Shown: positions 1 through 64,000 of the stretch, piece after piece
Numbering within the stretch: position 1 is the first letter of the stretch
Layout: each line of letters starts with the position of its first letter
Origin: a bacterium
GTDB lineage: Bacteria; Patescibacteriota; Minisyncoccia; Phycocordibacterales; UBA5272
DNA: 64,000 bases
Direction: 5' to 3'
Assembly: GCA_023267595.1 (NCBI GenBank)
Contig: JAHFNB010000003.1
Span: 2,165-66,164 of the forward strand
Notes under the pieces: generated by a model
The model's database searches: none
Told to the model about the DNA's origin: nothing
Seen by the model: the letters and a program-made list of their open reading frames with translations, nothing else
Program-made: the position numbers and the translations under genes

Positions 1-1
1 G

Positions 2-3000
2 ACTGCACCAGTTGGGACTCTTTCTCAGGTTACTATAACTGGCGCTCCGACAGTTACAGCAGGTGCTACATCAATTAGGCGACAAGATGGTAGATATTTG
101 GTGCTACCAGGAGCAGCAAACAGTTCATCAATTTATGATCCTGTGTCAACGGGATCAAATGCAAGTGGTACATGGCTTACCTATTCTGTTGGATCATCTG
201 TTGCACTTGGTGATGCTGCTCAGGCTATATGGCGACAAGATGGCAAATATTTATTGCTAAATGGCAGTACAACAGATCTTACACTTATCGATCCAGGAGC
301 AAGCAGTGTTCTTCCTCAATTTACAGCACATGGAAGCCCTGTTGTACCTATTACTGGTGGAAAGACTGGCCCTGGACAGACTGCATTTATGTTGCCAGAT
401 GGTAGATATGCAATTGCTATAGGTGGAGCATCCACTACTCTTGCGCTCTATGATATAGGTTATATACGTGGTGGTGATGATGCCGGAGTAAAATTATCAT
501 CATACGAAACAGAATGTATTACAAATAGTAATATAAATGATCGCTCCACTATAAATTGGAACGCAAATTCTGAAGGATCTATTACGGTAAAAGTTAAACT
601 AGGGCAGGGAGCATGTACAAGTGTTTATAAAAATATAAATAAGAGTGGAGATTTAATCGGTGCAACATCTACTACAGACAGTATTCAGATAAAAGTATTT
701 TTTAAACGTAATCTTCCACAATTCTTAGATCAAGAATGGGGAATACGAAAGCAAGGTCTAGTTCGTTATCGAAGAAATAATGCTGACCCAGTATTGTATG
801 ATATATCAGTAGATAATGGTGCAGCATTTCATAAAACACAGTTTGATCTTGGAAATATTGCTTCTACTTCAACTGCATCGACTTCTGCATCAGGACCGGT
901 ATCTGTAAATATTGTTAATGACAAGACTGGTATGGCTATTGCTCTTGCAAATGGTATCGGTATTGGAAGTACTCAAACAACAGGTACTGGAGTTGGATAT
1001 TATCAAGGTGCATCACAATCACACAACGCACTTCAAGTTGCAGATGGAACAAGTACAATAGTAATGAAAAGACCAGATGGAAAATTTGTTATTATAACAG
1101 GAAGTAATACTACAAATTCTCAAATTTATGACCCAGATACAGAAGTATTTACCAATGAAGCAAATAAACCAACAACAAATATAGGACCTGGAGGAATTGC
1201 CTTCAAGCGCCCAGACGGAAACTTTTTTATAGTTATGGGTAATGGTACAAATGTCACGAATATATATGATCCTATTGCAAACATATATAGTGCCGGACCA
1301 AACCTTACCGGTACTGCAGGTAAAGGAGCACAATTTATCCCACTACCTACTGGTCGCGTACTTGTCCTTCATGGTAACTTCACTGCAACTACGACTATTT
1401 ATGATCCAATACAAAATGTAACAATATCTGGTCCACCAGTTCTTTCAAACAGTGCTACGCTTGTACAACCTGTAGGTGCTGGTTCTCTTGTTATTCCAAA
1501 TGCAGATGGCACGTTCTTTATTTCTACTGGAATGCTTTCTGAAAACTGTGCATCAGGTACAGCAGTTGGTTCTGCAATGTTATTTGATCCTTATAATATG
1601 GCATTTTCAAGTAGTACATCACTTGCATTTACTACATCAGGTCCAGGTCCAGGTGCATTTACTTTCCAAAGATCTGATGGTATTTGGGTTATAGGTAAGG
1701 GTATCTCACTTATTGGTTGTGCTCCACACGTTGTAGCCGCAGGTCTTGAATTATATAATCCTGTAACGAAACGTCTTGCTTCTGCAGGTACGTTACTTAC
1801 AACGACTCTTGGTTATGGAGCACACGCAGTGCCTAGACCTGATGGTACCTGGGCAATTTACCATGGTGCTAACATTGCTGGAGCCACGATGAACGGCTCT
1901 ACGACGATGAGTATTTATGTTCCAACGTTAGGTGCATTTATTACAAACGTCAATGCCCCAGCAGGTCTAATTATTCAAGGACCACCGGCATTTACCCCTA
2001 TTCATCAAGGGGCTACTTCATTCCAGCGTGATGATGGAAAGTTCGTAACAATTGCAGGTGCTGCTACAACATCAGCAGCAGGTGTTACGACAACAATTTT
2101 GTATGATGCTGGTTGGGTTTCAAAAGGAACATATAAATCAGAACAAGTAAATATTTCAGGAATGGATACTAACTCAACATTGGTTTGGAAATCAAACGGT
2201 GTACCAGGAATCTCTGCTGAAGTCCGCACTGCAGCCAACCAAGCAGCACTAGGTACTTCAACTCAACGTGATGTTGGAGTTTCTGGTGGATTAATTAATC
2301 CTGCAACAGGTGACACATGGTTCCAAGTAAATTTTAATTTCAAGCGTCAATTCCCATCATATGGAGGTATTTATACTGATGTGTGGTATGGAAATAGTGG
2401 TGGTAATATGCCAGCATCATCTAGAACAATACTTACTCCAACTGTTTATGAATATAAGGTTACAGAAGACAAGGATTTAATTAATTTACAAGCAGATGGA
2501 TTGTCGATGTTTAGAGTGAATTCAACAGGAGATGTATTTACTCAAGTGGGCGCGACGATTAATACTTCAGGTGCCGATCTTGCAGAACGTTATAAGTCGC
2601 GAGAGGTGCTTCAAAAAGGTGAAGTTGTATCTATCGACCCACAAAATAATCATGGTGTGAAGAAAACTGCGTATCAGTATCAACCAGATATGCTTGGAGT
2701 TGTCTCTACAGATCCAGGATTCGTAACTGGTGCATATACTGAAGATTCATATCCAATTGCTCTCATTGGACGTGTTCCAGTAAAAGTAACAACAGAAAAT
2801 GGGATGATACATACAGGTGACTACTTAACATCTGCAAGTGTTCCAGGATATGCAATGAAGGCATCTCTTGCTGGCCGTGTTATTGGTAAAGCCCTTGAGT
2901 CATTAGATGAACGTAAACTTACTGATTGTCCTACAAGTTCTATACTTGTTCCATACAGAAAATGTGGAACTGTTATGATGTTTGTGTCATTAATTGATTT

Positions 3001-4327
3001 TAATGGAGAGTCTATAGATGTTGCTATGAATGACTGGAAAGTAAAGCAGGCATCAATACAGGCTCTTGGTACTGATGCAGGACTTGATATTGCTACATCA
3101 TCTGAAAGTGCATTTGCAACAAATGATGTAGGTAGTCAGTTTATATTCTCAGATACTCGATCATCACAAGTAATGCAGTTCTTGATTGCATTACAAAAAG
3201 AAAGAGATGCAGGTTCAACATCAAAATCAGAAATCTTTGCCGATAGTATTAGTGCTACAGGAGAGGTTATTAGTCCAAAAATAATTACAACACTTATTGA
3301 AGCACGTAGTGGAAAGTTTGGCGTAATCGATGGTCTCTCTATTAATACAGGAACACTTGTTGCAGACACAGTTGTTACCAATACAATTAGTTCAACAAAT
3401 GGTGGTATCACAATGCAATTATTAGCAGACGGCAGATTAGTCCTTAAGAGAATGAATACTGCTTCTACAACTATATCTACCGCATCAACAACTGAAGGAA
3501 TGGTTCTTGGAGATGCAACATCAACAATGGCAACATCTTCTATAGAAACTGCATCAACAACAGAGGATATTATTATCTCATTTGATAATCAAGGTAATGT
3601 ATTCTTTGATGGATCACTTGTTGCAAAGAAAGTATCTACTGGAGCACTGGATGTATCTGGTACTGCAAAGTTCACAGGTGGTCTTGAGGTAACATCTATT
3701 GGTAACGCTAGTTCAAGTATGAATATCTTAAGTGATACATTCTTCTTTGGACGTCCATACTTTACCACAGATACTGGTGGAACTGCAATAATCAAGAAGG
3801 GCGCTGTACGTGTTGAAGTTACTTTTGAACGAGAATATATAGAAACACCAATTATCAATGCATCAGTTGTTTTTGCCACATCAACAACAGATGAACAAAT
3901 CAATTCATTCTTTAACGATGGTGTTCAATTTGTGATCACAAAACGTACAACACAAGGATTCACTATCCTCATTAATAAACCTTCAAGTAATGATATAGTA
4001 TTTAACTGGACCGCGCTTGCAGTTAAAGATTCAAAAGAGTTTACTTCAAAATCAGTTCCAGAAAATATTCCAGATATAACGACAAACACTATACCTACTC
4101 TGGAATCAGATAGTACCTCTACCCCAATAACAAGTACATCAACTGATTCTATTGTGCCGGATACAGCATCTTCTACAAGTTCAAGTACACCTGAGATCAT
4201 TCCAACAGCAATAGATACGAGTGAATCTATTTCTCCGGATATCTTAATTCCCATAACATCTCCACCCGAAGAAACCGAGGTCTCATCACCAGTTATCCCT
4301 AACGAAAATCCTGTTACAACACCATAA
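2..4327 (+). CDS. Giant secreted surface protein, 5'-truncated by window edge. At least 10 tandem ~47-aa beta-propeller-like repeats (consensus R/KxDGxxxxxxGxxxTxIYDP), a central tail-fibre/adhesin-like region and an S/T/P-rich C-terminal tail.
   Basis: Frame 2 is open from nt 2 and already contains a repeat unit (RRQDGRYLVLPGAANSSSIYDP) upstream of the first Met at 98. Repeats with DG(K/R)(Y/F) and IYDP recur through ~nt 2100. Residues ~1330-1409 are low-complexity Ser/Thr/Pro. No TGA/TAA/TAG for 4.3 kb. Confidence 0.7.
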   Translation, partial: TAPVGTLSQVTITGAPTVTAGATSIRRQDGRYLVLPGAANSSSIYDPVSTGSNASGTWLTYSVGSSVALGDAAQAIWRQDGKYLLLNGSTTDLTLIDPGASSVLPQFTAHGSPVVPITGGKTGPGQTAFMLPDGRYAIAIGGASTTLALYDIGYIRGGDDAGVKLSSYETECITNSNINDRSTINWNANSEGSITVKVKLGQGACTSVYKNINKSGDLIGATSTTDSIQIKVFFKRNLPQFLDQEWGIRKQGLVRYRRNNADPVLYDISVDNGAAFHKTQFDLGNIASTSTASTSASGPVSVNIVNDKTGMAIALANGIGIGSTQTTGTGVGYYQGASQSHNALQVADGTSTIVMKRPDGKFVIITGSNTTNSQIYDPDTEVFTNEANKPTTNIGPGGIAFKRPDGNFFIVMGNGTNVTNIYDPIANIYSAGPNLTGTAGKGAQFIPLPTGRVLVLHGNFTATTTIYDPIQNVTISGPPVLSNSATLVQPVGAGSLVIPNADGTFFISTGMLSENCASGTAVGSAMLFDPYNMAFSSSTSLAFTTSGPGPGAFTFQRSDGIWVIGKGISLIGCAPHVVAAGLELYNPVTKRLASAGTLLTTTLGYGAHAVPRPDGTWAIYHGANIAGATMNGSTTMSIYVPTLGAFITNVNAPAGLIIQGPPAFTPIHQGATSFQRDDGKFVTIAGAATTSAAGVTTTILYDAGWVSKGTYKSEQVNISGMDTNSTLVWKSNGVPGISAEVRTAANQAALGTSTQRDVGVSGGLINPATGDTWFQVNFNFKRQFPSYGGIYTDVWYGNSGGNMPASSRTILTPTVYEYKVTEDKDLINLQADGLSMFRVNSTGDVFTQVGATINTSGADLAERYKSREVLQKGEVVSIDPQNNHGVKKTAYQYQPDMLGVVSTDPGFVTGAYTEDSYPIALIGRVPVKVTTENGMIHTGDYLTSASVPGYAMKASLAGRVIGKALESLDERKLTDCPTSSILVPYRKCGTVMMFVSLIDFNGESIDVAMNDWKVKQASIQALGTDAGLDIATSSESAFATNDVGSQFIFSDTRSSQVMQFLIALQKERDAGSTSKSEIFADSISATGEVISPKIITTLIEARSGKFGVIDGLSINTGTLVADTVVTNTISSTNGGITMQLLADGRLVLKRMNTASTTISTASTTEGMVLGDATSTMATSSIETASTTEDIIISFDNQGNVFFDGSLVAKKVSTGALDVSGTAKFTGGLEVTSIGNASSSMNILSDTFFFGRPYFTTDTGGTAIIKKGAVRVEVTFEREYIETPIINASVVFATSTTDEQINSFFNDGVQFVITKRTTQGFTILINKPSSNDIVFNWTALAVKDSKEFTSKSVPENIPDITTNTIPTLESDSTSTPITSTSTDSIVPDTASSTSSSTPEIIPTAIDTSESISPDILIPITSPPEETEVSSPVIPNENPVTTP

Positions 4328-4349
4328 TCTATGATAAAATTAAACGTAT

Positions 4350-4766
4350 ATGAAAACATCAGTTGCTATTAAATCTTCAAAAATTGTAAAGTTAGAAGAA
4401 ACGAAAACAAAATTACAGGCATTACTTACTGCAAAAAATGGAATGATTGTCCTTATCCTTGTTTGTCTTTTTTCTTTAGGATTTGGAATGTATTTTTATC
4501 AAAAAGCAAATAATAATCCACAAAAGATTGCACAACAAGACTTAGAAGATACTATTGCTGCAGTTGGTAAACTTATGGTTCTTCCAGTAGGGGAAGTTCC
4601 AACACTTGCAACTGTTTCAGATCCAGAAAAATTACGTGATCAATCTTTCTTTGCTAATGCAAAAAAGGATGACAAAGTCCTAATTTATAGTACTGCAGGT
4701 AAAGCCATTCTCTACAACCCATCATCAAATAAAATTGTAGAAGTTTCTCCACTGAAGAGTCGATAG
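4350..4766 (+). CDS. Hypothetical single-pass membrane protein
   Basis: 138-aa ORF 23 nt after the giant protein stop. One hydrophobic helix (IVLILVCLFSLGFGMYFY) then a soluble domain. Confidence 0.5.
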   Translation: MKTSVAIKSSKIVKLEETKTKLQALLTAKNGMIVLILVCLFSLGFGMYFYQKANNNPQKIAQQDLEDTIAAVGKLMVLPVGEVPTLATVSDPEKLRDQSFFANAKKDDKVLIYSTAGKAILYNPSSNKIVEVSPLKSR

Positions 4767-4824
4767 TCTACAAAGAATAGTTTATCCAGTTTATTTTTTG
4801 TAGTAATAGGGTATCATAGTAACT

Positions 4825-6168
4825 ATGAAATCTCGTTTAGGAATTATCTTATGTGGTATTGGTATTTCCTTCTGTATCCCAGCCATTTCCCTTGCACAAG
4901 AGTCTACATCAACATCATTTAAAATGTTTGACCCTGTGATTGCACCGGGTGGATTTGCTACATCTACAAGTTTTCAATTATGGAGCACACTTACGGAAAT
5001 TGCTACAGGATTTAGTTCATCAACACTTTTTCAACTCGGCGCAGGGTTTTTGCGATATCCACTTGTTTCTACACCTATTGTTTCTGCTACTGCAGGAGAT
5101 GCACAAGTATTTTTGTCATGGACTGCTTCTCAAGGGTTTTGGCATATCATGCCTTCTACGTATATGCTCGGACGATCTACTATTTCAGGTGGTCCATACA
5201 CATTTAGTTCAGTTGGTTTTGGTTCTACCGTTACCGGTCTTACAAATGGAACCACCTATTATTTCGTCGTGCGTGTTCATGATGTAGATGGAAATGTATT
5301 GGCAACGTCGACTCAAGTCTCTGCTACACCACAAGCAGCAAGTAGTGGCGGTGGAGGCGGTGGAGGCGGTGGAGGCGGTGGAGGCGGTGGAGGCGGTGGA
5401 GGCGGTGGAGGCGGAGGCGCTAGTACACCAACGGCAACTGCAGTTGTATTTTATGGAAGAGCCTATCCAAAAAGTATTGTAACGTTACTTAAAGACGCAC
5501 AAATTGCAGCAACTACAATTGCAGGAGCAGACGCAAATTTCCAGATAAGTTTGTCAGGTATTTCTTCAGGGAATTATATTTTTTCATTATATGGTGAAGA
5601 TAATAAAGGTTTGCGATCATCACTTCTTTCTTTTCCGGTAAGTGTGACGCAAGGTGCTACAACCCAAGTCACTGGTATTTTTATTACACCAACTATTGAT
5701 GTAGATAAAAGTGAAGTACGACAAGGAGATAACATTGCAATTTTTGGACAAAGTACACCTCGTTCAGAAATTATTATAAGTGTGCATTCTGATGAAGAAT
5801 ATTTCCAAAAAAAGACATCAGATAATAATGGTGCATATCTTTTTAATTTTGATACATCAGTTCTTGAAATGGGACAACATCAAACAAAATCGAAGACATC
5901 ACTTGATGGAGAAATTAGTGCTTTTAGCCAAGTGATTGGATTTTTAGTTGGTACGAAAAATGTAGCAGCACTTACAAAAAAGAAAATTTTAAAAGGAGAT
6001 CTTAATAAAGATGGAAAAGTAAACTTAATAGATTTTTCTATTGCTTCGTTTTGGTATAGACGTCCACTTTCAGAATCATTTAAAGCAATTGAAATAGAAC
6101 GTTTAAATGCAGATGGAAAAGTTGATTTAAAAGATTTCAGTATTATGGCATTTTATTGGACCGGGTAA
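4825..6168 (+). CDS. Secreted protein with signal peptide, 24-residue poly-Gly linker and C-terminal type-I dockerin-like duplicated Ca-binding repeats
   Basis: N-terminal signal peptide (GIGISFCIPAISLAQE). C-terminus has two dockerin repeat segments, DLNKDGKVNLIDFS and LNADGKVDLKDFS. Gly24 run encoded by a 9-bp tandem repeat. Confidence 0.7.
   Translation: MKSRLGIILCGIGISFCIPAISLAQESTSTSFKMFDPVIAPGGFATSTSFQLWSTLTEIATGFSSSTLFQLGAGFLRYPLVSTPIVSATAGDAQVFLSWTASQGFWHIMPSTYMLGRSTISGGPYTFSSVGFGSTVTGLTNGTTYYFVVRVHDVDGNVLATSTQVSATPQAASSGGGGGGGGGGGGGGGGGGGGGGGGASTPTATAVVFYGRAYPKSIVTLLKDAQIAATTIAGADANFQISLSGISSGNYIFSLYGEDNKGLRSSLLSFPVSVTQGATTQVTGIFITPTIDVDKSEVRQGDNIAIFGQSTPRSEIIISVHSDEEYFQKKTSDNNGAYLFNFDTSVLEMGQHQTKSKTSLDGEISAFSQVIGFLVGTKNVAALTKKKILKGDLNKDGKVNLIDFSIASFWYRRPLSESFKAIEIERLNADGKVDLKDFSIMAFYWTG
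5347..5418. repeat. Tandem 9-bp microsatellite (GGCGGTGGA) x7 perfect plus one imperfect copy, encoding poly-Gly
   Basis: ggcggtgga repeated head-to-tail from 5347 to 5409, then ggcggaggc. The alternative frames give the VEAVEA and GGGG artefact ORFs at 4940 and 5288. Confidence 0.95.
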
Positions 6169-6172
6169 CTTT

Positions 6173-7042
6173 ATGAATCATTTTTTTAAAAAATTAGTAC
6201 TATGCTTTCTTATCGGTATGACATATATACCTGTTTTTGCTGCATCTATTACACAAAATGTGTCCTCTACATCATATATGGAAGGCGAAGAGTTTTTAGT
6301 TCGTTACACTATTGGAACAGATGGAAAGTATGTTAATACAGTAGACGGAACAATCACATACCCACATGATCTCTTGGAGGTACAAGAGATTAGAGACGGT
6401 AATTCTATTATCAATTTCTGGGTACAACATCCTACTATAGATATACAAGGGATATCTTTTTCAGGGATCATTCCTGGAGGATATCAAGGGGAAGATGCTT
6501 TCTTGTTTTCTGTTCTTTTTAAAGCAAAAAAAACAGGAAAAGGGACACTTGCAGTTACGAATGTAGAAATGTTAGAAAATGATGGCAAAGCATCAAAACT
6601 TCTGGTAAGAAGTAAGATACTTACCTATAGTATTAGAAAAAATGAAAGCAGTGTTCCACCAACTGTGTTATTTGTACAAGAGTCAACAATGCCTGAAGCA
6701 TTTAAAGCAGAAATAGGACAATCAAGTGATATTGCACACGGTAACTATTTTCTTACGTTTGCAACACAGGATAAAGGGTCGGGTATTAGCCACTATGAAG
6801 TAAAAGAAGGATTATTTGGTACTTATGCTACGGCAACAAGTCCCTATGTGTTACTAAATCAAAATCTTGATACAAAGATTTATGTAAAAGCAGTTGATAA
6901 AGATGGGAATGAACGAATAGAGGTTCTTTACCCACAAAATTGGCATCCATGGTATAGTAATTATATCATTAGTATCTTTATATTTGGTCTGCTATTTTAT
7001 CTCTATAAAATAGCAGAGGCGTACCTACCAAAGAGATTATAG
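6173..7042 (+). CDS. Membrane-anchored cohesin-like domain protein (signal peptide, cohesin-like beta-sandwich, C-terminal TM helix)
   Basis: Signal peptide (LVLCFLIGMTYIPVFAAS). Region FLVRYTIGTDGKYVNTVDGTITYPHDLLEV...FSVLFKAKKTGKGTLAVTNVEMLENDG matches the cohesin-type pattern and is paralogous to the N-terminus of the 8225 ORF. C-terminal hydrophobic helix (IISIFIFGLLFYLY). Confidence 0.5.
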   Translation: MNHFFKKLVLCFLIGMTYIPVFAASITQNVSSTSYMEGEEFLVRYTIGTDGKYVNTVDGTITYPHDLLEVQEIRDGNSIINFWVQHPTIDIQGISFSGIIPGGYQGEDAFLFSVLFKAKKTGKGTLAVTNVEMLENDGKASKLLVRSKILTYSIRKNESSVPPTVLFVQESTMPEAFKAEIGQSSDIAHGNYFLTFATQDKGSGISHYEVKEGLFGTYATATSPYVLLNQNLDTKIYVKAVDKDGNERIEVLYPQNWHPWYSNYIISIFIFGLLFYLYKIAEAYLPKRL

Positions 7043-7061
7043 TATACTTATTCTATAATCC

Positions 7062-8093
7062 ATGACTTCTTTTTTGATGTATCTGAGAGAAAATAAGGCA
7101 TCTAGATTTTTTATAGGAGGTGTTATCGTACTCTCTTTTTTTACAGGTATTATTTTTGATGTTTTACTATTACACAAAGTATCTTTTTTTTACTCGAATA
7201 CAAAATGTCTTTCCAATTTAAAATTTGTTAATCCAGAACCAGAATGTGATTTGTATGAAGATAAATTAGAGAGAATGAATACCCTTCAGAATGATTTAGG
7301 GGTAAAAATTAATGGCTATATAGATACCAAACGTGCAACAAAAATAGCAGTATTCACACGAGATTTAAACTCTCAACGATTTGCCGGAGTTAACGATGCA
7401 GAGATTTTCTATATGGCATCTCTCCTTAAGGTTCCTCTTGCAATTGCATATTATCGTTTATCTGAAATTACTTCAGATATTCTTGACCAGAAGATAGTCT
7501 ATAAAGATGTTTCTGATACAGGTATGGAATATTCTTTTCAAAATATTCCTGATTCAAAAAAATTAGTGGAAGGAAAAGAATACACAGTTCAAAAACTTTT
7601 GTTTAATACCCTTGCATATTCTGATAACTCTACGGCTCAATTATTGTTAAATGGGTATATTTCTGAAGATTATTTGCAAAAAATATTGCTTGCTATTGGT
7701 TTACAGGTAAGTAAAAATGGAATGCCTGAAAATCTAGTAACTGCAAAATCATATGCTGGGGTATTTCGTATACTGTACAATGCTTCGTTTTTACAACGAG
7801 AGACGTCTAATGCTATCTTAAAGATATTGTCAGATAGTGGTTTTGCTAATGGTGCAACGAAAAAATTACCAAAGGATATTGTTGTCGCACATAAGTTTGG
7901 AGAAAGAACAATTCTGGATCCTGTTACAAAACAGGTTGTGTCACGACAATTACATGATTGTGGTATTGTCTATGCAAAGGATGGAAAAGAACCATACACA
8001 TTTTGTATTATGACAGAAGGAGAGGATTTTAAAGATTTAGAAACAATTCTACAAGATATATCACTTGAAATTTATCAAGGGATTGTCGAATAG
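7062..8093 (+). CDS. Class A beta-lactamase-like serine hydrolase (membrane-anchored)
   Basis: S-x-x-K motif in FYMASLLKVPLA. SDN motif in YSDNSTAQLLL (compare SDNTAANLLL of class A enzymes). Degenerate KTG motif (HKFGE). N-terminal TM helix. Confidence 0.6.
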   Translation: MTSFLMYLRENKASRFFIGGVIVLSFFTGIIFDVLLLHKVSFFYSNTKCLSNLKFVNPEPECDLYEDKLERMNTLQNDLGVKINGYIDTKRATKIAVFTRDLNSQRFAGVNDAEIFYMASLLKVPLAIAYYRLSEITSDILDQKIVYKDVSDTGMEYSFQNIPDSKKLVEGKEYTVQKLLFNTLAYSDNSTAQLLLNGYISEDYLQKILLAIGLQVSKNGMPENLVTAKSYAGVFRILYNASFLQRETSNAILKILSDSGFANGATKKLPKDIVVAHKFGERTILDPVTKQVVSRQLHDCGIVYAKDGKEPYTFCIMTEGEDFKDLETILQDISLEIYQGIVE

Positions 8094-8224
8094 TAAACTG
8101 TTGAAAACTTTTACGTACATGAATATTTGTAACGTATACTAGTTGGTATGTAGAGATGCATCTTTTGTATGTATCTTATGCAAAAACTTTGAGTACATTT
8201 TCACCAACATTATTTTCATATAGA

Positions 8225-9922
8225 ATGATTTTGCGCATTTTTTTGTCATCTCTATTTTTTTTCACATCGTTACAAAGTGTAAGTGCTGCCAATCTTATTA
8301 TAGTGCCTAGTGGAGGATCCTATAGTGCAGGAAGTTCTTTTTCTGTGAATATTTCTGTGTCAAATAATCAAGATCCTATTAATGGAGTTTCAGGAGTTGT
8401 TTCATTTTCTACTGATACACTTGAACTAACTTCAATTTCAAAATCAGGATCCATAATGACCATGTGGGCAGAAGAGCCGACATTTTCTAATGCAACAGGA
8501 CGTGCTTCTTTTGAAGGTGTTATCTTTAATCCAGGATTTAATGGTTCACAAGGGAAAATTATAGCACTTAACTTTAGAGCAAAAAGAGCGGGTACTGCAA
8601 CAGTAACACTTACTGGTGGATCTGTGCTTGCTAATGATGGTAATGCAACAAATGTCTTAGGTACATTAGGTTCATCAACGTTCACGATAAGCGATGGTGT
8701 TGTAAAAGATACCGTAAAAGAGCCAACCACAACAAAAACAACATCAGGAAATACCCCTGTCATAACCTCATCGTCATATCCTGATAGTACAAAGTGGTAT
8801 AACTCAAAAGATGCATCATTTGCATGGACTGTATCATCATCAGTAACTGCGGTTCGAACTCTGTATGATGAAAATGAAGATGGTACTCCTAATAAAGTAT
8901 ATGATCCACCTATTAATAATCGTTCGTTTACTGTAGATGGTGATGGAGTTATGTATATGCATGTGCAGTTTAAAACTGGAGGCGGATGGGGAAGTATTGC
9001 ATCGTATAAGTTCCAAGTTGATACAGATGCACCAGAAACATTAAAAGCAACATTTCCTGATGGCACAATAACAACGAACCCTACTCCTGCTATTTTAGTA
9101 ACCGCGGCCGATAAACTCTCTGGTGTTGATCGTATTACTATGGCAATAGATGGTAGTGATCCTGTTACGTATACTATTGATCCATCTAACTTGTATCGTT
9201 TGCCAAAACAACTTTCTGGTAAACATACAGTTGTTATCGGTGCTATAGATAAAGCAGGAAACAGTAGTACAGTTTCACTTGAGTACACAATACAAACAAT
9301 AGCAGTGCCTGTTATTACACAATATACGAAACATATTGAACTTGGAGGAACATTGCATATAGAAGGGACAACCTATCCTTCTACTATTGTAGAACTTACC
9401 ATGATTGATAAAGAGGGTACTTCTCAGGTGGAAACTACAACAGCAGATGAATCAGGTATATTTACACTCTCATGGTCAAAGAAATTAGAAACTGGAATAT
9501 TTGATTTAAAGGCTCGTGCAGTAAATCAGAAAGGTGCTATGAGTGATTATTCTGAGCCAAAGACAATCGTTATTGATAACGTTCCTCTTATACGATTAGG
9601 AATATTTATTATGAATTGGTTATCTCTGGTTCTTATAGTAATTCTCGGATTAGTTGCTATTATTGCAACCTTCTGGTTCTCTTTCACACAATTTGGTAGA
9701 TTTAGAAGAAAAGTTCGCCGTACTATGCTTGAAGCAGAAAATACATTGAAAACTAACGTACAGGGATTGCGGCGAGATGTAGAAGAGTTCCATACACTTC
9801 TCATCAAAGCAGAACGTAAACGAAAACTTACCAAAGAAGAGCAAGCAATCTTGAAAAAGTTTAAGAAACGAATTGATACTATAGAAAAAGAAATAGAAAA
9901 TAAACTAGATGCTATAGGATAG
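8225..9922 (+). CDS. Surface protein: signal peptide, cohesin-like domain, Ig-like domains, C-terminal TM helix and cytoplasmic coiled-coil tail. ORF is open from 8156; Met 8225 begins the signal peptide.
   Basis: MILRIFLSSLFFFTSLQSVSA signal peptide. ANLIIVPSGGSY...VSGVVSFSTDTLELTSI...IIALNFRAKRAGTATVTLTGGSVLANDG is a cohesin-like segment paralogous to the 6173 ORF. TM helix LSLVLIVILGLVAIIATFWF, then a K/E-rich coiled coil. Confidence 0.5.
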   Translation: MILRIFLSSLFFFTSLQSVSAANLIIVPSGGSYSAGSSFSVNISVSNNQDPINGVSGVVSFSTDTLELTSISKSGSIMTMWAEEPTFSNATGRASFEGVIFNPGFNGSQGKIIALNFRAKRAGTATVTLTGGSVLANDGNATNVLGTLGSSTFTISDGVVKDTVKEPTTTKTTSGNTPVITSSSYPDSTKWYNSKDASFAWTVSSSVTAVRTLYDENEDGTPNKVYDPPINNRSFTVDGDGVMYMHVQFKTGGGWGSIASYKFQVDTDAPETLKATFPDGTITTNPTPAILVTAADKLSGVDRITMAIDGSDPVTYTIDPSNLYRLPKQLSGKHTVVIGAIDKAGNSSTVSLEYTIQTIAVPVITQYTKHIELGGTLHIEGTTYPSTIVELTMIDKEGTSQVETTTADESGIFTLSWSKKLETGIFDLKARAVNQKGAMSDYSEPKTIVIDNVPLIRLGIFIMNWLSLVLIVILGLVAIIATFWFSFTQFGRFRRKVRRTMLEAENTLKTNVQGLRRDVEEFHTLLIKAERKRKLTKEEQAILKKFKKRIDTIEKEIENKLDAIG

Positions 9923-9956
9923 GTTCCGTATATTCTAATGATATAATAGGTATATT

Positions 9957-11615
9957 ATGAATGGGTCAACCTCTATGCTCTATGCCAAAGATTTAACAAA
10001 TCTCATTTCTGGTGATGTATCAGTAGCAGAGGGAGAAAGAGAAAAAGTCGCGCGTGATACAAGTTTATTTTATGTAAAACCAGAGATTGTTATTTTTCCG
10101 AAAAATAGGGATGATATTTCTCATGTTCTTTCATATGTTCATGCTATAAAAGCAAAAGGCGGAAATCTTTCAGTTACCATGCGTGCTGCAGGAACTTGTA
10201 TGACGGGTGGTCCACTATCTTCATCTATTGTAATTGATACTACACGATATATGAATCATATAGGAGAGGTAACCAAAGAGTCTGCCATTGCAGAATCTGG
10301 AGTGTATTATCGTGATTTTGAAAAAGAAACTCTTAAAAAGGGTTGGCTTATGCCTAGTTATCCTGCATCACGTGAGTTAGCAGCAATTGGAGGTATTGTG
10401 TCAAATAATTCTGGTGGAGAAAAGACACTTGTGTATGGAAAAACAGAAAAGTATATCAAAGCACTTGATGTTGTTTTTGCAGATGGTAGTTCAGATACAC
10501 TTTGTCCTCTTACAAGACAAAATCTTGAAGTAAAGATGAAAGAACAAAGTGAGAGTGGAAGGATACATAGAGAATTGTTTGCTCTTATTGATAATAATTA
10601 TGAAATAATTAAACAAGCAAAACCATCTGTGTCCAAAAACTCCTCCGGATATTATCTATGGAATGTATATGATAAAGAAAAAGATATTTTTGATATAACA
10701 AAAGTAGTAGTTGGCTCTCAAGGAACACTTACTTGTATATCATCTGCAACGGTAACTGGTGTGCAAGTAAAAGAACATTCTCGAATGCTTGTTATGTTTT
10801 TACCAACAACATCACACTTAGGAGAGATTATTCCACAAATACTTAAGCATAAACCAGAAACACTTGAATCCTATGATGATCATACCTTTAAAATAGCAGT
10901 TCGATTTTTCAAAGATATTGCACTTCGTATGGGGGGAGATATGTTTACGTTAGGATTTCAATTTTTACCAGAGTTTTGGATGGTTGTAACAGGAGGCGTA
11001 CCAAAAATAATTCTTATGGCAGAGTTCACAGGAGAATCTGAAGAAGAGGTAGAACAACAAGTACAAACTGCCTATGATGATATGAAGCAGTTTGATCTTC
11101 CAATAAAACGTACAAAAAATGCTTTAGAATCAAAGAAGTATTGGACATTTCGTCGAGAGAGTTTTAATCTTCTTCGTACTCGCTTACAAGGATACCGTAC
11201 TGCACCTACCATTGATGATATTATTGTTCATCCAAAAGATTTACCAGAGTTTTTGCCACAATTAGAGACTATTTTTTCAAAATATGATTTGATATATACC
11301 ATTGCAGGACATATGGGGGATGCTAATTTTCATGTTATTCCACTTGTTAATCTTCATAAAGAGGGGATTGTAGATCAATTACATAAACTTATGGACGAAG
11401 TGTACGACTTGGTACTTTCTTATAATGGTTCTATTTCTGCAGAACATAATGATGGATTATTGCGCACTTCATATCTTTCAAAAATGTTTACTCCAGAAGT
11501 TATTTCACTTTTTGAAAAGACAAAAGACATCTTTGATCCACTTCATATTTTAAATCCTATGAAGAAAGTGTATCCTGACAAAGAATTTGCATGGAGTCAT
11601 ATTGATACCAAATAA
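9957..11615 (+). CDS. FAD-binding oxidoreductase, PCMH-type FAD-linked oxidase family (GlcD / D-lactate dehydrogenase-like)
   Basis: FAD-binding PCMH signature (VIFPKNRDDISHVLSYVHAIKAKGGNLSVTMRAAGTCMTGG; GGIVSNNSGGEKTLVYGKT). C-terminal FAD-oxidase C-domain length and HxD motif (GHMGDANFHV). Confidence 0.75.
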   Translation: MNGSTSMLYAKDLTNLISGDVSVAEGEREKVARDTSLFYVKPEIVIFPKNRDDISHVLSYVHAIKAKGGNLSVTMRAAGTCMTGGPLSSSIVIDTTRYMNHIGEVTKESAIAESGVYYRDFEKETLKKGWLMPSYPASRELAAIGGIVSNNSGGEKTLVYGKTEKYIKALDVVFADGSSDTLCPLTRQNLEVKMKEQSESGRIHRELFALIDNNYEIIKQAKPSVSKNSSGYYLWNVYDKEKDIFDITKVVVGSQGTLTCISSATVTGVQVKEHSRMLVMFLPTTSHLGEIIPQILKHKPETLESYDDHTFKIAVRFFKDIALRMGGDMFTLGFQFLPEFWMVVTGGVPKIILMAEFTGESEEEVEQQVQTAYDDMKQFDLPIKRTKNALESKKYWTFRRESFNLLRTRLQGYRTAPTIDDIIVHPKDLPEFLPQLETIFSKYDLIYTIAGHMGDANFHVIPLVNLHKEGIVDQLHKLMDEVYDLVLSYNGSISAEHNDGLLRTSYLSKMFTPEVISLFEKTKDIFDPLHILNPMKKVYPDKEFAWSHIDTK

Positions 11616-11652
11616 GTTTGTATTTTTACGGGGATTTCGTATACTTCATAGT

Positions 11653-12009
11653 ATGAAAATAATTCATGGGATTTACCACATATTTGATCTCTTAGAAGAT
11701 AAAATACGTGCAGGGTTATCACGACATGCTTTTATCTATACGTTTGTGGGAGGGACAGGTATTGTTTTATTTTGGCGAGGAGTATGGCATACAGCAGATA
11801 TTTTAGAAAGAAAAGGTGGTGTATGGGGGGTTATGTTTTCATCTGGTGGGTCACTGTTGCTTGGTGTTTGTATTTTGCTTGCTACAGGACTTTTTGTTTC
11901 TATGTTTATCGGAGATTCAATTATTATTTCAGGAATTAATAAAGAAAAAAAGAAGATTGAGAAAGTAATTGAAGAAGTAAGTGAAGTAGAAAAAGAAGTT
12001 ACTATATAA
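11653..12009 (+). CDS. Hypothetical small membrane protein. ORF is open from 11587 and overlaps the upstream gene; Met 11653 is the likely start.
   Basis: Two hydrophobic segments and a K/E-rich tail. No recognisable family. Confidence 0.4.
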   Translation: MKIIHGIYHIFDLLEDKIRAGLSRHAFIYTFVGGTGIVLFWRGVWHTADILERKGGVWGVMFSSGGSLLLGVCILLATGLFVSMFIGDSIIISGINKEKKKIEKVIEEVSEVEKEVTI

Positions 12010-12013
12010 TCTT

Positions 12014-12523
12014 TTATTCAGATTTTTTTGTCATCATGATTACTTGTACTTTTCTATACTCTGCATGCCAACCAATGTTATTAGCAAGAAGTTGAAGTAT
12101 AGAAGCAAAAGATGCAATTGCTAAGAATAGAAACAAGAAATAACTATTTGGAATCATTAAAAATACAAAGAGTGAACACAATGAAATCCAAACTCCCATA
12201 CACCACGGACATGTTGCCAGTTTATAGAGTGTTGCTTTTAGCGAGTTCTTGGATTCCACAAAAGAATAGTAACCATGTTCTTCTACGGTATCCATTAACC
12301 CTTCACGTATAAATAGAAAAACATTATCGTAGACAAAAAGACGAATCATTCGAAATACTGCAAGTGTGATGATACACAGATTTAATATAGAGATTGTTTC
12401 AGGGAGTTTACCTGTAGTATATAAAACTTTATAAAACAGTATCATTGTCCCCATAAATACAATAATAAAGAAAATATTCCATTTTTTAATGTTATTTTGA
12501 AGTATATAATCTTTCGCATTCAT
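12014..12523 (-). CDS. Small polytopic membrane protein with CxWC motif (DUF1360-like, tentative)
   Basis: 169 aa with 3-4 TM helices. LATCPWCMGVW motif resembles the Cys-x-W-Cys motif of DUF1360-family membrane proteins. Convergent with the 11653 gene. Confidence 0.4.
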   Translation of the reverse strand: MNAKDYILQNNIKKWNIFFIIVFMGTMILFYKVLYTTGKLPETISILNLCIITLAVFRMIRLFVYDNVFLFIREGLMDTVEEHGYYSFVESKNSLKATLYKLATCPWCMGVWISLCSLFVFLMIPNSYFLFLFLAIASFASILQLLANNIGWHAEYRKVQVIMMTKKSE

Positions 12524-12655
12524 ATAAGATCAGTATAGCATTTCTATGTGGGTGTATTTTTGTAAGAAAACTCTGATATTTTCGTCATTATATATACATC
12601 CCTACACGATATGGGAATTACTTATTAAAGTGGCACACATAATTAAAAAATATAT

Positions 12656-13171
12656 ATGATAACAACAATTGGAGTATTTAAAACACACATGGAAGCAGAA
12701 AGTACATTACATGAACTTCGTGATTTTGGAATTGATGAATCAGATTTATCATATTTATATATCAACAATGAAGGGAATATAAAAGATGGTGAAGAAGGTA
12801 GCAAAATGGGGGATGGAACTATATCTGGTGCAACAACAGGTGCAATTATAGGTGGTATTGCAGGACTTGTTATTGCAAATGGTATTTTACCAGGGTTAGG
12901 AACACTTATTGTCGCAGGTCCTCTTGCTGCAGCATTAGGGTTTACAGGTATTGCTGCAACTGCAGTAGCAGGGGCTGCAACTGGAGCCGTGGCAGGTGGA
13001 TTAATTGGAGCACTTAGTCATATGGGTATATCTGAAGATGATGTACATATTTATGAAGATTATGTTCGTCGTGGAGATATTCTTGTTATTGCGCGTGCTA
13101 CTGAAAAAAGTACAAAAGATATCTTTATGAAAAATGGTGCATCAAGTGTACGAAATTATACGGTAGAGTAG
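12656..13171 (+). CDS. YflT/DUF1269-like general-stress protein with glycine-zipper membrane segment
   Basis: N-terminus MITTIGVFKTHMEAESTLHELRDFGIDESDLSYLYIN resembles the YflT heat-induced stress domain. Central G/A-rich hydrophobic repeats (GAIIGGIAGLVIANG...GAATGAVAGGLIGAL). Confidence 0.45.
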   Translation: MITTIGVFKTHMEAESTLHELRDFGIDESDLSYLYINNEGNIKDGEEGSKMGDGTISGATTGAIIGGIAGLVIANGILPGLGTLIVAGPLAAALGFTGIAATAVAGAATGAVAGGLIGALSHMGISEDDVHIYEDYVRRGDILVIARATEKSTKDIFMKNGASSVRNYTVE

Positions 13172-13319
13172 TGAGGAAATTATTGTGACTACAAGTTTTC
13201 TTTCGTCGTCACTCAAGAAACTCGCAGCCCACCCCTCGTGGTTTTGTCTGCTGACAAAACATCACTGCGGCCCTCCACAAAGCACAAAACCTGCAGCAGT
13301 GCAGGTTTTTGTGTTTTTG

Positions 13320-13392
13320 TGGACCCTAGCGGAATCGAACCGCTCACCTCCGGAGTGCAAAACCGGCGCTCTACCATATGAGCTAAGGGCCC
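13320..13392 (-). tRNA. tRNA-Ala (anticodon UGC)
   Basis: Reverse complement GGGCCCTTAGCTCATATGGTAGAGCGCCGGTTTTGCACTCCGGAGGTGAGCGGTTCGATTCCGCTAGGGTCCA folds as a cloverleaf. G3:U70 Ala identity pair. Anticodon loop TTTGCAC with U33 and A37. T-loop GGTTCGATTCC. CCA not encoded. Confidence 0.85.
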
Positions 13393-13516
13393 AATATTTT
13401 ATCTTATTACCTACTTTATTTTTTGCACTATAGCATAGCACTTTTTACATAGATATAAGTCACAAAATTATACCAGAATATTGCCCTAATCGCAAGTAAG
13501 ACATATACTATGTTTC

Positions 13517-14806
13517 ATGTATAAAACAATACTTTCTCTTTCATGTATCGCCTTAATTCTTGTAGTTGGTACTTTCTATTTTAAATACCGTAGTTCTCCC
13601 CAAAAAGAACTTGCAGTTACTACATCATTACCTATTTTACTCTATCCAGAAAGTGGGGAAGTAACCTTTAAAATTTTAGGAAGTACATCATTTCAAATAG
13701 CAACGTCTTCTCCTACAATAATTCCTAACCAAACAATAGTTCATACAGAGACTGGTAAAGCATCTGTCCTTTTACCAGATAACTCCATGATTTCTCTTGA
13801 TACAAATACTGAAATAACAATAAATTATTCATCATCTAAGACTTCTGTGTATCAAACATTAGGGACAACATATCACCGTGTGCAGACACTTCTTACAGGA
13901 TCTAGTTATCAAGTACAAACACCAGGAACACTTGCAGCAGTTCGTGGTACAAAGTTTGCTATCAAATATGATTCAAAAACAAAAAAGACAAAAGTTGCTG
14001 TAACAGAACACAATGTTGAAGTTTCTACCATTCCACCTGGTTCTCAAATAACAGGAACTACAACACCATTTACTGAAACTATCTCACTTGGTGAAGGGAA
14101 AACTGTAACCGTTGCTATGGTAACCAAAGTTCCTAAGCAAGGAGAATCTGCGATGCAGATTGCAGATACTGTAAAAGATGATGATATGCGTATATGGGTG
14201 GAGGTTAATAAAAATGATGATAGACGTCTTGATGATATTAAAAAGAATATAAAAAGTGATGAAGATATTCGTGTAGAAATAAAGAAAGAAATATTTAAGG
14301 ATATAAAAGAAGATGTACAATCAGAAGTACTCGATACAAGAAAAGATAGTATTGAAACCAACATTGTTGATAAAAAAGTAAATCTTGATTCTACAAAAAC
14401 AGAAATAAAAACAGAACCAAAACCTATAGTAGAAACAAAACCTACAATAGAGACAAAAACTGAAACTACAGTAAAAACAGATACTACATCAAACACACCT
14501 GTTACCACTTCATCACTTGTAAAAAAAATGGATGAAGAACAGTACTTTAATGGTTTCAATGATATGTTTATTAAATACTTCTATCTGGATGAAAATGATA
14601 CACCATGTATAACTTCTATCTTGCCACAAGAACGTGTTCGTCAGGTTACATCATTTGCAAATACTAATGGATATCCATTTACTTCAACAACGCTTCTTTC
14701 TTTTGCTCAAGCCATACAAGGATATTGTACAAATAAAGATGTTGCTACAAAAATAAAATTACAAGCACGATTTGACGAAGAGTTTCCCTATAAAGACAAC
14801 TTCTAG
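13517..14806 (+). CDS. FecR-domain protein (membrane-anchored) with K/E/T-rich low-complexity linker and C-terminal domain
   Basis: N-terminal TM helix. FecR-like segment ...SYQVQTPGTLAAVRGTKFAIKYD.... Stop lies 2 nt before the CHASE2 cyclase start (operon). Confidence 0.6.
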   Translation: MYKTILSLSCIALILVVGTFYFKYRSSPQKELAVTTSLPILLYPESGEVTFKILGSTSFQIATSSPTIIPNQTIVHTETGKASVLLPDNSMISLDTNTEITINYSSSKTSVYQTLGTTYHRVQTLLTGSSYQVQTPGTLAAVRGTKFAIKYDSKTKKTKVAVTEHNVEVSTIPPGSQITGTTTPFTETISLGEGKTVTVAMVTKVPKQGESAMQIADTVKDDDMRIWVEVNKNDDRRLDDIKKNIKSDEDIRVEIKKEIFKDIKEDVQSEVLDTRKDSIETNIVDKKVNLDSTKTEIKTEPKPIVETKPTIETKTETTVKTDTTSNTPVTTSSLVKKMDEEQYFNGFNDMFIKYFYLDENDTPCITSILPQERVRQVTSFANTNGYPFTSTTLLSFAQAIQGYCTNKDVATKIKLQARFDEEFPYKDNF

Positions 14807-14808
14807 GT

Positions 14809-16701
14809 ATGAATGAGGTTGTATCGTTCATTAAACAATATATAACATTTGCAGTGGGATTTGTTGTTGTAACTGTCGTCGTCGTGTTTATTGCAGTATC
14901 TACTCGTGGAGAATTGCTAACACAACAATTTTTTGATCCATTACGAATAACTTCATCACGTGACGAGGTTCGTATTGTTGGTATTGACGATGCATCCCTT
15001 CAAAGTATCGGAGCATGGCCATGGGATAGAAGTATATTTGCAAAACTTACTTCTTCTTTATATGAGCATGGAGCAAAAGCAGTTGTGTACGATGTTCTTT
15101 TTTTAGAACCACGTAGTGGGGATATTGTATTCAAAAAAGTATTAGATGATTCTATTACACCAACTGTTCTTGCGGCAAAAAATAATAATGGAGCACTTTT
15201 AGAAAGTTTTTTACGTGGTGGTAATACACGTATAATCAGTTCTCTTCCACAAGTTACTCCAGATACAGATGGAAAAGTACGTATGTATCCACAAGGAAAA
15301 GAAATTGGTAATGTGTGTGTAGATACACTCGCACATAGTGCTTTTCTTATTTATATTCATAAGCAGTTTATATGCAATGAAAGTTATAATTCATTTCGTT
15401 ATCCAACATCTATACAAACAGTATCAGTACAAGATGTTCTCAATAACAAGATTCCTAATGATTTTTTCAAAAATAAAGTTATTTTTATCGGATCTACAGC
15501 ACTTGATCTAGAGGATCACTTTGTGGGTATGAGTGGTGAAAAAGTTTCAGGTGTTTATGTTCATGCAAGTATTTTTACATCGCTCCTTAATAATGTCTCA
15601 GATAGAACTCTCACTACTACAGAGACAACGGTTCTTATAACTCTTTATGGACTATTATTTCTCTTAGTGTTATATCGTACTAAGACTATTATCACCCAAT
15701 TACTTGTGGGAACTGGTTTTATTATTATCCTTATAACAGGAACACTTACCATGTTTTCATATGGAATAATACTTCCATTTCCTTGGCTTATTCTTGTAAC
15801 TTTTTTGATTGCAGGATATAACGCACTGTATAGATTTATCAAAGAACGAAAACAAAATGAATATATATCATCTTTATTTTCAAAATATGTTCATAAAGAT
15901 GTCTTAGAAGAACTTATGAAATCATCTTCCTCACTTCGTTTTGATGGAGAACGTCGTGAGATGAGTATTTTGTTTTCTGATATTCGAGGTTTTACTTCAT
16001 TTTCTGAGACGATGACACCTGAGGAACTCACGAAATTATTAAATGGATATTTAAGTGCCATGACTCCTGCAATATTAGAAGAAAAGGGGACAATTGATAA
16101 GTTTATTGGGGATGCAATTATGGCATTTTGGAATGCTCCACTATTTGTTGAAGATCATACAACTCACGCAGTAAAAGCAGGATTACGCATGGAGCATGCT
16201 TTACGATTATTTAATACAAAACATAAATCAAACTTAGCAGTAGGTATTGGTATTCATTTTGGAAACGTTATTGTTGGAAACGTAGGTTCAGAAGAAAGAG
16301 TAAACTATACCATTCTTGGAGACGCAGTGAATCTCGCATCACGCGTAGAAGGACTTACGAAGAAATATGGGGTTGGTTTATTGGTAACAGAAGAAGCAAA
16401 AGAACGTGTACATGATGCAAATATTATTTTTAGAAAATTAGATATTATTACCGTAAAAGGAAAGAGTAAACCAACAGTTCTTTATGAAGCACAAACATAT
16501 AATAAAGAAATCAAAGAAATATTTACTCATTACGAACATGCTTTTGTTCACTATCAAAATAAAAAATGGGACGAAGCAGAAACAATCTTTAAAGAATTAG
16601 AGAGTAAAGGTGATATTCCTTCTTTACACATGTTAGAGCGTATTCCAATACTCAAGAATGATCCTTCATTTGATGGTGTATGGCACTTTGATGAGAAGTA
16701 A
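14809..16701 (+). CDS. CHASE2 sensor-domain class III adenylate/guanylate cyclase with C-terminal TPR-like tail
   Basis: N-terminal TM then CHASE2 (RIVGIDDASLQSIGAWPWDRSIFAKL). Three further TM helices. Cyclase catalytic motifs ILFSDIRGFTSFSE, FIGDAIMAFWNAP, IGIHFGNVIVGNVGSEERVNYTILGDAVNLASRVE. Confidence 0.85.
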   Translation: MNEVVSFIKQYITFAVGFVVVTVVVVFIAVSTRGELLTQQFFDPLRITSSRDEVRIVGIDDASLQSIGAWPWDRSIFAKLTSSLYEHGAKAVVYDVLFLEPRSGDIVFKKVLDDSITPTVLAAKNNNGALLESFLRGGNTRIISSLPQVTPDTDGKVRMYPQGKEIGNVCVDTLAHSAFLIYIHKQFICNESYNSFRYPTSIQTVSVQDVLNNKIPNDFFKNKVIFIGSTALDLEDHFVGMSGEKVSGVYVHASIFTSLLNNVSDRTLTTTETTVLITLYGLLFLLVLYRTKTIITQLLVGTGFIIILITGTLTMFSYGIILPFPWLILVTFLIAGYNALYRFIKERKQNEYISSLFSKYVHKDVLEELMKSSSSLRFDGERREMSILFSDIRGFTSFSETMTPEELTKLLNGYLSAMTPAILEEKGTIDKFIGDAIMAFWNAPLFVEDHTTHAVKAGLRMEHALRLFNTKHKSNLAVGIGIHFGNVIVGNVGSEERVNYTILGDAVNLASRVEGLTKKYGVGLLVTEEAKERVHDANIIFRKLDIITVKGKSKPTVLYEAQTYNKEIKEIFTHYEHAFVHYQNKKWDEAETIFKELESKGDIPSLHMLERIPILKNDPSFDGVWHFDEK

Positions 16702-16781
16702 ATTATTTCTTGTTTTTTCTTCTTTTTCTGATAGTATTCTTGTAGAAACTCAGGTTTTCTGAATATTACTGGAGAATTTTA

Positions 16782-17009
16782 ATGCAAACTGATGAGAGTG
16801 GATTAGATGAAGTCAGAGACTCAATCATGGTTATTTTTGAAGGTTACGGAACACTTGCTGATCTTGAAAAGATCAGAGCAATTGCTTCGAATGGTCATCG
16901 TAATTGTGACCTCGGAAGTATACCAGCATGCACATGTGGTAATGTTGAAGCAAAGAATTTTATGTCTGTCTTCGAAGGGCAGAAAAATATGAAAGACCTA
17001 CTCAGATAA
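16782..17009 (+). CDS. Hypothetical small Cys-containing protein
   Basis: 75 aa. GGAGA Shine-Dalgarno 6-7 nt upstream of ATG. Followed by a strong terminator. Confidence 0.4.
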   Translation: MQTDESGLDEVRDSIMVIFEGYGTLADLEKIRAIASNGHRNCDLGSIPACTCGNVEAKNFMSVFEGQKNMKDLLR

Positions 17010-17016
17010 ATTACCA

Positions 17017-17045
17017 GAAGCCGCCTTTTAGGCGGCTTGCTTATT
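17017..17045. terminator. Bidirectional intrinsic terminator between convergent genes
   Basis: gaagccgcc-tttta-ggcggcttg hairpin flanked by A/T runs on both sides. Confidence 0.7.
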
Positions 17046-17727
17046 TCCATAAATGAGTTCCAACTCTATCTTCTGCAAACTTATGATTTACATCACGATG
17101 TAACATTTCGTCTTTAATTGTTGCAGAAATCATATCAGATAACGTTGCATCTTTTTTCAGATTCCAATATGTCTTTGCAAACTCTGTTGCAGGAATATCT
17201 TTATGGACACCATTTTTTACAAGTTCCAAGTAATGTTCATAACTGTGTATGGCTTCTTCTTCAAAATAACCGACAACTCGATGTGCAGTTTTTGGAGAAA
17301 TGAGATACAGAATAAAATAGAGATGATAAAAGAAAAACTGTACTATCATGATGAGAAGTTTCTCAAATGCATTTGGCTGTACTATTTCACTGTAGATAAT
17401 GAGATGTACTCGTTCATTTTCTGCTTCGTCTAGTAATGTACGTATCCATCCTCTATCATCACGAATGAATCGTAAAGATTTTAAATGTTGTAGTAATCCA
17501 CCAACCATTCCAGGAACGGCTGCAATTGTTTCTAACACCACTGCACGATGCCCATAACGATTTTGAAATAAAAAGTCTGCACATGTAGCAGAGAAATGCA
17601 CTATAGATTTTGCTATATAATCCGATGTACTTTTCGGAGTTTGTCTGAATTGTTCTTGATGGTTCGTAATACGAGGGATAACTGCATGGGTATCTTCAAA
17701 CATATCATCACTTTTCTCTTCTAACAT
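17041..17727 (-). CDS. aox: Alternative oxidase (AOX; non-haem di-iron quinol oxidase)
   Basis: All four AOX di-iron helices present: LETIAAVPGMVGGLLQH, LLDEAENERVHLIIY, HRVVGYFEEEAIHSYEHY, IKDEMLHRDVNH. Confidence 0.8.
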   Translation of the reverse strand: MLEEKSDDMFEDTHAVIPRITNHQEQFRQTPKSTSDYIAKSIVHFSATCADFLFQNRYGHRAVVLETIAAVPGMVGGLLQHLKSLRFIRDDRGWIRTLLDEAENERVHLIIYSEIVQPNAFEKLLIMIVQFFFYHLYFILYLISPKTAHRVVGYFEEEAIHSYEHYLELVKNGVHKDIPATEFAKTYWNLKKDATLSDMISATIKDEMLHRDVNHKFAEDRVGTHLWK

Positions 17728-17793
17728 AGTATTTCTAGTATACCCTAGTGAACCACTTTTATAAAAATCCCCCTACATGGTAGAATACTAAGC

Positions 17794-19068
17794 ATGTTAG
17801 ACATCAAATTTATTCGCGAAAATAGCGAACTTATTAAACTGGCTGCAACCAAAAAACATCTTTCATTTAATGTCGATGAATTGGTAAAGGTAGATACAGA
17901 ACGGTTAAATCTTTTAAAAGTAGTAGAAGATTTACGAGGAGAACAAAATCGAGCAAGTGAAGAAATTGCAAAATCAAGTGGTGAAGAGAGAAATGGTTTG
18001 ATAGAATCTATGCGCCGCGTGAAAGAAGATCTCAAGAAAAAAGAAGAAGAATTAGAAGACGTTATGAAAAGTTGGCGAGTACTCATGTTATCAGTGCCAA
18101 ATATTCCAGATGTTTCAGTTCCAGAAGGAGCAAGTGATGCAGATAATAAAGAAGTAAAAAAATGGGGGACTATACCAACTTTTTCATTCACACCACTTGA
18201 TCATATAGCACTCATGGAAGGTCAGGATATGGTAGATTTTGAGCGTGGTACCAAGACTTCTGGGTTTCGTGGGTATTTCCTCAAAAATGATGCTGCTATG
18301 CTAGAAATGGCAATTTGGCAATACATTATGAATACGTGGCAGACAAAAGGTTTTATACCAATGCTTGTTCCTTCACTTGTTAAACGTGAAGCATTATTAG
18401 GTACAGGATATTTACCTCAAGGTGAAGATGATTTGTATAAAGATGGTAATGATTATTTTGCAGGAACAGGCGAGGTTGCCACTATGTTTTTTCATAGCGA
18501 TGAAGTATTGGAACAATCATCTCTTCCAAAAAAATATATTGTGTGGAGTCCATGTTTTCGTAAAGAAGCAGGAAGTCATGGTAAAGATGTAAAAGGTCTC
18601 ATTCGTGTTCATGAATTTTATAAATGCGAACAAGTGGTTTTATGTGAAGCATCTCATGAACAATCAGTAACATACCATGAAGAAATTACACGTAACGCAG
18701 AAGAAATGATGGAAGCACTAGGACTTCCATACCATACAGTTGCAAATTGTGGTGGAGATCTTGGTTTGGGACAAGTAAAAAAATATGACATTGAAGTGTG
18801 GATGCCTTCTCAAGAGAAATATCGAGAGACACATTCTGCAAGTTATTTTCACGATTTTCAAACACGACGTTTAAATATTCGTTACAAGGATACTGAAGGA
18901 AAACTTCTCTACACTCATTCACTTAATAATACTGCAGGTGCAACACCACGCCTTGTTACAGCAATTATAGAAAATTATCAACAGGCAGACGGAACCATCA
19001 AAGTACCTGATGTACTTGTACCTTTTATGAATGGAAAAACGATACTCGGAAAATCTTTCCGTTCATAA
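17794..19068 (+). CDS. serS: Seryl-tRNA synthetase
   Basis: MLDIKFIRENSELIK N-terminus, coiled-coil arm, class II aaRS core (GTGEVATMFFH, FRKEAGSHGKDVKGLIRVHEF, NNTAGATPRL). Confidence 0.9.
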   Translation: MLDIKFIRENSELIKLAATKKHLSFNVDELVKVDTERLNLLKVVEDLRGEQNRASEEIAKSSGEERNGLIESMRRVKEDLKKKEEELEDVMKSWRVLMLSVPNIPDVSVPEGASDADNKEVKKWGTIPTFSFTPLDHIALMEGQDMVDFERGTKTSGFRGYFLKNDAAMLEMAIWQYIMNTWQTKGFIPMLVPSLVKREALLGTGYLPQGEDDLYKDGNDYFAGTGEVATMFFHSDEVLEQSSLPKKYIVWSPCFRKEAGSHGKDVKGLIRVHEFYKCEQVVLCEASHEQSVTYHEEITRNAEEMMEALGLPYHTVANCGGDLGLGQVKKYDIEVWMPSQEKYRETHSASYFHDFQTRRLNIRYKDTEGKLLYTHSLNNTAGATPRLVTAIIENYQQADGTIKVPDVLVPFMNGKTILGKSFRS

Positions 19069-19930
19069 TATTATGAAGAAGAGACGACGTATTCTCTGGA
19101 AAAAAGTCGGTTTCTATAGTTTTATATTTATTACTATGGTAGCACTTTTTTATATAGCCTTTAGAACACCACTATTTACGATTACATCCTATGAATTACT
19201 AGGAGTTCCACAAGAAAATGAATCTATTATTAGAAGTCGATTAGAAGAAATCGCACAAAAACCACTGTATAAAATATTTCCGAGTAATAGAATATTTTCA
19301 TATCGCAAGTTGTATATTAAATCTTTAATTACAGAAATAGTGCCCACAACAGAAACTATAACCTTATTTCCAGTAGGTTTGCACACATTGCGTATAACGG
19401 TGACACCATATACACCACTTTTTAGTATTGATGATACCCATGCAATCACAAAAGATGGAGTTATCTATGAAGTACAGAAATCAAAACTTGATTTACCAAT
19501 TTTTGAAAGTGCCTCATCAACAACAAAGACGTTTCAAAGAGAAGGTGTGACTGTGGTAATACTAGATGATAAAACTGTAGAACTACTTTCTCCTATCGCA
19601 ACCTTAGTAGAAAAAATAGACTCTGTACTATTTCCTGTTTTTAAAATTACTATTGACGGGTTTGGTGACGTCAAGTTATTTGATAAGCAAGAAAAAAGTA
19701 TGGTACTTATTGCTTCAAGTAATGATATGAAAAAAGTCTGGTCTAATCTTTTAAGTGCAATAGATACTGAACCACTCAAATCAAAGTTAGTAAAAGATAA
19801 AAATAATTTACTGTATCTTGATACTCGATTCGGAAATAAAGTTTTTTATAAGTTTACAAATATCCCCAAGACAGATATAATCCCATCCTATGTTGCTACT
19901 ACGACATCTTCAACGACTATTTCACATTAG
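19031..19930 (+). CDS. Membrane protein, possibly FtsQ/DivIB-like (N-terminal TM plus POTRA-like segment)
   Basis: Basic N-terminus then TM helix (VGFYSFIFITMVALFYIAF), followed by ITSYELLGVPQENESIIRSRLEEI, reminiscent of a POTRA domain. Overlaps the serS end by 38 nt. Confidence 0.35.
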   Translation: MEKRYSENLSVHNIMKKRRRILWKKVGFYSFIFITMVALFYIAFRTPLFTITSYELLGVPQENESIIRSRLEEIAQKPLYKIFPSNRIFSYRKLYIKSLITEIVPTTETITLFPVGLHTLRITVTPYTPLFSIDDTHAITKDGVIYEVQKSKLDLPIFESASSTTKTFQREGVTVVILDDKTVELLSPIATLVEKIDSVLFPVFKITIDGFGDVKLFDKQEKSMVLIASSNDMKKVWSNLLSAIDTEPLKSKLVKDKNNLLYLDTRFGNKVFYKFTNIPKTDIIPSYVATTTSSTTISH

Positions 19931-19952
19931 TCTAAATATACAGAAAGTAACC

Positions 19953-20996
19953 ATGAATCCAGTTCGTGGTTTTTGGCAACGTCTTATTGATGAAAAACTA
20001 AGTAACGGTGATCCATTAGTTGTTGTTGCACCTATGGCAGATGTTACCGATGTTGCATTTCGTAGTATGATTGCAAAGTATTCAAACATGGGGGAAATAG
20101 ATGGTGGGCCAGATGTGATGTGGACTGAGTTTGTTTCGGCAAATGGATTATGTAGTAATGGAAGAGAAATATTGAAACGAGATCTTGAGTATTCAGAGTT
20201 AGAACGTCCTATTGTTGCACAGTTATTTACTTCAACTCCTGAAAATATGAGACAAGCAGCAGTACTATGTCGCCAACTTGGATTTGATGGTATTGATATT
20301 AATATGGGATGTCCTGATAAAAGTATCGAAAAACAAGGTGCTGGTGCAGGTCATATCAAAGATTGGAAAACCGCCCAAGCAGTAATACGTGCTGCACAAG
20401 AGGGGGCAGGAAACATCCCTGTTTCAGTGAAAACTCGTCTTGGATATAACAAAGTAGAAATCATGCAGTGGCTACCAAAATTACTCGAATGTAATATTCC
20501 AGTGCTTACTGTACATCTTCGTACAAGAAAAGAGATGTCAAAAGTAGATGCACATTGGGATATGATGCCAGAGATTGTAAAACTTGTTCGAGAGATGACA
20601 GGAGAAGTAAAAGATGGTGGGACTATTATATTAGGAAATGGTGATATTACGTCAGTAAAAGATGGAAAAGAAAAAGCACGTATTACTGGGTGTGATGGTG
20701 TCATGATTGGGCGAGGAATATTTGGTACACCATGGTTTTTTAATGAAGCAGAGTTTGAAAAAGGAAAATCTGTAGAAGAACGGTTACGTATATTAGTTGA
20801 ACATACAAAGTTATATGAAGAAAAACTAGGTGATATAAAAAGTTTTGCAATTATGAAGAAGCATTATAAAGCCTACGTAAATGGATTTGATGGTGCAAAA
20901 GAACTTCGTATGGAGTTGATGGAATGTAACAATGCAAAAGAAATAGAAGAAAGAATAAATGCTTATCTAATAGAAAATAAAAAACTGGCGGTGTGA
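19953..20996 (+). CDS. dus: tRNA-dihydrouridine synthase (Dus family). ORF is open from 19890; Met 19953 is the likely start.
   Basis: VVAPMADVTDVAFR, DGIDINMGCPDKS, LTVHLRTRKEMSKVDAHW and ILGNGDITS...GCDGVMIGRG match the Dus TIM-barrel with catalytic Cys. Confidence 0.85.
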   Translation: MNPVRGFWQRLIDEKLSNGDPLVVVAPMADVTDVAFRSMIAKYSNMGEIDGGPDVMWTEFVSANGLCSNGREILKRDLEYSELERPIVAQLFTSTPENMRQAAVLCRQLGFDGIDINMGCPDKSIEKQGAGAGHIKDWKTAQAVIRAAQEGAGNIPVSVKTRLGYNKVEIMQWLPKLLECNIPVLTVHLRTRKEMSKVDAHWDMMPEIVKLVREMTGEVKDGGTIILGNGDITSVKDGKEKARITGCDGVMIGRGIFGTPWFFNEAEFEKGKSVEERLRILVEHTKLYEEKLGDIKSFAIMKKHYKAYVNGFDGAKELRMELMECNNAKEIEERINAYLIENKKLAV

Positions 20997-21031
20997 TACC
21001 CGCCAGTTCGTCGCCTTATATTTTTGGCGAC
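20985..21031. terminator. Tandem hairpins forming a bidirectional terminator between dus (+) and a small minus-strand gene
   Basis: ctggcgg-tgtgatac-ccgccag followed by gtcgcc-ttatattttt-ggcgac. On the minus strand hairpin 1 is followed by TTTTTATTTT. Confidence 0.65.
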
Positions 21032-21246
21032 CACAATCCCACAAGCAAACGCTCGTGAATGGGACGCTTCAAGCGTTCACGAATTAGGGCTGAAGTAGCC
21101 TCTTTTTTCGTGTTGAAGGGATAGTATTCTCCATCTCCAGCAACCCATGCTTCTTCGTTGGTGTAACTCACCATTGCCCACTGCTCGGGCTTTATACCGA
21201 AGAAGTTAAACGAAGAGATATCTTTACTGCCTTGTGCGAGCGGCAT
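21016..21246 (-). CDS. Hypothetical small protein
   Basis: 76 aa. Terminated by the tandem hairpin terminator above. No family recognised. Confidence 0.35.
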   Translation of the reverse strand: MPLAQGSKDISSFNFFGIKPEQWAMVSYTNEEAWVAGDGEYYPFNTKKEATSALIRERLKRPIHERLLVGLWSPKI

Positions 21247-21462
21247 ATCTTTCTCCTATGGATGATGTTGAACCCCAACATCTAAGGTACTTCACTGAGC
21301 ACTTGAATCAGTGCCAAATTTATCCCAAAAGAAAGAACTACCATTACGCACAAATGGTAATGTAACATATATTATATTATTTGTCAATAAATACAAAGAA
21401 AAGACTTATATATTTATTGATGTTAGGATACAAGCAGAATAGTTTTTGATAAGGGAGTAATC

Positions 21463-21711
21463 ATGCTTAATGCGCAGATGGTTCAAAAAGGGGTTCCTCT
21501 TGGTATCGGATCATTTTCTTATGTGCCACCAGTAAAAAAAGGACAGCACCTTGTCGCAGTGCTTACAATTGCCAGTGGTACAAAAATGGCTATTGAAATC
21601 ATTGACGAAAAAACATTTTATGATGTTGGAATATTTTGTGTCACCCATGTTGGGACAGGATATGCTTTTTTCTTACTTGGCGAAGAAGAATTCAAATCCT
21701 GTATTACTTAA
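21463..21711 (+). CDS. Hypothetical small protein
   Basis: 82 aa. Sits upstream of dnaX on the same strand. Confidence 0.35.
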   Translation: MLNAQMVQKGVPLGIGSFSYVPPVKKGQHLVAVLTIASGTKMAIEIIDEKTFYDVGIFCVTHVGTGYAFFLLGEEEFKSCIT

Positions 21712-21770
21712 ACTGCTCATGAGTGAAATCTGGAGCAGTTTTTTATTATAAAAATGATATAATTATCCTC

Positions 21771-22784
21771 ATGAAATCCCATCTCGCTCTCTATCGTAAA
21801 TATCGTCCAGAAACTTTTTCAGATGTTGTTGGTCAAGAGCACATAGTCACATTACTCACAACTTCTATTAAACAAAAGAAAATATCTCACGCGTATTTAT
21901 TTTGTGGGGGTCGTGGTACAGGAAAGACAACGGTAGCAAGAATCGTAGCAAAAGACATTGGATGTAATCCTGAAGATATTATTGAAATAGATGCAGCCTC
22001 TAATCGCGGAATAGATGAAATACGAGCATTACGAGATGCTGTGCGTACTTCACCTTTTTCATCACCGTATAAGGTTTATATTATTGATGAAGCACACATG
22101 CTCACTAAGGAAGCAGCAAATGCACTACTTAAAACATTAGAGGAACCACCATCACACGTTATCTTTATTCTTGCAACAACAGATCCTGAAAAATTACCAC
22201 AAACAATAGTTTCTCGATGTCAAAAAATTGTCTTTCAAAATCCAAGTAGAGAAACATTAGCCCTCCATTTAATGAACATCGCCTTAGAAGAAGGTTTTAA
22301 ACTAGATAATAAAACTGCTCTTACTATTGCATCACATGGTAAAGGATCATTTCGTGATTCTCTTGGAATATTAGAACAGGTTATATCTACAAGTGGAAAG
22401 ACAATCGTTTATGAAGATGTGACACATTTGTTAGGTACTCCAGAAAAAGAAGCACTTATCATATTACTGGGTGCAGTATGTACTAAAAATCAAAAGACTG
22501 TTGTGGAGACAATACATGTATTGTCATCCAAAACAGATAGTCTGCGTGCTTATGATGAGTTTATTGAACTTGTTCAACAAGCACTCTATATACGAATAGG
22601 TGAAGGTAAAAAGGGTGATAGTAAGGAGGATACAGAATTAATACGTCTAGCAAGTGAATACCCACGTGTCATTGCCTCAAAATTAGTCCTAGAACTACTC
22701 AGTAAACGTCATCTACTTGAAGTATCAACTAGCCATGCATCGCTTGCTTTTACAGCAATTTTACTATCACTTATAGAAGACTAG
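21771..22784 (+). CDS. dnaX: DNA polymerase III subunit gamma/tau (short form). ORF is open from a GTG at 21723.
   Basis: LYRKYRPETFSDVVGQEHI, Walker A GGRGTGKTT, DEAH-like IIDEAHML, sensor motifs LLKTLEEPP and SRCQ. Confidence 0.8.
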   Translation: MKSHLALYRKYRPETFSDVVGQEHIVTLLTTSIKQKKISHAYLFCGGRGTGKTTVARIVAKDIGCNPEDIIEIDAASNRGIDEIRALRDAVRTSPFSSPYKVYIIDEAHMLTKEAANALLKTLEEPPSHVIFILATTDPEKLPQTIVSRCQKIVFQNPSRETLALHLMNIALEEGFKLDNKTALTIASHGKGSFRDSLGILEQVISTSGKTIVYEDVTHLLGTPEKEALIILLGAVCTKNQKTVVETIHVLSSKTDSLRAYDEFIELVQQALYIRIGEGKKGDSKEDTELIRLASEYPRVIASKLVLELLSKRHLLEVSTSHASLAFTAILLSLIED

Positions 22785-22795
22785 TTGAGGGGTAC

Positions 22796-22824
22796 TTGAC
22801 AAAAATAGTATAGGGTGCTATACT
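22796..22824 (+). promoter_or_regulatory. Near-consensus sigma70-type promoter: TTGACA, 17-bp spacer, TGcTATACT (extended -10)
   Basis: ttgaca at 22796-22801, 17-nt spacer, tatact at 22819-22824 with TG at -15/-14. Predicted TSS near 22831. Confidence 0.6.
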
Positions 22825-22830
22825 GTATCT

Positions 22831-22980
22831 ATTCTGATCTTTCGAGGGAGGCAAAGCATGGGTAAGACCTTGCAAGTCTCGTTGTACAGCCCATAAGACC
22901 GTAAGGTCCTAAATTGGGTAGAGGGCAGGGCAGAGGACCAAACAGCCCCGGCGTGCCAATTCGCCGGGGCTGCTTTTTTT
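22831..22980 (+). ncRNA. Candidate ~150-nt structured small RNA of unknown class, bounded by a consensus promoter and an 11-bp-stem intrinsic terminator
   Basis: No plus-strand ORF with an RBS. Several internal hairpins (ATGGG...CCCAT; AGACC-TTGCA-AGTCT; GGTCCT...AGGACC). Ends with cagccccggcg-tgccaatt-cgccggggctg followed by TTTTTTT. Confidence 0.45.
22943..22980. terminator. Intrinsic terminator (strong on + strand; also abuts the stop of the minus-strand gene 22979..23407)
   Basis: 11-bp GC-rich stem, 8-nt loop, 7 T residues. Confidence 0.8.
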
Positions 22981-23407
22981 ACTCTGGAATAAGAAAGAAT
23001 GCTGCAACGATTGCTCCAATCCATGAAATAGTAGATATGGCACCACTTATAAGAAGGGGTGCTTTTTCTCGTGTAGAAAGTGAGATAAATGTTTTTTCTG
23101 TTGCAATGTGTGATATTTTCCCAATCACAAGCCCATTAATAATAAGTGTAAAAACAAATCCCATTTTAATATAAAATTGTGGACGAGTTAAAAGAAATTC
23201 TCTCATTGGATAAAATAAGACACTACCCGTTATAATCATAAGTCCTAACCCAATCCATGTACCATGATGATATGTGCTGATATCTTTCTTTGACAATAGT
23301 TGTTCTTTTCCTGTCATCCATAAGAATCCAGCATGATCTGCACGAATAACATTCCATGCAACATAGAGTAGTGATAGTAAATGAAGAGGTAAAAATAGTT
23401 GACTCAT
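22979..23407 (-). CDS. Hypothetical polytopic membrane protein
   Basis: 142 aa with 4 predicted TM helices. 6 nt downstream of the cytochrome b5-domain gene on the same strand. Confidence 0.5.
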   Translation of the reverse strand: MSQLFLPLHLLSLLYVAWNVIRADHAGFLWMTGKEQLLSKKDISTYHHGTWIGLGLMIITGSVLFYPMREFLLTRPQFYIKMGFVFTLIINGLVIGKISHIATEKTFISLSTREKAPLLISGAISTISWIGAIVAAFFLIPE

Positions 23408-23413
23408 AGAAAA

Positions 23414-23911
23414 TTATTTACAGACAAATTGACAGTTTGGTCCACTTCTTCCGACGTATGTTCCATCTGGACACATTTTTGCATCCATAGTACACGCAAC
23501 AGGTGAAGAAGTTTGACCTACTGTTCCGATTTTAAATGTTGTTAGTTTTGCATTTGGTTTTGAAGCACCACCGTGTTGTAAATTAAATGCAGTAGATCCA
23601 TCACGTCCACAAATCGCAAGTATTGCCAGTTTTCCACCGGGATGTTTGTTGATCCATGTTGTTAAATCATAGACACTACCGTTAATAATTGCGTAACACG
23701 ATTCCGCAGTATTATGTGTTTTCACATCTTCTACAGTAAATGTTTTTGACGGAATTACTTGTGGTGTAGTAGTTGCATTTGGGTTAATAGATTCTTGTTG
23801 AGAAGAATTATTTACTGAAGAAACTGGGGAATAAGCACTTTCTTTTGTATAGATGTAGAGTCCCCCTATGAAAAGTAATGTAAGAACTAGATAGGTAATA
23901 ATTTTCTTCAT
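23414..23911 (-). CDS. Cytochrome b5-like haem-binding domain protein (N-terminal anchor, C-terminal Cys-rich tail)
   Basis: FTVEDVKTHNTAESCYAIINGSVYDLTTWINKHPGG matches the cyt b5 HPGG haem-ligand motif. Four Cys in the last 30 residues. Confidence 0.6.
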   Translation of the reverse strand: MKKIITYLVLTLLFIGGLYIYTKESAYSPVSSVNNSSQQESINPNATTTPQVIPSKTFTVEDVKTHNTAESCYAIINGSVYDLTTWINKHPGGKLAILAICGRDGSTAFNLQHGGASKPNAKLTTFKIGTVGQTSSPVACTMDAKMCPDGTYVGRSGPNCQFVCK

Positions 23912-23997
23912 AATTAACTGCAGTATACTATAAAATACGTAGTGTAAGGATACTTTCTTTCGCTCTTTATGTACATAGCATATACTAGAAGGTATTT

Positions 23998-25074
23998 ATG
24001 TTAGATACATTTAAATCTTTAAAAATCTATACTGCCCATTCAACTACTATTATCTTTCTAGCAGGATTTTTGTTTGATATGGTGATGTTGCCAGACTTAG
24101 ATGATCCTTTTGCACGATATGTTGGATTTGGGTATTTATGTGCGGTTGCACTACTTATCATGTTTCGGGAATGGGTTATTTCACAAAATAAGGCCACTCT
24201 TTTTGAGCAACGTACTTACTCTGTTGCAACTTTTTTAATATCATATTGTTCAGGTGCAGCATTATCATTTGTTTTTATTTACGCATTACGTAGTGCTGCT
24301 TTTTCAGTTAGTTGGCCACTCTTTTTAATCCTTGCATTATGTATTGGATTAAACGAACTAGTTTCAACACACAATTTACGTTTTAACTTAGATATCGGTA
24401 TTCTTTTATTTGCTATCTTGTTTTATACAATATTTAATACACCACTATTTCTTGGAGTCCAAAATAATTTTAGTTTTTTGGTAAGTATTGCCGTATCTAT
24501 GGGGGTGTCTCTTATCTATATTTATTTTTTACAATTTACTTCAGAGAATGCTACACATGAAGCACCTCGTGGGTATGCACTTGCCATAGGTATTCCTATG
24601 TTTGTCGGAATGCTCTATATGTTAAATATAATCCCTGCAGTTCCTTTGTCACTTAAGGAGGGTGGTGTATATCACTCAATCAAACGTGTTACATCAGGTG
24701 AGTTTATTGGTAATCAAGAAGTAGACACTCGAATACTTGCACGTTATCGTACTCCTACATTTCATCTGACGCCAGAAGATACAGGAGTGTATTTCTTTTC
24801 TGCAGTAAATGCACCGGCAGAATTATCTGCTCCAATATCACATGTATGGGAGTATTATGATGTCATAAAACAAGAGTGGATACCTACAACAAAAGTCTCT
24901 TTTACTCTAGATGGGGGACGAGAAGATGGTTATCGCGCATATTCCAAAAAAGATGCAATTACCGATGGATTATGGCGAGTAACGGTAATGGTAGATGATA
25001 AGCGTGTTGTTGGGAGAGTAAAGTTTAATGTAGTACATTCTCCTCCTGCTTCTCTAGTAGAAATTAAACTTTAA
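23998..25074 (+). CDS. Polytopic membrane protein with C-terminal soluble beta-rich domain
   Basis: ~6 TM helices over residues 1-220, then a hydrophilic ~130-aa domain. No family assigned. Confidence 0.5.
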   Translation: MLDTFKSLKIYTAHSTTIIFLAGFLFDMVMLPDLDDPFARYVGFGYLCAVALLIMFREWVISQNKATLFEQRTYSVATFLISYCSGAALSFVFIYALRSAAFSVSWPLFLILALCIGLNELVSTHNLRFNLDIGILLFAILFYTIFNTPLFLGVQNNFSFLVSIAVSMGVSLIYIYFLQFTSENATHEAPRGYALAIGIPMFVGMLYMLNIIPAVPLSLKEGGVYHSIKRVTSGEFIGNQEVDTRILARYRTPTFHLTPEDTGVYFFSAVNAPAELSAPISHVWEYYDVIKQEWIPTTKVSFTLDGGREDGYRAYSKKDAITDGLWRVTVMVDDKRVVGRVKFNVVHSPPASLVEIKL

Positions 25075-25958
25075 AGCAGGTTGCAACGTATTCGTAAATC
25101 ACGAATATCTTCTGTACTTGGTGTGAGTGTATTACTTTGATTAAGCATATACATAATAGACTTTGGATTATCGTTATGATTAAGTGAAAGCGCATGTCCT
25201 AATTCATGTGCAAGTACACGAATTAGTTTTTCTTTAGTACCAAACTCATATATCGTAATAGTTTTTGTATTTGGGTCATACGTTCCTTCTTCAAATTCTT
25301 TTCCTGCAGTTTTATTTATGGTTGTAATTTTCGCATTAGCATTATCTATTAAAAGGTTATAGGTATGGATAAAAGTATTAATAGAATCAACAAGTGTGTT
25401 TAATGCTACTCTTTTTTGTTCTAGTGTTGTATATGTTGTTTGTAACGATGTATGTTCTTGTACAAGTGCATCGTATATATCAGATGGCGCTCCACCATGA
25501 GCATTCCAGTAGGTAACTTTGGCATTATATGCAGTTTGTTCTTGTTCAAACTGATGTACAAGATTTGTATAAATTCTTTCATCAGAAGTATAAGTATTTT
25601 GAAGAGAAGTATATTGTTGTTTTACCGAGAGTGCAGAAGCATTTAATTTTTCTGTATCTGCTTTTAAGATATTATTCTGTTCAGTTGTTTTTTGCCGTGT
25701 ATCATATACAAGATTGACGGTAATAGCACCATTTTCACTATATTCAAAAAGGTTTTTCTCTATAGCCTTTTCCCAGATAGCACTTGCTTGGTTAAGATCT
25801 TCAAGAAATGTTTTTTTACTTATACCAAACTCATCATCAAAGGTACCAAGTGTATACGTGATGACTGAGTTGCACGTATAGTTTTTTTGATAGAAACTAT
25901 AACCATAGTAACCTCCACTTAGAAGTAATATCAAGAGTATAAGTTGAGTCTTTCTCAT
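25071..25958 (-). CDS. Metzincin (matrixin-like, M10-type) zinc metalloprotease with signal anchor and coiled-coil region
   Basis: HELGHALSLNH zinc-binding motif (HExxHxxxxxH) followed by SIMY Met-turn. N-terminal hydrophobic helix. Confidence 0.75.
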   Translation of the reverse strand: MRKTQLILLILLLSGGYYGYSFYQKNYTCNSVITYTLGTFDDEFGISKKTFLEDLNQASAIWEKAIEKNLFEYSENGAITVNLVYDTRQKTTEQNNILKADTEKLNASALSVKQQYTSLQNTYTSDERIYTNLVHQFEQEQTAYNAKVTYWNAHGGAPSDIYDALVQEHTSLQTTYTTLEQKRVALNTLVDSINTFIHTYNLLIDNANAKITTINKTAGKEFEEGTYDPNTKTITIYEFGTKEKLIRVLAHELGHALSLNHNDNPKSIMYMLNQSNTLTPSTEDIRDLRIRCNLL

Positions 25959-26032
25959 ATAAAGAATAATAGCATGTAGATAAAAACCACACAGGAGGTG
26001 TGGTTTTTATTATTCACAATGTAAAACAAAAA

Positions 26033-27136
26033 TTATTTTGTCTTAAACGATACTCTGTCTCCGTAACTTACACCAAGACTATTTTCCGCAACAATTCTGT
26101 AGAAATAATTAGTATTTGATACAAGACTAGAGATGTTAGATGATAAAGGTATATCATTTGTTCCAACACCTGCTGACATATGTGTAGTTGTCTTTAGAAG
26201 GGTAGCACCCAGTAATGAATCAGTACTGTATTCAAACCAGTATATAGTTTGCATACCGTTTGGATTGACTGTTCCTCGTAATGTCGCAGATGTTGTTTTA
26301 AGTGTGTTTGCATCAAGAGTATCAACAAGAGGTTTTGCGGTATCACTTGGACCACTTGTTTTAAAGGTAAATGTTGTTCCTGTAACTGTACCCCAACTAT
26401 TTTGTGCATTAATTCGGAAGTAGTAATTTGTTAGTGGTTCTAAGTTTGTAATTGGAAGAGACACGGATGTTTTCCCATTACTACCTGTTATTGTTTGAAG
26501 TGATGTTGTGTATCCAAAGTTTGAAGTTCTACCATATTCAAACCAGTATTGTGTATTTACTTGATTTGGTGTTACTTCTCCTTGAAGGGTTGCGCTTGTT
26601 CGTGAGATTTCATTACTAGTAAATGTTTTTACCGTTGGTAATGATCCTATTGGACTTGGATTTCCTGCATCTGTAGTAAATGTATATTGAATTCCTGCTA
26701 CTTTACCATATTGATTTTCTGAGACAAGACGATAGTAGTATGTTGTATTTTTATTTAATCCTGTTATATATGCAGGAGAAGTTAGTGCATTATATCCTGA
26801 ACCAATATTTTGCACTACTGTTTTACTTCCTAGATTTTGGGTTATTCCATACTCAAACCAGTAGTTAGTAAAAAACCCATGAGGTACTACAGTACCTGTT
26901 ACAGATGCTGCAAACTCACTTGTTGTTACATTTGGACTGGTGACAGGAATCGGAGCACCTGCTTCTCGTATTGTTGTTGTAGTTGTTGTCGTTACTGAAG
27001 GATTTTTTATACTTATTGGTGTCGTTGTTGACATTGTGTTATCAGTTAGAACAGGAGAGTTTATGTTTACATAGTAAAGAAGCGAACCGACTGCAATAAG
27101 ACCAAGTATTCCTATAAATAAAGTTGTGTTTTTCAT
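26033..27136 (-). CDS. Secreted protein with four tandem fibronectin type III-like domains
   Basis: Signal anchor. Repeating ~90-aa units each with YWFEYG and YY(Y/F)R(L/I)(V/N)(S/A)(E/Q)N motifs. Confidence 0.6.
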   Translation of the reverse strand: MKNTTLFIGILGLIAVGSLLYYVNINSPVLTDNTMSTTTPISIKNPSVTTTTTTTIREAGAPIPVTSPNVTTSEFAASVTGTVVPHGFFTNYWFEYGITQNLGSKTVVQNIGSGYNALTSPAYITGLNKNTTYYYRLVSENQYGKVAGIQYTFTTDAGNPSPIGSLPTVKTFTSNEISRTSATLQGEVTPNQVNTQYWFEYGRTSNFGYTTSLQTITGSNGKTSVSLPITNLEPLTNYYFRINAQNSWGTVTGTTFTFKTSGPSDTAKPLVDTLDANTLKTTSATLRGTVNPNGMQTIYWFEYSTDSLLGATLLKTTTHMSAGVGTNDIPLSSNISSLVSNTNYFYRIVAENSLGVSYGDRVSFKTK

Positions 27137-27392
27137 AATAATAGATGTGTGATATGTTTATGCTCGAATAATACGAAGAAGAAAAAGGACGATAGCAATA
27201 ACAAGAAGTATATGTATGAAACTTCCGATAGTGTATCCAGTAATAATTCCTAGAAGCCAAAGAATAATAAGAACGACTGCAATTGTAGAAAGCATGTATG
27301 TATGATTAAAATGCACATTAATAATTGACTCGTCTGTATAGATTACGCAGTCATGTGTACATATAACGACGTCTGCAAGAGATAAATCTTAC

Positions 27393-27902
27393 ATGAGTTA
27401 TAAAAAGAAAAATTATCTTAGAATAAAATGTTGTAAGATTTTTATTTGTAAAGCGTCACAGGTAGTATCAACACTATTTTCTATGAATTACTTTTATAAC
27501 TTTAAAAACTACATCCTTATCGGTATTATCGTTATCCTTATACCTTTTGCGTATGCAAAAAATCAGGATGATGAAGATATGGATATTATTGCGATGAACA
27601 CGTTTATTGGGCCAATGGAAGAAATAAAGTTTATTCCAATAGACAAAGTAAAACGTGGTGTTATAAAAAGTGTAGATAGAGTAGAAAACACATTTATTAT
27701 TCAAATGAGCACAACAACATCACTACGTATTGAGACTACTGCAACAACAACATTTTCTGAAGGTGAAAATCTACCTATAAGTTTTTACGATATAAACCCT
27801 ACTATGAAAGTCTATATATTTGGTTATATGAAGAGTGATAACTCTGCTATGCTTGCATCAAAAATAATTGTTGCACATAAATCAAGGCTAGAGAGAAAAT
27901 AA
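27393..27902 (+). CDS. Hypothetical secreted protein. Signal peptide begins at Met 27483.
   Basis: Hydrophobic ILIGIIVILIPFAYA, then an acidic segment. Confidence 0.4.
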   Translation: MSYKKKNYLRIKCCKIFICKASQVVSTLFSMNYFYNFKNYILIGIIVILIPFAYAKNQDDEDMDIIAMNTFIGPMEEIKFIPIDKVKRGVIKSVDRVENTFIIQMSTTTSLRIETTATTTFSEGENLPISFYDINPTMKVYIFGYMKSDNSAMLASKIIVAHKSRLERK

Positions 27903-27963
27903 GTACATATTTTGACAAAAGGTATTATTATATGCATAATATAAGAAGTTAGTTCAACCCTTT

Positions 27964-28374
27964 GTGAGGTGTCACATGGAACAAAATCAAAAGTCACCCA
28001 TCTCAGAAATGATTGTGTTACTAAGAAGAATGCTCATCGATTTTCCAAATTACGAAGGAAAAACGATGACGCGTGTAAGGAAAGTATCTGAAAGTAGCCA
28101 AGTCCTCGAAGAATTCTTTGATGATGGGCATGGTCACTCAAATGCAACTTCAATGCAAGTGACTCCAATCGAACCTCTAATTTTTCTCGAGGCAGTAAGG
28201 AACCAGTACATCACAGGTGTACCCTTAAGAAATAATGCAGGAATTTACTGTATTTCTAGGGAAGACTTTATCTTGACCCATTTTGGGAAAATCAAATACA
28301 ATGATCTCTTTCAACATCAAAAACTTCAAGAACAAAAAGACAAGCAAGAAAATTTTGCAAAAACCGCCCAATAG
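27964..28374 (+). CDS. Hypothetical cytoplasmic protein
   Basis: 136 aa. Stop embedded in a bidirectional terminator. Confidence 0.4.
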   Translation: MRCHMEQNQKSPISEMIVLLRRMLIDFPNYEGKTMTRVRKVSESSQVLEEFFDDGHGHSNATSMQVTPIEPLIFLEAVRNQYITGVPLRNNAGIYCISREDFILTHFGKIKYNDLFQHQKLQEQKDKQENFAKTAQ

Positions 28375-28386
28375 GGCGGTTTTTAA
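28359..28386. terminator. Bidirectional intrinsic terminator
   Basis: aaaaccgccc-aata-gggcggtttt, A-run upstream and T-run downstream. Confidence 0.8.
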
Positions 28387-28841
28387 TATTCTATCGTGAA
28401 AGGAAATGATACAGATGCATCATGTTCAGGTAATCCTGAAGGGTTATCTTTTTTAAGAACAAGAGTTGCTTTGCCTATGTAGGAATTTGGCACCTTAATT
28501 TCTGCTTTAAAGGGCACAAAATTAGTAGTCATCCAATCACTTTGTGCTTGCGCAATAGCAGTCATAAGTATTTTCCCATCTTTATCTAATATTTGTATAG
28601 GAAATGATGCTTCAAAAAACCAATTTCCACGTGCTTTACCAATCACAGAGAATTCTTTTCCAGTCACAGCATCTGGAAATGGGAGATCTACAATAATGAG
28701 ATCTAGAGAAGCATTTGTATAAGTGATGTGTGAATTAACGACAGTGTCAGAAGAGAGTTTTGTCTTAGGCGTGGGTTTATACCAATAGAAGAATAAAATA
28801 CCACATATGATAAGGACTATAACAAGAATATTTTTTTTCAT
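28383..28841 (-). CDS. Secreted Gmad2-like immunoglobulin-fold protein (paralogue of the 35123 ORF)
   Basis: Signal peptide. GKARGNWFFEASFPIQILDKDGKILMTAIAQAQSDWMTTNFVPFKAEIKV aligns with GEARDTMFNNGKFPIIIADQTGKVVGIAIAEATTNWSIPGWVRFQVKI in the 35123 ORF. Confidence 0.45.
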   Translation of the reverse strand: MKKNILVIVLIICGILFFYWYKPTPKTKLSSDTVVNSHITYTNASLDLIIVDLPFPDAVTGKEFSVIGKARGNWFFEASFPIQILDKDGKILMTAIAQAQSDWMTTNFVPFKAEIKVPNSYIGKATLVLKKDNPSGLPEHDASVSFPFTIEY

Positions 28842-29258
28842 TTATGATTTTTTTAAAGACCATGCATTACCAACTCCATGCCCTGCCATGTAAAGTAGTC
28901 CTGCAAACATAACAAAATGGTCTACAAAGAATCCAAACTCCATTCGATTTCCTTTCCATAGACTTGGGCCATGAAATGCAAATCCTAAGAAAATTGCATA
29001 GACTCCAAGTAATAATGCTGCTTCAGAAAACCAGACACCAAAAATAATTGCTAATCCAAGAGTGAGTTCAAAAAATGCTGCCACCCATGCAAGAATAAGA
29101 GGAATAGGGAATCCAACGTTACTTATATACATAGCCGTACCATTAATATCTTGAAATTTAAAGTAAGAGGCCATAATAAAGACACCTCCCATAATTATTC
29201 GTGCCAAAAGGAGTCCGTACGTCTTCCAAAACGGATTATGTGCAATTGCTTTAAACAT
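28842..29258 (-). CDS. DoxX-family membrane protein
   Basis: 138 aa with 4 TM helices. N-terminus YGLLLARIIMGGVFIMASYFKF is typical of DoxX. Confidence 0.65.
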   Translation of the reverse strand: MFKAIAHNPFWKTYGLLLARIIMGGVFIMASYFKFQDINGTAMYISNVGFPIPLILAWVAAFFELTLGLAIIFGVWFSEAALLLGVYAIFLGFAFHGPSLWKGNRMEFGFFVDHFVMFAGLLYMAGHGVGNAWSLKKS

Positions 29259-29273
29259 ATGTGATTGTAGAGA

Positions 29274-29528
29274 CTATGATAGGTGTGCTGAAACGAGTTT
29301 TGTCATCTCAAACATGTTCACTGTTTTCTTACCACCGAATACCTTCTTGAGATTCTCATCTGCATTGATATTACGCTTATTAGTAGGATCTTGAAGATCA
29401 TTTTTCTTGATGTAAACCCAAAGTTGCTTTACGACTTCTGCGCGAGCCATAGGACCCTTACCGACAACTGCAGCCAATTCTGGACTGATTGTCATTGGTT
29501 TCATAAATGCTGAATTTGCTTTTGGCAT
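29274..29528 (-). CDS. SWIB/MDM2 domain protein
   Basis: MTISPELAAVVGKGPMARAEVVKQLWVYIKKNDLQDPTNKRNINADENLKKVFGGKKTVNMFEMTKLVSAHL matches the SWIB fold consensus. Confidence 0.8.
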   Translation of the reverse strand: MPKANSAFMKPMTISPELAAVVGKGPMARAEVVKQLWVYIKKNDLQDPTNKRNINADENLKKVFGGKKTVNMFEMTKLVSAHLS

Positions 29529-29651
29529 ATTTAAAATAATTTATTTGGTATAGAGACAGTATAGCGCCCTAAGGGGAAATAGGGAAGGATGCTAAGAATA
29601 GGTGGGGATAGAACGAAATCCCCATGACTAGTGGGGATTTAACAAAAGGGT

Positions 29652-30119
29652 TTATTTTTTGATGAATTTACCATTTTCTATCAAAATAAAACCATCTTCT
29701 TTTGAAACAAATATTCGATTTCTTATGGTAATGGAGAGTAGTTCGCCAAGTGGACTTTCTTTACTGGTAACTTGTAAAGAGTTACTTAGTCTTTTTACGA
29801 TAACTTGACGGTTACCTTTTCGTAAATCATCTTGATTCACTTGAAATTTTTGTTCAGGGGATGTAAAAATGAGATAGCGTATAATCATCCCCATAAAGTA
29901 AAATATCTCATCTGTATACGTCGAGAGTCCACGGTACTCCTTATCAGGAGGACATAAGGTAAACTCTATGGTTGTAGAAGTTCCAGCCGAGAAAAAATCA
30001 TGTTTTTGTAACTCGAGGATAACACGGTTAGGGATTTCAATGGTCCCACCCCTTTTTGCTACTTCAGAGGCAATACTAAGCCAAAGATATCGTGCTTGTT
30101 TAGATGTGTGGGTAGCCAT
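29652..30119 (-). CDS. Hypothetical protein
   Basis: 155 aa, no recognisable motifs. Confidence 0.4.
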   Translation of the reverse strand: MATHTSKQARYLWLSIASEVAKRGGTIEIPNRVILELQKHDFFSAGTSTTIEFTLCPPDKEYRGLSTYTDEIFYFMGMIIRYLIFTSPEQKFQVNQDDLRKGNRQVIVKRLSNSLQVTSKESPLGELLSITIRNRIFVSKEDGFILIENGKFIKK

Positions 30120-30271
30120 GAGTGGGCTTTCCTTCTATCTGTTAATGGTGAAGAACTTAGTTAACTATAATATACTATATATATTATACCTTGTCAAGAT
30201 ATATGAATATTTTTATATACTTTATTGTCTTTATAATATTGAAATAAAAGGAAAATACACAATGATTGGGA

Positions 30272-30544
30272 CTATTTTAAAAAATGACTAATAATAAGTG
30301 AAATAATCAAAGAAATTATACAAATAATCAAAAATCCAACCATATATACAAAAGCAACCGTAGTTCCTGTAACAGCAAGACCAATATGAGATGTGTTATT
30401 TATTTTATAGAAAAAGTAACCAATAATACCTATTAAACCAAGTAAAGCAAAAATTGAATGATACAGGATGATTTTTGATTTCTTCATACTATAAAACTTT
30501 ACACTGTATATAGCATTACACCTAGAAAAACTAATACGAAGCAA
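30272..30544 (-). CDS. Tiny two-TM membrane protein
   Basis: 90 aa, two hydrophobic helices. AT-rich surroundings. Confidence 0.3.
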   Translation of the reverse strand: MLRISFSRCNAIYSVKFYSMKKSKIILYHSIFALLGLIGIIGYFFYKINNTSHIGLAVTGTTVAFVYMVGFLIICIISLIISLIISHFLK

Positions 30545-30798
30545 GCAAAGAATCCAATAGTTTTTAAAAAGAATGTGAGTGCCTCTTGTTTATGTCCATC
30601 AACATATAAACGAAGAGGTTGGTAAAAGAATAAGAATCCCATCACTGCAACAGAAAGCACCAATAAACTAAGCATAAACATCGGGATAAATACTGTCTCT
30701 TTTTCTTCTCCTAATGTTGAAAATGTAGTGATAAGTGAAACAACTAACACTATGTACACTGAGGCTGCTAGTGAATGTATAAATGGATTTATTTTCAT
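30499..30798 (-). CDS. Tiny two/three-TM membrane protein
   Basis: 99 aa, hydrophobic helices. Overlaps its neighbour by 46 nt. Confidence 0.35.
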   Translation of the reverse strand: MKINPFIHSLAASVYIVLVVSLITTFSTLGEEKETVFIPMFMLSLLVLSVAVMGFLFFYQPLRLYVDGHKQEALTFFLKTIGFFACFVLVFLGVMLYTV

Positions 30799-30826
30799 GA
30801 ATCTAGTATAACAGAATTGAGACCTT

Positions 30827-31087
30827 TTACCTTAAATAAAAATAGAAACTAGTGGCTATTAGTATCTGAATGAAAATTACGAGTAAAAAACCTTTGAGAC
30901 TTGTAATTGATGAAGATTTAAATGAGTAGACCATCAAAGAAAGAAGATATACGATCATCGCCATTCCTATAACTACGAGGAGATTTGGGCCTTCAGGATC
31001 GTTAAAAAACATAAACATTACCCTAGAACATGTTATAGATGTTATACCTAAGATAAATAAGAATATCTTTTTTGATTTGGAAGACAT
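30827..31087 (-). CDS. Tiny two-TM membrane protein
   Basis: 86 aa, two hydrophobic helices. Confidence 0.35.
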   Translation of the reverse strand: MSSKSKKIFLFILGITSITCSRVMFMFFNDPEGPNLLVVIGMAMIVYLLSLMVYSFKSSSITSLKGFLLVIFIQILIATSFYFYLR

Positions 31088-31099
31088 GGTTCTAATGTT

Positions 31100-31243
31100 C
31101 TAGTTATCACAAGGGGAACTTATGTAATTACCTTGTTGACATATTATTATTTTGAAAACAGATAACTTCATATTGATAAAAAATAGACTTGTCATTATTA
31201 CAAAAACCATAAGTAATAAAAGATGTCGTTCATTTTGAGTCAT
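31100..31243 (-). CDS. Possible micro-protein with one TM helix. The track ORF extends to 31327 but would then run over direct repeat R1; Met 31243 is the likely start.
   Basis: MTQNERHLLLLMVFVIMTSLFFINMKL... Confidence 0.2.
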   Translation of the reverse strand: MTQNERHLLLLMVFVIMTSLFFINMKLSVFKIIICQQGNYISSPCDN

Positions 31244-31272
31244 GTGTGAAGTATAACAGACTATAATCTTTT

Positions 31273-31300
31273 CTTTGCTGGGGTTGTGGGACGAAGTTGG
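31273..31300. repeat. Direct repeat R1: degenerate tRNA-Gln 3'-end-like sequence (att-like)
   Basis: ctttgctggggttgtgggacgaagttgg. Shares tttgctgggg plus a gggac.gaa core with R2, and the first 12 nt with the real tRNA-Gln 3' end (R3). Confidence 0.6.
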
Positions 31301-31377
31301 AACTTTTTTAATACAATAAGTTGACACAAATATATAGATACTGTATTGTATTTTTAATCGAACTTTAAGGAGATCAC

Positions 31378-31734
31378 GTGTCCGACTGGCATATTACACC
31401 GAGGATTAAGGTCCGAGCCCATGCTCAATATTTGGACTTGCTTTCACACACGGTAAGCCGATGCGGAAAAGAGTTTTCTGAAAATAGAGTAGTATGTCCG
31501 AAAGGGCTCTATCGGAATGGGTATAGTAATCGTGCACTCAACTACTGTCTTGATATTGGTTTTTTGGTTCAGAGTGAAAACTCTTCCATGTGTTCGGTAA
31601 CAGTCGAAGGCGAAAGAGCACTTGAAGACTTAAAACAATACAGAATCAAAAGACAAATTGAGATCCTTCAAAAGAAAAAGAAGAAAATAGAGGATCAGAT
31701 TGCAACACTGCAAAAGGCCTACCGCCAAGCATAA
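31378..31734 (+). CDS. Hypothetical small protein with C-terminal coiled coil, carried on a ~0.5-kb islet between R1 and R2
   Basis: 118 aa. Ends in a very strong terminator. Cys/His-containing N-terminal half, K/E/Q-rich C-terminus. Confidence 0.45.
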   Translation: MSDWHITPRIKVRAHAQYLDLLSHTVSRCGKEFSENRVVCPKGLYRNGYSNRALNYCLDIGFLVQSENSSMCSVTVEGERALEDLKQYRIKRQIEILQKKKKKIEDQIATLQKAYRQA

Positions 31735-31735
31735 A

Positions 31736-31765
31736 CAAAATCGCTTCGGCGGTTTTGTTTTTTTT
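31736..31765 (+). terminator. Intrinsic terminator with UUCG tetraloop
   Basis: caaaatcgc-ttcg-gcggttttg, then TTTTTTT. Confidence 0.8.
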
Positions 31766-31792
31766 CTAACATAAAAATTTCTGCAAAATTAT

Positions 31793-31820
31793 TTTGCTGG
31801 GGCTGTGGGACGAAGTTGGG
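31793..31820. repeat. Direct repeat R2: second degenerate tRNA-Gln 3'-end-like sequence
   Basis: ttttgctggggctgtgggacgaagttgg, 26/28 identical to R1. Confidence 0.6.
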
Positions 31821-31833
31821 ACAAAATTAATTT

Positions 31834-32718
31834 CTAGTTAAAGCATTTTTCAATCAGCTCATCACAATTATCATAGATTTTAATTTCTACAGCTGGTATA
31901 CCGAACTTCTTATTTAAAAAGTCTATAATATAATCTTTTTTGTCTTTATTTTTAATCGTCACATGAATTTCTGATATAGAATATGGTGTAAACTCAATAT
32001 TATCTAAATTTATTTGTAGCCCATTACCTAGCCCTAAGATATATAATTTTTTAGTTCCATACATTTTTAACACATGTTTTTCACTTTCATGACAAGATAT
32101 TGCATCTATTACATCTTGTAGCTCACTCTTTTTTGTCTTTAAATGCCTATACAAACGATTAGCACTCTGTGATTCTTGTTCTGAATAAAAATTACCATGT
32201 GGATAGAAAGTTTGTACATAAGCCGAGAGGTTGGCTATTCTTGACCTATAGTCAACCTTTCTTTCTTTTTCTGTTAAATATTCAAAAAGAAGAATATTTT
32301 TGTCTAAAACATTATCATAGTTATAATTTATAAAAGCTATTTTATTTTCTAGATTATTACTATCTAAAATTTTTTGATTTAATTTATTTATCCAACCATC
32401 CTCATTTTCTTTATAGAGTTCTGTAAAAATTATTTTCATTATCAAAAAAATATAATTTTCAATTGTTAGACCGTTGGAACGATAATTCCTTGATCTTGAC
32501 TCTTTTGTAATACATTCGTCTATTGTATTATACTCTTTGCCATCTCCTACTTTTCTAAGCCAAGAAAGAATCTCTTCTTTATATTTTAAAGCTTTATCTT
32601 CCATAAACTTTTTTTCGATTAAGATAACAAGTTTATCCCAAGTAGGTAGTCCATAATCTACAGAGGCACCAGCACCAAGAATTAAAAGATGTTCTACTCG
32701 GCTACTAAGTTCTTTCAT
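31834..32718 (-). CDS. Stand-alone SIR2-like (SIR2_2 / DHS-like NAD-binding) protein; candidate NADase defence effector
   Basis: N-terminal LLILGAGASVDYGLPTWDKL (GAGxS...GLPxW signature). NYNYDNVLD (N-Y-D motif). YPHGNF (HG motif). LYILGLGNGLQ. On an islet between R2 and tRNA-Gln. Confidence 0.65.
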   Translation of the reverse strand: MKELSSRVEHLLILGAGASVDYGLPTWDKLVILIEKKFMEDKALKYKEEILSWLRKVGDGKEYNTIDECITKESRSRNYRSNGLTIENYIFLIMKIIFTELYKENEDGWINKLNQKILDSNNLENKIAFINYNYDNVLDKNILLFEYLTEKERKVDYRSRIANLSAYVQTFYPHGNFYSEQESQSANRLYRHLKTKKSELQDVIDAISCHESEKHVLKMYGTKKLYILGLGNGLQINLDNIEFTPYSISEIHVTIKNKDKKDYIIDFLNKKFGIPAVEIKIYDNCDELIEKCFN

Positions 32719-32894
32719 TTGATTTTAATTTATTTAGTTTATTAAAACTAGTTGTTGATTTAATAGTATACAAGGATTCGGTCACAAAACTCCCTCGCTT
32801 TGCTCGAAGTACTTTCGCGACCCCGTATTCGAGTCCTTACGTACGTGAAGCAGTTCACGTACTGTACCCCGAAAAGAAATAAGCTTTGCTTTTT

Positions 32895-32921
32895 CTTTGC
32901 TGGGGTACAAGGACTCGAACC
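32895..32921. repeat. Direct repeat R3 = 3' end of the intact tRNA-Gln plus flanking caaag
   Basis: ctttgctggggtacaaggactcgaacc. The first 12 nt are identical to R1. Confidence 0.6.
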
Positions 32922-32970
32922 TCGATACTCAGGACCAAAACCTGATGTCCTACCATTAGACGATACCCCA
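32900..32970 (-). tRNA. tRNA-Gln (anticodon UUG)
   Basis: Reverse complement TGGGGTATCGTCTAATGGTAGGACATCAGGTTTTGGTCCTGAGTATCGAGGTTCGAGTCCTTGTACCCCAG folds as a cloverleaf. U1:A72 (Gln identity). Anticodon loop TTTTGGT. T-loop TTCGAGT. Confidence 0.8.
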
Positions 32971-33007
32971 ATATTATCAAACTATTTTACACTACTCATT
33001 ATTTATT

Positions 33008-33086
33008 GTCCTGAGTGTCAGGACCACTGTATTTTACCGCTTCGTAAACTCCGCTTGCTGATGTCCTACCATTAGACGATACCCCA
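33008..33086 (-). pseudogene. Fragmented tRNA-Gln copy: exact duplicate of tRNA positions 1-29, then a 31-nt insertion at the anticodon loop, then GGTCCTGA; the 3' half is missing
   Basis: 33058-33086 is identical to 32942-32970. The reverse complement reads TGGGGTATCGTCTAATGGTAGGACATCAG-[CAAGCGGAGTTTACGAAGCGGTAAAATACAG]-TGGTCCTGA then diverges. Confidence 0.5.
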
Positions 33087-33258
33087 AATAAACAGACGTT
33101 AGATTTTAGACAATAGACTATAGATTTTCCTCTAATGTCTAGTGCTTAATGTCTAATAACTGTGCAAAATATTCTACCATGAAAAGATTGCTTGCGCGAG
33201 AGTAATGTATATGAGTATACTCATCTCATTACCTATTTAATTTCTCAAAAATTATTTT

Positions 33259-33498
33259 ATGAAAGGCTTTACACCAGAACATACTTCTACAGAAAATCTT
33301 TCAAAACCTCCTACTACAGAACTTTCTAGTGATTTAACAGGGAAATTACACTTTGCAGAAGAACGTTACAAAACGATGGAACCAGTAAGTGGAAAATTGG
33401 CCTCAATACTTGCTCATGCTGCAATAGTTGCTGCTAATGATGAGCATTTTGAAAGAAAGGAAAATACAAATAGTGATACATACCAGATGATTGGATAA
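33259..33498 (+). CDS. Hypothetical small protein
   Basis: 79 aa, hydrophilic. Confidence 0.3.
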   Translation: MKGFTPEHTSTENLSKPPTTELSSDLTGKLHFAEERYKTMEPVSGKLASILAHAAIVAANDEHFERKENTNSDTYQMIG

Positions 33499-33571
33499 AT
33501 ATTGACAAAATCATTTCTTTATGAGAGAGTAAGGACACGATTACCCTTTATTTAAAAGGGAAAACGCATCT

Positions 33572-33862
33572 ATGGCTATCATTTTAAATCTTAAAAAAAT
33601 ACTCGAACAATCTGAACTTTCTGCAGAAGAAGTTCGGGCATTTGAAATAGGTCTTGCATACCTTACAAAAGATCAACAAGAAACATTTGTGACTTTACTT
33701 GCCAATGATCCAGAACTCATCTACCCACTATATATAAACTTTAAGGCAAAACTTCGCGCCGCACGTGGAACAAAACAAGAGTGGGAAGAAGCAGTAGAAA
33801 CTGAAATTGTTCAACTCGAAGACTACCTTGCAAAGAAACGAGTAGGGGATGAGATAAAGTAA
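33572..33862 (+). CDS. Hypothetical small helical protein
   Basis: 96 aa. Followed by a strong terminator. Confidence 0.4.
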   Translation: MAIILNLKKILEQSELSAEEVRAFEIGLAYLTKDQQETFVTLLANDPELIYPLYINFKAKLRAARGTKQEWEEAVETEIVQLEDYLAKKRVGDEIK

Positions 33863-33893
33863 TAAGTTAGAAGTTAAATGCTAGATACTTAAA

Positions 33894-33928
33894 GAAATCT
33901 GATGCCTACGGCATCAGATTTCTTTTTA
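33894..33928 (+). terminator. Intrinsic terminator
   Basis: aaatctgatgcc-tac-ggcatcagattt (12-bp stem), then CTTTTTAT. Confidence 0.8.
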
Positions 33929-33991
33929 TATTTTTCTAGCATTAAGCATCGAGCCTCTAACTCTAGGTTCTCTCTGATATACTTATCTCTA

Positions 33992-34531
33992 ATGAAACAT
34001 CTAGTGTCTAGTCTGCAACTTATTTTTATACGCAAAGATAGTCGTTTTGTTATTATCACCACCACAGTTCTTTTTTTGTTGTTGCTTTTACTTGTACAAA
34101 ATGGAAGTGCGGCTCAGAATATCTTAGGGTTTGAAGTTCTGCCACCATTTAAACGGTTCACTCTTGCACTTGCAACATTCTTTGATATACAAAACACATT
34201 CACCATATCCTCTCTTATTCTTGCAACATTAGGATCATTACTTGGTGGTATTAATATTTCACTTGCCTATACCTATATACGTATGCGTGGTGAAATTGTT
34301 GTAAAAAGTGGACTCTATAGTGGTGTAGGGTTATTTTTTGCATTCTTAGGTATTGGATGTGCAGCATGTGGAACGGCATTACTCAGTGTTGTATTAAGTT
34401 TTTTTGGCTTTTCCACTATGCTTTCCTTACTACCATATCAAGGAGAAGAAATAGGATATATCGGTCTTATATTTTTATGTATAGCAACGTATACACTTGC
34501 ACAAAAAGTTGCATTACCAAACGTGTGTTAA
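33992..34531 (+). CDS. Hypothetical polytopic membrane protein. The track ORF from 33902 begins inside the terminator.
   Basis: 4-5 TM helices. Lies 7 nt upstream of the thermonuclease gene. Confidence 0.45.
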   Translation: MKHLVSSLQLIFIRKDSRFVIITTTVLFLLLLLLVQNGSAAQNILGFEVLPPFKRFTLALATFFDIQNTFTISSLILATLGSLLGGINISLAYTYIRMRGEIVVKSGLYSGVGLFFAFLGIGCAACGTALLSVVLSFFGFSTMLSLLPYQGEEIGYIGLIFLCIATYTLAQKVALPNVC

Positions 34532-34540
34532 ACTTTTTAT

Positions 34541-35110
34541 ATGAAAGCACTTGCTGAATGGTATAAAAAAGTAGGATTACTCGGAGTAATTGCTATCCTT
34601 ATCGTTGTTACCTCAGCAGTCTATGAAGGTCAATATCAAAAACTCTACGATATTGGCATTCCAACAGAAATTAAAAATACTCTTGGTACATATTACACTG
34701 TTACAAAAGTTGTAGATGGAGATACACTTCATATTGATATCAATGGAAAAGATGAGAAAGTACGTCTCATAGGTATAAACACTCCCGAAACAGTAGATCC
34801 TCGTACTCCTGTACAATGTTTTGGTAAAGAAGCATCTGCTCGTATGAAAGAATTAAGCCAAGGAAAACTTGTACGTATTGAGTATGATGAATCACAAAAT
34901 ACACGTGATGTATATGGACGAATTCTTGCATATGTATACTTGGAAGATGGTCAAATGCTTAATCGTAAAATGATAGCCGAAGGATATGCATATGAATACA
35001 CATATTTAACACCATATAAATATCAAAAAGAATTCAGAGAACTACAGACGTTGGCTCGTACATCTCTTCGAGGGCTATGGTCAACAGATACATGTAGTGG
35101 AAGTAAATAA
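34541..35110 (+). CDS. Thermonuclease (staphylococcal nuclease/SNase family), membrane-anchored
   Basis: N-terminal TM, then VTKVVDGDTLHIDINGKDEKVRLIGINTPE...QCFGKEASARMKEL...RDVYGRILAYVY, matching SNase catalytic-core motifs. Confidence 0.8.
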   Translation: MKALAEWYKKVGLLGVIAILIVVTSAVYEGQYQKLYDIGIPTEIKNTLGTYYTVTKVVDGDTLHIDINGKDEKVRLIGINTPETVDPRTPVQCFGKEASARMKELSQGKLVRIEYDESQNTRDVYGRILAYVYLEDGQMLNRKMIAEGYAYEYTYLTPYKYQKEFRELQTLARTSLRGLWSTDTCSGSK

Positions 35111-35122
35111 TCAAGAACTATC

Positions 35123-35833
35123 ATGGAAACAATGCTCAATCTTTTAAAGTTTCTCTTACGAGTCTCTATCGCACTCATGGTTTTATGGGTTATCTTATGG
35201 CTTGTAGGTATGTTTATACCATCATACAAGTTTCGTAATATTTTTTCTTCTACCACACATGGTGGGCAAGGGTGGTTACCTGCACCTGGAGCATGGGCAA
35301 CTTTATCAAAACCAAAAACACCAAATGGAACAGATACTCTTTATAGAGGCGGTATATATGGTACTGTAGATACCCCTTCATATACCATGAACAATGGTAT
35401 TCCTGTTGAGTTTATTTCCTATACACAATCTGGTACACAAATGAAAACCACTATAAATACCAGTAATATTTATGACCAAAGTTTTAATGGTATAGCATCA
35501 TCATACACAGAAAAATCTCTTTACATTCGTAATCTTTCTATATATGAAGGTGGACATGTGTATACGGGTCTTTCATTTACAGGAGAAGCACGAGACACCA
35601 TGTTTAATAATGGAAAGTTTCCAATTATTATTGCAGATCAAACAGGGAAAGTAGTAGGGATTGCGATTGCAGAAGCAACAACTAACTGGTCAATACCAGG
35701 ATGGGTACGTTTTCAAGTAAAAATAAATGGAGTACTTCCTGATAAAATCCCATGTACTATGGTGTTTCAGTCATCTGTGACATATCAAGGGAAACAACCA
35801 GTACGTATTTCTATTCCTATCGTGTGTAATTAA
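35123..35833 (+). CDS. Secreted Gmad2-like immunoglobulin-fold protein (paralogue of the 28383 ORF)
   Basis: Signal anchor, then a C-terminal ~100-aa domain aligned to the 28383 ORF. Confidence 0.45.
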   Translation: METMLNLLKFLLRVSIALMVLWVILWLVGMFIPSYKFRNIFSSTTHGGQGWLPAPGAWATLSKPKTPNGTDTLYRGGIYGTVDTPSYTMNNGIPVEFISYTQSGTQMKTTINTSNIYDQSFNGIASSYTEKSLYIRNLSIYEGGHVYTGLSFTGEARDTMFNNGKFPIIIADQTGKVVGIAIAEATTNWSIPGWVRFQVKINGVLPDKIPCTMVFQSSVTYQGKQPVRISIPIVCN

Positions 35834-35881
35834 AAGAAAAAAGAATCGTCTTTGCAAATTGAGTGCATTACGATTCTTTAA

Positions 35882-36196
35882 TCAAAACAAATCTTTTTGT
35901 ATAAATTCACCAGTTGGTTTTCCTAACCCATCTAGAACTTGGATTACCTCTGGAGGTTCTTTTTCACGTTCGCCACTACCTTTACTTTTTCCATCCAATA
36001 AAGGCTTGGTTGGTTTTATAATTGGTGCATTTTCAATAGATGCACGTGCTTGCGTGACAGAATGAGGCTCCACATTAATTTTTACATTTCCTGAAGCAAG
36101 TGCTCTTGCTTTGAGACGTTCGGCATATTGAAGTAAGGTCTCATCGGGATGCTTTTCCATTTTGTTTCCTTTCGGAACATTTTCTGGTCTATACAT
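35882..36196 (-). CDS. Hypothetical small basic protein
   Basis: 104 aa, K/E/P-rich. Confidence 0.35.
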   Translation of the reverse strand: MYRPENVPKGNKMEKHPDETLLQYAERLKARALASGNVKINVEPHSVTQARASIENAPIIKPTKPLLDGKSKGSGEREKEPPEVIQVLDGLGKPTGEFIQKDLF

Positions 36197-36229
36197 ATTC
36201 TGAAATCTTTTTATATAATAGTCAAGTAT

Positions 36230-36682
36230 TTATACAACGAGTCTATCAATAACTTGTTTTACAAGTGTTCCATCTGCATTGCCACCAAACTCTTTCATCA
36301 TCATTCCCACAAATTTTCCCTTCATGTCTCCAGTAATAGGAGATTCTGCAAGTTTTTCTTTTACTTTTATTTCTATATCTGCTTCTGACATTTGTGCAGG
36401 AAGAAATTCTTCAATAATAGCAAGTTCTTCTTTCTCATCTTCTGCTAATTCTGGACGACCACCTGCAATAAATTGATCTATAGAATCTTTACGTTGCTTT
36501 GCAAGACGTTTGATAACTTTCATACAATCTTCATCTGATAATGGATCAGTAGGAGGGCGACCTTGGGTAACTAATTCATTAGTAAATGCTGCAACAAGCA
36601 TACGAAGTGTACCTAATCGTACAGTATCTTTCGCAAGCATTGCAGGCTTAATTGCGGCTTTAATTGTTTCTTGCATAATCAT
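36230..36682 (-). CDS. yqeY: GatB/YqeY domain protein
   Basis: AIKPAMLAKDTVRLGTLRMLVAAFTNE...KVIKRLAKQRKDSIDQFIAGGRPELAEDEKEELAIIEEFLP matches the YqeY consensus across its length. Confidence 0.75.
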   Translation of the reverse strand: MIMQETIKAAIKPAMLAKDTVRLGTLRMLVAAFTNELVTQGRPPTDPLSDEDCMKVIKRLAKQRKDSIDQFIAGGRPELAEDEKEELAIIEEFLPAQMSEADIEIKVKEKLAESPITGDMKGKFVGMMMKEFGGNADGTLVKQVIDRLVV

Positions 36683-36722
36683 AAAAGTATAGCATATTTG
36701 AAAATGTTATACTGGACAGGAT

Positions 36723-37772
36723 ATGTCAGATTCAATTCTTCTTATTGTTGGTGTTGTTATCGTGATTCTTCTCCTTGTTATTATTGTACGAAAACCAAAA
36801 GTTGAAACACAAGAAGACCAAAGTTTTCTTATACTCCAAGATCAACTGGAACGTCTCACACGCACAATGGATGAACGACTTCGTACGTCTCAAACTGATC
36901 TTCATCAAGTACTACGCCATCAAGACAGTGAAGCAAAAAAGTTAATCACTGATATTACACGTGAATTAACAGAAGTAAAAGAATCAAATAAACAAGTTTT
37001 CTCTATTACTGAACAATTACAAAATCTCGAAAAGGTGCTCAAACATCAGAAACAACGAGGAAACCTTGGTGAAGCATCACTTGAACTCATCTTGGCCAAT
37101 ATTTTGCCACCAGGAGCCTATAAAACGCAATATCAGTTCAAGAATGGTGAGACTGTGGATGCTATCATTCAAACTAAGGAAGGAATCATCCCCGTGGATG
37201 CAAAGTTTTCACTAGATAACTATACACGCATTATCAATGAAAAAGATGATGAGAGACGTAATGATTTGGAAAAAGATTTTCGTAATGATTTGAAATTACG
37301 TATTGATGAAACTAGTAAATACATTCGTGAAAATGAAGGTACTCTCCCTTTTGCTTTTATGTTTATCCCTGCAGAAGGTATTTATTATGATTTACTCATT
37401 AATGAAATTGGTGCTGTAAAAGTAAATACTCGAAGTCTCATTGATTATGCATATAAAGATAAGAAAGTGATTATTGTTTCTCCTACAACATTTTATGCGT
37501 ATCTTCAATCAGTGCTTTATGGATTTAAAGCCTTTAAGATAGAAGAAAGTGCAAAAGGTATTCAAAAAAGAGTAGAAGACTTAGGAAAACATTTAACTGC
37601 ATATGAAGACTATATGCGAAAATTAGGAAGCACACTTGGAACTACGGTGAATCATTACAATACTGCATATAAAGAACTTAAAAAAGTAGACAAGGATGTT
37701 ATGCGTATAACAGGAGAAGAGGTAGGTATTGAAACAGTCATGATAGATAAACCAAGTATTGATGAGGAATAG
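36723..37772 (+). CDS. rmuC: DNA recombination protein RmuC
   Basis: N-terminal TM, long coiled coil, then the RmuC core (LELILANILPPGAYKTQYQF...DAIIQTKEGIIPVDAKFSL). Confidence 0.75.
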   Translation: MSDSILLIVGVVIVILLLVIIVRKPKVETQEDQSFLILQDQLERLTRTMDERLRTSQTDLHQVLRHQDSEAKKLITDITRELTEVKESNKQVFSITEQLQNLEKVLKHQKQRGNLGEASLELILANILPPGAYKTQYQFKNGETVDAIIQTKEGIIPVDAKFSLDNYTRIINEKDDERRNDLEKDFRNDLKLRIDETSKYIRENEGTLPFAFMFIPAEGIYYDLLINEIGAVKVNTRSLIDYAYKDKKVIIVSPTTFYAYLQSVLYGFKAFKIEESAKGIQKRVEDLGKHLTAYEDYMRKLGSTLGTTVNHYNTAYKELKKVDKDVMRITGEEVGIETVMIDKPSIDEE

Positions 37773-37802
37773 AAAAACGCGGTCTTACGACCGCGTTTTT
37801 GT
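37773..37802. terminator. Bidirectional intrinsic terminator
   Basis: aaaaacgcggtc-ttac-gaccgcgttttt. Confidence 0.8.
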
Positions 37803-38045
37803 TACTGTGAATACTCGAATGAGTAACGTCACCCACCCACCGACTAGGTAGAAAAAATAGCGAAGAGTGTAACCAAAAATTGCAGGCATTGGATTCTCCT
37901 CGATATCTTCTCGAATGATTTTAAGGAGTTGTATGCCATATTCCTTTTTTGCATACTTTATGTCAAAGAAAATGGCAGAAATCCCTCCGAAAAACCAACC
38001 ACCAAAAAGTATTAAAAGAACAATAGTATCCATAGAATCTCCCAT
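37785..38045 (-). CDS. Hypothetical small membrane protein
   Basis: 86 aa, two TM helices. Confidence 0.4.
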   Translation of the reverse strand: MGDSMDTIVLLILFGGWFFGGISAIFFDIKYAKKEYGIQLLKIIREDIEENPMPAIFGYTLRYFFYLVGGWVTLLIRVFTVTKTRS

Positions 38046-38128
38046 ATTCTTGGATTAGATTAGACAGTATACTACGTTACTGATTCGGTATTGCGCGATT
38101 GGCAAAAATAGTGTATAATTTCTCAACT

Positions 38129-38446
38129 ATGTCATTTGCAGTTATTCAAACAGGTGGAAAACAATACAAGGTCGCCGTAGGGGACGAAATTGCCGTTGAG
38201 AAGATCTCAGGTGATTACAAGGTGGGAGACAAAGTTACCCTTGATTCTGTCGTCTTAAAAGATGATGGAAAAGTAACTGAAGTTGGCGCACCTTTTATAA
38301 AAGATTCTGAAATAGAAGCAACTATTACTGAATCAGGAAAACTAGATAAAGTTATGATAGTACGCTATCGAGCAAAATCTCGTTACCATAAACGAAACGG
38401 TCATCGTCAACCATACATGACGCTAAAGATTGAATCAATTAAATAG
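38129..38446 (+). CDS. rplU: 50S ribosomal protein L21. ORF is open from 38099.
   Basis: MSFAVIQTGGKQYKVAVGDEIAVEKI matches the L21 N-terminus. Length ~105 aa. Confidence 0.85.
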   Translation: MSFAVIQTGGKQYKVAVGDEIAVEKISGDYKVGDKVTLDSVVLKDDGKVTEVGAPFIKDSEIEATITESGKLDKVMIVRYRAKSRYHKRNGHRQPYMTLKIESIK

Positions 38447-38448
38447 TT

Positions 38449-38472
38449 AAAAGCCCTCGAAAGAGGGCTTTT
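38449..38472. terminator. Bidirectional intrinsic terminator between rplU and recR
   Basis: aaaagccctc-gaaa-gagggctttt. Confidence 0.8.
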
Positions 38473-39097
38473 AACTTCTTCTTTCTAGTGCACTTGTAAA
38501 CGTCGCACGGTCGACATATTCAAGTTCAAGACCAGAGGAGAGTCCACGTGCAAGGTGAGATAATGTTACTTTATCAATTCCTACAATTTGTTTAATAGTT
38601 TTCTCTATATATTCAGTGGTTGTATCACCATAATCAGTCACCGGTAATGCAAAAATGATTTCAGATAATGTTTCTGCTTTGAGTGAATCATGAATACGTG
38701 CTGTAAGTTCTCGAATACGAATGATCTCTGATGGTTTTTCCGTAAGTGGTGGAACCAGACCTCCTAGAATAAAATAAAGACCATTGTATGATCCAGTCTT
38801 TTCAATAGCATCCATATCCAGTTCTTTTTCAACAATTAAAAGAAGGGAACTATCTCGTGATTCTGATTCACAAATATCACACAGAAGTTTTGCGTTACCA
38901 TTACTCTTGTCACCAAAAAAACGAAAACATCGTTCACATTGTTTACCTGTGAATTTCAATTCTTCAAGTGCTTTAATGAGTTGTTCTTTATAATGTGAAT
39001 GTTCACGTAAAAGAAAATAAACAAAACGCTTTGCTTGTTTTGGTCCAATCCCAGGAAATCTCATAAAGAGTTCTGAAAGTCTATCTGTTGCATTCAT
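38471..39097 (-). CDS. recR: Recombination protein RecR
   Basis: FPGIGPKQAKRFVYFLL helix-hairpin-helix. C4 zinc finger (CERCFRF...CDIC). Toprim region. Confidence 0.85.
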   Translation of the reverse strand: MNATDRLSELFMRFPGIGPKQAKRFVYFLLREHSHYKEQLIKALEELKFTGKQCERCFRFFGDKSNGNAKLLCDICESESRDSSLLLIVEKELDMDAIEKTGSYNGLYFILGGLVPPLTEKPSEIIRIRELTARIHDSLKAETLSEIIFALPVTDYGDTTTEYIEKTIKQIVGIDKVTLSHLARGLSSGLELEYVDRATFTSALERRS

Positions 39098-39198
39098 ATG
39101 ATACTACGTAGTATATCAATAAGAAGAAATATTGACATCGTAATAATTTTGATATAGAAATATGAATAGGTAGTACGGAAAATAAACATGGAGGATAT

Positions 39199-39450
39199 AT
39201 GGAAGAAATCCAATTCTCAGATCTAAGTCCACACAGTATGGCCTTTCGCATAAAGGTCAACAAATCAGAAAGTGGAAGCGGAAAATTCGAATTCTGCTAT
39301 TTTGAAACTCGTACTGGTCTTGACTCGTGTCTCAAAGAGTATATGACTATTGGAGTCTCTGAAAAAGTTGAAGTATGGGCAGATCTTAAGACTTTAAAAG
39401 TCTATACGACAGAGGAAGGAAAACTCAAAGAAATCATTTTGCAAAAATAG
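39199..39450 (+). CDS. Hypothetical small protein
   Basis: 83 aa. Confidence 0.35.
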   Translation: MEEIQFSDLSPHSMAFRIKVNKSESGSGKFEFCYFETRTGLDSCLKEYMTIGVSEKVEVWADLKTLKVYTTEEGKLKEIILQK

Positions 39451-39503
39451 TAAAGTTCTTTCGGTCCGTCGTATAAAACTCAACTCAAAAAGGATTCATA
39501 ACT

Positions 39504-39821
39504 ATGGGATTAAAAAAAGGTGAAGTAGCAAGGAGGAGAAATACAAAAGCAAGAGATGAACTCACACTTCATATACTCGGAGCCCAGTTCCATAAAGTAG
39601 ACATGGAAATTGTCCGCCTCCTTGTACAAAGGGCAAAACTGACTAAGAAAGTCGGTGAAGTAAAGAAAAATCTCGGAATTCCTCTTGTACGAAGAGAAAT
39701 TGAAGAGGAGCGAGTCGAAGCAGTGCTTCTCCAAGCAAGGAAACTTTTCCACCCCAATCCGAAAGATGTCGAAACAATTTTTCGTCTCATCATCGCAACA
39801 TCCACCGTATTACAAGTGTAA
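39504..39821 (+). CDS. Hypothetical small basic protein
   Basis: 105 aa. Followed by a terminator. Confidence 0.4.
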   Translation: MGLKKGEVARRRNTKARDELTLHILGAQFHKVDMEIVRLLVQRAKLTKKVGEVKKNLGIPLVRREIEEERVEAVLLQARKLFHPNPKDVETIFRLIIATSTVLQV

Positions 39822-39827
39822 GAAAGT

Positions 39828-39858
39828 AGGGCTACATGATATTCTCGTGTAGCCCTTT
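39828..39858. terminator. Intrinsic terminator
   Basis: gggctaca-tgatattctcg-tgtagccc, then TTTAATATT. Confidence 0.6.
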
Positions 39859-39872
39859 AATATTGGAAATAA

Positions 39873-41372
39873 TTAAAACTCAGGTGAACCAACAGATGGC
39901 ATAACGAAATCTCCAAACTCACTTTTTTCAACAGAAAGGAATGATGTCTTTTTGTCATCAAAGAATAATTCTACAATCCCTGTTGGCCCATTTCTATGCT
40001 TTTCGATGAGTATTTCTACAATGTTTTTCTTTTCGGTATTTTCACCATATTTATCTTCACGATGAATAAACATTACAACATCTGCATCTTGTTCAATAGA
40101 ACCAGAGTCACGCAAGTCAGATAATCGTGGGCGTCCACCACGAGATTCTACTGCGCGAGATAACTGTGAGAGCGCAATTACAGGTGCATTGAATTCCTTT
40201 GCTAACCCTTTTAAAGAACGAGAGATCTCGGTTACTTGATTTACCATATTGTCATAACTTTTTGCCGTGCTCATTAATTGCAAGTAATCTACAATAATAA
40301 GACCAATTGGTTTATCAGAATTAAGACGACGAAGAACACTACGCATATTAAGAACAGAGTTTGCTGCTTTATCATCTATAAAAAGAGGTGCTTTCATGAG
40401 TTCATGCATACCCGTTTGTAATCGCGCAAACTCTTCGTCTAAAGTAAGACGTGATGTACGTAACTTCCATCCATCTACTTGAGATTGTGCAGATAACATT
40501 CTATCTACTAGTTGTTCTTTACTCATTTCAAGAGAAAATATTGCAGTAGGAACACCGAATTTAACAGCAGCATTACGTGCAAAGTCTAGTGCAAGTGATG
40601 TCTTTCCAACAGAAGGACGTGCCGCAAGAATAATAAGATCAGATTTTTGAAAACCTGATAATTTATTATCTAAATCTTTATAGCCAGATGGAACACCACG
40701 TAATTCTCCTGTATTTTCTGATAACTTTTCAATACGTGTCCATGTTTCTTCGATGAGTTCTTGAAAGGCTATCAAGCGATGAGATGAACTTCCTTTTGTG
40801 GTAATTTCATAGATTTGCTTTTCTGCAGACTCTAAAATATTCTCAAGAGGTTCTGATTCATCATATGAAATCTCTGCAATATGTGTACTTGCTTCTATGA
40901 GACGACGAAGTAATTCTTTCTTGCGAACTATCTGTGCGTAATATTTAATATTTGCTGCAGAACCAACCAAACCAAGCAATTCTGAAAGATATGGTGCACC
41001 CCCAATTTGGTCAAATTCTTTTCGAGAACGCAGTGACGCAGACACAGTTAAAATATCTACCGGCTCTTTTCTGTTAACAAGATCTTCGATAACTTCGTAT
41101 ACTATTTTATGTTTTTCTGCATAAAAACTTTGTGCAGAAATAATATCTACAATTTCAAAAAGAGATTCAGAAGAAAGAAGAAGTGATCCAAGTAATGCTT
41201 TTTCTGATTCTAAATCTTGTGGAGGAATACGAGGACCACGAAATGGATCTTCTGAAACGGGCGATCTAGCATTTGTTTCAGAGTATTTACGACGTTTTGT
41301 ATTGTGTGTAGAAAGACTCTCTGGTGGCAACATAATACCTGAAGTGTACACGGAATAGGCACTCTTGCACAA
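39873..41372 (-). CDS. dnaB: Replicative DNA helicase DnaB (true start may be a few codons downstream)
   Basis: N-terminal DnaB domain (PPQDLESEKALLGSLLL). Walker A (AARPSVGKTSLAL). RecA-like core motifs. Confidence 0.85.
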   Translation of the reverse strand: MCKSAYSVYTSGIMLPPESLSTHNTKRRKYSETNARSPVSEDPFRGPRIPPQDLESEKALLGSLLLSSESLFEIVDIISAQSFYAEKHKIVYEVIEDLVNRKEPVDILTVSASLRSRKEFDQIGGAPYLSELLGLVGSAANIKYYAQIVRKKELLRRLIEASTHIAEISYDESEPLENILESAEKQIYEITTKGSSSHRLIAFQELIEETWTRIEKLSENTGELRGVPSGYKDLDNKLSGFQKSDLIILAARPSVGKTSLALDFARNAAVKFGVPTAIFSLEMSKEQLVDRMLSAQSQVDGWKLRTSRLTLDEEFARLQTGMHELMKAPLFIDDKAANSVLNMRSVLRRLNSDKPIGLIIVDYLQLMSTAKSYDNMVNQVTEISRSLKGLAKEFNAPVIALSQLSRAVESRGGRPRLSDLRDSGSIEQDADVVMFIHREDKYGENTEKKNIVEILIEKHRNGPTGIVELFFDDKKTSFLSVEKSEFGDFVMPSVGSPEF

Positions 41373-41422
41373 AAGAAAATACTATTGTAATTACCTAATA
41401 AATAGGGGATTACGTGGATAAC

Positions 41423-42814
41423 CTAGATTTTACTGATCATTTGACCGTTTTCAGTATCTTTTATTACAAATCCTTGTTTTTCTATCTCATTGCGAAGTCT
41501 ATCTGATTCTTCAAAGTTTTTTTCTGCGCGCGCAACCTCTCTTGTATCTAATAAGACTTGTACATCATGAGGGATTTCCATGTTTCCCTTTTCTATAGTA
41601 TGAAGTGAGAGGCCAAGTATGGCACTCATATTCATAAGTGTTTGATATTTATCTTCATTAGATATTGATTCATCCTTAATAAGTTCCCATAGAGTAGCAA
41701 TAGAACTTGGAGTACCTAGATCATCATACAAACTTTCTAAAAACTTTTGTTTATATAATACATTAACATTTCCGTTTTCTGTTATATGTTCCCCACACCA
41801 ATTTTTCAGTTTATTATACGCAACAGATGCTGCATCCAATGCTTCAAAAGAAAAGTTTAATTCCTTTCTATAATGTGCGGTGAGCAAAAAATATCGATAG
41901 GCAAGTGGATCATATCCTTTTTCCACAAGTGTTGAAAGTGTAAGAAACTCTCCAGAGGATTTTGCCATTTTCCCTGTCGTGTCATGTAAATGATTGTTAT
42001 GCATCCAATAGTTGACATATTTTTCTCCTGTAGCAGATTCACTTTGTGCAATTTCATTTGTATGATGTACGGGTATATGTTCTATTCCTCCTGTATGAAT
42101 ATCAAAGTGATTTCCCAAATATCTCATAGACATTGCAGAACATTCTATATGCCACCCCGGAAAACCTCGTCCCCATGGAGATTCCCATTCCATTTGACGC
42201 TTATCTTTTGGGTATGAAAATTTCCACAATGCAAAATCTGTAATATTTCTTTTCTCTTTATTTTCTTCTACACGTGCACCAGATTTCAAACCTTCTATAT
42301 CTAATTTTGCAAAATCTGCATACTCTTTATCTTTTGATGTGTCGAAATATATTCCGTCAGGAATTTTGTACGTATATCCTTTATTTTCTAGTTCACGAAT
42401 GAGTGCAATTTGTTCAGGAATGTGATCAGTAGCACGTGGAAAAATAAAATCTTTAATAGGAATATTGAGTAATTCTAAATCATGGAAATATGCATCCGTA
42501 TACATTTTTGCTATATCCCATACACTTTTTCCTTCACGGCGTGCACCTTTTTCCATCTTATCTTCTCCATCATCTCCATCATCAGTTAAATGACCAACAT
42601 CAGTAATATTGATTACATGAGTCACATTATAATGAGAAGACACAAACATTCTACGCAATGTATCTGCAAAAACTGCTGCGCGCATATTTCCTAAATGTTG
42701 AAAATGATATACCGTTGGTCCACACGAATAGATTTTCACTTCTCCTTGTGTAATGGGCTCAAAGTCTTCTATGTTCTTTGATTGTGTGTTGTAAATACGA
42801 ATATCTGAAGACAT
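41423..42814 (-). CDS. cysS: Cysteinyl-tRNA synthetase
   Basis: HIGH-region variant (CGPTVYHFQHLGN) and KMSKS motif (KMAKSSGE). Confidence 0.9.
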   Translation of the reverse strand: MSSDIRIYNTQSKNIEDFEPITQGEVKIYSCGPTVYHFQHLGNMRAAVFADTLRRMFVSSHYNVTHVINITDVGHLTDDGDDGEDKMEKGARREGKSVWDIAKMYTDAYFHDLELLNIPIKDFIFPRATDHIPEQIALIRELENKGYTYKIPDGIYFDTSKDKEYADFAKLDIEGLKSGARVEENKEKRNITDFALWKFSYPKDKRQMEWESPWGRGFPGWHIECSAMSMRYLGNHFDIHTGGIEHIPVHHTNEIAQSESATGEKYVNYWMHNNHLHDTTGKMAKSSGEFLTLSTLVEKGYDPLAYRYFLLTAHYRKELNFSFEALDAASVAYNKLKNWCGEHITENGNVNVLYKQKFLESLYDDLGTPSSIATLWELIKDESISNEDKYQTLMNMSAILGLSLHTIEKGNMEIPHDVQVLLDTREVARAEKNFEESDRLRNEIEKQGFVIKDTENGQMISKI

Positions 42815-42871
42815 TATCTCTAAAAGTTATTCCTTCCATTCTACCATAAAAAACGATATACTGCGTACAAT

Positions 42872-44083
42872 ATGTATACATTTTCTAAGAAAAATATTAT
42901 TCAAAGTGTAGGGGTGGGGACATTTGTATTTGGTTTATTTGCGCTTGGGTTTTTGGTAGGAAATGGTATGGCAACTAGTTCATATGCTGCAAGTAATCCA
43001 CAAAACAGTGAACTTCTTGGAAAAGTACAAAGTACGTTAAACGACAAGTTTGTTTTTTGGAAATCATCATCAACGCTCCCAACTGATAAAGAACTAGAAT
43101 ATGGAATGATAGAAGGGTATGTTTCTAGTTATAAAGATCCGTATACTGTTTTTTTACCGCCACAAGCAGCAAAGAGTTTCACTGAAAATGTTACAGGTTC
43201 TTTTGGTGGAGTAGGAATGAATGTTGGCATGAAAGATGGAAACATTGTTGTTATTGCTCCACTTAAAGATTCACCAGCAATGAAAGCAGGAATACTTGCG
43301 GGAGATATTATTACTGCGGTTGATGGAAAAAACATGATCGGTCTTGCATCAGATGAAGCAGTAAATCTTATTCGTGGGAAGATAGATACTAATGTTACTA
43401 TCACTGTTTTACATAAAGATGCAAAAACTGTAAAAGATATCACTATTACTCGTAAAGAAATAAAGATTCCTACTATTGATACCGAAAAGAAAAATGGTGC
43501 TTTTGTAATACATCTCTATAATTTCTCTGCAGAGTCACCTGATTTATTCCGTAATGCGTTAAATGATTTTATTGCTTCAGGATATAAGTATCTCGTTATT
43601 GATTTACGTGGAAATCCAGGGGGGTATCTAGAGGCCGCAGTAAATATGAGTAGTTACTTCTTACAGGAGGGACAAGTTGTTGTTACTGAAAAACAAGGAA
43701 AAGGCGAAGGGATACTCAATCACAGAAGTACAGGGCTAACTGGAGTGCCTACAGGAACAAAAATAGTGGTACTTGTAGATGGTGGCTCTGCATCTGCATC
43801 TGAGATAATGGCAGGGGCACTCAAGGATCAAGGTGTCGCAAAAATAGTTGGAGAAAAAACATTTGGAAAAGGGTCTGTTCAAGAACTCGTAAACTATGAT
43901 GACGGGTCATCTCTTAAAGTTACTATTGCAAAATGGTATACACCAAATGGTATTAACATTTCAGTAAGTGGTATCAAGCCTGATGTAGAGTCCGTAGCAA
44001 CAACAACGGTAAAAGGAAAGGATGGTAAAGTACTTGATGTGCCACTTTTGAAGGCTATTGAAGTTGTAAAGACAATGAAGTAG
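42872..44083 (+). CDS. ctpA: C-terminal processing (tail-specific) protease, S41 family
   Basis: PDZ domain (GGVGMNVGMKDGNIVVIAPLKDSPAMKAGILAGDII). LVIDLRGNPGG. ASASEIMAGALKD. GEKTFGKGSVQ. Confidence 0.85.
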   Translation: MYTFSKKNIIQSVGVGTFVFGLFALGFLVGNGMATSSYAASNPQNSELLGKVQSTLNDKFVFWKSSSTLPTDKELEYGMIEGYVSSYKDPYTVFLPPQAAKSFTENVTGSFGGVGMNVGMKDGNIVVIAPLKDSPAMKAGILAGDIITAVDGKNMIGLASDEAVNLIRGKIDTNVTITVLHKDAKTVKDITITRKEIKIPTIDTEKKNGAFVIHLYNFSAESPDLFRNALNDFIASGYKYLVIDLRGNPGGYLEAAVNMSSYFLQEGQVVVTEKQGKGEGILNHRSTGLTGVPTGTKIVVLVDGGSASASEIMAGALKDQGVAKIVGEKTFGKGSVQELVNYDDGSSLKVTIAKWYTPNGINISVSGIKPDVESVATTTVKGKDGKVLDVPLLKAIEVVKTMK

Positions 44084-44092
44084 TATAGGGAG

Positions 44093-44533
44093 ATGAAAGT
44101 TATTCTCTTACAAGATATTGCACGACTAGGGAAGCGAGGAGATGTGAAAGATGTGGCAGATGGCTTTGCTATTAATGTTCTCATCGCAAAAAAACAAGCC
44201 TTACAAGCAACCCCTTCTGAACTAGCAAAGTGGAAACAAAAAGAAGATTCAAAAAAACATAAGAAGGATATGGAGACTAACTTGTTCACACAATTGATTG
44301 ATAAACTCCGTTACAACCAAATAAATATCTCGGGAAAAAAAATGGATAGTAAGAGTCAACTTTTTGCACAAATCAAAGATGTAGATATAGTAGAAGCAAT
44401 TTTTAAGGCTACTCATATTTCTATTGATACAAAACAAGTTATTATCCCTACCCCAATTAAATCAAAAGGCTCACATACCATAGAACTTAAACAGGGAAAT
44501 TCTAAAGAAAAAATTGTAATACAAGTAGCCTGA
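44093..44533 (+). CDS. rplI: 50S ribosomal protein L9
   Basis: MKVILLQDIARLGKRGDVKDVADGFAINVLIAKKQAL N-domain. Confidence 0.85.
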   Translation: MKVILLQDIARLGKRGDVKDVADGFAINVLIAKKQALQATPSELAKWKQKEDSKKHKKDMETNLFTQLIDKLRYNQINISGKKMDSKSQLFAQIKDVDIVEAIFKATHISIDTKQVIIPTPIKSKGSHTIELKQGNSKEKIVIQVA

Positions 44534-44551
44534 AGTGAGATGCTTAACACT

Positions 44552-44580
44552 AAAAAAACGTACCTATGGTACGTTTTTTC
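44552..44580 (+). terminator. Intrinsic terminator after rplI
   Basis: aaaaacgtacc-tatg-gtacgtttttt. Confidence 0.8.
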
Positions 44581-44603
44581 TCCTATCTTCAATCTTTCAA
44601 CTT

Positions 44604-44876
44604 TTATATTACATTTGCTACTTTCTTTTTCTTAATTGAACCATCAAGATGCTTCATTCGCTTATCTGAAAATGAGACGATACCTGAAGTAAGAGCAAAA
44701 AGAGTATGGTCTCTTCCGAGCCCTACATTTTTACCAGGGAGAATTTTTGTCCCTCGTTGACGCACAATAATAGCACCAGCAGATGCCATTTCTCCTGCAT
44801 AAAGTTTGGTACCGAGATACTTTGGTTTACTATCTGTTAGGTTTTTTGCCGAACCTGCGGCCTTTCTTGTTGCCAT
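44604..44876 (-). CDS. rpmA: 50S ribosomal protein L27
   Basis: [27 protein letters not shown] matches the L27 core. Confidence 0.9.
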
Positions 44877-45060
44877 AGTTTATACTAAATAATGAATGTT
44901 ATGGGACACAGTATACAAGAAATCTTAAAAAAGATCAATAGTGGACTTACCTATCGTGATTGTCTTAGTATAGGTATTACTGTACTTTTTCTTCTTATAT
45001 TTTTCTGGTATATACAAGGGGAAATTAGTGAAAACAGGTTCCCTGTGACCTATACAGAAA

Positions 45061-45180
45061 AATAAAAAAATGGCGAGACTGAAGAGTTACAGTCTCGCCG
45101 AAACATACACTCGCCCAGGGAGAAGAGGCGAGCCACATGGAGAGCCTCGCAACTCCCATATGTATCTCACACAGTAAACC
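45061..45180 (-). promoter_or_regulatory. GC-rich structured element with a minus-strand intrinsic terminator and alternative pairings; candidate attenuator/leader or sRNA upstream of rpmA
   Basis: Perfect 10-bp hairpin ggcgagactg/cagtctcgcc at 45072-45099, followed on the minus strand by UUUUUUUAUU. GGCGAG and CTCGCC each recur three times, allowing mutually exclusive helices. Confidence 0.35.
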
Positions 45181-45386
45181 AAAAATATTATTTTGTCAAG
45201 TGTTTTTATCCACTGTTTTTCTCTAGTCTTGTATAGACTTTAAAGATTTTTAACTCTACACTTAAAATATATGGCAAAAGAAACAAAAACATATAGAAAA
45301 GAAAAGAAGAAACCAAAAAAGGTTCGATAGTTACATTACAAAAAAACTGACTAAGTGATGGTCAGTTTTTTGTTATACTATAAGTT

Positions 45387-45986
45387 ATGATTCTCACTCC
45401 TCGTCTTCACCATGCTATTAAATTGGCTTCGCATTTACATCGTTTTCAAACAAGAAAAGATGTGAACTTAACTCCCTACATTAGTCATTTAATTTCTGTA
45501 TCAATTATAGTATCTAGTATTACTGATGATGAAGATATAATTATTGCAGGACTCATGCACGACTCACTTGAAGATGTCCCAAATTACACATTTGATATGT
45601 TGGTACGTGATTGTGGTATACGTGTAGCAGAAATCGTAAAGCACGTTACAGAACCACTGGATGGAAATAAATCAAAAGATGATCAATTTCCTTGGTTACA
45701 AAGGAAAGAAGCATACTTACATGTCTTAAAAACTGGAGGAATAGAAAGTGCACTTGTTTCTGCAGCCGATAAAATACATAATACTCAATCTTTTTTACAG
45801 GATATACAAGAAGATAAAGAAACATTTTTAAAACGCTTCAAATCTAGTACAAAAAATAAAATCTGGTTTAATGAACAAGTACTTCTAATCCTAGAGGAAA
45901 AATTAGATAAAGACCATACACTAGTTAAGCAATTGAAAGAATGCACTGAGCAATTCAAGAATCTATTAAACGAAAATGAAAAATAA
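45387..45986 (+). CDS. HD-domain phosphohydrolase (SpoT/RelA-type (p)ppGpp hydrolase-like)
   Basis: His...HD pattern (HLISVSIIV...AGLMHDSLED) and a later D (VSAADKIHN), as in small alarmone hydrolases. Confidence 0.6.
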   Translation: MILTPRLHHAIKLASHLHRFQTRKDVNLTPYISHLISVSIIVSSITDDEDIIIAGLMHDSLEDVPNYTFDMLVRDCGIRVAEIVKHVTEPLDGNKSKDDQFPWLQRKEAYLHVLKTGGIESALVSAADKIHNTQSFLQDIQEDKETFLKRFKSSTKNKIWFNEQVLLILEEKLDKDHTLVKQLKECTEQFKNLLNENEK

Positions 45987-48900
45987 TAATATCTCCACAT
46001 TTGAAGAACGATATAAAAATCTTAACAAAGAGCAGAAACATGCTGTAGACACTACAGATGGTCCAGTTATGGTCATAGCAGGCCCTGGAAGTGGGAAAAC
46101 AGAACTCTTGTCACTTCGTGTAGGAAATATCTTGAAACGAGGTACTGCACGACCATCAAATATATTATTACTTACCTTTACTGACACAGCAGCCGCAAAT
46201 ATGCGAGAACGTCTCGAATCTCTCATTGGTACAGATGCATATCGTGTTGCTATTTATACCTTCCATTCATTTTGTACAGATATTATTGGACGATACCCTG
46301 AATATTTTTTTGAAAATGCACACTTTAAACCTGCAAGTGATCTTATTCAAAGTGAAATAGTAGAAAGAATATTCAAAAATCTTCCTCATAAACATATTCT
46401 TGGTGGATATCACCCTGAACGAGGGTATGCATATCTCTATACTACTCAAAAAAAGATACAAGATATTAAAAAAGGAGGTCTTAGCCCATTACGATTTAAG
46501 GAATTATTAGAAGAAAATACAAAAGCATTGGAATTTCTTAATCCAATTCTTGCAAAATATCTTCCAGAACGTATTGGGAAAGATTCTTTGTCTTCATTTG
46601 AAAAACTTAGACAGGAATGCAAGAAAACAAATACAAGCCTAGGAAATGCATATGCACACACCATAGAAGAAACCTATAAAGAATGTGAAAAAACTGGAAA
46701 AACTACTCCATTTTCAACATGGAAAAGTGACTATACCGGAAAAGATGATAACGGGAAACGAGTCTTTAAAGATGCTTTAATGCTACCAAAGTTATATGCT
46801 CTTGCAGATATTTATGAGATGTATCAAGATGCACTTCATAAAGATGGCTATTTTGACTATGAAGACATGGTTCTTGAGGTAGTGTACGCGCTTGAAAAAC
46901 ATGTAACACTTCGCACAGAATTAGAAGAAATGTATCACTATATTATGGTAGATGAGTTCCAAGATACTAACAATGCTCAACTCTCATTAGTAAAAGCAAT
47001 ATCAAGCAACAAAGTACATGAAGGCAGGCCTAATGTATGTGTTGTAGGAGATGATGACCAAACCATCTATAAGTTTCAGGGTGCAGAAATAACAAACATT
47101 CACATGTTTAAAGAACTCTATAAAGATGTAGAAACGATCGTACTTACAGAGAACTACCGATCAACACAAAAGGTGCTTGATTTTGCGCGTAGCATTGTCC
47201 TTCAAGGAGTTAACCGTCTAGAAAATAGAGAGAAAATACGTAAAGACCTCGTTGCAAAAAATACAAAGTTAGAAAAAGGAAATATTCACGTACATTCTTT
47301 TACAAGTATTGAGGAGGAGTGTGCGTATATTGCACAAGAAGTAAAAACATTACTAGATAAAAAAGTTCCTGCACGAGAAATTGCTTTCATTGCTAGAAAA
47401 CATGATCAACTTATTACACTTCTCCCATATCTAGATGTACTTCATGTGCCTTATACCTACACACGAAAAGAAAATGTATTTGATGAACCACATGTACAAG
47501 AACTGATTATTCTCTGTAGATTTTTGGCAACCGTTGGAGACACATCATTAGAGCGAGATGATCTATTACCCCAAATACTTGCATTTCCATTTTGGAATAT
47601 TGACCGTATTGATATTTGGCGTATTGCAGAGTATGCAAAAAAAGAAAATATCTCGTGGTTATCTGCGATGCAAGTATCGGGTAATTCTTATATACAAGAA
47701 CTATCTCATTTCCTAATAGAATTAGGCATACTATCTCAAACATCTCCCCTTGAAATTATTCTTGATATGTTGATTGGAAGTAAAGAGATACCACTTACAA
47801 AAGAAAGCGAACATGATGATGATACACCGTACCTGTTTCCTTTACATCTTACAACGACATTTACTTCTCCTTATAAAGAATATTACTTTGGGAAAAATGC
47901 TTTAAAAGAAAATCCTAGTGCATACATAAACTTTCTCTCATCACTACGAGTCTTTATACAAGCATTACGAAACTACAAAGAAGGTGAATTACTACGAACT
48001 CATGATGTAGGGGCCTTTGTAGATCTGTACACTGATTACAATATACCACTTACCAATGACACTGTATTTGCGCATGATGAGAATTCTGTATCATTACTCA
48101 CATCACATGGTGCAAAAGGACTTGAATTTGCATACGTCTTTATCATTGGTGTTAACGACACAATATGGGCGGGGAAAAAGAGGGCTCAGTCACTTAATTT
48201 TCCGAGTAACCTTCCACTTGGTCCTGCAGGAGATACAGAAGATGACTTTATCCGACTTTTTTATGTAGCCCTTACTCGTGCGCGTCACACACTGTATATT
48301 ACTCACCACAACAGTCCATTTCGATTCTTATCTTCAACTGATATAGAAACTACTTCTCCAATGAGTCTAGAGAAAGAACTACTTACTAAAGGATTGCAGG
48401 TTTATCACATTCCACCATTTGCTCATGATGAAAAAGCATTATTGCAAAAAGTTGTAGAAAATTATATGTTATCACCTACACATTTAAACAATTTCCTTGA
48501 TATCACAAAAGGTGGACCACTTCTTTTTTTGGAACAAAATCTCTTACGATTTCCTCAAGCAAAAACAAGTAGTAGTGTGTATGGTAGTGCAATACATAAA
48601 GCATTAGAAGATACACATATTCTTACGCGTAAACATAATAAAGTACCTTCTCTTACCACTATCATAGATATTTTTGAAAAAGAATTACACAAAGGAAGAC
48701 TATTAGACTTTGAAGAAAAGAAATTACGTGAGAGAGGAGAAAAAATCCTTACTCGTTACTATGAACTTAAAAAAGATACCATACATGGGAAAGATTCAGT
48801 AGAACTCAATTTCAATAAACAATCTGTCATGATAGAGGGCGCATTACTTACAGGGAAAATTGACCAAATACAAGAAGATAGTAATGGTAACTGGACAGTA

Positions 48901-49281
48901 ATTGATTTAAAAACAGGAAAAGGAGTAGATGGATGGGATGCGTCAAAACTTTCATCATATGAAGAAATCAAACTGCACAATTATCGTCATCAACTGATGA
49001 TGTATAAGATCCTTGTAGAACATTCAAGGGACTATCATACGCACACGGTTATAAAAGGAATACTAGAGTTTGTCGAAGAAGAATCAGATGGGAAGATTCA
49101 AGAAATTTCTCTTTCATTTGATGATAAAGATACGAAGTATGAATTGGAAAAATTTAAAAAATTACTTGTTGCTGTGTATACAAAAATTGTCACTTTGGAT
49201 TTTCCAGATACTTCAGAATACAAACAATCAATAGATGGTATAAAAGAGTTTGAAGAAGATTTAATACAAGGGGTAATATAA
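45976..49281 (+). CDS. AddA/RecB-like ATP-dependent helicase-nuclease (UvrD-family SF1 helicase with C-terminal PD-(D/E)XK nuclease)
   Basis: GPGSGKT Walker A, DEFQDTN, TENYRST helicase motifs. C-terminal GKIDQIQEDSNGNWTVIDLKTGK and YRHQLMMY (RecB nuclease motifs). Overlaps the HD gene by 11 nt. Confidence 0.75.
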   Translation: MKNNNISTFEERYKNLNKEQKHAVDTTDGPVMVIAGPGSGKTELLSLRVGNILKRGTARPSNILLLTFTDTAAANMRERLESLIGTDAYRVAIYTFHSFCTDIIGRYPEYFFENAHFKPASDLIQSEIVERIFKNLPHKHILGGYHPERGYAYLYTTQKKIQDIKKGGLSPLRFKELLEENTKALEFLNPILAKYLPERIGKDSLSSFEKLRQECKKTNTSLGNAYAHTIEETYKECEKTGKTTPFSTWKSDYTGKDDNGKRVFKDALMLPKLYALADIYEMYQDALHKDGYFDYEDMVLEVVYALEKHVTLRTELEEMYHYIMVDEFQDTNNAQLSLVKAISSNKVHEGRPNVCVVGDDDQTIYKFQGAEITNIHMFKELYKDVETIVLTENYRSTQKVLDFARSIVLQGVNRLENREKIRKDLVAKNTKLEKGNIHVHSFTSIEEECAYIAQEVKTLLDKKVPAREIAFIARKHDQLITLLPYLDVLHVPYTYTRKENVFDEPHVQELIILCRFLATVGDTSLERDDLLPQILAFPFWNIDRIDIWRIAEYAKKENISWLSAMQVSGNSYIQELSHFLIELGILSQTSPLEIILDMLIGSKEIPLTKESEHDDDTPYLFPLHLTTTFTSPYKEYYFGKNALKENPSAYINFLSSLRVFIQALRNYKEGELLRTHDVGAFVDLYTDYNIPLTNDTVFAHDENSVSLLTSHGAKGLEFAYVFIIGVNDTIWAGKKRAQSLNFPSNLPLGPAGDTEDDFIRLFYVALTRARHTLYITHHNSPFRFLSSTDIETTSPMSLEKELLTKGLQVYHIPPFAHDEKALLQKVVENYMLSPTHLNNFLDITKGGPLLFLEQNLLRFPQAKTSSSVYGSAIHKALEDTHILTRKHNKVPSLTTIIDIFEKELHKGRLLDFEEKKLRERGEKILTRYYELKKDTIHGKDSVELNFNKQSVMIEGALLTGKIDQIQEDSNGNWTVIDLKTGKGVDGWDASKLSSYEEIKLHNYRHQLMMYKILVEHSRDYHTHTVIKGILEFVEEESDGKIQEISLSFDDKDTKYELEKFKKLLVAVYTKIVTLDFPDTSEYKQSIDGIKEFEEDLIQGVI

Positions 49282-49371
49282 ACAAAAGTTCTCTTGACGA
49301 CTTTTACTGTAAGTGGTAGTTTTACATAAATAGTTGTTTTCTGTAGGCCAACTTTTGGAGGAGGAAGCATT

Positions 49372-49758
49372 ATGCACGAAGGAGGAAGGATGGAACCGAC
49401 CTCGAGGGAATATTTCTTTGCCCACTCGAGAGATGAGATTTTCATACATCTCTTGGATGCACAAAAGAAATTTTTTCCGATGGGAAGAGTGAAGCAAAGT
49501 TTTCCCATAAACATTTTTTCTTCAAACCCATTTCCCGATTCTCGGGAGGAATGGTTTGGGGTCAGGATCGAAATTCCGAAAGAAGTCATGAGGAAGAAAT
49601 ACTTTCTCTTCGGAAATCTTGTTCCTGTCATTATCTGGGATCCTGTAGTCACTGTACAATCGCGCCCGTATCCCGAGCAAGGTCTCGTACTGTACACGAG
49701 AAATGAAGGTAAAAACCTTGAAGAGAAAATCCGAAAAATGACAGGGATACAATACTGA
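49372..49758 (+). CDS. Hypothetical protein inside an unusually long, GC-richer spacer
   Basis: GGAGG Shine-Dalgarno 7 nt upstream of ATG. 128 aa. Followed 28 nt later by a hairpin terminator. No family recognised. Confidence 0.3.
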   Translation: MHEGGRMEPTSREYFFAHSRDEIFIHLLDAQKKFFPMGRVKQSFPINIFSSNPFPDSREEWFGVRIEIPKEVMRKKYFLFGNLVPVIIWDPVVTVQSRPYPEQGLVLYTRNEGKNLEEKIRKMTGIQY

Positions 49759-49785
49759 TGAAAGAATCATTCCAGATGCCGCACA

Positions 49786-49820
49786 ACGCAAGTTATGTGC
49801 GGCATTCTCTATTCTAGTGT
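49786..49820 (+). terminator. Intrinsic terminator (10-bp stem)
   Basis: atgccgcaca-acgcaagtt-atgtgcggcat, then TCTCTATT. Confidence 0.55.
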
Positions 49821-49846
49821 GATAACGTATACTAACTATCAATACT

Positions 49847-50728
49847 ATGGGAGATAAATATACTGCTGTTTGGGTATCACATTCATCAATGGGAGATTTT
49901 CTTAAATGTCCTAGACTTTACTATTTACACAATATGTACAAAGACAAGAAAACAGGGCACAAAATAACTATTGTGAATCCTCATATGGCGCTTGGTGTTG
50001 CAGTACATGAAGTATTGGAATCTCTGGGTGATTATCCTGCACATGAACGTATGAAGCAGGATTTACGCGCAGATTTTGAAGAAGCATGGAAAAAAGTAAG
50101 TGGAAAACTAGGAGGGTTCATCACAGATACTGAAGAACAGGAGTTTAAAGAGCGTGGCATAAAAATGTTGGAAAATGTACAAAAGGATCCAAAGTTTCTC
50201 ATTAATAAACGTATCAAACTTCCACGCGAAACTATGAATCCAAACTTTTTTTTAAGTGAAGATCATAATATTATCTTAAATGGTCTAGTGGACTGGATAG
50301 AATATTTACCCGATGACACATTACATATCATTGATTTTAAAACAGGAAAGAAAGAGGAAAGTGATTCATCTCTACAACTTCCTATCTATTTACTGCTCTG
50401 TAATGCATTACAAAAAAGAAAAGTGACAAAAGCCAGTTATTGGTATTTAGAATCAGGAAATGTAGTAGAAAAAGAATTACCTGATGCAGAGACTGCGTAC
50501 AGAGACGTCATGGATGTGGCACTCAAAGTAAAGGAGGCACGTAAGTTAGCAAAAAGGGATGGAGAAGATAAAGTATTTATTTGTCCAAAAGGTGCCTATG
50601 ATCCAATAACGAAAGAAGGTGGATGTTTTAACTGTATTCCTTATGAAAAGATTCTAACAGGGGATGAAAGTGTAGAATTTGTAGGAACAGGAGGATTCAA
50701 TCAGGATATGTATATGGTAAAGAAATAA
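49847..50728 (+). CDS. Cas4/AddB-type PD-(D/E)XK nuclease with Fe-S cluster cysteines (short AddB-like partner of the helicase-nuclease)
   Basis: N-terminal Cys (LKCPRLYYL). HIIDFKTGKKEE plus QLPIYLLL (nuclease D/E-K and QxxxY). C-terminal CPKG...GGCFNC cysteine triad. Confidence 0.6.
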   Translation: MGDKYTAVWVSHSSMGDFLKCPRLYYLHNMYKDKKTGHKITIVNPHMALGVAVHEVLESLGDYPAHERMKQDLRADFEEAWKKVSGKLGGFITDTEEQEFKERGIKMLENVQKDPKFLINKRIKLPRETMNPNFFLSEDHNIILNGLVDWIEYLPDDTLHIIDFKTGKKEESDSSLQLPIYLLLCNALQKRKVTKASYWYLESGNVVEKELPDAETAYRDVMDVALKVKEARKLAKRDGEDKVFICPKGAYDPITKEGGCFNCIPYEKILTGDESVEFVGTGGFNQDMYMVKK

Positions 50729-50792
50729 GGCTTTTGCGGAATACTGTCTAAAATAGAGACTATCATATTTACTTTTAGTTATCCACTTGTAG

Positions 50793-50810
50793 TAGAACAA
50801 ATGTTCTACT
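50793..50810. promoter_or_regulatory. LexA (SOS) box of the Gram-positive GAAC-N4-GTTC type, overlapping the lexA start region
   Basis: gtAGAACaaatGTTCTac is a perfect palindrome. Confidence 0.6.
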
Positions 50811-50821
50811 ACACTGTAGAT

Positions 50822-51385
50822 ATGGATGATAGAGAAAAAATAATCACATATTTTGCTACACATGAGAGAATGCCAACTTATGAAGAAATGAAAAAGGTTT
50901 TTGGAGTTGCTTCCAAAAATACTGTTTCTTACAAAGTAGAAAAATTAATCGAGGAAGGAATAGTCAAGAAAGAAGGACGCAGGTTATCTATGGTATCTAC
51001 TGGTACCATAATGAAACTAGGAACTGTACAAGCAGGATTCCCATCACCTGCGGAGCATTCTGAAATGGATCTCATTTCACTGGATAAAATGCTCATACGA
51101 AAGAGGACGCCAACGTACATGATAGAAGTGGTAGGTGAATCTATGAAGGATGCAGGAATATTTGCAGGAGATTTTGTCCTCGTAGAACGTGGAAGAAAAC
51201 CGCTTGTTGGAGAAATAGTACTTGCTCTTGTAGAAACTGAATACACCCTCAAATATTTCCAAGTAGAAAAGGGGAAACCTGTTCTTGTTCCTGCTAATAA
51301 AGCCTTTAAAAAAATATATCCAGACCCTGAAAAATTACGCATAGAAGCAGTACTCACTGCAGTTATCAGAAAATATTACAGATAG
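50822..51385 (+). CDS. lexA: LexA repressor (S24 peptidase). The track ORF starts at 50801 inside the SOS box.
   Basis: Winged-HTH N-domain. C-terminal S24 fold with GESMKDAG (Ser nucleophile) and ...LKYFQ... Lys region. Confidence 0.75.
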   Translation: MDDREKIITYFATHERMPTYEEMKKVFGVASKNTVSYKVEKLIEEGIVKKEGRRLSMVSTGTIMKLGTVQAGFPSPAEHSEMDLISLDKMLIRKRTPTYMIEVVGESMKDAGIFAGDFVLVERGRKPLVGEIVLALVETEYTLKYFQVEKGKPVLVPANKAFKKIYPDPEKLRIEAVLTAVIRKYYR

Positions 51386-51401
51386 GTATATACTGCATGT
51401 A

Positions 51402-51839
51402 ATGGAAGAATATACATCAAAAAAGAAGCAATTATACCTTGTGAGTTTCTTCCTCATACTTCTTGCTTTTATCATTGGATGGACATTTTCAAAAAATTCT
51501 CACACAACCAAAATTACCAACCCAGAAGAAATAGAACAGTATGTTGGGGATATTTATAAAAATATGAATTCTGACTTGTACGCATCAATAGATGATAAAA
51601 AATTTGTACAATTTGCAACTACTACTATAGAAAAGAAATGTCCATTTTATAAGCCAGATGGCATAACGTATAGAGCATGTTTATCTGACTGGGAACAAGA
51701 ATTAGAAGGGAAAAATCTTGTAGAACAAAATGATGAAATACATGCATATTGTTCGACTTTTACCCAAAAATATACTGACGAAACATCACTTGCAGGACAA
51801 GAACTATTCTTAAAATGTGCAATTTATAAATCGCAATAA
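51402..51839 (+). CDS. Hypothetical membrane-anchored protein
   Basis: N-terminal TM helix. Cys-containing ectodomain. Confidence 0.4.
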   Translation: MEEYTSKKKQLYLVSFFLILLAFIIGWTFSKNSHTTKITNPEEIEQYVGDIYKNMNSDLYASIDDKKFVQFATTTIEKKCPFYKPDGITYRACLSDWEQELEGKNLVEQNDEIHAYCSTFTQKYTDETSLAGQELFLKCAIYKSQ

Positions 51840-51889
51840 ACAGGGGAAAAATATCCTAGAACAAAGATGATACGTAGTATACTTATACT

Positions 51890-54613
51890 ATGAGCATACC
51901 TTTTCGGTACACTGTTAGAAATCTCACACGTATTGTCTTTCTCTCTCTCGTATACTTCCTCTCTTTTGAAACTCTATTTGCTGCACAAGTAAACACTATT
52001 ACAAGTCCACAAAGTGGTATGGTATATCAAACAGGAAAACCAGTAACACTTTCTGGAATCTATAGTGAAGACGCAGGTGGTAGGAACTTTTACATTCTAG
52101 ACTGTAATGGAACCAATCAAGAATGTTTTGAAAATCCTGGTGTTATAAAATATGATACAGGTAGTAATGCATCTCCAAATGGCGCATTTACATTTTCTCT
52201 AGGGACACTTGCAAATGGATCACATTCATTACGATTTGGAACAGTGGTATCTAATGGTTGTGGAATTGGTGCAGGAGTATGTACACTATCATTTCGAATC
52301 TCTGGGCCCATCACTTTTTCTGTTGGCACTGTAACAAGTACTGCTTCAGCAGTTGGAGTAGGTGGATATACTTGTGGACCTGCTCATGGAGTACCTGTAA
52401 AAACTGCGCCGACAATTAATTCTGATCTTTGTAAAGCAGGAAATGCAGGATCTGGAGTTCCAGGGGAGGTTACTGATAAAGGAAGTACATGGAATTGGAA
52501 CTGTTATAGTTCCACTGAAAAAATGTCCTGTACAGAATATCAAGACACATTCAGTTGTATTTCTAGTCGTTCAAAAAATGGAAACTACATATCCTGTAGT
52601 GCTCCAAAACTAACAACGAGTGCTCCTGTAGCAGTGAGCATATTTACCAATACTCCAAAAGTTTCTCTTATAAGTTCTGTCGCACAGGTTCAATTGGGAG
52701 GATCTCACACACTTACTTGGAATAACCAAGAAGTTACTGGATGTTCTGCGAGTGGAGACTGGTCAGGGGATTATAAAGGTCTCTCTGGTTCCCAAACATT
52801 TTCAAATATTACAACAAATAAAAAATATATACTCACATGTCTTACAAATCTTGGAGAGCCTATAACAAGTACCGTTACTATAACTATTATTCCTCCAACA
52901 TGTACAACATCATCTGAGCAACAAACAATTTCATGTACAAATACTCAAACAGGATCAATAGTACAAACAAGAACAAGTAGTTGTCCTAATCCATACGGAA
53001 CACCAGTGTGGTCTACATGGAACGACACTACAAATTCCTGTAAACAAATACCGATTCCAACTGCCACTATAAATGTGAATACTTCTACTGTTCCATCTGG
53101 TTTGGGAGTGGCTATTACATGGTCATCTTCTTTGGCAACCACTTGTGAAACCTCATGGAATGGCCCAAATCAGCCTACAAGTGGAAGTATTTACACAGGT
53201 GCACTCATTGGACCACGTACAGAAACATACTGGATAAATTGTCAAAATACTGGGGGGTCTTCAGGAAGAATATCTAAAGTAATTACAGTCTTATCTCCAC
53301 CAGAAATAATAACACCACCTAGTCCTCCTACTGTTACTATTGTTCTAGATCCTCCAACAATTACACAAGGAGATATTATTCATGTACGTTTTACTTCATC
53401 AAATGCATCATCATGTACTAATTCATGGGACACGATGACTTCCACAGTTGGTGATACTGTTGTATCACCACAAACCAATACACTCTATTCAGTAACATGC
53501 ACAGGACTTGGTGGATCTATAACACAATCATCATCAGTAACTGTTAATCCAAAAATAATTTCTCCTCTAGTTACACAAACACCAAAAAAACAACCAGAAT
53601 CAGTTACGACAGAAATTCAACCTACTCAACAAGCACCAACTCCAAATATAGTAGTACCAGAACCAACAAGGACAACAGTGGAAACACCTGTACCAACTCC
53701 TACTTCTACAGAAAAAATAGAACCTAATACTCAAACAGAATATCGTCGAACAATCATACAACCAACACAACCACAATCTGATGCCTTACCAATTGCTAAA
53801 CCATCAGAACCTCAAACAACATCTGTTCCAACTTCACCTACGAAACAAACAGACGTGCAGCAAGTACAAGATATTCCTGCACCATACACTATAAAACCAA
53901 ACCAACAAAGTAATATTCAAATAACACAAGATGGTATGCCTGCTATCTCATTTACTGCAGATGCTACCCATATTTCTTATGATGATTCAGTTACATTACA
54001 ATGGTCTACACGAAATGCTACCGGATGTCGAAGTATAGGTCCATCATGGCCATCAGTTTATAAAGCAGTACAAGGAAAATATTATATAGGTAATCTAACT
54101 GAAACTAAAACGTTTATTCTTACATGCAAAAACGAAACATTTGCTGCAACAACATCTCTTACTATTACTGTTGATCCAAAACCTGCAAGCACATTAAATA
54201 TCACACGACCAAGTAGTATGCCGACAATAGTACCATTCCAAACATCTTCCCAAGTACAACAAACCTCACAAACAAAAACTGCTCCTACAACAACATCTGA
54301 AACACCAAATCAAACAAATACTACTTCTGCTACTTCAAATACATCTCCTACCGTAAAACAACCAGAATCTAAACCAGTCGTATTATCTCCGTATGTAAAC
54401 TTTTTCTATACAATAATTAATGGAAATGTCATTCTCAAGTGGGACACAAGAAATGTTACTTCATGTTATTCCTCTGGCGCTTGGTCTGGATACCAAGCAT
54501 TACAAGGAACTAAAAACATAGGCTCTTCCGTAACAGGGAAGACCTATACACTTACCTGTAAAGGATCATACCCACTCAGTCGTTCTGTTACTATAAAAAC
54601 AAAAGGACTATAA
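51890..54613 (+). CDS. Large secreted protein with at least five ~90-aa Ig-like repeats (each with two conserved Cys) and a long Pro/Thr/Gln-rich linker
   Basis: Signal peptide. Repeats such as VTLQWSTRNATGCRSIGPSWPSVYKAVQGKYYIGNLTETKTFILTC recur (consensus L.W.s.n.tgC..sG.WsG...l.G......t.t.T..LtC). Confidence 0.55.
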   Translation: MSIPFRYTVRNLTRIVFLSLVYFLSFETLFAAQVNTITSPQSGMVYQTGKPVTLSGIYSEDAGGRNFYILDCNGTNQECFENPGVIKYDTGSNASPNGAFTFSLGTLANGSHSLRFGTVVSNGCGIGAGVCTLSFRISGPITFSVGTVTSTASAVGVGGYTCGPAHGVPVKTAPTINSDLCKAGNAGSGVPGEVTDKGSTWNWNCYSSTEKMSCTEYQDTFSCISSRSKNGNYISCSAPKLTTSAPVAVSIFTNTPKVSLISSVAQVQLGGSHTLTWNNQEVTGCSASGDWSGDYKGLSGSQTFSNITTNKKYILTCLTNLGEPITSTVTITIIPPTCTTSSEQQTISCTNTQTGSIVQTRTSSCPNPYGTPVWSTWNDTTNSCKQIPIPTATINVNTSTVPSGLGVAITWSSSLATTCETSWNGPNQPTSGSIYTGALIGPRTETYWINCQNTGGSSGRISKVITVLSPPEIITPPSPPTVTIVLDPPTITQGDIIHVRFTSSNASSCTNSWDTMTSTVGDTVVSPQTNTLYSVTCTGLGGSITQSSSVTVNPKIISPLVTQTPKKQPESVTTEIQPTQQAPTPNIVVPEPTRTTVETPVPTPTSTEKIEPNTQTEYRRTIIQPTQPQSDALPIAKPSEPQTTSVPTSPTKQTDVQQVQDIPAPYTIKPNQQSNIQITQDGMPAISFTADATHISYDDSVTLQWSTRNATGCRSIGPSWPSVYKAVQGKYYIGNLTETKTFILTCKNETFAATTSLTITVDPKPASTLNITRPSSMPTIVPFQTSSQVQQTSQTKTAPTTTSETPNQTNTTSATSNTSPTVKQPESKPVVLSPYVNFFYTIINGNVILKWDTRNVTSCYSSGAWSGYQALQGTKNIGSSVTGKTYTLTCKGSYPLSRSVTIKTKGL

Positions 54614-54684
54614 ATAAAATAAGGGGAAAGAATAAATATCTTAAATTTACCAAAATACAATAAATATGCTATAATGTCTAGTAT

Positions 54685-55434
54685 ATGAAAACTAGTGTTT
54701 ATCTTTACGGTAAAAACCCTTTACAAGAAGCAATTCTCGCACATAAACGAGGATCACCTCTTACTATTGAAAAACTATTTCTTACCAAAGAAATATCTCA
54801 AGACCCAAGTATTGTGAGTTACCTTCAAACATATAAACTTGAAACTGAAATAGTAACATCCTCAGAAATAGAAAGTATGGTTGGTAGAAATGCTATACAC
54901 CAAGGAATATGTGCACTACTTAAGGAGCATCTACTTTATACACCACTTGAGCAAGTACTTGCAAAAATAAAGATCTCATCTACAAATAATCTTTTCGTAC
55001 TTCTTGATGAACTAGAAGACCCACATAATGTCGGTGCAATCATTCGTAGTGCTTCTGCATTTGGTGCACAAGCAATATTGTTACCTGAACATGACCAAGT
55101 ACAATTAAATGGCACTGTTATAAAATCTGCTTCTGGTATGAACTTTACTATTCCTATAGTACGAATTGGAAATATCAATACAACGCTTCGAAAATTAAAA
55201 GATGAGGGGTTTTGGATTTATGGTTTAACAGGAAATGGTGATACAAAACTTAATGAAACAACCTTTGATAGTAATACAATTCTCGTAGTAGGTAGTGAAG
55301 GATCGGGTATCCGTGAAAAAACACTTGAACTTTGTGATTTTAAAGTATCTATTAGCACAAGTGAACTTTGTGAATCATTAAATGCATCGAACGCAACTGC
55401 AGTCACTCTGTACGAATGGAGAAAACAAAACTAA
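54685..55434 (+). CDS. rlmB: TrmH/SpoU-family RNA 2'-O-methyltransferase (RlmB-like)
   Basis: LLDELEDPHNVGAIIRSASAFGAQAILLP. ILVVGSEGSGIREKTLELCDFKVSI. Confidence 0.8.
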   Translation: MKTSVYLYGKNPLQEAILAHKRGSPLTIEKLFLTKEISQDPSIVSYLQTYKLETEIVTSSEIESMVGRNAIHQGICALLKEHLLYTPLEQVLAKIKISSTNNLFVLLDELEDPHNVGAIIRSASAFGAQAILLPEHDQVQLNGTVIKSASGMNFTIPIVRIGNINTTLRKLKDEGFWIYGLTGNGDTKLNETTFDSNTILVVGSEGSGIREKTLELCDFKVSISTSELCESLNASNATAVTLYEWRKQN

Positions 55435-55438
55435 TACT

Positions 55439-56698
55439 ATGAAATCAATTCCACACGAAACAAAAGTATGGGATGTTGTTGTTATTGGTGGAGGAGCATC
55501 TGGCATGATGGCTGCTGGTCGCGCAGGGGAATTACACAAAGATGTACTTCTCCTTGAGAAAAATGATACTCTGGGTAAAAAATTACTCATCACAGGTGGT
55601 GGTAGGTGTAATGTGACAAATAATAAAAAAGATAACCGTATTTTACTTGCAAAATATAAAGGGAATGATCAGTTTTTATATTCTGCATTTACACAATGGA
55701 ATGTAAAAAATACATTAGACTTTTTTCATGTACGAGGAATGGATACAAAAGAAGAAAATGAAGGAAGAGTATTTCCATTATCTAATTCTGCACAATCAGT
55801 TTTTGATGTTCTTGTAACATATTTACAACAAGGAAACGTGACTATACAAACAGGTACACTAGTATCTGGAATATCAATCAATAAAAAAACAGGGGATTTT
55901 GACATAAAAACAAAATTACACGGCACTATACATACAAAGAAATGTATTATCGCAACTGGTGGAACATCTCGCCCAGAAACTGGATCTACAGGAGATGGTT
56001 TTAAATGGCTTTCTAAATTAGGTCACACAATTACAACACCAGAAGCATCACTTGTTCCAATCGCACTTACTGATACTTGGACGAAAAAAGTAAGTGGACT
56101 AACATTACCTGATATCAAATTGACAACGTATCAAAATAATCAAAAACAAGAATCTCACAAGGGGAAAATTTTATTCACACACGTAGGTATTAGTGGTCCA
56201 ACAGTTCTTGCAATGAGTAAAGAGGTTGGTGAATTATTAAAATATGGGACAGTAAGTATTATACTTGATCTATTTCCACATCTTGATATTCCAGCACTCA
56301 AGCAACAACTACAAAGAATACTTGTTGAACAAAGTAATAAAAAATTAAAAAATGCACTTAGTATATTAATTCCTGCATCACTTGTATCACCATTACTGGA
56401 ACAAGCACATATTGAAAGAGAAACTTTCTGTCATAGTGTAAGTAGCGAAGATAGAATAAAACTCACAGACTTTTTAAAAACTATTCCACTTCATGTAAAA
56501 AATCTATTGAGTGAAGATAAGGCTATTATTTCATCTGGTGGTGTAAATCTTAAAGAAATTAACTTCAAAACTATGGAATCACGTCTTGTACCTAATCTGT
56601 ATGTTACTGGAGATGTACTTAATATAGATAGACCGTCTGGCGGTTATAGTTTGCAATTATGTTGGACAACAGGATTTGTGGCAGGAAGCAATTGCTAG
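55439..56698 (+). CDS. HI0933-family NAD(P)/FAD-dependent flavoprotein (BaiN/aminoacetone oxidase-like). ORF is open from 55382.
   Basis: WDVVVIGGGASGMMAAGRAG dinucleotide-binding fold. LLITGGGRCNVTN signature of the HI0933 family. Confidence 0.75.
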   Translation: MKSIPHETKVWDVVVIGGGASGMMAAGRAGELHKDVLLLEKNDTLGKKLLITGGGRCNVTNNKKDNRILLAKYKGNDQFLYSAFTQWNVKNTLDFFHVRGMDTKEENEGRVFPLSNSAQSVFDVLVTYLQQGNVTIQTGTLVSGISINKKTGDFDIKTKLHGTIHTKKCIIATGGTSRPETGSTGDGFKWLSKLGHTITTPEASLVPIALTDTWTKKVSGLTLPDIKLTTYQNNQKQESHKGKILFTHVGISGPTVLAMSKEVGELLKYGTVSIILDLFPHLDIPALKQQLQRILVEQSNKKLKNALSILIPASLVSPLLEQAHIERETFCHSVSSEDRIKLTDFLKTIPLHVKNLLSEDKAIISSGGVNLKEINFKTMESRLVPNLYVTGDVLNIDRPSGGYSLQLCWTTGFVAGSNC

Positions 56699-56722
56699 GT
56701 ATAGTGACTTTTTTATCAAAGA

Positions 56723-59700
56723 TTACTTTAAATCTATATACTTTTTTCCTGGGTATCTGAAGAAAAATACTGGTATCAGTATAAGTGTAAGAACCATAGC
56801 AAATGCTAATCCAAACATAATAGCAAATGCAAGTGGCCCCCATAGCGCAGAAACTCGAGCCAATGGAATCATACCTACAACAGTTGTGATAGTTGTTAAG
56901 AAGATTGGACGCAGACGAATAGCAGAAGCGTCCAGTATTACATCTCGTAGATTTTTTGCTTCATTACCATCCTCTTTCTTTTTCTTTTCTATATCTAATC
57001 TATGTAATATAGAATCTAGTAAAATAATTGCATGATTAATTATCACACCAGAAAGTGCAATAAGCCCTAACATTGATGAAAATGATAATGCTTGACCTGT
57101 TAACGTAAGACCTCCTAATACTCCAATAAGTGAAAGTGGGATAGTGAACAGGAGATAGAATGCATATCTGAATGAATTAAATTCAAGTACAAGTATTGCA
57201 AGCATTCCCGCCATTCCAGCAAGTAATGCAAGTCCCATTTCAGTGAACGTTTTGTTTATCTCTTCATTATCTCCACCATATTTAATGACAACTGATTCTG
57301 GAAGATGTAACTCATCTTCATGCTTCTTAAATTCATTTGTAATTTTAAGAGCATTTCCATCAGTAGTTAATTTACTACTTACTGTCGCAATTCTCTTTTG
57401 ATCTTCATGATTTATAACTGCACGAGATTCAGAAATTTTTGTCGTGATGACTGAACCCAATAAAATTGTCCCACTCGGAGTTACAACAGGAATTCCTTTT
57501 ATACTATCCAGTGTTGTTTTAATTGTGTCTTCTGGATTTATGAAACCAGCATTCAAATCTGCTTTTACAACTATATCAATATCTGTGCCATTTTTTTTAA
57601 TGGTAGTTGCTGTTACCCCAGAAACTGCAGTGCGCAGTAAAGAAGCAACAGAAGAAGCAGATAAACCAACTTGAGTTGCTTTGATACGATCAATTCCTAT
57701 TTCAAATTGTGTCCCATCATCTTTTAATGAAGTCGTAACATCTTGAGTCCCAGAAATAGAGGAGAGAATTATCTCTGCTTTATTTACAGCATCTCCTAAC
57801 TCTTCTAGATTATCTCCAGAAAAATTTATAACAACAGGATCACCACTAGGTGGTCCATTATTCCCTTGATCGACTTTTACATCTGCTGATATAACAGGGG
57901 AGAGTTCATTACGAATTTTTCCAACTATTTCAGTTGAAGTTAATTTACGATTCTTTGGTAGAATAACGGTAATATTTGCCAATTTAGACCCAGATCCACC
58001 GCCTGAACCAGACAAAGCAGAAGATGCTCCAACAGTCGTTACAAATGATTCAACGTAAGGCGAGTTGTATAAGATTTCTTCTACTTCACGCACGGATAGA
58101 TCTGTTTTTGTTAATGGAGTTCCTTGTGGACGTTCAATAGAAATAAATACATAATCTTGATCATCTTGTGGAAAAAATGAAACATTGAGTAATCCTGTTA
58201 TTGGGAGTGAGATTGCAATAACAAATCCTATTCCAAGTGTCCAAAAAAATCTCTTTTGAGATTTTGCACTATTTAAAATACCTCCCAAAAATCCTTTGTA
58301 CCATTCTTGAATCTTATGTGACCATTCTTCTTGCATATCCTCAAACTTATTCTTATGTTCTTTTGTTAAAAGAATTGCAAGTAATGGAACAAACCCTAGA
58401 GCAACCACAATAGATGCCATCAAAACAAAAATAATCGTAAATGGAATTGAAGAAATAAATTTACCAACAATTCCAGAAAGGAAAAAGAGTGGGGCAAACA
58501 CAGCCACAGTTGTCATAGTTCCAGCAATTAATGGCCAAGCATACTCTTTTATAGATGCAATGGCTGCACTTTCTGCACTTCCATATATTTTTATACGCGT
58601 GTGTATGGCTTCAGCTACCACAATACCAGAATCCACCAGAATTCCAATAGCAAGAATAAGCGAAAACAATGACATGAAGTTAATCGTATTCCCAGATAGA
58701 TACAGTCCTGTGAAGGCTATCACAAAAGAAAGTGGAATAGACAATCCTGCAACAAGAGACTCACGCCATCCAATAGTTAGAAAAAGCATGAGCATCACAA
58801 GAGCCACAGTTTCTAGACCTGTTTCTGTTAAGTTAGTTAAATCTTTTTTTACTAACTCTCCAGTATCGAGCGAAACTACTACTTGCGCACCAGATAATTT
58901 AGTAGTCTTTAATTCATCTATCTTGTCCCGAGCCGCCTTAGCAATCTTTGTCACATCTCCACCTGATTTTTTATAAATATTTAAAGTAAGTGCATTTTCT
59001 GAAGGTGCACCATTTACTGATATACGTGAAAAAGTAGAAGGTGGAGCAAGTCCATCAGCAATAAATGCAACATCACGCAAATAAACTGGCACTCCACTTG
59101 CTGATTGAATTGTAATATCTGGAACTTCTATCGCATCTTCAATTGATCCAGCAAATTTAATTGGATAATCTATATCAGATACTGTTATATTCCCAATCGG
59201 AAAAGAAGCATTTGCTCCTTGAATTGCTCCTATCACTTGATTTAAAGAAAGACCATAATTAACTAATTGCTCTTTTCTAACCACTACTTGTATCTGTCTT
59301 TCACGAGTTCCTGAAATTTCCACCTTTGAAACTCCATCAACTTTTTTTAATTCTTTTTTCAAATCTTCACCCAAAGCCGTAAGCCCAGCCGGAGACAAGT
59401 CTTGAGAAATGGAAAGTATAAGCATCGGTTGATCTGCAAAGTTTATTTTTGTAACTATTGGATCTGTTGCATCAGCCGGTAAATCTCCTTTTACTCGATC
59501 AACAGCATCTTTTAAATCCTGAATAGACTTTTCTATATTTGCACTTGCGTTAAATTGAGCAGTAATAACAGAAACTCCTTCACGAGATGAAGAGGTTACC
59601 TTATCTATATTTTCAACATTTGCAATTTCACCTTCTAACTTATCTGTTATAAGTTTTTCAGTATCAGAAGCAGAGGCTCCGCGAAGCACCGTAGAGACTA

Positions 59701-59839
59701 TTCCCATAGGAATAATGACCTCAGGTGCTGATTCTTTTGGAATAGAGACGAGAGAATAAGTACCCATTAAAATGAGTATAGTCATGAGCAAATAAGTAAA
59801 TGCTCGTTTCTTTAGAAAAAATGTCCAGAGTGAGTACAT
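56723..59839 (-). CDS. RND-superfamily efflux transporter permease (AcrB-like, 12 TM, two large periplasmic loops)
   Basis: 1038 aa. Duplicated 6-TM plus periplasmic-domain architecture. Conserved GxxxD/E TM motifs. Confidence 0.85.
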   Translation of the reverse strand: MYSLWTFFLKKRAFTYLLMTILILMGTYSLVSIPKESAPEVIIPMGIVSTVLRGASASDTEKLITDKLEGEIANVENIDKVTSSSREGVSVITAQFNASANIEKSIQDLKDAVDRVKGDLPADATDPIVTKINFADQPMLILSISQDLSPAGLTALGEDLKKELKKVDGVSKVEISGTRERQIQVVVRKEQLVNYGLSLNQVIGAIQGANASFPIGNITVSDIDYPIKFAGSIEDAIEVPDITIQSASGVPVYLRDVAFIADGLAPPSTFSRISVNGAPSENALTLNIYKKSGGDVTKIAKAARDKIDELKTTKLSGAQVVVSLDTGELVKKDLTNLTETGLETVALVMLMLFLTIGWRESLVAGLSIPLSFVIAFTGLYLSGNTINFMSLFSLILAIGILVDSGIVVAEAIHTRIKIYGSAESAAIASIKEYAWPLIAGTMTTVAVFAPLFFLSGIVGKFISSIPFTIIFVLMASIVVALGFVPLLAILLTKEHKNKFEDMQEEWSHKIQEWYKGFLGGILNSAKSQKRFFWTLGIGFVIAISLPITGLLNVSFFPQDDQDYVFISIERPQGTPLTKTDLSVREVEEILYNSPYVESFVTTVGASSALSGSGGGSGSKLANITVILPKNRKLTSTEIVGKIRNELSPVISADVKVDQGNNGPPSGDPVVINFSGDNLEELGDAVNKAEIILSSISGTQDVTTSLKDDGTQFEIGIDRIKATQVGLSASSVASLLRTAVSGVTATTIKKNGTDIDIVVKADLNAGFINPEDTIKTTLDSIKGIPVVTPSGTILLGSVITTKISESRAVINHEDQKRIATVSSKLTTDGNALKITNEFKKHEDELHLPESVVIKYGGDNEEINKTFTEMGLALLAGMAGMLAILVLEFNSFRYAFYLLFTIPLSLIGVLGGLTLTGQALSFSSMLGLIALSGVIINHAIILLDSILHRLDIEKKKKEDGNEAKNLRDVILDASAIRLRPIFLTTITTVVGMIPLARVSALWGPLAFAIMFGLAFAMVLTLILIPVFFFRYPGKKYIDLK

Positions 59840-59867
59840 AAAGATAGTTATGATAAATACATACTAA

Positions 59868-61481
59868 TTACTGAGTAATCTTTACGATGGCACCATCTTT
59901 TAATCCACGTGCATCAGTTACTATTGATTCAGATCCATTCAATCCAGAAAGAATCTGTATTTCTTCGCCCAAAATTGCACCTTCTGTCACTTTAATAGAA
60001 ATAAGTGAACTTGTAGAACTTACTGTAAATACATATGCTCCATTTGGTGTAAGTTTCAATGCTGACAGGGGAATCTTTATTGGACCAGATGTCGACGTTA
60101 TTTTTGTGACTGTTTTACTAACATCCACTCGTACTGATTGACCGTTTATAAGCCTAGAAGATGTATCTGTAATACCAATACGAACTTCTATTTTCTTTGT
60201 ACGAGGATCAATTGCTGAAGCAATACGAGTCACCAGACCTTTAACATTTGAATCAATTATCACAGGACTATTAACCGTGATACGTTTTGCATCATCTTCA
60301 GTAACATAAGCAACTATTTCTAGTGATCCATTATTAGAAACAACTGCAACTTCTGTAAAAGCAGAAACGAAATCTCCGGTTTCAATAGATAGGGAGTTAA
60401 GTGTTCCATTTATTGGACTTCTAACTACGGTTTTTTCAAGTCTAGAGATTGCAGCATTATAAGCACCTTGAGCCTGTTTCACTTGAGCATCTGCTGTAGT
60501 CACATTTGTATCAATATCACCCGAAGTTTTACCAGCAACGGCTTGTGCTGCCAAACTTGCGTTAAGTGTAGTCTTTGCGCTAACAATTGCAGAAATAGTG
60601 CTTGAAATAGTCCCACGAGCAATACTCACATTTGCAATTCCTACCGATATCACACTCGTCGAATAATTATTATCTGGTATTGCTTTTGAATATGCGGTTG
60701 CTAAATCATCCAAATAAGTCTTAATTATCTGTGCATCAGTTTGTATAGAATTTAATTCAGAAATCAAATCACTATCTGTAGTTAAGGTACTGTTTTCTAA
60801 TTGTCTTGCAGTAAGCATTGTTTCTATTTTCTTACGACGAGCCTCTAGAGAAAGAGTGAGATTAGCATCGGGGACAGACATACTGAATTTAACATCTTGA
60901 TTACGAGGATTTGTATATACTGCATCTGTTTTAACATGAATAATATCATCCATGTTAACAAATGCGCTTGAAATAGTATTGAGTGCATTTGTCTTAGAAT
61001 CAGAAAGAGAAGAATTTGTTGTTCTACTATTTATACGAGCAATATCACGTGCTACTTTTGCTGCATCGTAAGATCCTTCTGCTTGCAATACTGCAGCCTT
61101 TTCACTTGAGTTTTCAAACTCTGCAATCACTTGTCCTGCCTCAACATAATCACCAAGTTTTTTATAAACTCGAGTCAATTTACCAGAAGTTTCAGAACGA
61201 ATAGTTGCTTCACTTACGGAAGTAACAGTACCAAGAAGAGGAAGAGGTGAGTCGTTATTTGCCAAATCAGAAACCAAAGCAACTTTAACTTGACGAGGAG
61301 ACTTTGTCACCTCAGCATCTGTTTTTGCTCCACTGAAAGATCGTACACTAACTACACATACTATAACCAAAACAACAGCAATAATTATTTGCTTCCATCT
61401 AGACTGTTCTTTGTACCAAATCCATGACTGATTTTTAATATCTTTTGAGTCATTTATAATTTTTTCTAAGTGTTTATTCAT
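59868..61481 (-). CDS. Efflux RND/HlyD-family periplasmic adaptor (membrane fusion protein)
   Basis: N-terminal TM. Biotinyl/lipoyl-like hairpin (IRSETSGKLTRVYKKLGDYVEAGQVIAEFE). Long coiled coil. Beta-barrel C-domain. Confidence 0.75.
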   Translation of the reverse strand: MNKHLEKIINDSKDIKNQSWIWYKEQSRWKQIIIAVVLVIVCVVSVRSFSGAKTDAEVTKSPRQVKVALVSDLANNDSPLPLLGTVTSVSEATIRSETSGKLTRVYKKLGDYVEAGQVIAEFENSSEKAAVLQAEGSYDAAKVARDIARINSRTTNSSLSDSKTNALNTISSAFVNMDDIIHVKTDAVYTNPRNQDVKFSMSVPDANLTLSLEARRKKIETMLTARQLENSTLTTDSDLISELNSIQTDAQIIKTYLDDLATAYSKAIPDNNYSTSVISVGIANVSIARGTISSTISAIVSAKTTLNASLAAQAVAGKTSGDIDTNVTTADAQVKQAQGAYNAAISRLEKTVVRSPINGTLNSLSIETGDFVSAFTEVAVVSNNGSLEIVAYVTEDDAKRITVNSPVIIDSNVKGLVTRIASAIDPRTKKIEVRIGITDTSSRLINGQSVRVDVSKTVTKITSTSGPIKIPLSALKLTPNGAYVFTVSSTSSLISIKVTEGAILGEEIQILSGLNGSESIVTDARGLKDGAIVKITQ

Positions 61482-61502
61482 ATATTTTTTATAAATTATT
61501 TT

Positions 61503-62003
61503 TTACTTCTTGGTAAGAAGGTTGGATAATACTTGATCAAAATTCTTTGTAATACTTTTTCGATCCTTTTCTTTTATAACTGAAAATATTGCTTGTAATT
61601 CTTTATCTATAATAGTACGAGCAGAATCAAATGACTTAGTACCTTTGGTGGTCACCTTGATGATATGCTTACGACGATTTTTCTTATCTTCTGTACGAGA
61701 AAGTAAACCCATCTTTACTAATGTTGATATATGGCGACTAACTGTTGCTTCTGTTAAATATAATTGTTCTGCTATAGCCGACTGAGAAACAGGTCCAGAA
61801 TTTGAACAATGAAACCCTACAAGAATCATAAACTGAGAGAAGGATATAGATTTTGACTTAAGAAGGGCATGTTCTAAGTGTTTTTGCACAAGAAAATACA
61901 TCTGGTGTACAGAATACATGAATCCTTTTGAAAAATCATGTTTGTGATTTATATCTTTAAAATCTACACAGATTGGCTTCATTTGTGCTAGTATACCATG
62001 CAA
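61503..62003 (-). CDS. MarR-family transcriptional regulator
   Basis: Winged HTH: QSAIAEQLYLTEATVSRHISTLVKMGLLSRTEDKKNRRKHIIKVTTKG. Confidence 0.75.
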   Translation of the reverse strand: MHGILAQMKPICVDFKDINHKHDFSKGFMYSVHQMYFLVQKHLEHALLKSKSISFSQFMILVGFHCSNSGPVSQSAIAEQLYLTEATVSRHISTLVKMGLLSRTEDKKNRRKHIIKVTTKGTKSFDSARTIIDKELQAIFSVIKEKDRKSITKNFDQVLSNLLTKK

Positions 62004-62602
62004 GTGGAACTATTAGCAAACTAAGTATTTAAAGAATACTCCAAGTTAATCTTAAAGTATAAAGACAGGGAAATTATTTCTATATTACTTGATGCTGGGG
62101 AAGGGTGGTAACTACACTTCAATGTAAAGAAGATATGAGCATTACTATTTTACTTGCAATTTCTCCTTATTTTGTAAGGGGATTGATTATAGGGTAATGT
62201 CGCACAATATATCTTTTACGACGTATTAGGATAGGATAAGACCAGTTTAAAGACCACAAACAAATTCAGTCTAAATAATCTAATTTAAAATACTTAAGAA
62301 AAGATTTGCTACGAAACTAACAAGATGACTGAGAATCCCTGCTATTGCATAGATAATGTAAAGCACTAATTGGAGGAGACTATTGATTACTGTATTCATA
62401 TTCTAATACTACCACAATACTAGGGGGCTCTTCTCCCCTTTTATTCTAGATAAATAAAAAGAAAGACAGGTAATTATTTAATCTTTGTAAAAACAATCCA
62501 TGCACCGACAACAATACCGGTAAGTAAGATTGCAAAAATAACAAGCGCAAATGCTGGGACAGTAAATGATATCATAATAGTATAAGTATACCTCTTATTT
62601 GA

Positions 62603-63886
62603 TTACAAGTAACTAAGCGGATTAAGGTACCCATCACGTGGTGCAAGTGGCATAATCATATATGTACCACAAACTTTACTCTTATATTCTGTCGGACCTG
62701 ATATATGTACTGCATCTGAGGCATATACCGTAAAATGAAGGTGTGGCCCAGTACTGTATCCCGTGTTTCCTGATAATCCAATTTTTTGACCAGACACTAC
62801 CTGTTGACCTGCAACCACTTGTATTACTGATAAATGTGCATAGAGTGTAGTTAGACCATTCATATGACGAATAAGTATCCACTTGCCGTATGACACACCA
62901 CTACACGCAGTATCAGTATTCCCAGTTCCAATGACAGTTCCTGCGCCTGCAGATAAAATTGATGACCCGACCTTTACTCCAAAATCTATCCCATTATGTC
63001 CTGATCCGTTATACACTTGAGGATTTTTACTTGCAAACGGAGTATTTCCAAAATACTGGGTAATTAAAATATTTTCAACAGGGTATTGAAGAACTCCCTT
63101 TCCATATTTTGGAAGTTTACTAGCATCTACTATAACCTTTAATCGTGATTCAACATCAAGCATTTCGACTTCTAACTCCCCTTTCTTCCTCTTTCTATCT
63201 GCTAATAGTTGTTGGTACTCACTTTCTTTATTCTTTGTCTGAACAAGAAGTGTATTTTTTTCTTTACTAGTTTGTTCAACAAGAATTTTTTGGTCAGTAA
63301 GTGTTGCATTAAGTGATTCTAATTTTTGCTTGTTTGTTTCATATGTTTTCTTTTGATCACTCAATGTTTGTTTAATATCTGATAATTCTTGTACTTTTTC
63401 ATTAACAGCATGAGAAATATCTGTTCCACGTTTAATAGTATCTATCGTATCTGATAAATGAGAGCCATCACTAAGAGCAGCAACAAAAGGAGGAACAATT
63501 TGTTCAGAATGAACAAGTGCTCGCAACATTTCTGCAAGGGCTTCTTTATTTTTACTAAGTGTTGTTTGTGTAACTACTATTTTCCCTTGTGTATCAACAA
63601 TGTTCTTCTGTGCTTCAGTTATACGCAGACGTGTACGATCTATTTCTTTTGCAAGAAGTAAACGACGTGCTTCAAGATTAGCAAGTGCTTGTTTCAATGT
63701 CTTTGCTTCCCCTTGAGTCTTTCCTATTTTGTCATTATATTCTTTAATTTCTCTATCAAGGGCTTCTATTTTTGCAGACAGAGAATCTAAACTTGACTGC
63801 AACTCATCTGCTGTCTCTCCAGATACATGGAGTGGCATTATAACAAGGAAGAAAATAAAAAATAAAGTACAAAAATATCGAGACAT
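62603..63886 (-). CDS. M23-family peptidase with N-terminal coiled coil (EnvC-like murein hydrolase/activator)
   Basis: Signal peptide, ~230-aa coiled coil, then M23 motifs (HNGIDFG; YAHLS; GNTGYSTGPHLHF). Confidence 0.8.
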   Translation of the reverse strand: MSRYFCTLFFIFFLVIMPLHVSGETADELQSSLDSLSAKIEALDREIKEYNDKIGKTQGEAKTLKQALANLEARRLLLAKEIDRTRLRITEAQKNIVDTQGKIVVTQTTLSKNKEALAEMLRALVHSEQIVPPFVAALSDGSHLSDTIDTIKRGTDISHAVNEKVQELSDIKQTLSDQKKTYETNKQKLESLNATLTDQKILVEQTSKEKNTLLVQTKNKESEYQQLLADRKRKKGELEVEMLDVESRLKVIVDASKLPKYGKGVLQYPVENILITQYFGNTPFASKNPQVYNGSGHNGIDFGVKVGSSILSAGAGTVIGTGNTDTACSGVSYGKWILIRHMNGLTTLYAHLSVIQVVAGQQVVSGQKIGLSGNTGYSTGPHLHFTVYASDAVHISGPTEYKSKVCGTYMIMPLAPRDGYLNPLSYL

Positions 63887-64000
63887 ATATTAAAAACTAT
63901 GGATCTATTTTTTTACATACACGTGTAATGCGATTATATACTTCATCTTTTCCTAAAATATAACAAATAGTGAACGGATCGACTGATTTTTCTTGGCCAG

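Follow-up and report, generated by a model that had tools for sequence, protein, structure and literature searches.

Organisation of the locus

In the 64,000-nt stretch of patescibacterial DNA analysed here (the window), an ORF coding for a 294-aa SIR2-like protein lies 180 nt downstream of a tRNA-Gln gene on the same strand, and beyond its 3' end are a 118-aa ORFan and two att-like repeats, termed sites A and B (Table 1). Both genes are part of the cargo of a variable region that also carries small TM proteins and a 155-aa ORFan. The surroundings of the SIR2-like gene in the window are otherwise housekeeping, and no recognisable defence gene, integrase or partner was found within 10 kb on either side of it.

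Table 1. Features of the tRNA-Gln locus; coordinates are positions in the window.
Feature	Position	Strand	Basis or remark
SIR2-like ORF, 294 aa, stand-alone SIR2_2/SIRim-type	31834..32718	-	ORF call, family alignment, PADLOC, AF2, Foldseek, hhalign
118-aa ORFan, separate cassette between sites A and B	31378..31734	+	ORF call; one homologue
Intrinsic-terminator-like hairpin and T-run where the 118-aa gene ends	31733..31760	+	
Site A, att-like repeat GTCCCAACTTCGTCCCACAGCCCCAGCAAA	31793..31822	-	tRNA-Gln 3' end copied in its 3' part
Site B, second copy of the att-like repeat	31269..31303	-	last 16 nt ACCCCAGCAAAGAAAA (31269-31284)
tRNA-Gln(UUG), chromosomal anchor	32899..32970	-	ARAGORN; Rfam tRNA 59.9 bits
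Conserved tRNA-proximal spacer with T-arm-like motif GACCGAATCCTTGTA at its end	32767..32898	-	blastn against L099
Hotspot variable region, from the conserved tRNA-Gln segment to the conserved SWIB gene	29547..32766	.	synteny with L099, L100 and L101

The 294-aa gene codes for a divergent SIR2-type protein

All four strings on which a preliminary description of this DNA had based a SIR2_2-family assignment (LILGAGASVDYGLPTWDKL, NYNYDN, YPHGNF and ILGLGNG) were found in the 294-aa translation, and in an alignment of 43 family sequences they correspond to invariant or near-invariant columns (G15, A16, G17, S19, Y22, P25 and W27; N133, Y134 and D135; H174 and G175; G229, L230, G231, G233 and N237). 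Strictly invariant are G15, A16, G17, S19, P25, W27, N133, D135 and G175, with H174 conserved in at least 90% of the sequences. The SIR2_2/SIRim NAD-site set, consisting of the GAGxS...P-x-W loop, the Asn/Asp of xNxD and the His of HG, is complete in the family, and G15-A16-G17-x-S19, N133, D135 and H174 are the predicted NAD-binding or NAD-cleaving residues of the 294-aa protein. The catalytic His, previously described as missing, is present as H174 of the YPHGNF string (PHG motif) and is aligned with H146 of the NADase KomC, the residue mutated in PDB entry 9xvc (title 'KomC(H146N)'). The Zn ribbon had rightly been described as missing, as the family alignment contains no Cys4 motif; its absence is normal for immune-type SIR2 proteins. 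The third SIR2 motif is rewired, reading GLGGGLxxN(L) in the family versus G-[YF]-S-x-x-D, and the column aligned to KomC D194 is variable, with N237 pairing with KomC N196 in a low-scoring stretch of the alignment. In the KomBC study, D194 was essential for NADase activity and conserved among immune SIR2 effectors (PMC13454610). Judged from this low-scoring alignment, the NADase-linked Asp appears to have no conserved counterpart in the 294-aa family.

In the AF2 model (pLDDT 94.3, pTM 0.92) the entire 294 aa form one SIR2-type domain, in line with the earlier observation that no sensor is fused to the protein. The best 50 Foldseek matches to this model in the PDB were all immune-type SIR2 proteins (SIR2_2-type) and nothing else, including FAM118B, SPARSA-SIR2, SIR2-HerA, DSR2 and KomC; their probabilities were 0.85-1.0 (at least 0.96 in the top 30) and their TM-scores low (0.35-0.49). 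Both AF2 and Foldseek indicate a Rossmann-type SIR2 fold with a helical small subdomain and without a Zn ribbon. The dN/dS ratio of ~0.2 between the gene and its nearest homologue indicates that it is real and under purifying selection.

Profile searches placed the protein at a distance from the annotated families. The Pfam SIR2_2 model (PF13289) gave no match to the 294-aa protein even at E <= 1, which is formally the outcome that the preliminary description had named as speaking against its own assignment, and it matched 7 of 43 relatives, all with E >= 0.013 and below the gathering score. Searches of Pfam, NCBIfam and PHROGs yielded no family for the protein, and a single-sequence search of the PDB returned nothing. 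The PADLOC SIR2 model PDLC04087 matched the 294-aa protein with E = 3.3e-5, and PADLOC SIR2 models matched all 43 family members (best E 1.2e-8); weak matches to family members were obtained with the PADLOC SIR2, Aga_SIR2, LmuA and ThsA models, the last of these in 1 of 43 members (E 0.0056). When the family profile was compared with the PDB, KomC was the best match (E 5e-4), with N133 at its TNYD motif. In an hhalign comparison, the family aligned with A2, an alignment of stand-alone SIR2_2-like proteins, over 221 columns (probability 99.6%, E 1e-24), and 14 of the 19 members of A2 are matched by Pfam SIR2_2. The SIR2_2-family identity therefore stands on the PADLOC, hhalign, KomC and fold evidence and falls short of a direct Pfam SIR2_2 match. 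A canonical sirtuin deacylase (CobB/Sir2) is excluded by the features of the protein, which has no Pfam SIR2 match, no Cys4 motif and immune SIR2 proteins as structural neighbours. The assignment of the 294-aa gene to the immune-type SIR2 (SIR2_2/SIRim) superfamily, as a divergent member that stands alone, holds.

The 118-aa gene is a separate cassette

The SIR2-like and 118-aa genes had been proposed to constitute an undescribed two-gene configuration, in which the adjacent 118-aa Cys/His coiled-coil protein would be the sensor or antitoxin of the SIR2-like effector. The genes are indeed neighbours separated by 99 nt, and the small protein may, at low confidence, have a winged-helix-like core followed by a long helix; its single-sequence AF2 model, in which the C-terminal helix spans residues 76-117, is too weak (pLDDT 60) to serve in a fold search. 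Against such a pairing, the genes are convergent, with their 3' ends facing each other, and not divergent as had been stated, and a terminator of its own follows the 118-aa gene. The product of the 118-aa gene belongs to no family in any library (Pfam, PADLOC, NCBIfam, PHROGs) and has one homologue among 5.8 billion proteins, encoded on contigs of 1.1-1.5 kb on which no SIR2 gene is visible and which are too short to show anything beyond. None of the related SIR2-like loci fetched, ~38 of which are of the close family, contained a homologue of the 118-aa gene, and the suggested co-occurrence with short SIR2 genes was thus not found. Moreover, 27-nt att-like repeats bracket the 118-aa gene on both sides and separate it from the SIR2-like gene, which points to a separate insertion. 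A two-gene system is thus scarcely credible and this reading is already effectively refuted: the 118-aa gene is an unrelated, later and independently inserted ORFan cassette and not a partner of the SIR2-like gene.

A variable hotspot behind tRNA-Gln

The tRNA-Gln is 100% identical in three syntenic relatives (L099, L100 and L101), which share the flanking synteny and differ in their cargo. In a blastn comparison of the window with L099, DNA synteny ends at 32766/32767, 48 nt upstream of the ATG of the SIR2-like gene. No member of the SIR2-like family was found in the 14.5-kb orthologous loci of the three relatives; their cargo after the identical tRNA-Gln includes a type II R-M system, a methyl-directed REase, GajA (E 1e-271) and, in the L101 version, a serine recombinase. 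A 296-aa protein in the same slot of L100 was considered as a homologue and rejected (hhalign probability 0.1%). The earlier view of the locus as a tRNA islet is borne out by this presence/absence polymorphism at the same tRNA-Gln and by the defence genes found there in relatives. These data suggest that the SIR2-like gene was acquired horizontally and occupies the edge, next to the tRNA, of a variable hotspot that carries defence genes, although the islet of the window itself contains no integrase or recombinase.

Site A starts 11 nt past the stop codon of the SIR2-like gene. It shares with site B a 27-nt direct repeat (31274-31300 and 31793-31819), a 27-mer that occurs twice in the window with 0 occurrences expected (100 shuffles). 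The ACCCCAGCAAAGAAAA stretch of site B is identical to the 3' end of the tRNA-Gln with its adjoining flank (32891-32906), and the site B alignment scored 32 versus a maximum of 24 in 20 shuffles. The direct repeats derive from the tRNA-Gln 3' end. A 10-nt CCCCAGCAAA match alone does not rise above shuffle noise, which leaves the 27-nt and 16-nt repeats as the only significant ones. Elsewhere in the family, the stop codon is followed within 120 nt by a tRNA-3'-like site in L011, L013, L017, L060, L008 and L098; no att repeats were detected at loci with a short gap between tRNA and gene (L001, L014, L019, L045, L058 and L064), and many related loci are without detectable att repeats.

The association with tRNA genes extends to the family. 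Fifteen of 35 family genes follow a tRNA on the same strand at a distance of no more than 400 nt, versus 2 of 269 other ORFs (p = 4e-14), some of the tRNA-linked loci being syntenic with each other and hence not all independent events. The upstream tRNAs are mostly tRNA-Gln and tRNA-Asn, with tRNA-Ser and tRNA-Trp also represented, and the gaps are as short as 3 nt; more than half of the family loci have no nearby tRNA. This strong same-strand adjacency, mostly to tRNA-Gln and tRNA-Asn, could be taken to mean that the enzyme acts on these tRNAs, for example in an NAD-dependent modification. We consider such a function extremely unlikely, given that the three relatives carry the identical tRNA-Gln and no SIR2-like gene, that tRNA-Ser and tRNA-Trp are also used, that so many loci have no tRNA nearby, and that the repeats of the tRNA 3' end point to site-specific integration. 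In the interval between tRNA and gene, Rfam detected the tRNA alone and no structured RNA or riboswitch. No sigma-70-like site was found between the tRNA and the ATG, but promoter-like matches in the region were no commoner than in shuffled sequences, so that this absence carries little weight. The SIR2-like gene may be expressed by read-through from the tRNA promoter.

Distribution and gene neighbourhoods of the family

The 294-aa protein belongs to a tight family of stand-alone proteins, ~300 aa in length, which is almost confined to Patescibacteria and is represented by a named model in none of the libraries searched. A length of about 290-360 aa is common to all ~160 close relatives and to most of the 1316 distant ones, and identity within the family is 41-66%. 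The spread is patchy, with ~23 matches among 185,579 species representatives. No relative was found in a scan of 2.9 million viral contigs, and a search of a viral structure library returned two sirtuins only. The literature search brought up no publication dealing with this family, with SIR2 in Patescibacteria or with SIR2 genes that serve bacterial defence in a stand-alone form.

The degree of conservation and the dN/dS ratio would also suit a housekeeping or regulatory NAD-dependent CPR enzyme, such as a deacylase or an ADP-ribosyltransferase with a cellular target, that has no immune function. The apparent absence of the immune-NADase Asp, the altered third motif, the housekeeping character of the rest of the window and the possible co-transcription with the tRNA are in line with this. 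Several observations speak against such an enzyme: the distribution is patchy, three close relatives lack the family at the orthologous locus, the variable region in which the gene lies is occupied by R-M and Gabija genes in other genomes, att-like repeats flank the gene, and the protein lacks a Zn ribbon and has immune SIR2 proteins rather than deacylases as structural neighbours. We therefore regard this explanation as quite unlikely.

Clustering of the neighbours at 74 loci revealed no neighbour family common to more than five and no conserved partner, which lends no support to the suggestion that other genes, such as those coding for the small TM proteins, could fill this role. A selfish toxin module, in which a SIR2-like toxin would keep the islet or compete with mobile elements and have no part in phage defence, would be compatible with a single-gene cassette in an integration hotspot with att-like repeats on its flanks; active SIR2 NADases are intrinsically toxic, as is established for ThsA, DSR and KomC. 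We judge this to be very unlikely, as no antitoxin-like neighbour is conserved and an unregulated stand-alone toxin could not be maintained.

At other loci, the gene is surrounded by genes coding for EcoRI-like MTases, GmrSD-HNH, RhuM/Fic, Type III Mod/Res and MazG with a Schlafen-helicase, and in two loci (L051 and L056) tyrosine integrases adjoin it. Some of these arrangements suggest an effector whose necessary partners are encoded elsewhere or in some genomes only, possibly as an add-on to R-M or nucleotide signalling, the window copy then working with unlinked genes or being an orphan. In L049 and L052, a tight operon, with genes that overlap or are separated by at most 5 nt, codes for Type III Mod, the SIR2-like protein, a 99-aa protein and a 901-aa helicase with GSGKT/DEAH motifs; in L003 and L007, the gene lies 1-13 nt behind an EcoRI-like MTase gene; the combination of MTase, GmrSD-HNH and SIR2-like genes recurs even in Poribacteria (L028); and in four loci the neighbours include MazG or NUDIX genes, which loosely resemble KomB of Kongming. 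Each of these associations is limited to at most five of the ~38 close loci, most copies, including that of the window, have no such neighbour, and none of these families occurs within the 64 kb of the window, which makes partner dependence an unlikely explanation.

Proposed function

Among the effectors of bacterial immunity, SIR2 NADases have a central place. The best reading of the locus, to which we assign a probability of about 0.55, is that of a mobile, single-gene SIR2-type defence cassette at a tRNA-Gln hotspot, the putative defence role being suggested by location and homology. The gene would function as a single-gene module, whose product is predicted to bind NAD+ through its GAGxS / N..D / H triad and would cleave NAD+ upon an infection trigger, acting as an abortive-infection-type effector. 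Since neither a partner nor a sensor domain was found, the trigger would most likely reside in the SIR2-like protein itself or act through homo-oligomerisation; by analogy, other short SIR2 effectors (KomC, FAM118B and the SIR2 of SIR2-HerA) form filaments or rings. A more far-reaching version of the defence cassette, which we hold to be doubtful, would be a self-sufficient immune protein of ~300 aa that combines sensor and NAD-consuming effector in one SIR2 domain with a rewired motif, travels as an att-flanked one-gene cassette of ~1.1 kb and is inserted behind CPR tRNA genes by trans-acting recombinases, repeated insertions building integron-like arrays at tRNA-Gln with the 118-aa ORFan as the following cassette.

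To our knowledge, all SIR2 NADases characterised so far are coupled either to a sensor domain or to a protein partner, and a conserved stand-alone family of ~300 aa would therefore test the minimum that is needed for coupling infection sensing to the destruction of NAD+. The apparent absence of the Asp that is a hallmark of immune NADases suggests that the family may carry out a different chemistry. Patescibacteria (CPR) have tiny genomes and a poorly known defence repertoire; a compact SIR2 module would suit them, and the tRNA-linked, repeat-bounded one-gene layout hints at a cassette-type exchange of defence genes in this group. Should the protein prove to be an orphan effector of the ordinary kind, what has been found is no more than a SIR2 subfamily that is new and unannotated.

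Comparison with known systems

By sequence profile, the PDB entry closest to the 294-aa family is KomC, the Kongming SIR2 NADase (PDB 8zsf, 9xvc; PMC13454610), which was also among the Foldseek matches. Like the 294-aa protein, KomC is short (264 aa) and consists of a SIR2 domain only, and both have a GAGxSxxxGLPxW motif, an xNYD motif and the catalytic His of HG. The third motif differs, being GYSLSD194 in KomC and GLGGGLxxN in the family, with apparently no conserved Asp. KomC is active only in a KomB-KomC filament, which is activated by KomA-dependent dITP (PMC13454610), whereas no gene for KomA (deaminase-like) or KomB (HAM1-type NTP pyrophosphatase) lies beside the window gene. PADLOC matched none of seven flanking ORFs (six on the low-coordinate side), and Pfam none of nine save for an SNase; nor is a KomA- or KomB-type family conserved next to relatives of the 294-aa gene.

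By structure, the human FAM118B/FAM118A proteins (PDB 9r3e) were the joint-best Foldseek match (E 2.9e-5, TM 0.46), tied with SPARSA (8jl0). They resemble the 294-aa protein in length (~300-350 aa), in consisting essentially of SIR2_2 only, in lacking a Zn module and in having the same catalytic His and Asn; identity is just 13%, and their conserved Asp near the His (D255) has no counterpart in the 294-aa protein. FAM118B and FAM118A are vertebrate-specific, filament-forming, NAD-processing sirtuins of the SIR2_2 type, the activity of which requires the pair of paralogues and head-to-tail filaments (PMC12700824).

The SIR2 domains of DSR2, SIR2-HerA (Nezha), SPARSA and ThsA, which are of the same fold class, were next in the Foldseek list. 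These systems have a fused or adjacent sensor or partner (the C-terminal region of DSR2, HerA, pAgo/APAZ, and SLOG with ThsB), and the partners of DSR1/DSR2, SIR2-HerA, SPARSA and Avs5 (HerA, pAgo-APAZ, STAND or a large fused sensor) were found neither here nor in the related loci. Unlike ThsA of Thoeris, the 294-aa protein is single-domain, without SLOG or Macro, and has no TIR neighbour.

The proteins in alignment A2, from diverse phyla and with weak similarity to Pfam AbiH, are likewise stand-alone and of the same length (~300 aa), and share the order of motifs with the 294-aa family (ILGAGAS..P, SID/TID, W, FNYD, HG, LGxG...NL). The two groups are ~24% identical and differ in their C-terminal ~50 aa, and A2 alone reaches Pfam SIR2_2. 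As far as the libraries searched show, A2 is also uncharacterised.

With respect to its layout, the locus can be compared with CIME-type elements, which are att-flanked, integrase-less and cis-mobilisable and accrete in tandem, and with tRNA-integrated genomic islets. Each unit of the locus is one gene of 0.5-1.1 kb, far below the size of typical islands, and the islet of the window has no integrase. The locus shares with these elements the direct repeats of a tRNA 3' end, the tandem cassettes separated by repeats, the presence/absence polymorphism and, in some versions of the hotspot, a recombinase.

The 294-aa protein is a divergent SIR2 protein

The four motif strings quoted in the preliminary description, which had assigned the 294-aa protein to SIR2_2, were all found in its translation. 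No Pfam SIR2_2 match was obtained even at E ≤ 1, so that the check proposed there is formally failed. Searches of NCBIfam and PHROGs, and of the PDB with the sequence alone, likewise returned no match. Despite the absent Pfam match, four independent lines identify the protein as SIR2. The PADLOC SIR2 model PDLC04087 matched the protein (E 3.3e-5) and 43/43 relatives (best E 1.2e-8), and further PADLOC SIR2, Aga_SIR2 and LmuA models matched subsets of these 43. The top PDB match of the family profile was the Kongming SIR2 NADase, KomC, with GAGASvdYGLPvW aligned on GAGVSMNLGLPSW, NYNYD on TNYD and PHG on FHG. In hhalign, the family matched another one, A2, whose proteins also stand alone and measure ~300 aa, with a probability of 99.6% (E 1e-24, 221 columns), and 14 of 19 A2 members reach Pfam SIR2_2. 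A highly confident AlphaFold2 model built from the family alignment (pLDDT 94.3, pTM 0.92) gave exclusively immune-type SIR2 proteins among its top 50 Foldseek matches in the PDB (FAM118B, SPARSA SIR2, SIR2-HerA, DSR2 and KomC; probabilities 0.85–1.0, but TM-scores of only 0.35–0.49), and sirtuins alone scored in a viral structure library.

The A2 family (P0182–P0252) is a far larger and phylogenetically broad set with the motifs ILGAGAS.PYGFP, FITFNYDRSLE, HVHG and FLGFGY...NL. Its matches to Pfam SIR2_2 are borderline, it resembles Pfam AbiH weakly and has no specific PADLOC model, and it likewise appears uncharacterised.

A search of 5.8 billion proteins yielded 164 relatives of the 294-aa protein. 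The best 120 of these are ~284–318 aa long, save a few truncated or extended sequences, and a single one carries a Pfam domain; where named, relatives are only hypothetical proteins of Minisyncoccia, Paceibacterota, Parcubacteria and Magasanikbacteria. Exhaustive HMMER searching of 1.84 billion cluster representatives returned 40 clusters at E < 1e-30 and a long tail (1316 at E < 1e-3) of mostly stand-alone proteins of 290–360 aa. Close or truncated members occur in ~23 of 185,579 species-representative genomes. Poribacteria and a Woesearchaeote hold full-length relatives (25–28% identity), and a scan of 2.9 million viral contigs found no relative. The dN/dS between the gene and its closest homologue is ~0.2. 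The family is real and conserved, patchy in distribution and unnamed in every library.

The NAD site is conserved and the third motif is altered

Invariant, or nearly so at H174 (≥90%), in the family alignment are G15-A16-G17-x-S19, P25, W27, N133, D135 and H174-G175, corresponding to the classical sirtuin NAD site. The catalytic His had been reported as absent; this was wrong, since H174 pairs with H146 of KomC, which is the position substituted in PDB 9xvc. The Zn ribbon is indeed missing, as is usual in this SIR2 branch (PMC12700824). A real departure is the third motif, GLGGGLxxN in place of G[YF]SxxD. According to the KomBC study, KomC requires its Asp D194 for NADase activity, and immune SIR2 effectors conserve this residue (PMC13454610); D194 has no conserved counterpart in the family, in an alignment that is low-scoring over this stretch. 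Given the missing Asp and the rewired motif, the protein may instead catalyse a different reaction or rely on an unlinked partner. NAD+ cleavage would still be the most likely chemistry, because the GAGxS / N..D / H site is intact.

The SIR2-like gene opens a variable region at a tRNA-Gln hotspot

The window shares its flanking genes (CysS, DnaB, RecR, L21, RmuC, YqeY, a 236-aa protein, SNase, a 179-aa protein and a 96-aa protein) with three Paceibacteria relatives (L099, L100 and L101), in which a 100% identical tRNA-Gln(UUG) occupies the corresponding position. Downstream of this tRNA, gene content differs in each genome (see table), in line with the integration hotspot proposed originally, and no member of the SIR2-like family was found in the three 14.5-kb loci. 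At the DNA level, the window and L099 cease to match 48 nt before the SIR2-like ATG and match again from the SWIB gene; the SIR2-like gene therefore heads a 3.2-kb variable region, which sits in a hotspot carrying recognised defence systems in other genomes. The small ORFs in the rest of this region have no family in any library; among them, the 99-aa membrane protein alone has a counterpart in a fetched locus (L013).

Features of the window and of related loci
Feature	Position	Strand	Remark
Window
SWIB gene	29546		similarity to L099 resumes
Rest of variable region	29652-31327		ORFs of 75 aa; 86, 99 and 90 aa (three small membrane proteins); 155 aa
Site B, 27-nt repeat	31274-31300	-	just past promoter side of 118-aa gene
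TTAAAAA(A)G[TC]TCCAA[CT]... motif	31293-31316		precedes site B
118-aa ORF	31378..31734	+
Terminator (hairpin + T-run)	31733-31760		belongs to 118-aa gene, at its end
Site A, 27-nt repeat	31793-31819	-	starts 11 nt past SIR2-like stop codon
SIR2-like ORF, 294 aa	31834..32718	-
End of similarity to L099	32766/32767
tRNA-Gln(UUG)	32899..32970	-	same strand as SIR2-like gene, 180 nt upstream of it
Perfect 7-bp hairpin	33008-33024		comes after 29-nt copy
Exact 29-nt copy of tRNA-Gln 5' part	33058-33086	-	116 nt upstream of intact tRNA
209-aa ORF	33902-34531	+	start probably mis-called
Downstream of tRNA-Gln in relatives
L099			unrelated small genes as far as conserved SWIB gene
L100			296-aa protein, methyl-directed REase, type II R-M pair
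L100, 296-aa protein	4471-5361	-	same slot and strand, 45 nt past identical tRNA-Gln
L101	1-5286		type II R-M pair, large serine recombinase, GajA (E 1e-271); locus ends within GajA
Other loci
L003, methylase cluster	4959-10399
L007, methylase cluster	4839-6891
L028, methylase cluster	3220-7023
L043, methylase cluster	395-6440
L052, Type III Mod operon	2191-7881
L096, motif copies	~181-203, 1017-1040

The 296-aa protein of L100, adjacent to the methyl-directed REase and the type II R-M pair, is unrelated to the SIR2-like family and has no match in Pfam, PADLOC or PHROGs. Its gene is a candidate for an unknown defence function. L101 and L099 hold partial copies of the tRNA-Gln 5' part in orthologous position (29 and 15 nt, respectively), indicating an old, conserved feature of the locus, and in L011 a similar 5' fragment of 12 nt precedes the tRNA-Gln by 108 nt. 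The copy might be what is left of a decayed tandem tRNA, a leader element or the scar of an old recombination. The 209-aa ORF encodes a membrane protein that is strongly conserved in Paceibacteria and has no Pfam domain, with >100 orthologues of 179 aa (66–78% identity, covering 86% of the ORF).

tRNA linkage across the family

A same-strand tRNA lies ≤400 nt upstream of the gene (gaps 3–380 nt) in 15 of the 35 close-family loci with sufficient upstream sequence (L001, L008, L011, L014, L015, L017, L018, L019, L044, L045, L058, L060, L064, L098 and window 32718-32970), compared with 2 of 269 other ORFs in those loci (Fisher p=4e-14). The tRNAs are tRNA-Gln (CUG or UUG; 10 loci), tRNA-Asn (3), tRNA-Ser (1) and tRNA-Trp (1). 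Some of these loci share flanking FtsE/FtsX genes, so the 15 are not all independent events. With gaps down to 3 nt, the gene is likely co-transcribed with the tRNA. Long gaps contain copies of the tRNA 3' end (twice in L011, and in L017 and L098), tRNA-3'-like sites lie ≤120 nt past the stop codon in L008, L011, L013, L017, L060 and L098, and tyrosine integrases adjoin the gene in L051 and L056. The link is positional, reflecting site-specific integration, and not functional, because the identical tRNA occurs without the gene in three relatives.

The 118-aa gene is a separate cassette

The preliminary description had put forward the 118-aa gene as a possible partner of the SIR2-like gene and had called the two divergent. 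They are convergent, with 99 nt between their 3' ends. For the 118-aa protein, a single homologue exists (65% identity, on 1.1–1.5 kb contigs), and the proposed co-occurrence check found none beside SIR2-like genes in any related locus; more generally, no neighbour family was common to >5 loci upon clustering of 74 non-redundant loci (~38 of them close-family). A 27-nt repeat, CCAACTTCGTCCCACA[G/A]CCCCAGCAAA, occurs in two copies (0 occurrences in 100 shuffles) that bracket the 118-aa gene exactly. Its 3' part copies the tRNA-Gln 3' end, and site B matches the tRNA-Gln end plus flank over 16 exact nt (ACCCCAGCAAAGAAAA), with a score that no shuffle reached. Rather than being an operon partner, the 118-aa gene is therefore a cassette of its own, inserted beside the SIR2-like gene at an att-like site.

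The motif TTAAAAA(A)G[TC]TCCAA[CT]... has two more copies in L096, the contig that carries the sole homologue of the 118-aa gene, and there they bracket two further small genes; the motif may be a cassette-boundary sequence travelling with these small genes.

Defence-related neighbourhoods in other genomes

L049 and L052 contain a tight operon (spacing 0–5 nt or overlapping) of Type III Mod, the SIR2-like gene, a 99-aa protein and a 901-aa helicase with GSGKT/DEAH/TAT motifs, Res-like in appearance, which may represent functional coupling of R-M and SIR2. By eye, this 99-aa protein is WYL-like. An EcoRI-like adenine methylase immediately precedes the gene in L003 and L007, with no cognate REase visible in these clusters; a methylase, GmrSD_N-HNH and RhuM/Fic cluster recurs in CPR bacteria (L003, L012 and L043), and accompanies a distant SIR2-like homologue in Poribacteria (L028). 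Further recurrent neighbours are MazG together with a Schlafen-type helicase (L012, L020) and NUDIX (L044, L045). The Type III R-M, methylase, MazG and NUDIX neighbourhoods are defence-island contexts, of few loci each, and none of these families occurs within the 64-kb window.

Comparison with known SIR2 systems

The evidence best supports a SIR2-type module of one gene that was acquired horizontally and lies at a tRNA-Gln integration hotspot; its role would most likely be abortive-infection-type defence. Since the protein has no partner and, as first described, no sensor domain, activation would have to lie within the protein itself or in homo-oligomerisation. Other short SIR2 effectors behave in this way, with filaments in KomC and FAM118B and rings in the SIR2 of SIR2-HerA (PMC13454610, PMC12700824, PDB titles). 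No paper describing the family was found in the literature. Because SIR2 immune effectors are already well known, the system is of a familiar kind; the family is nevertheless an unannotated, divergent, stand-alone SIR2 subfamily, centred on CPR bacteria and with an altered motif, and its layout as a tRNA-linked single-gene cassette is unusual.
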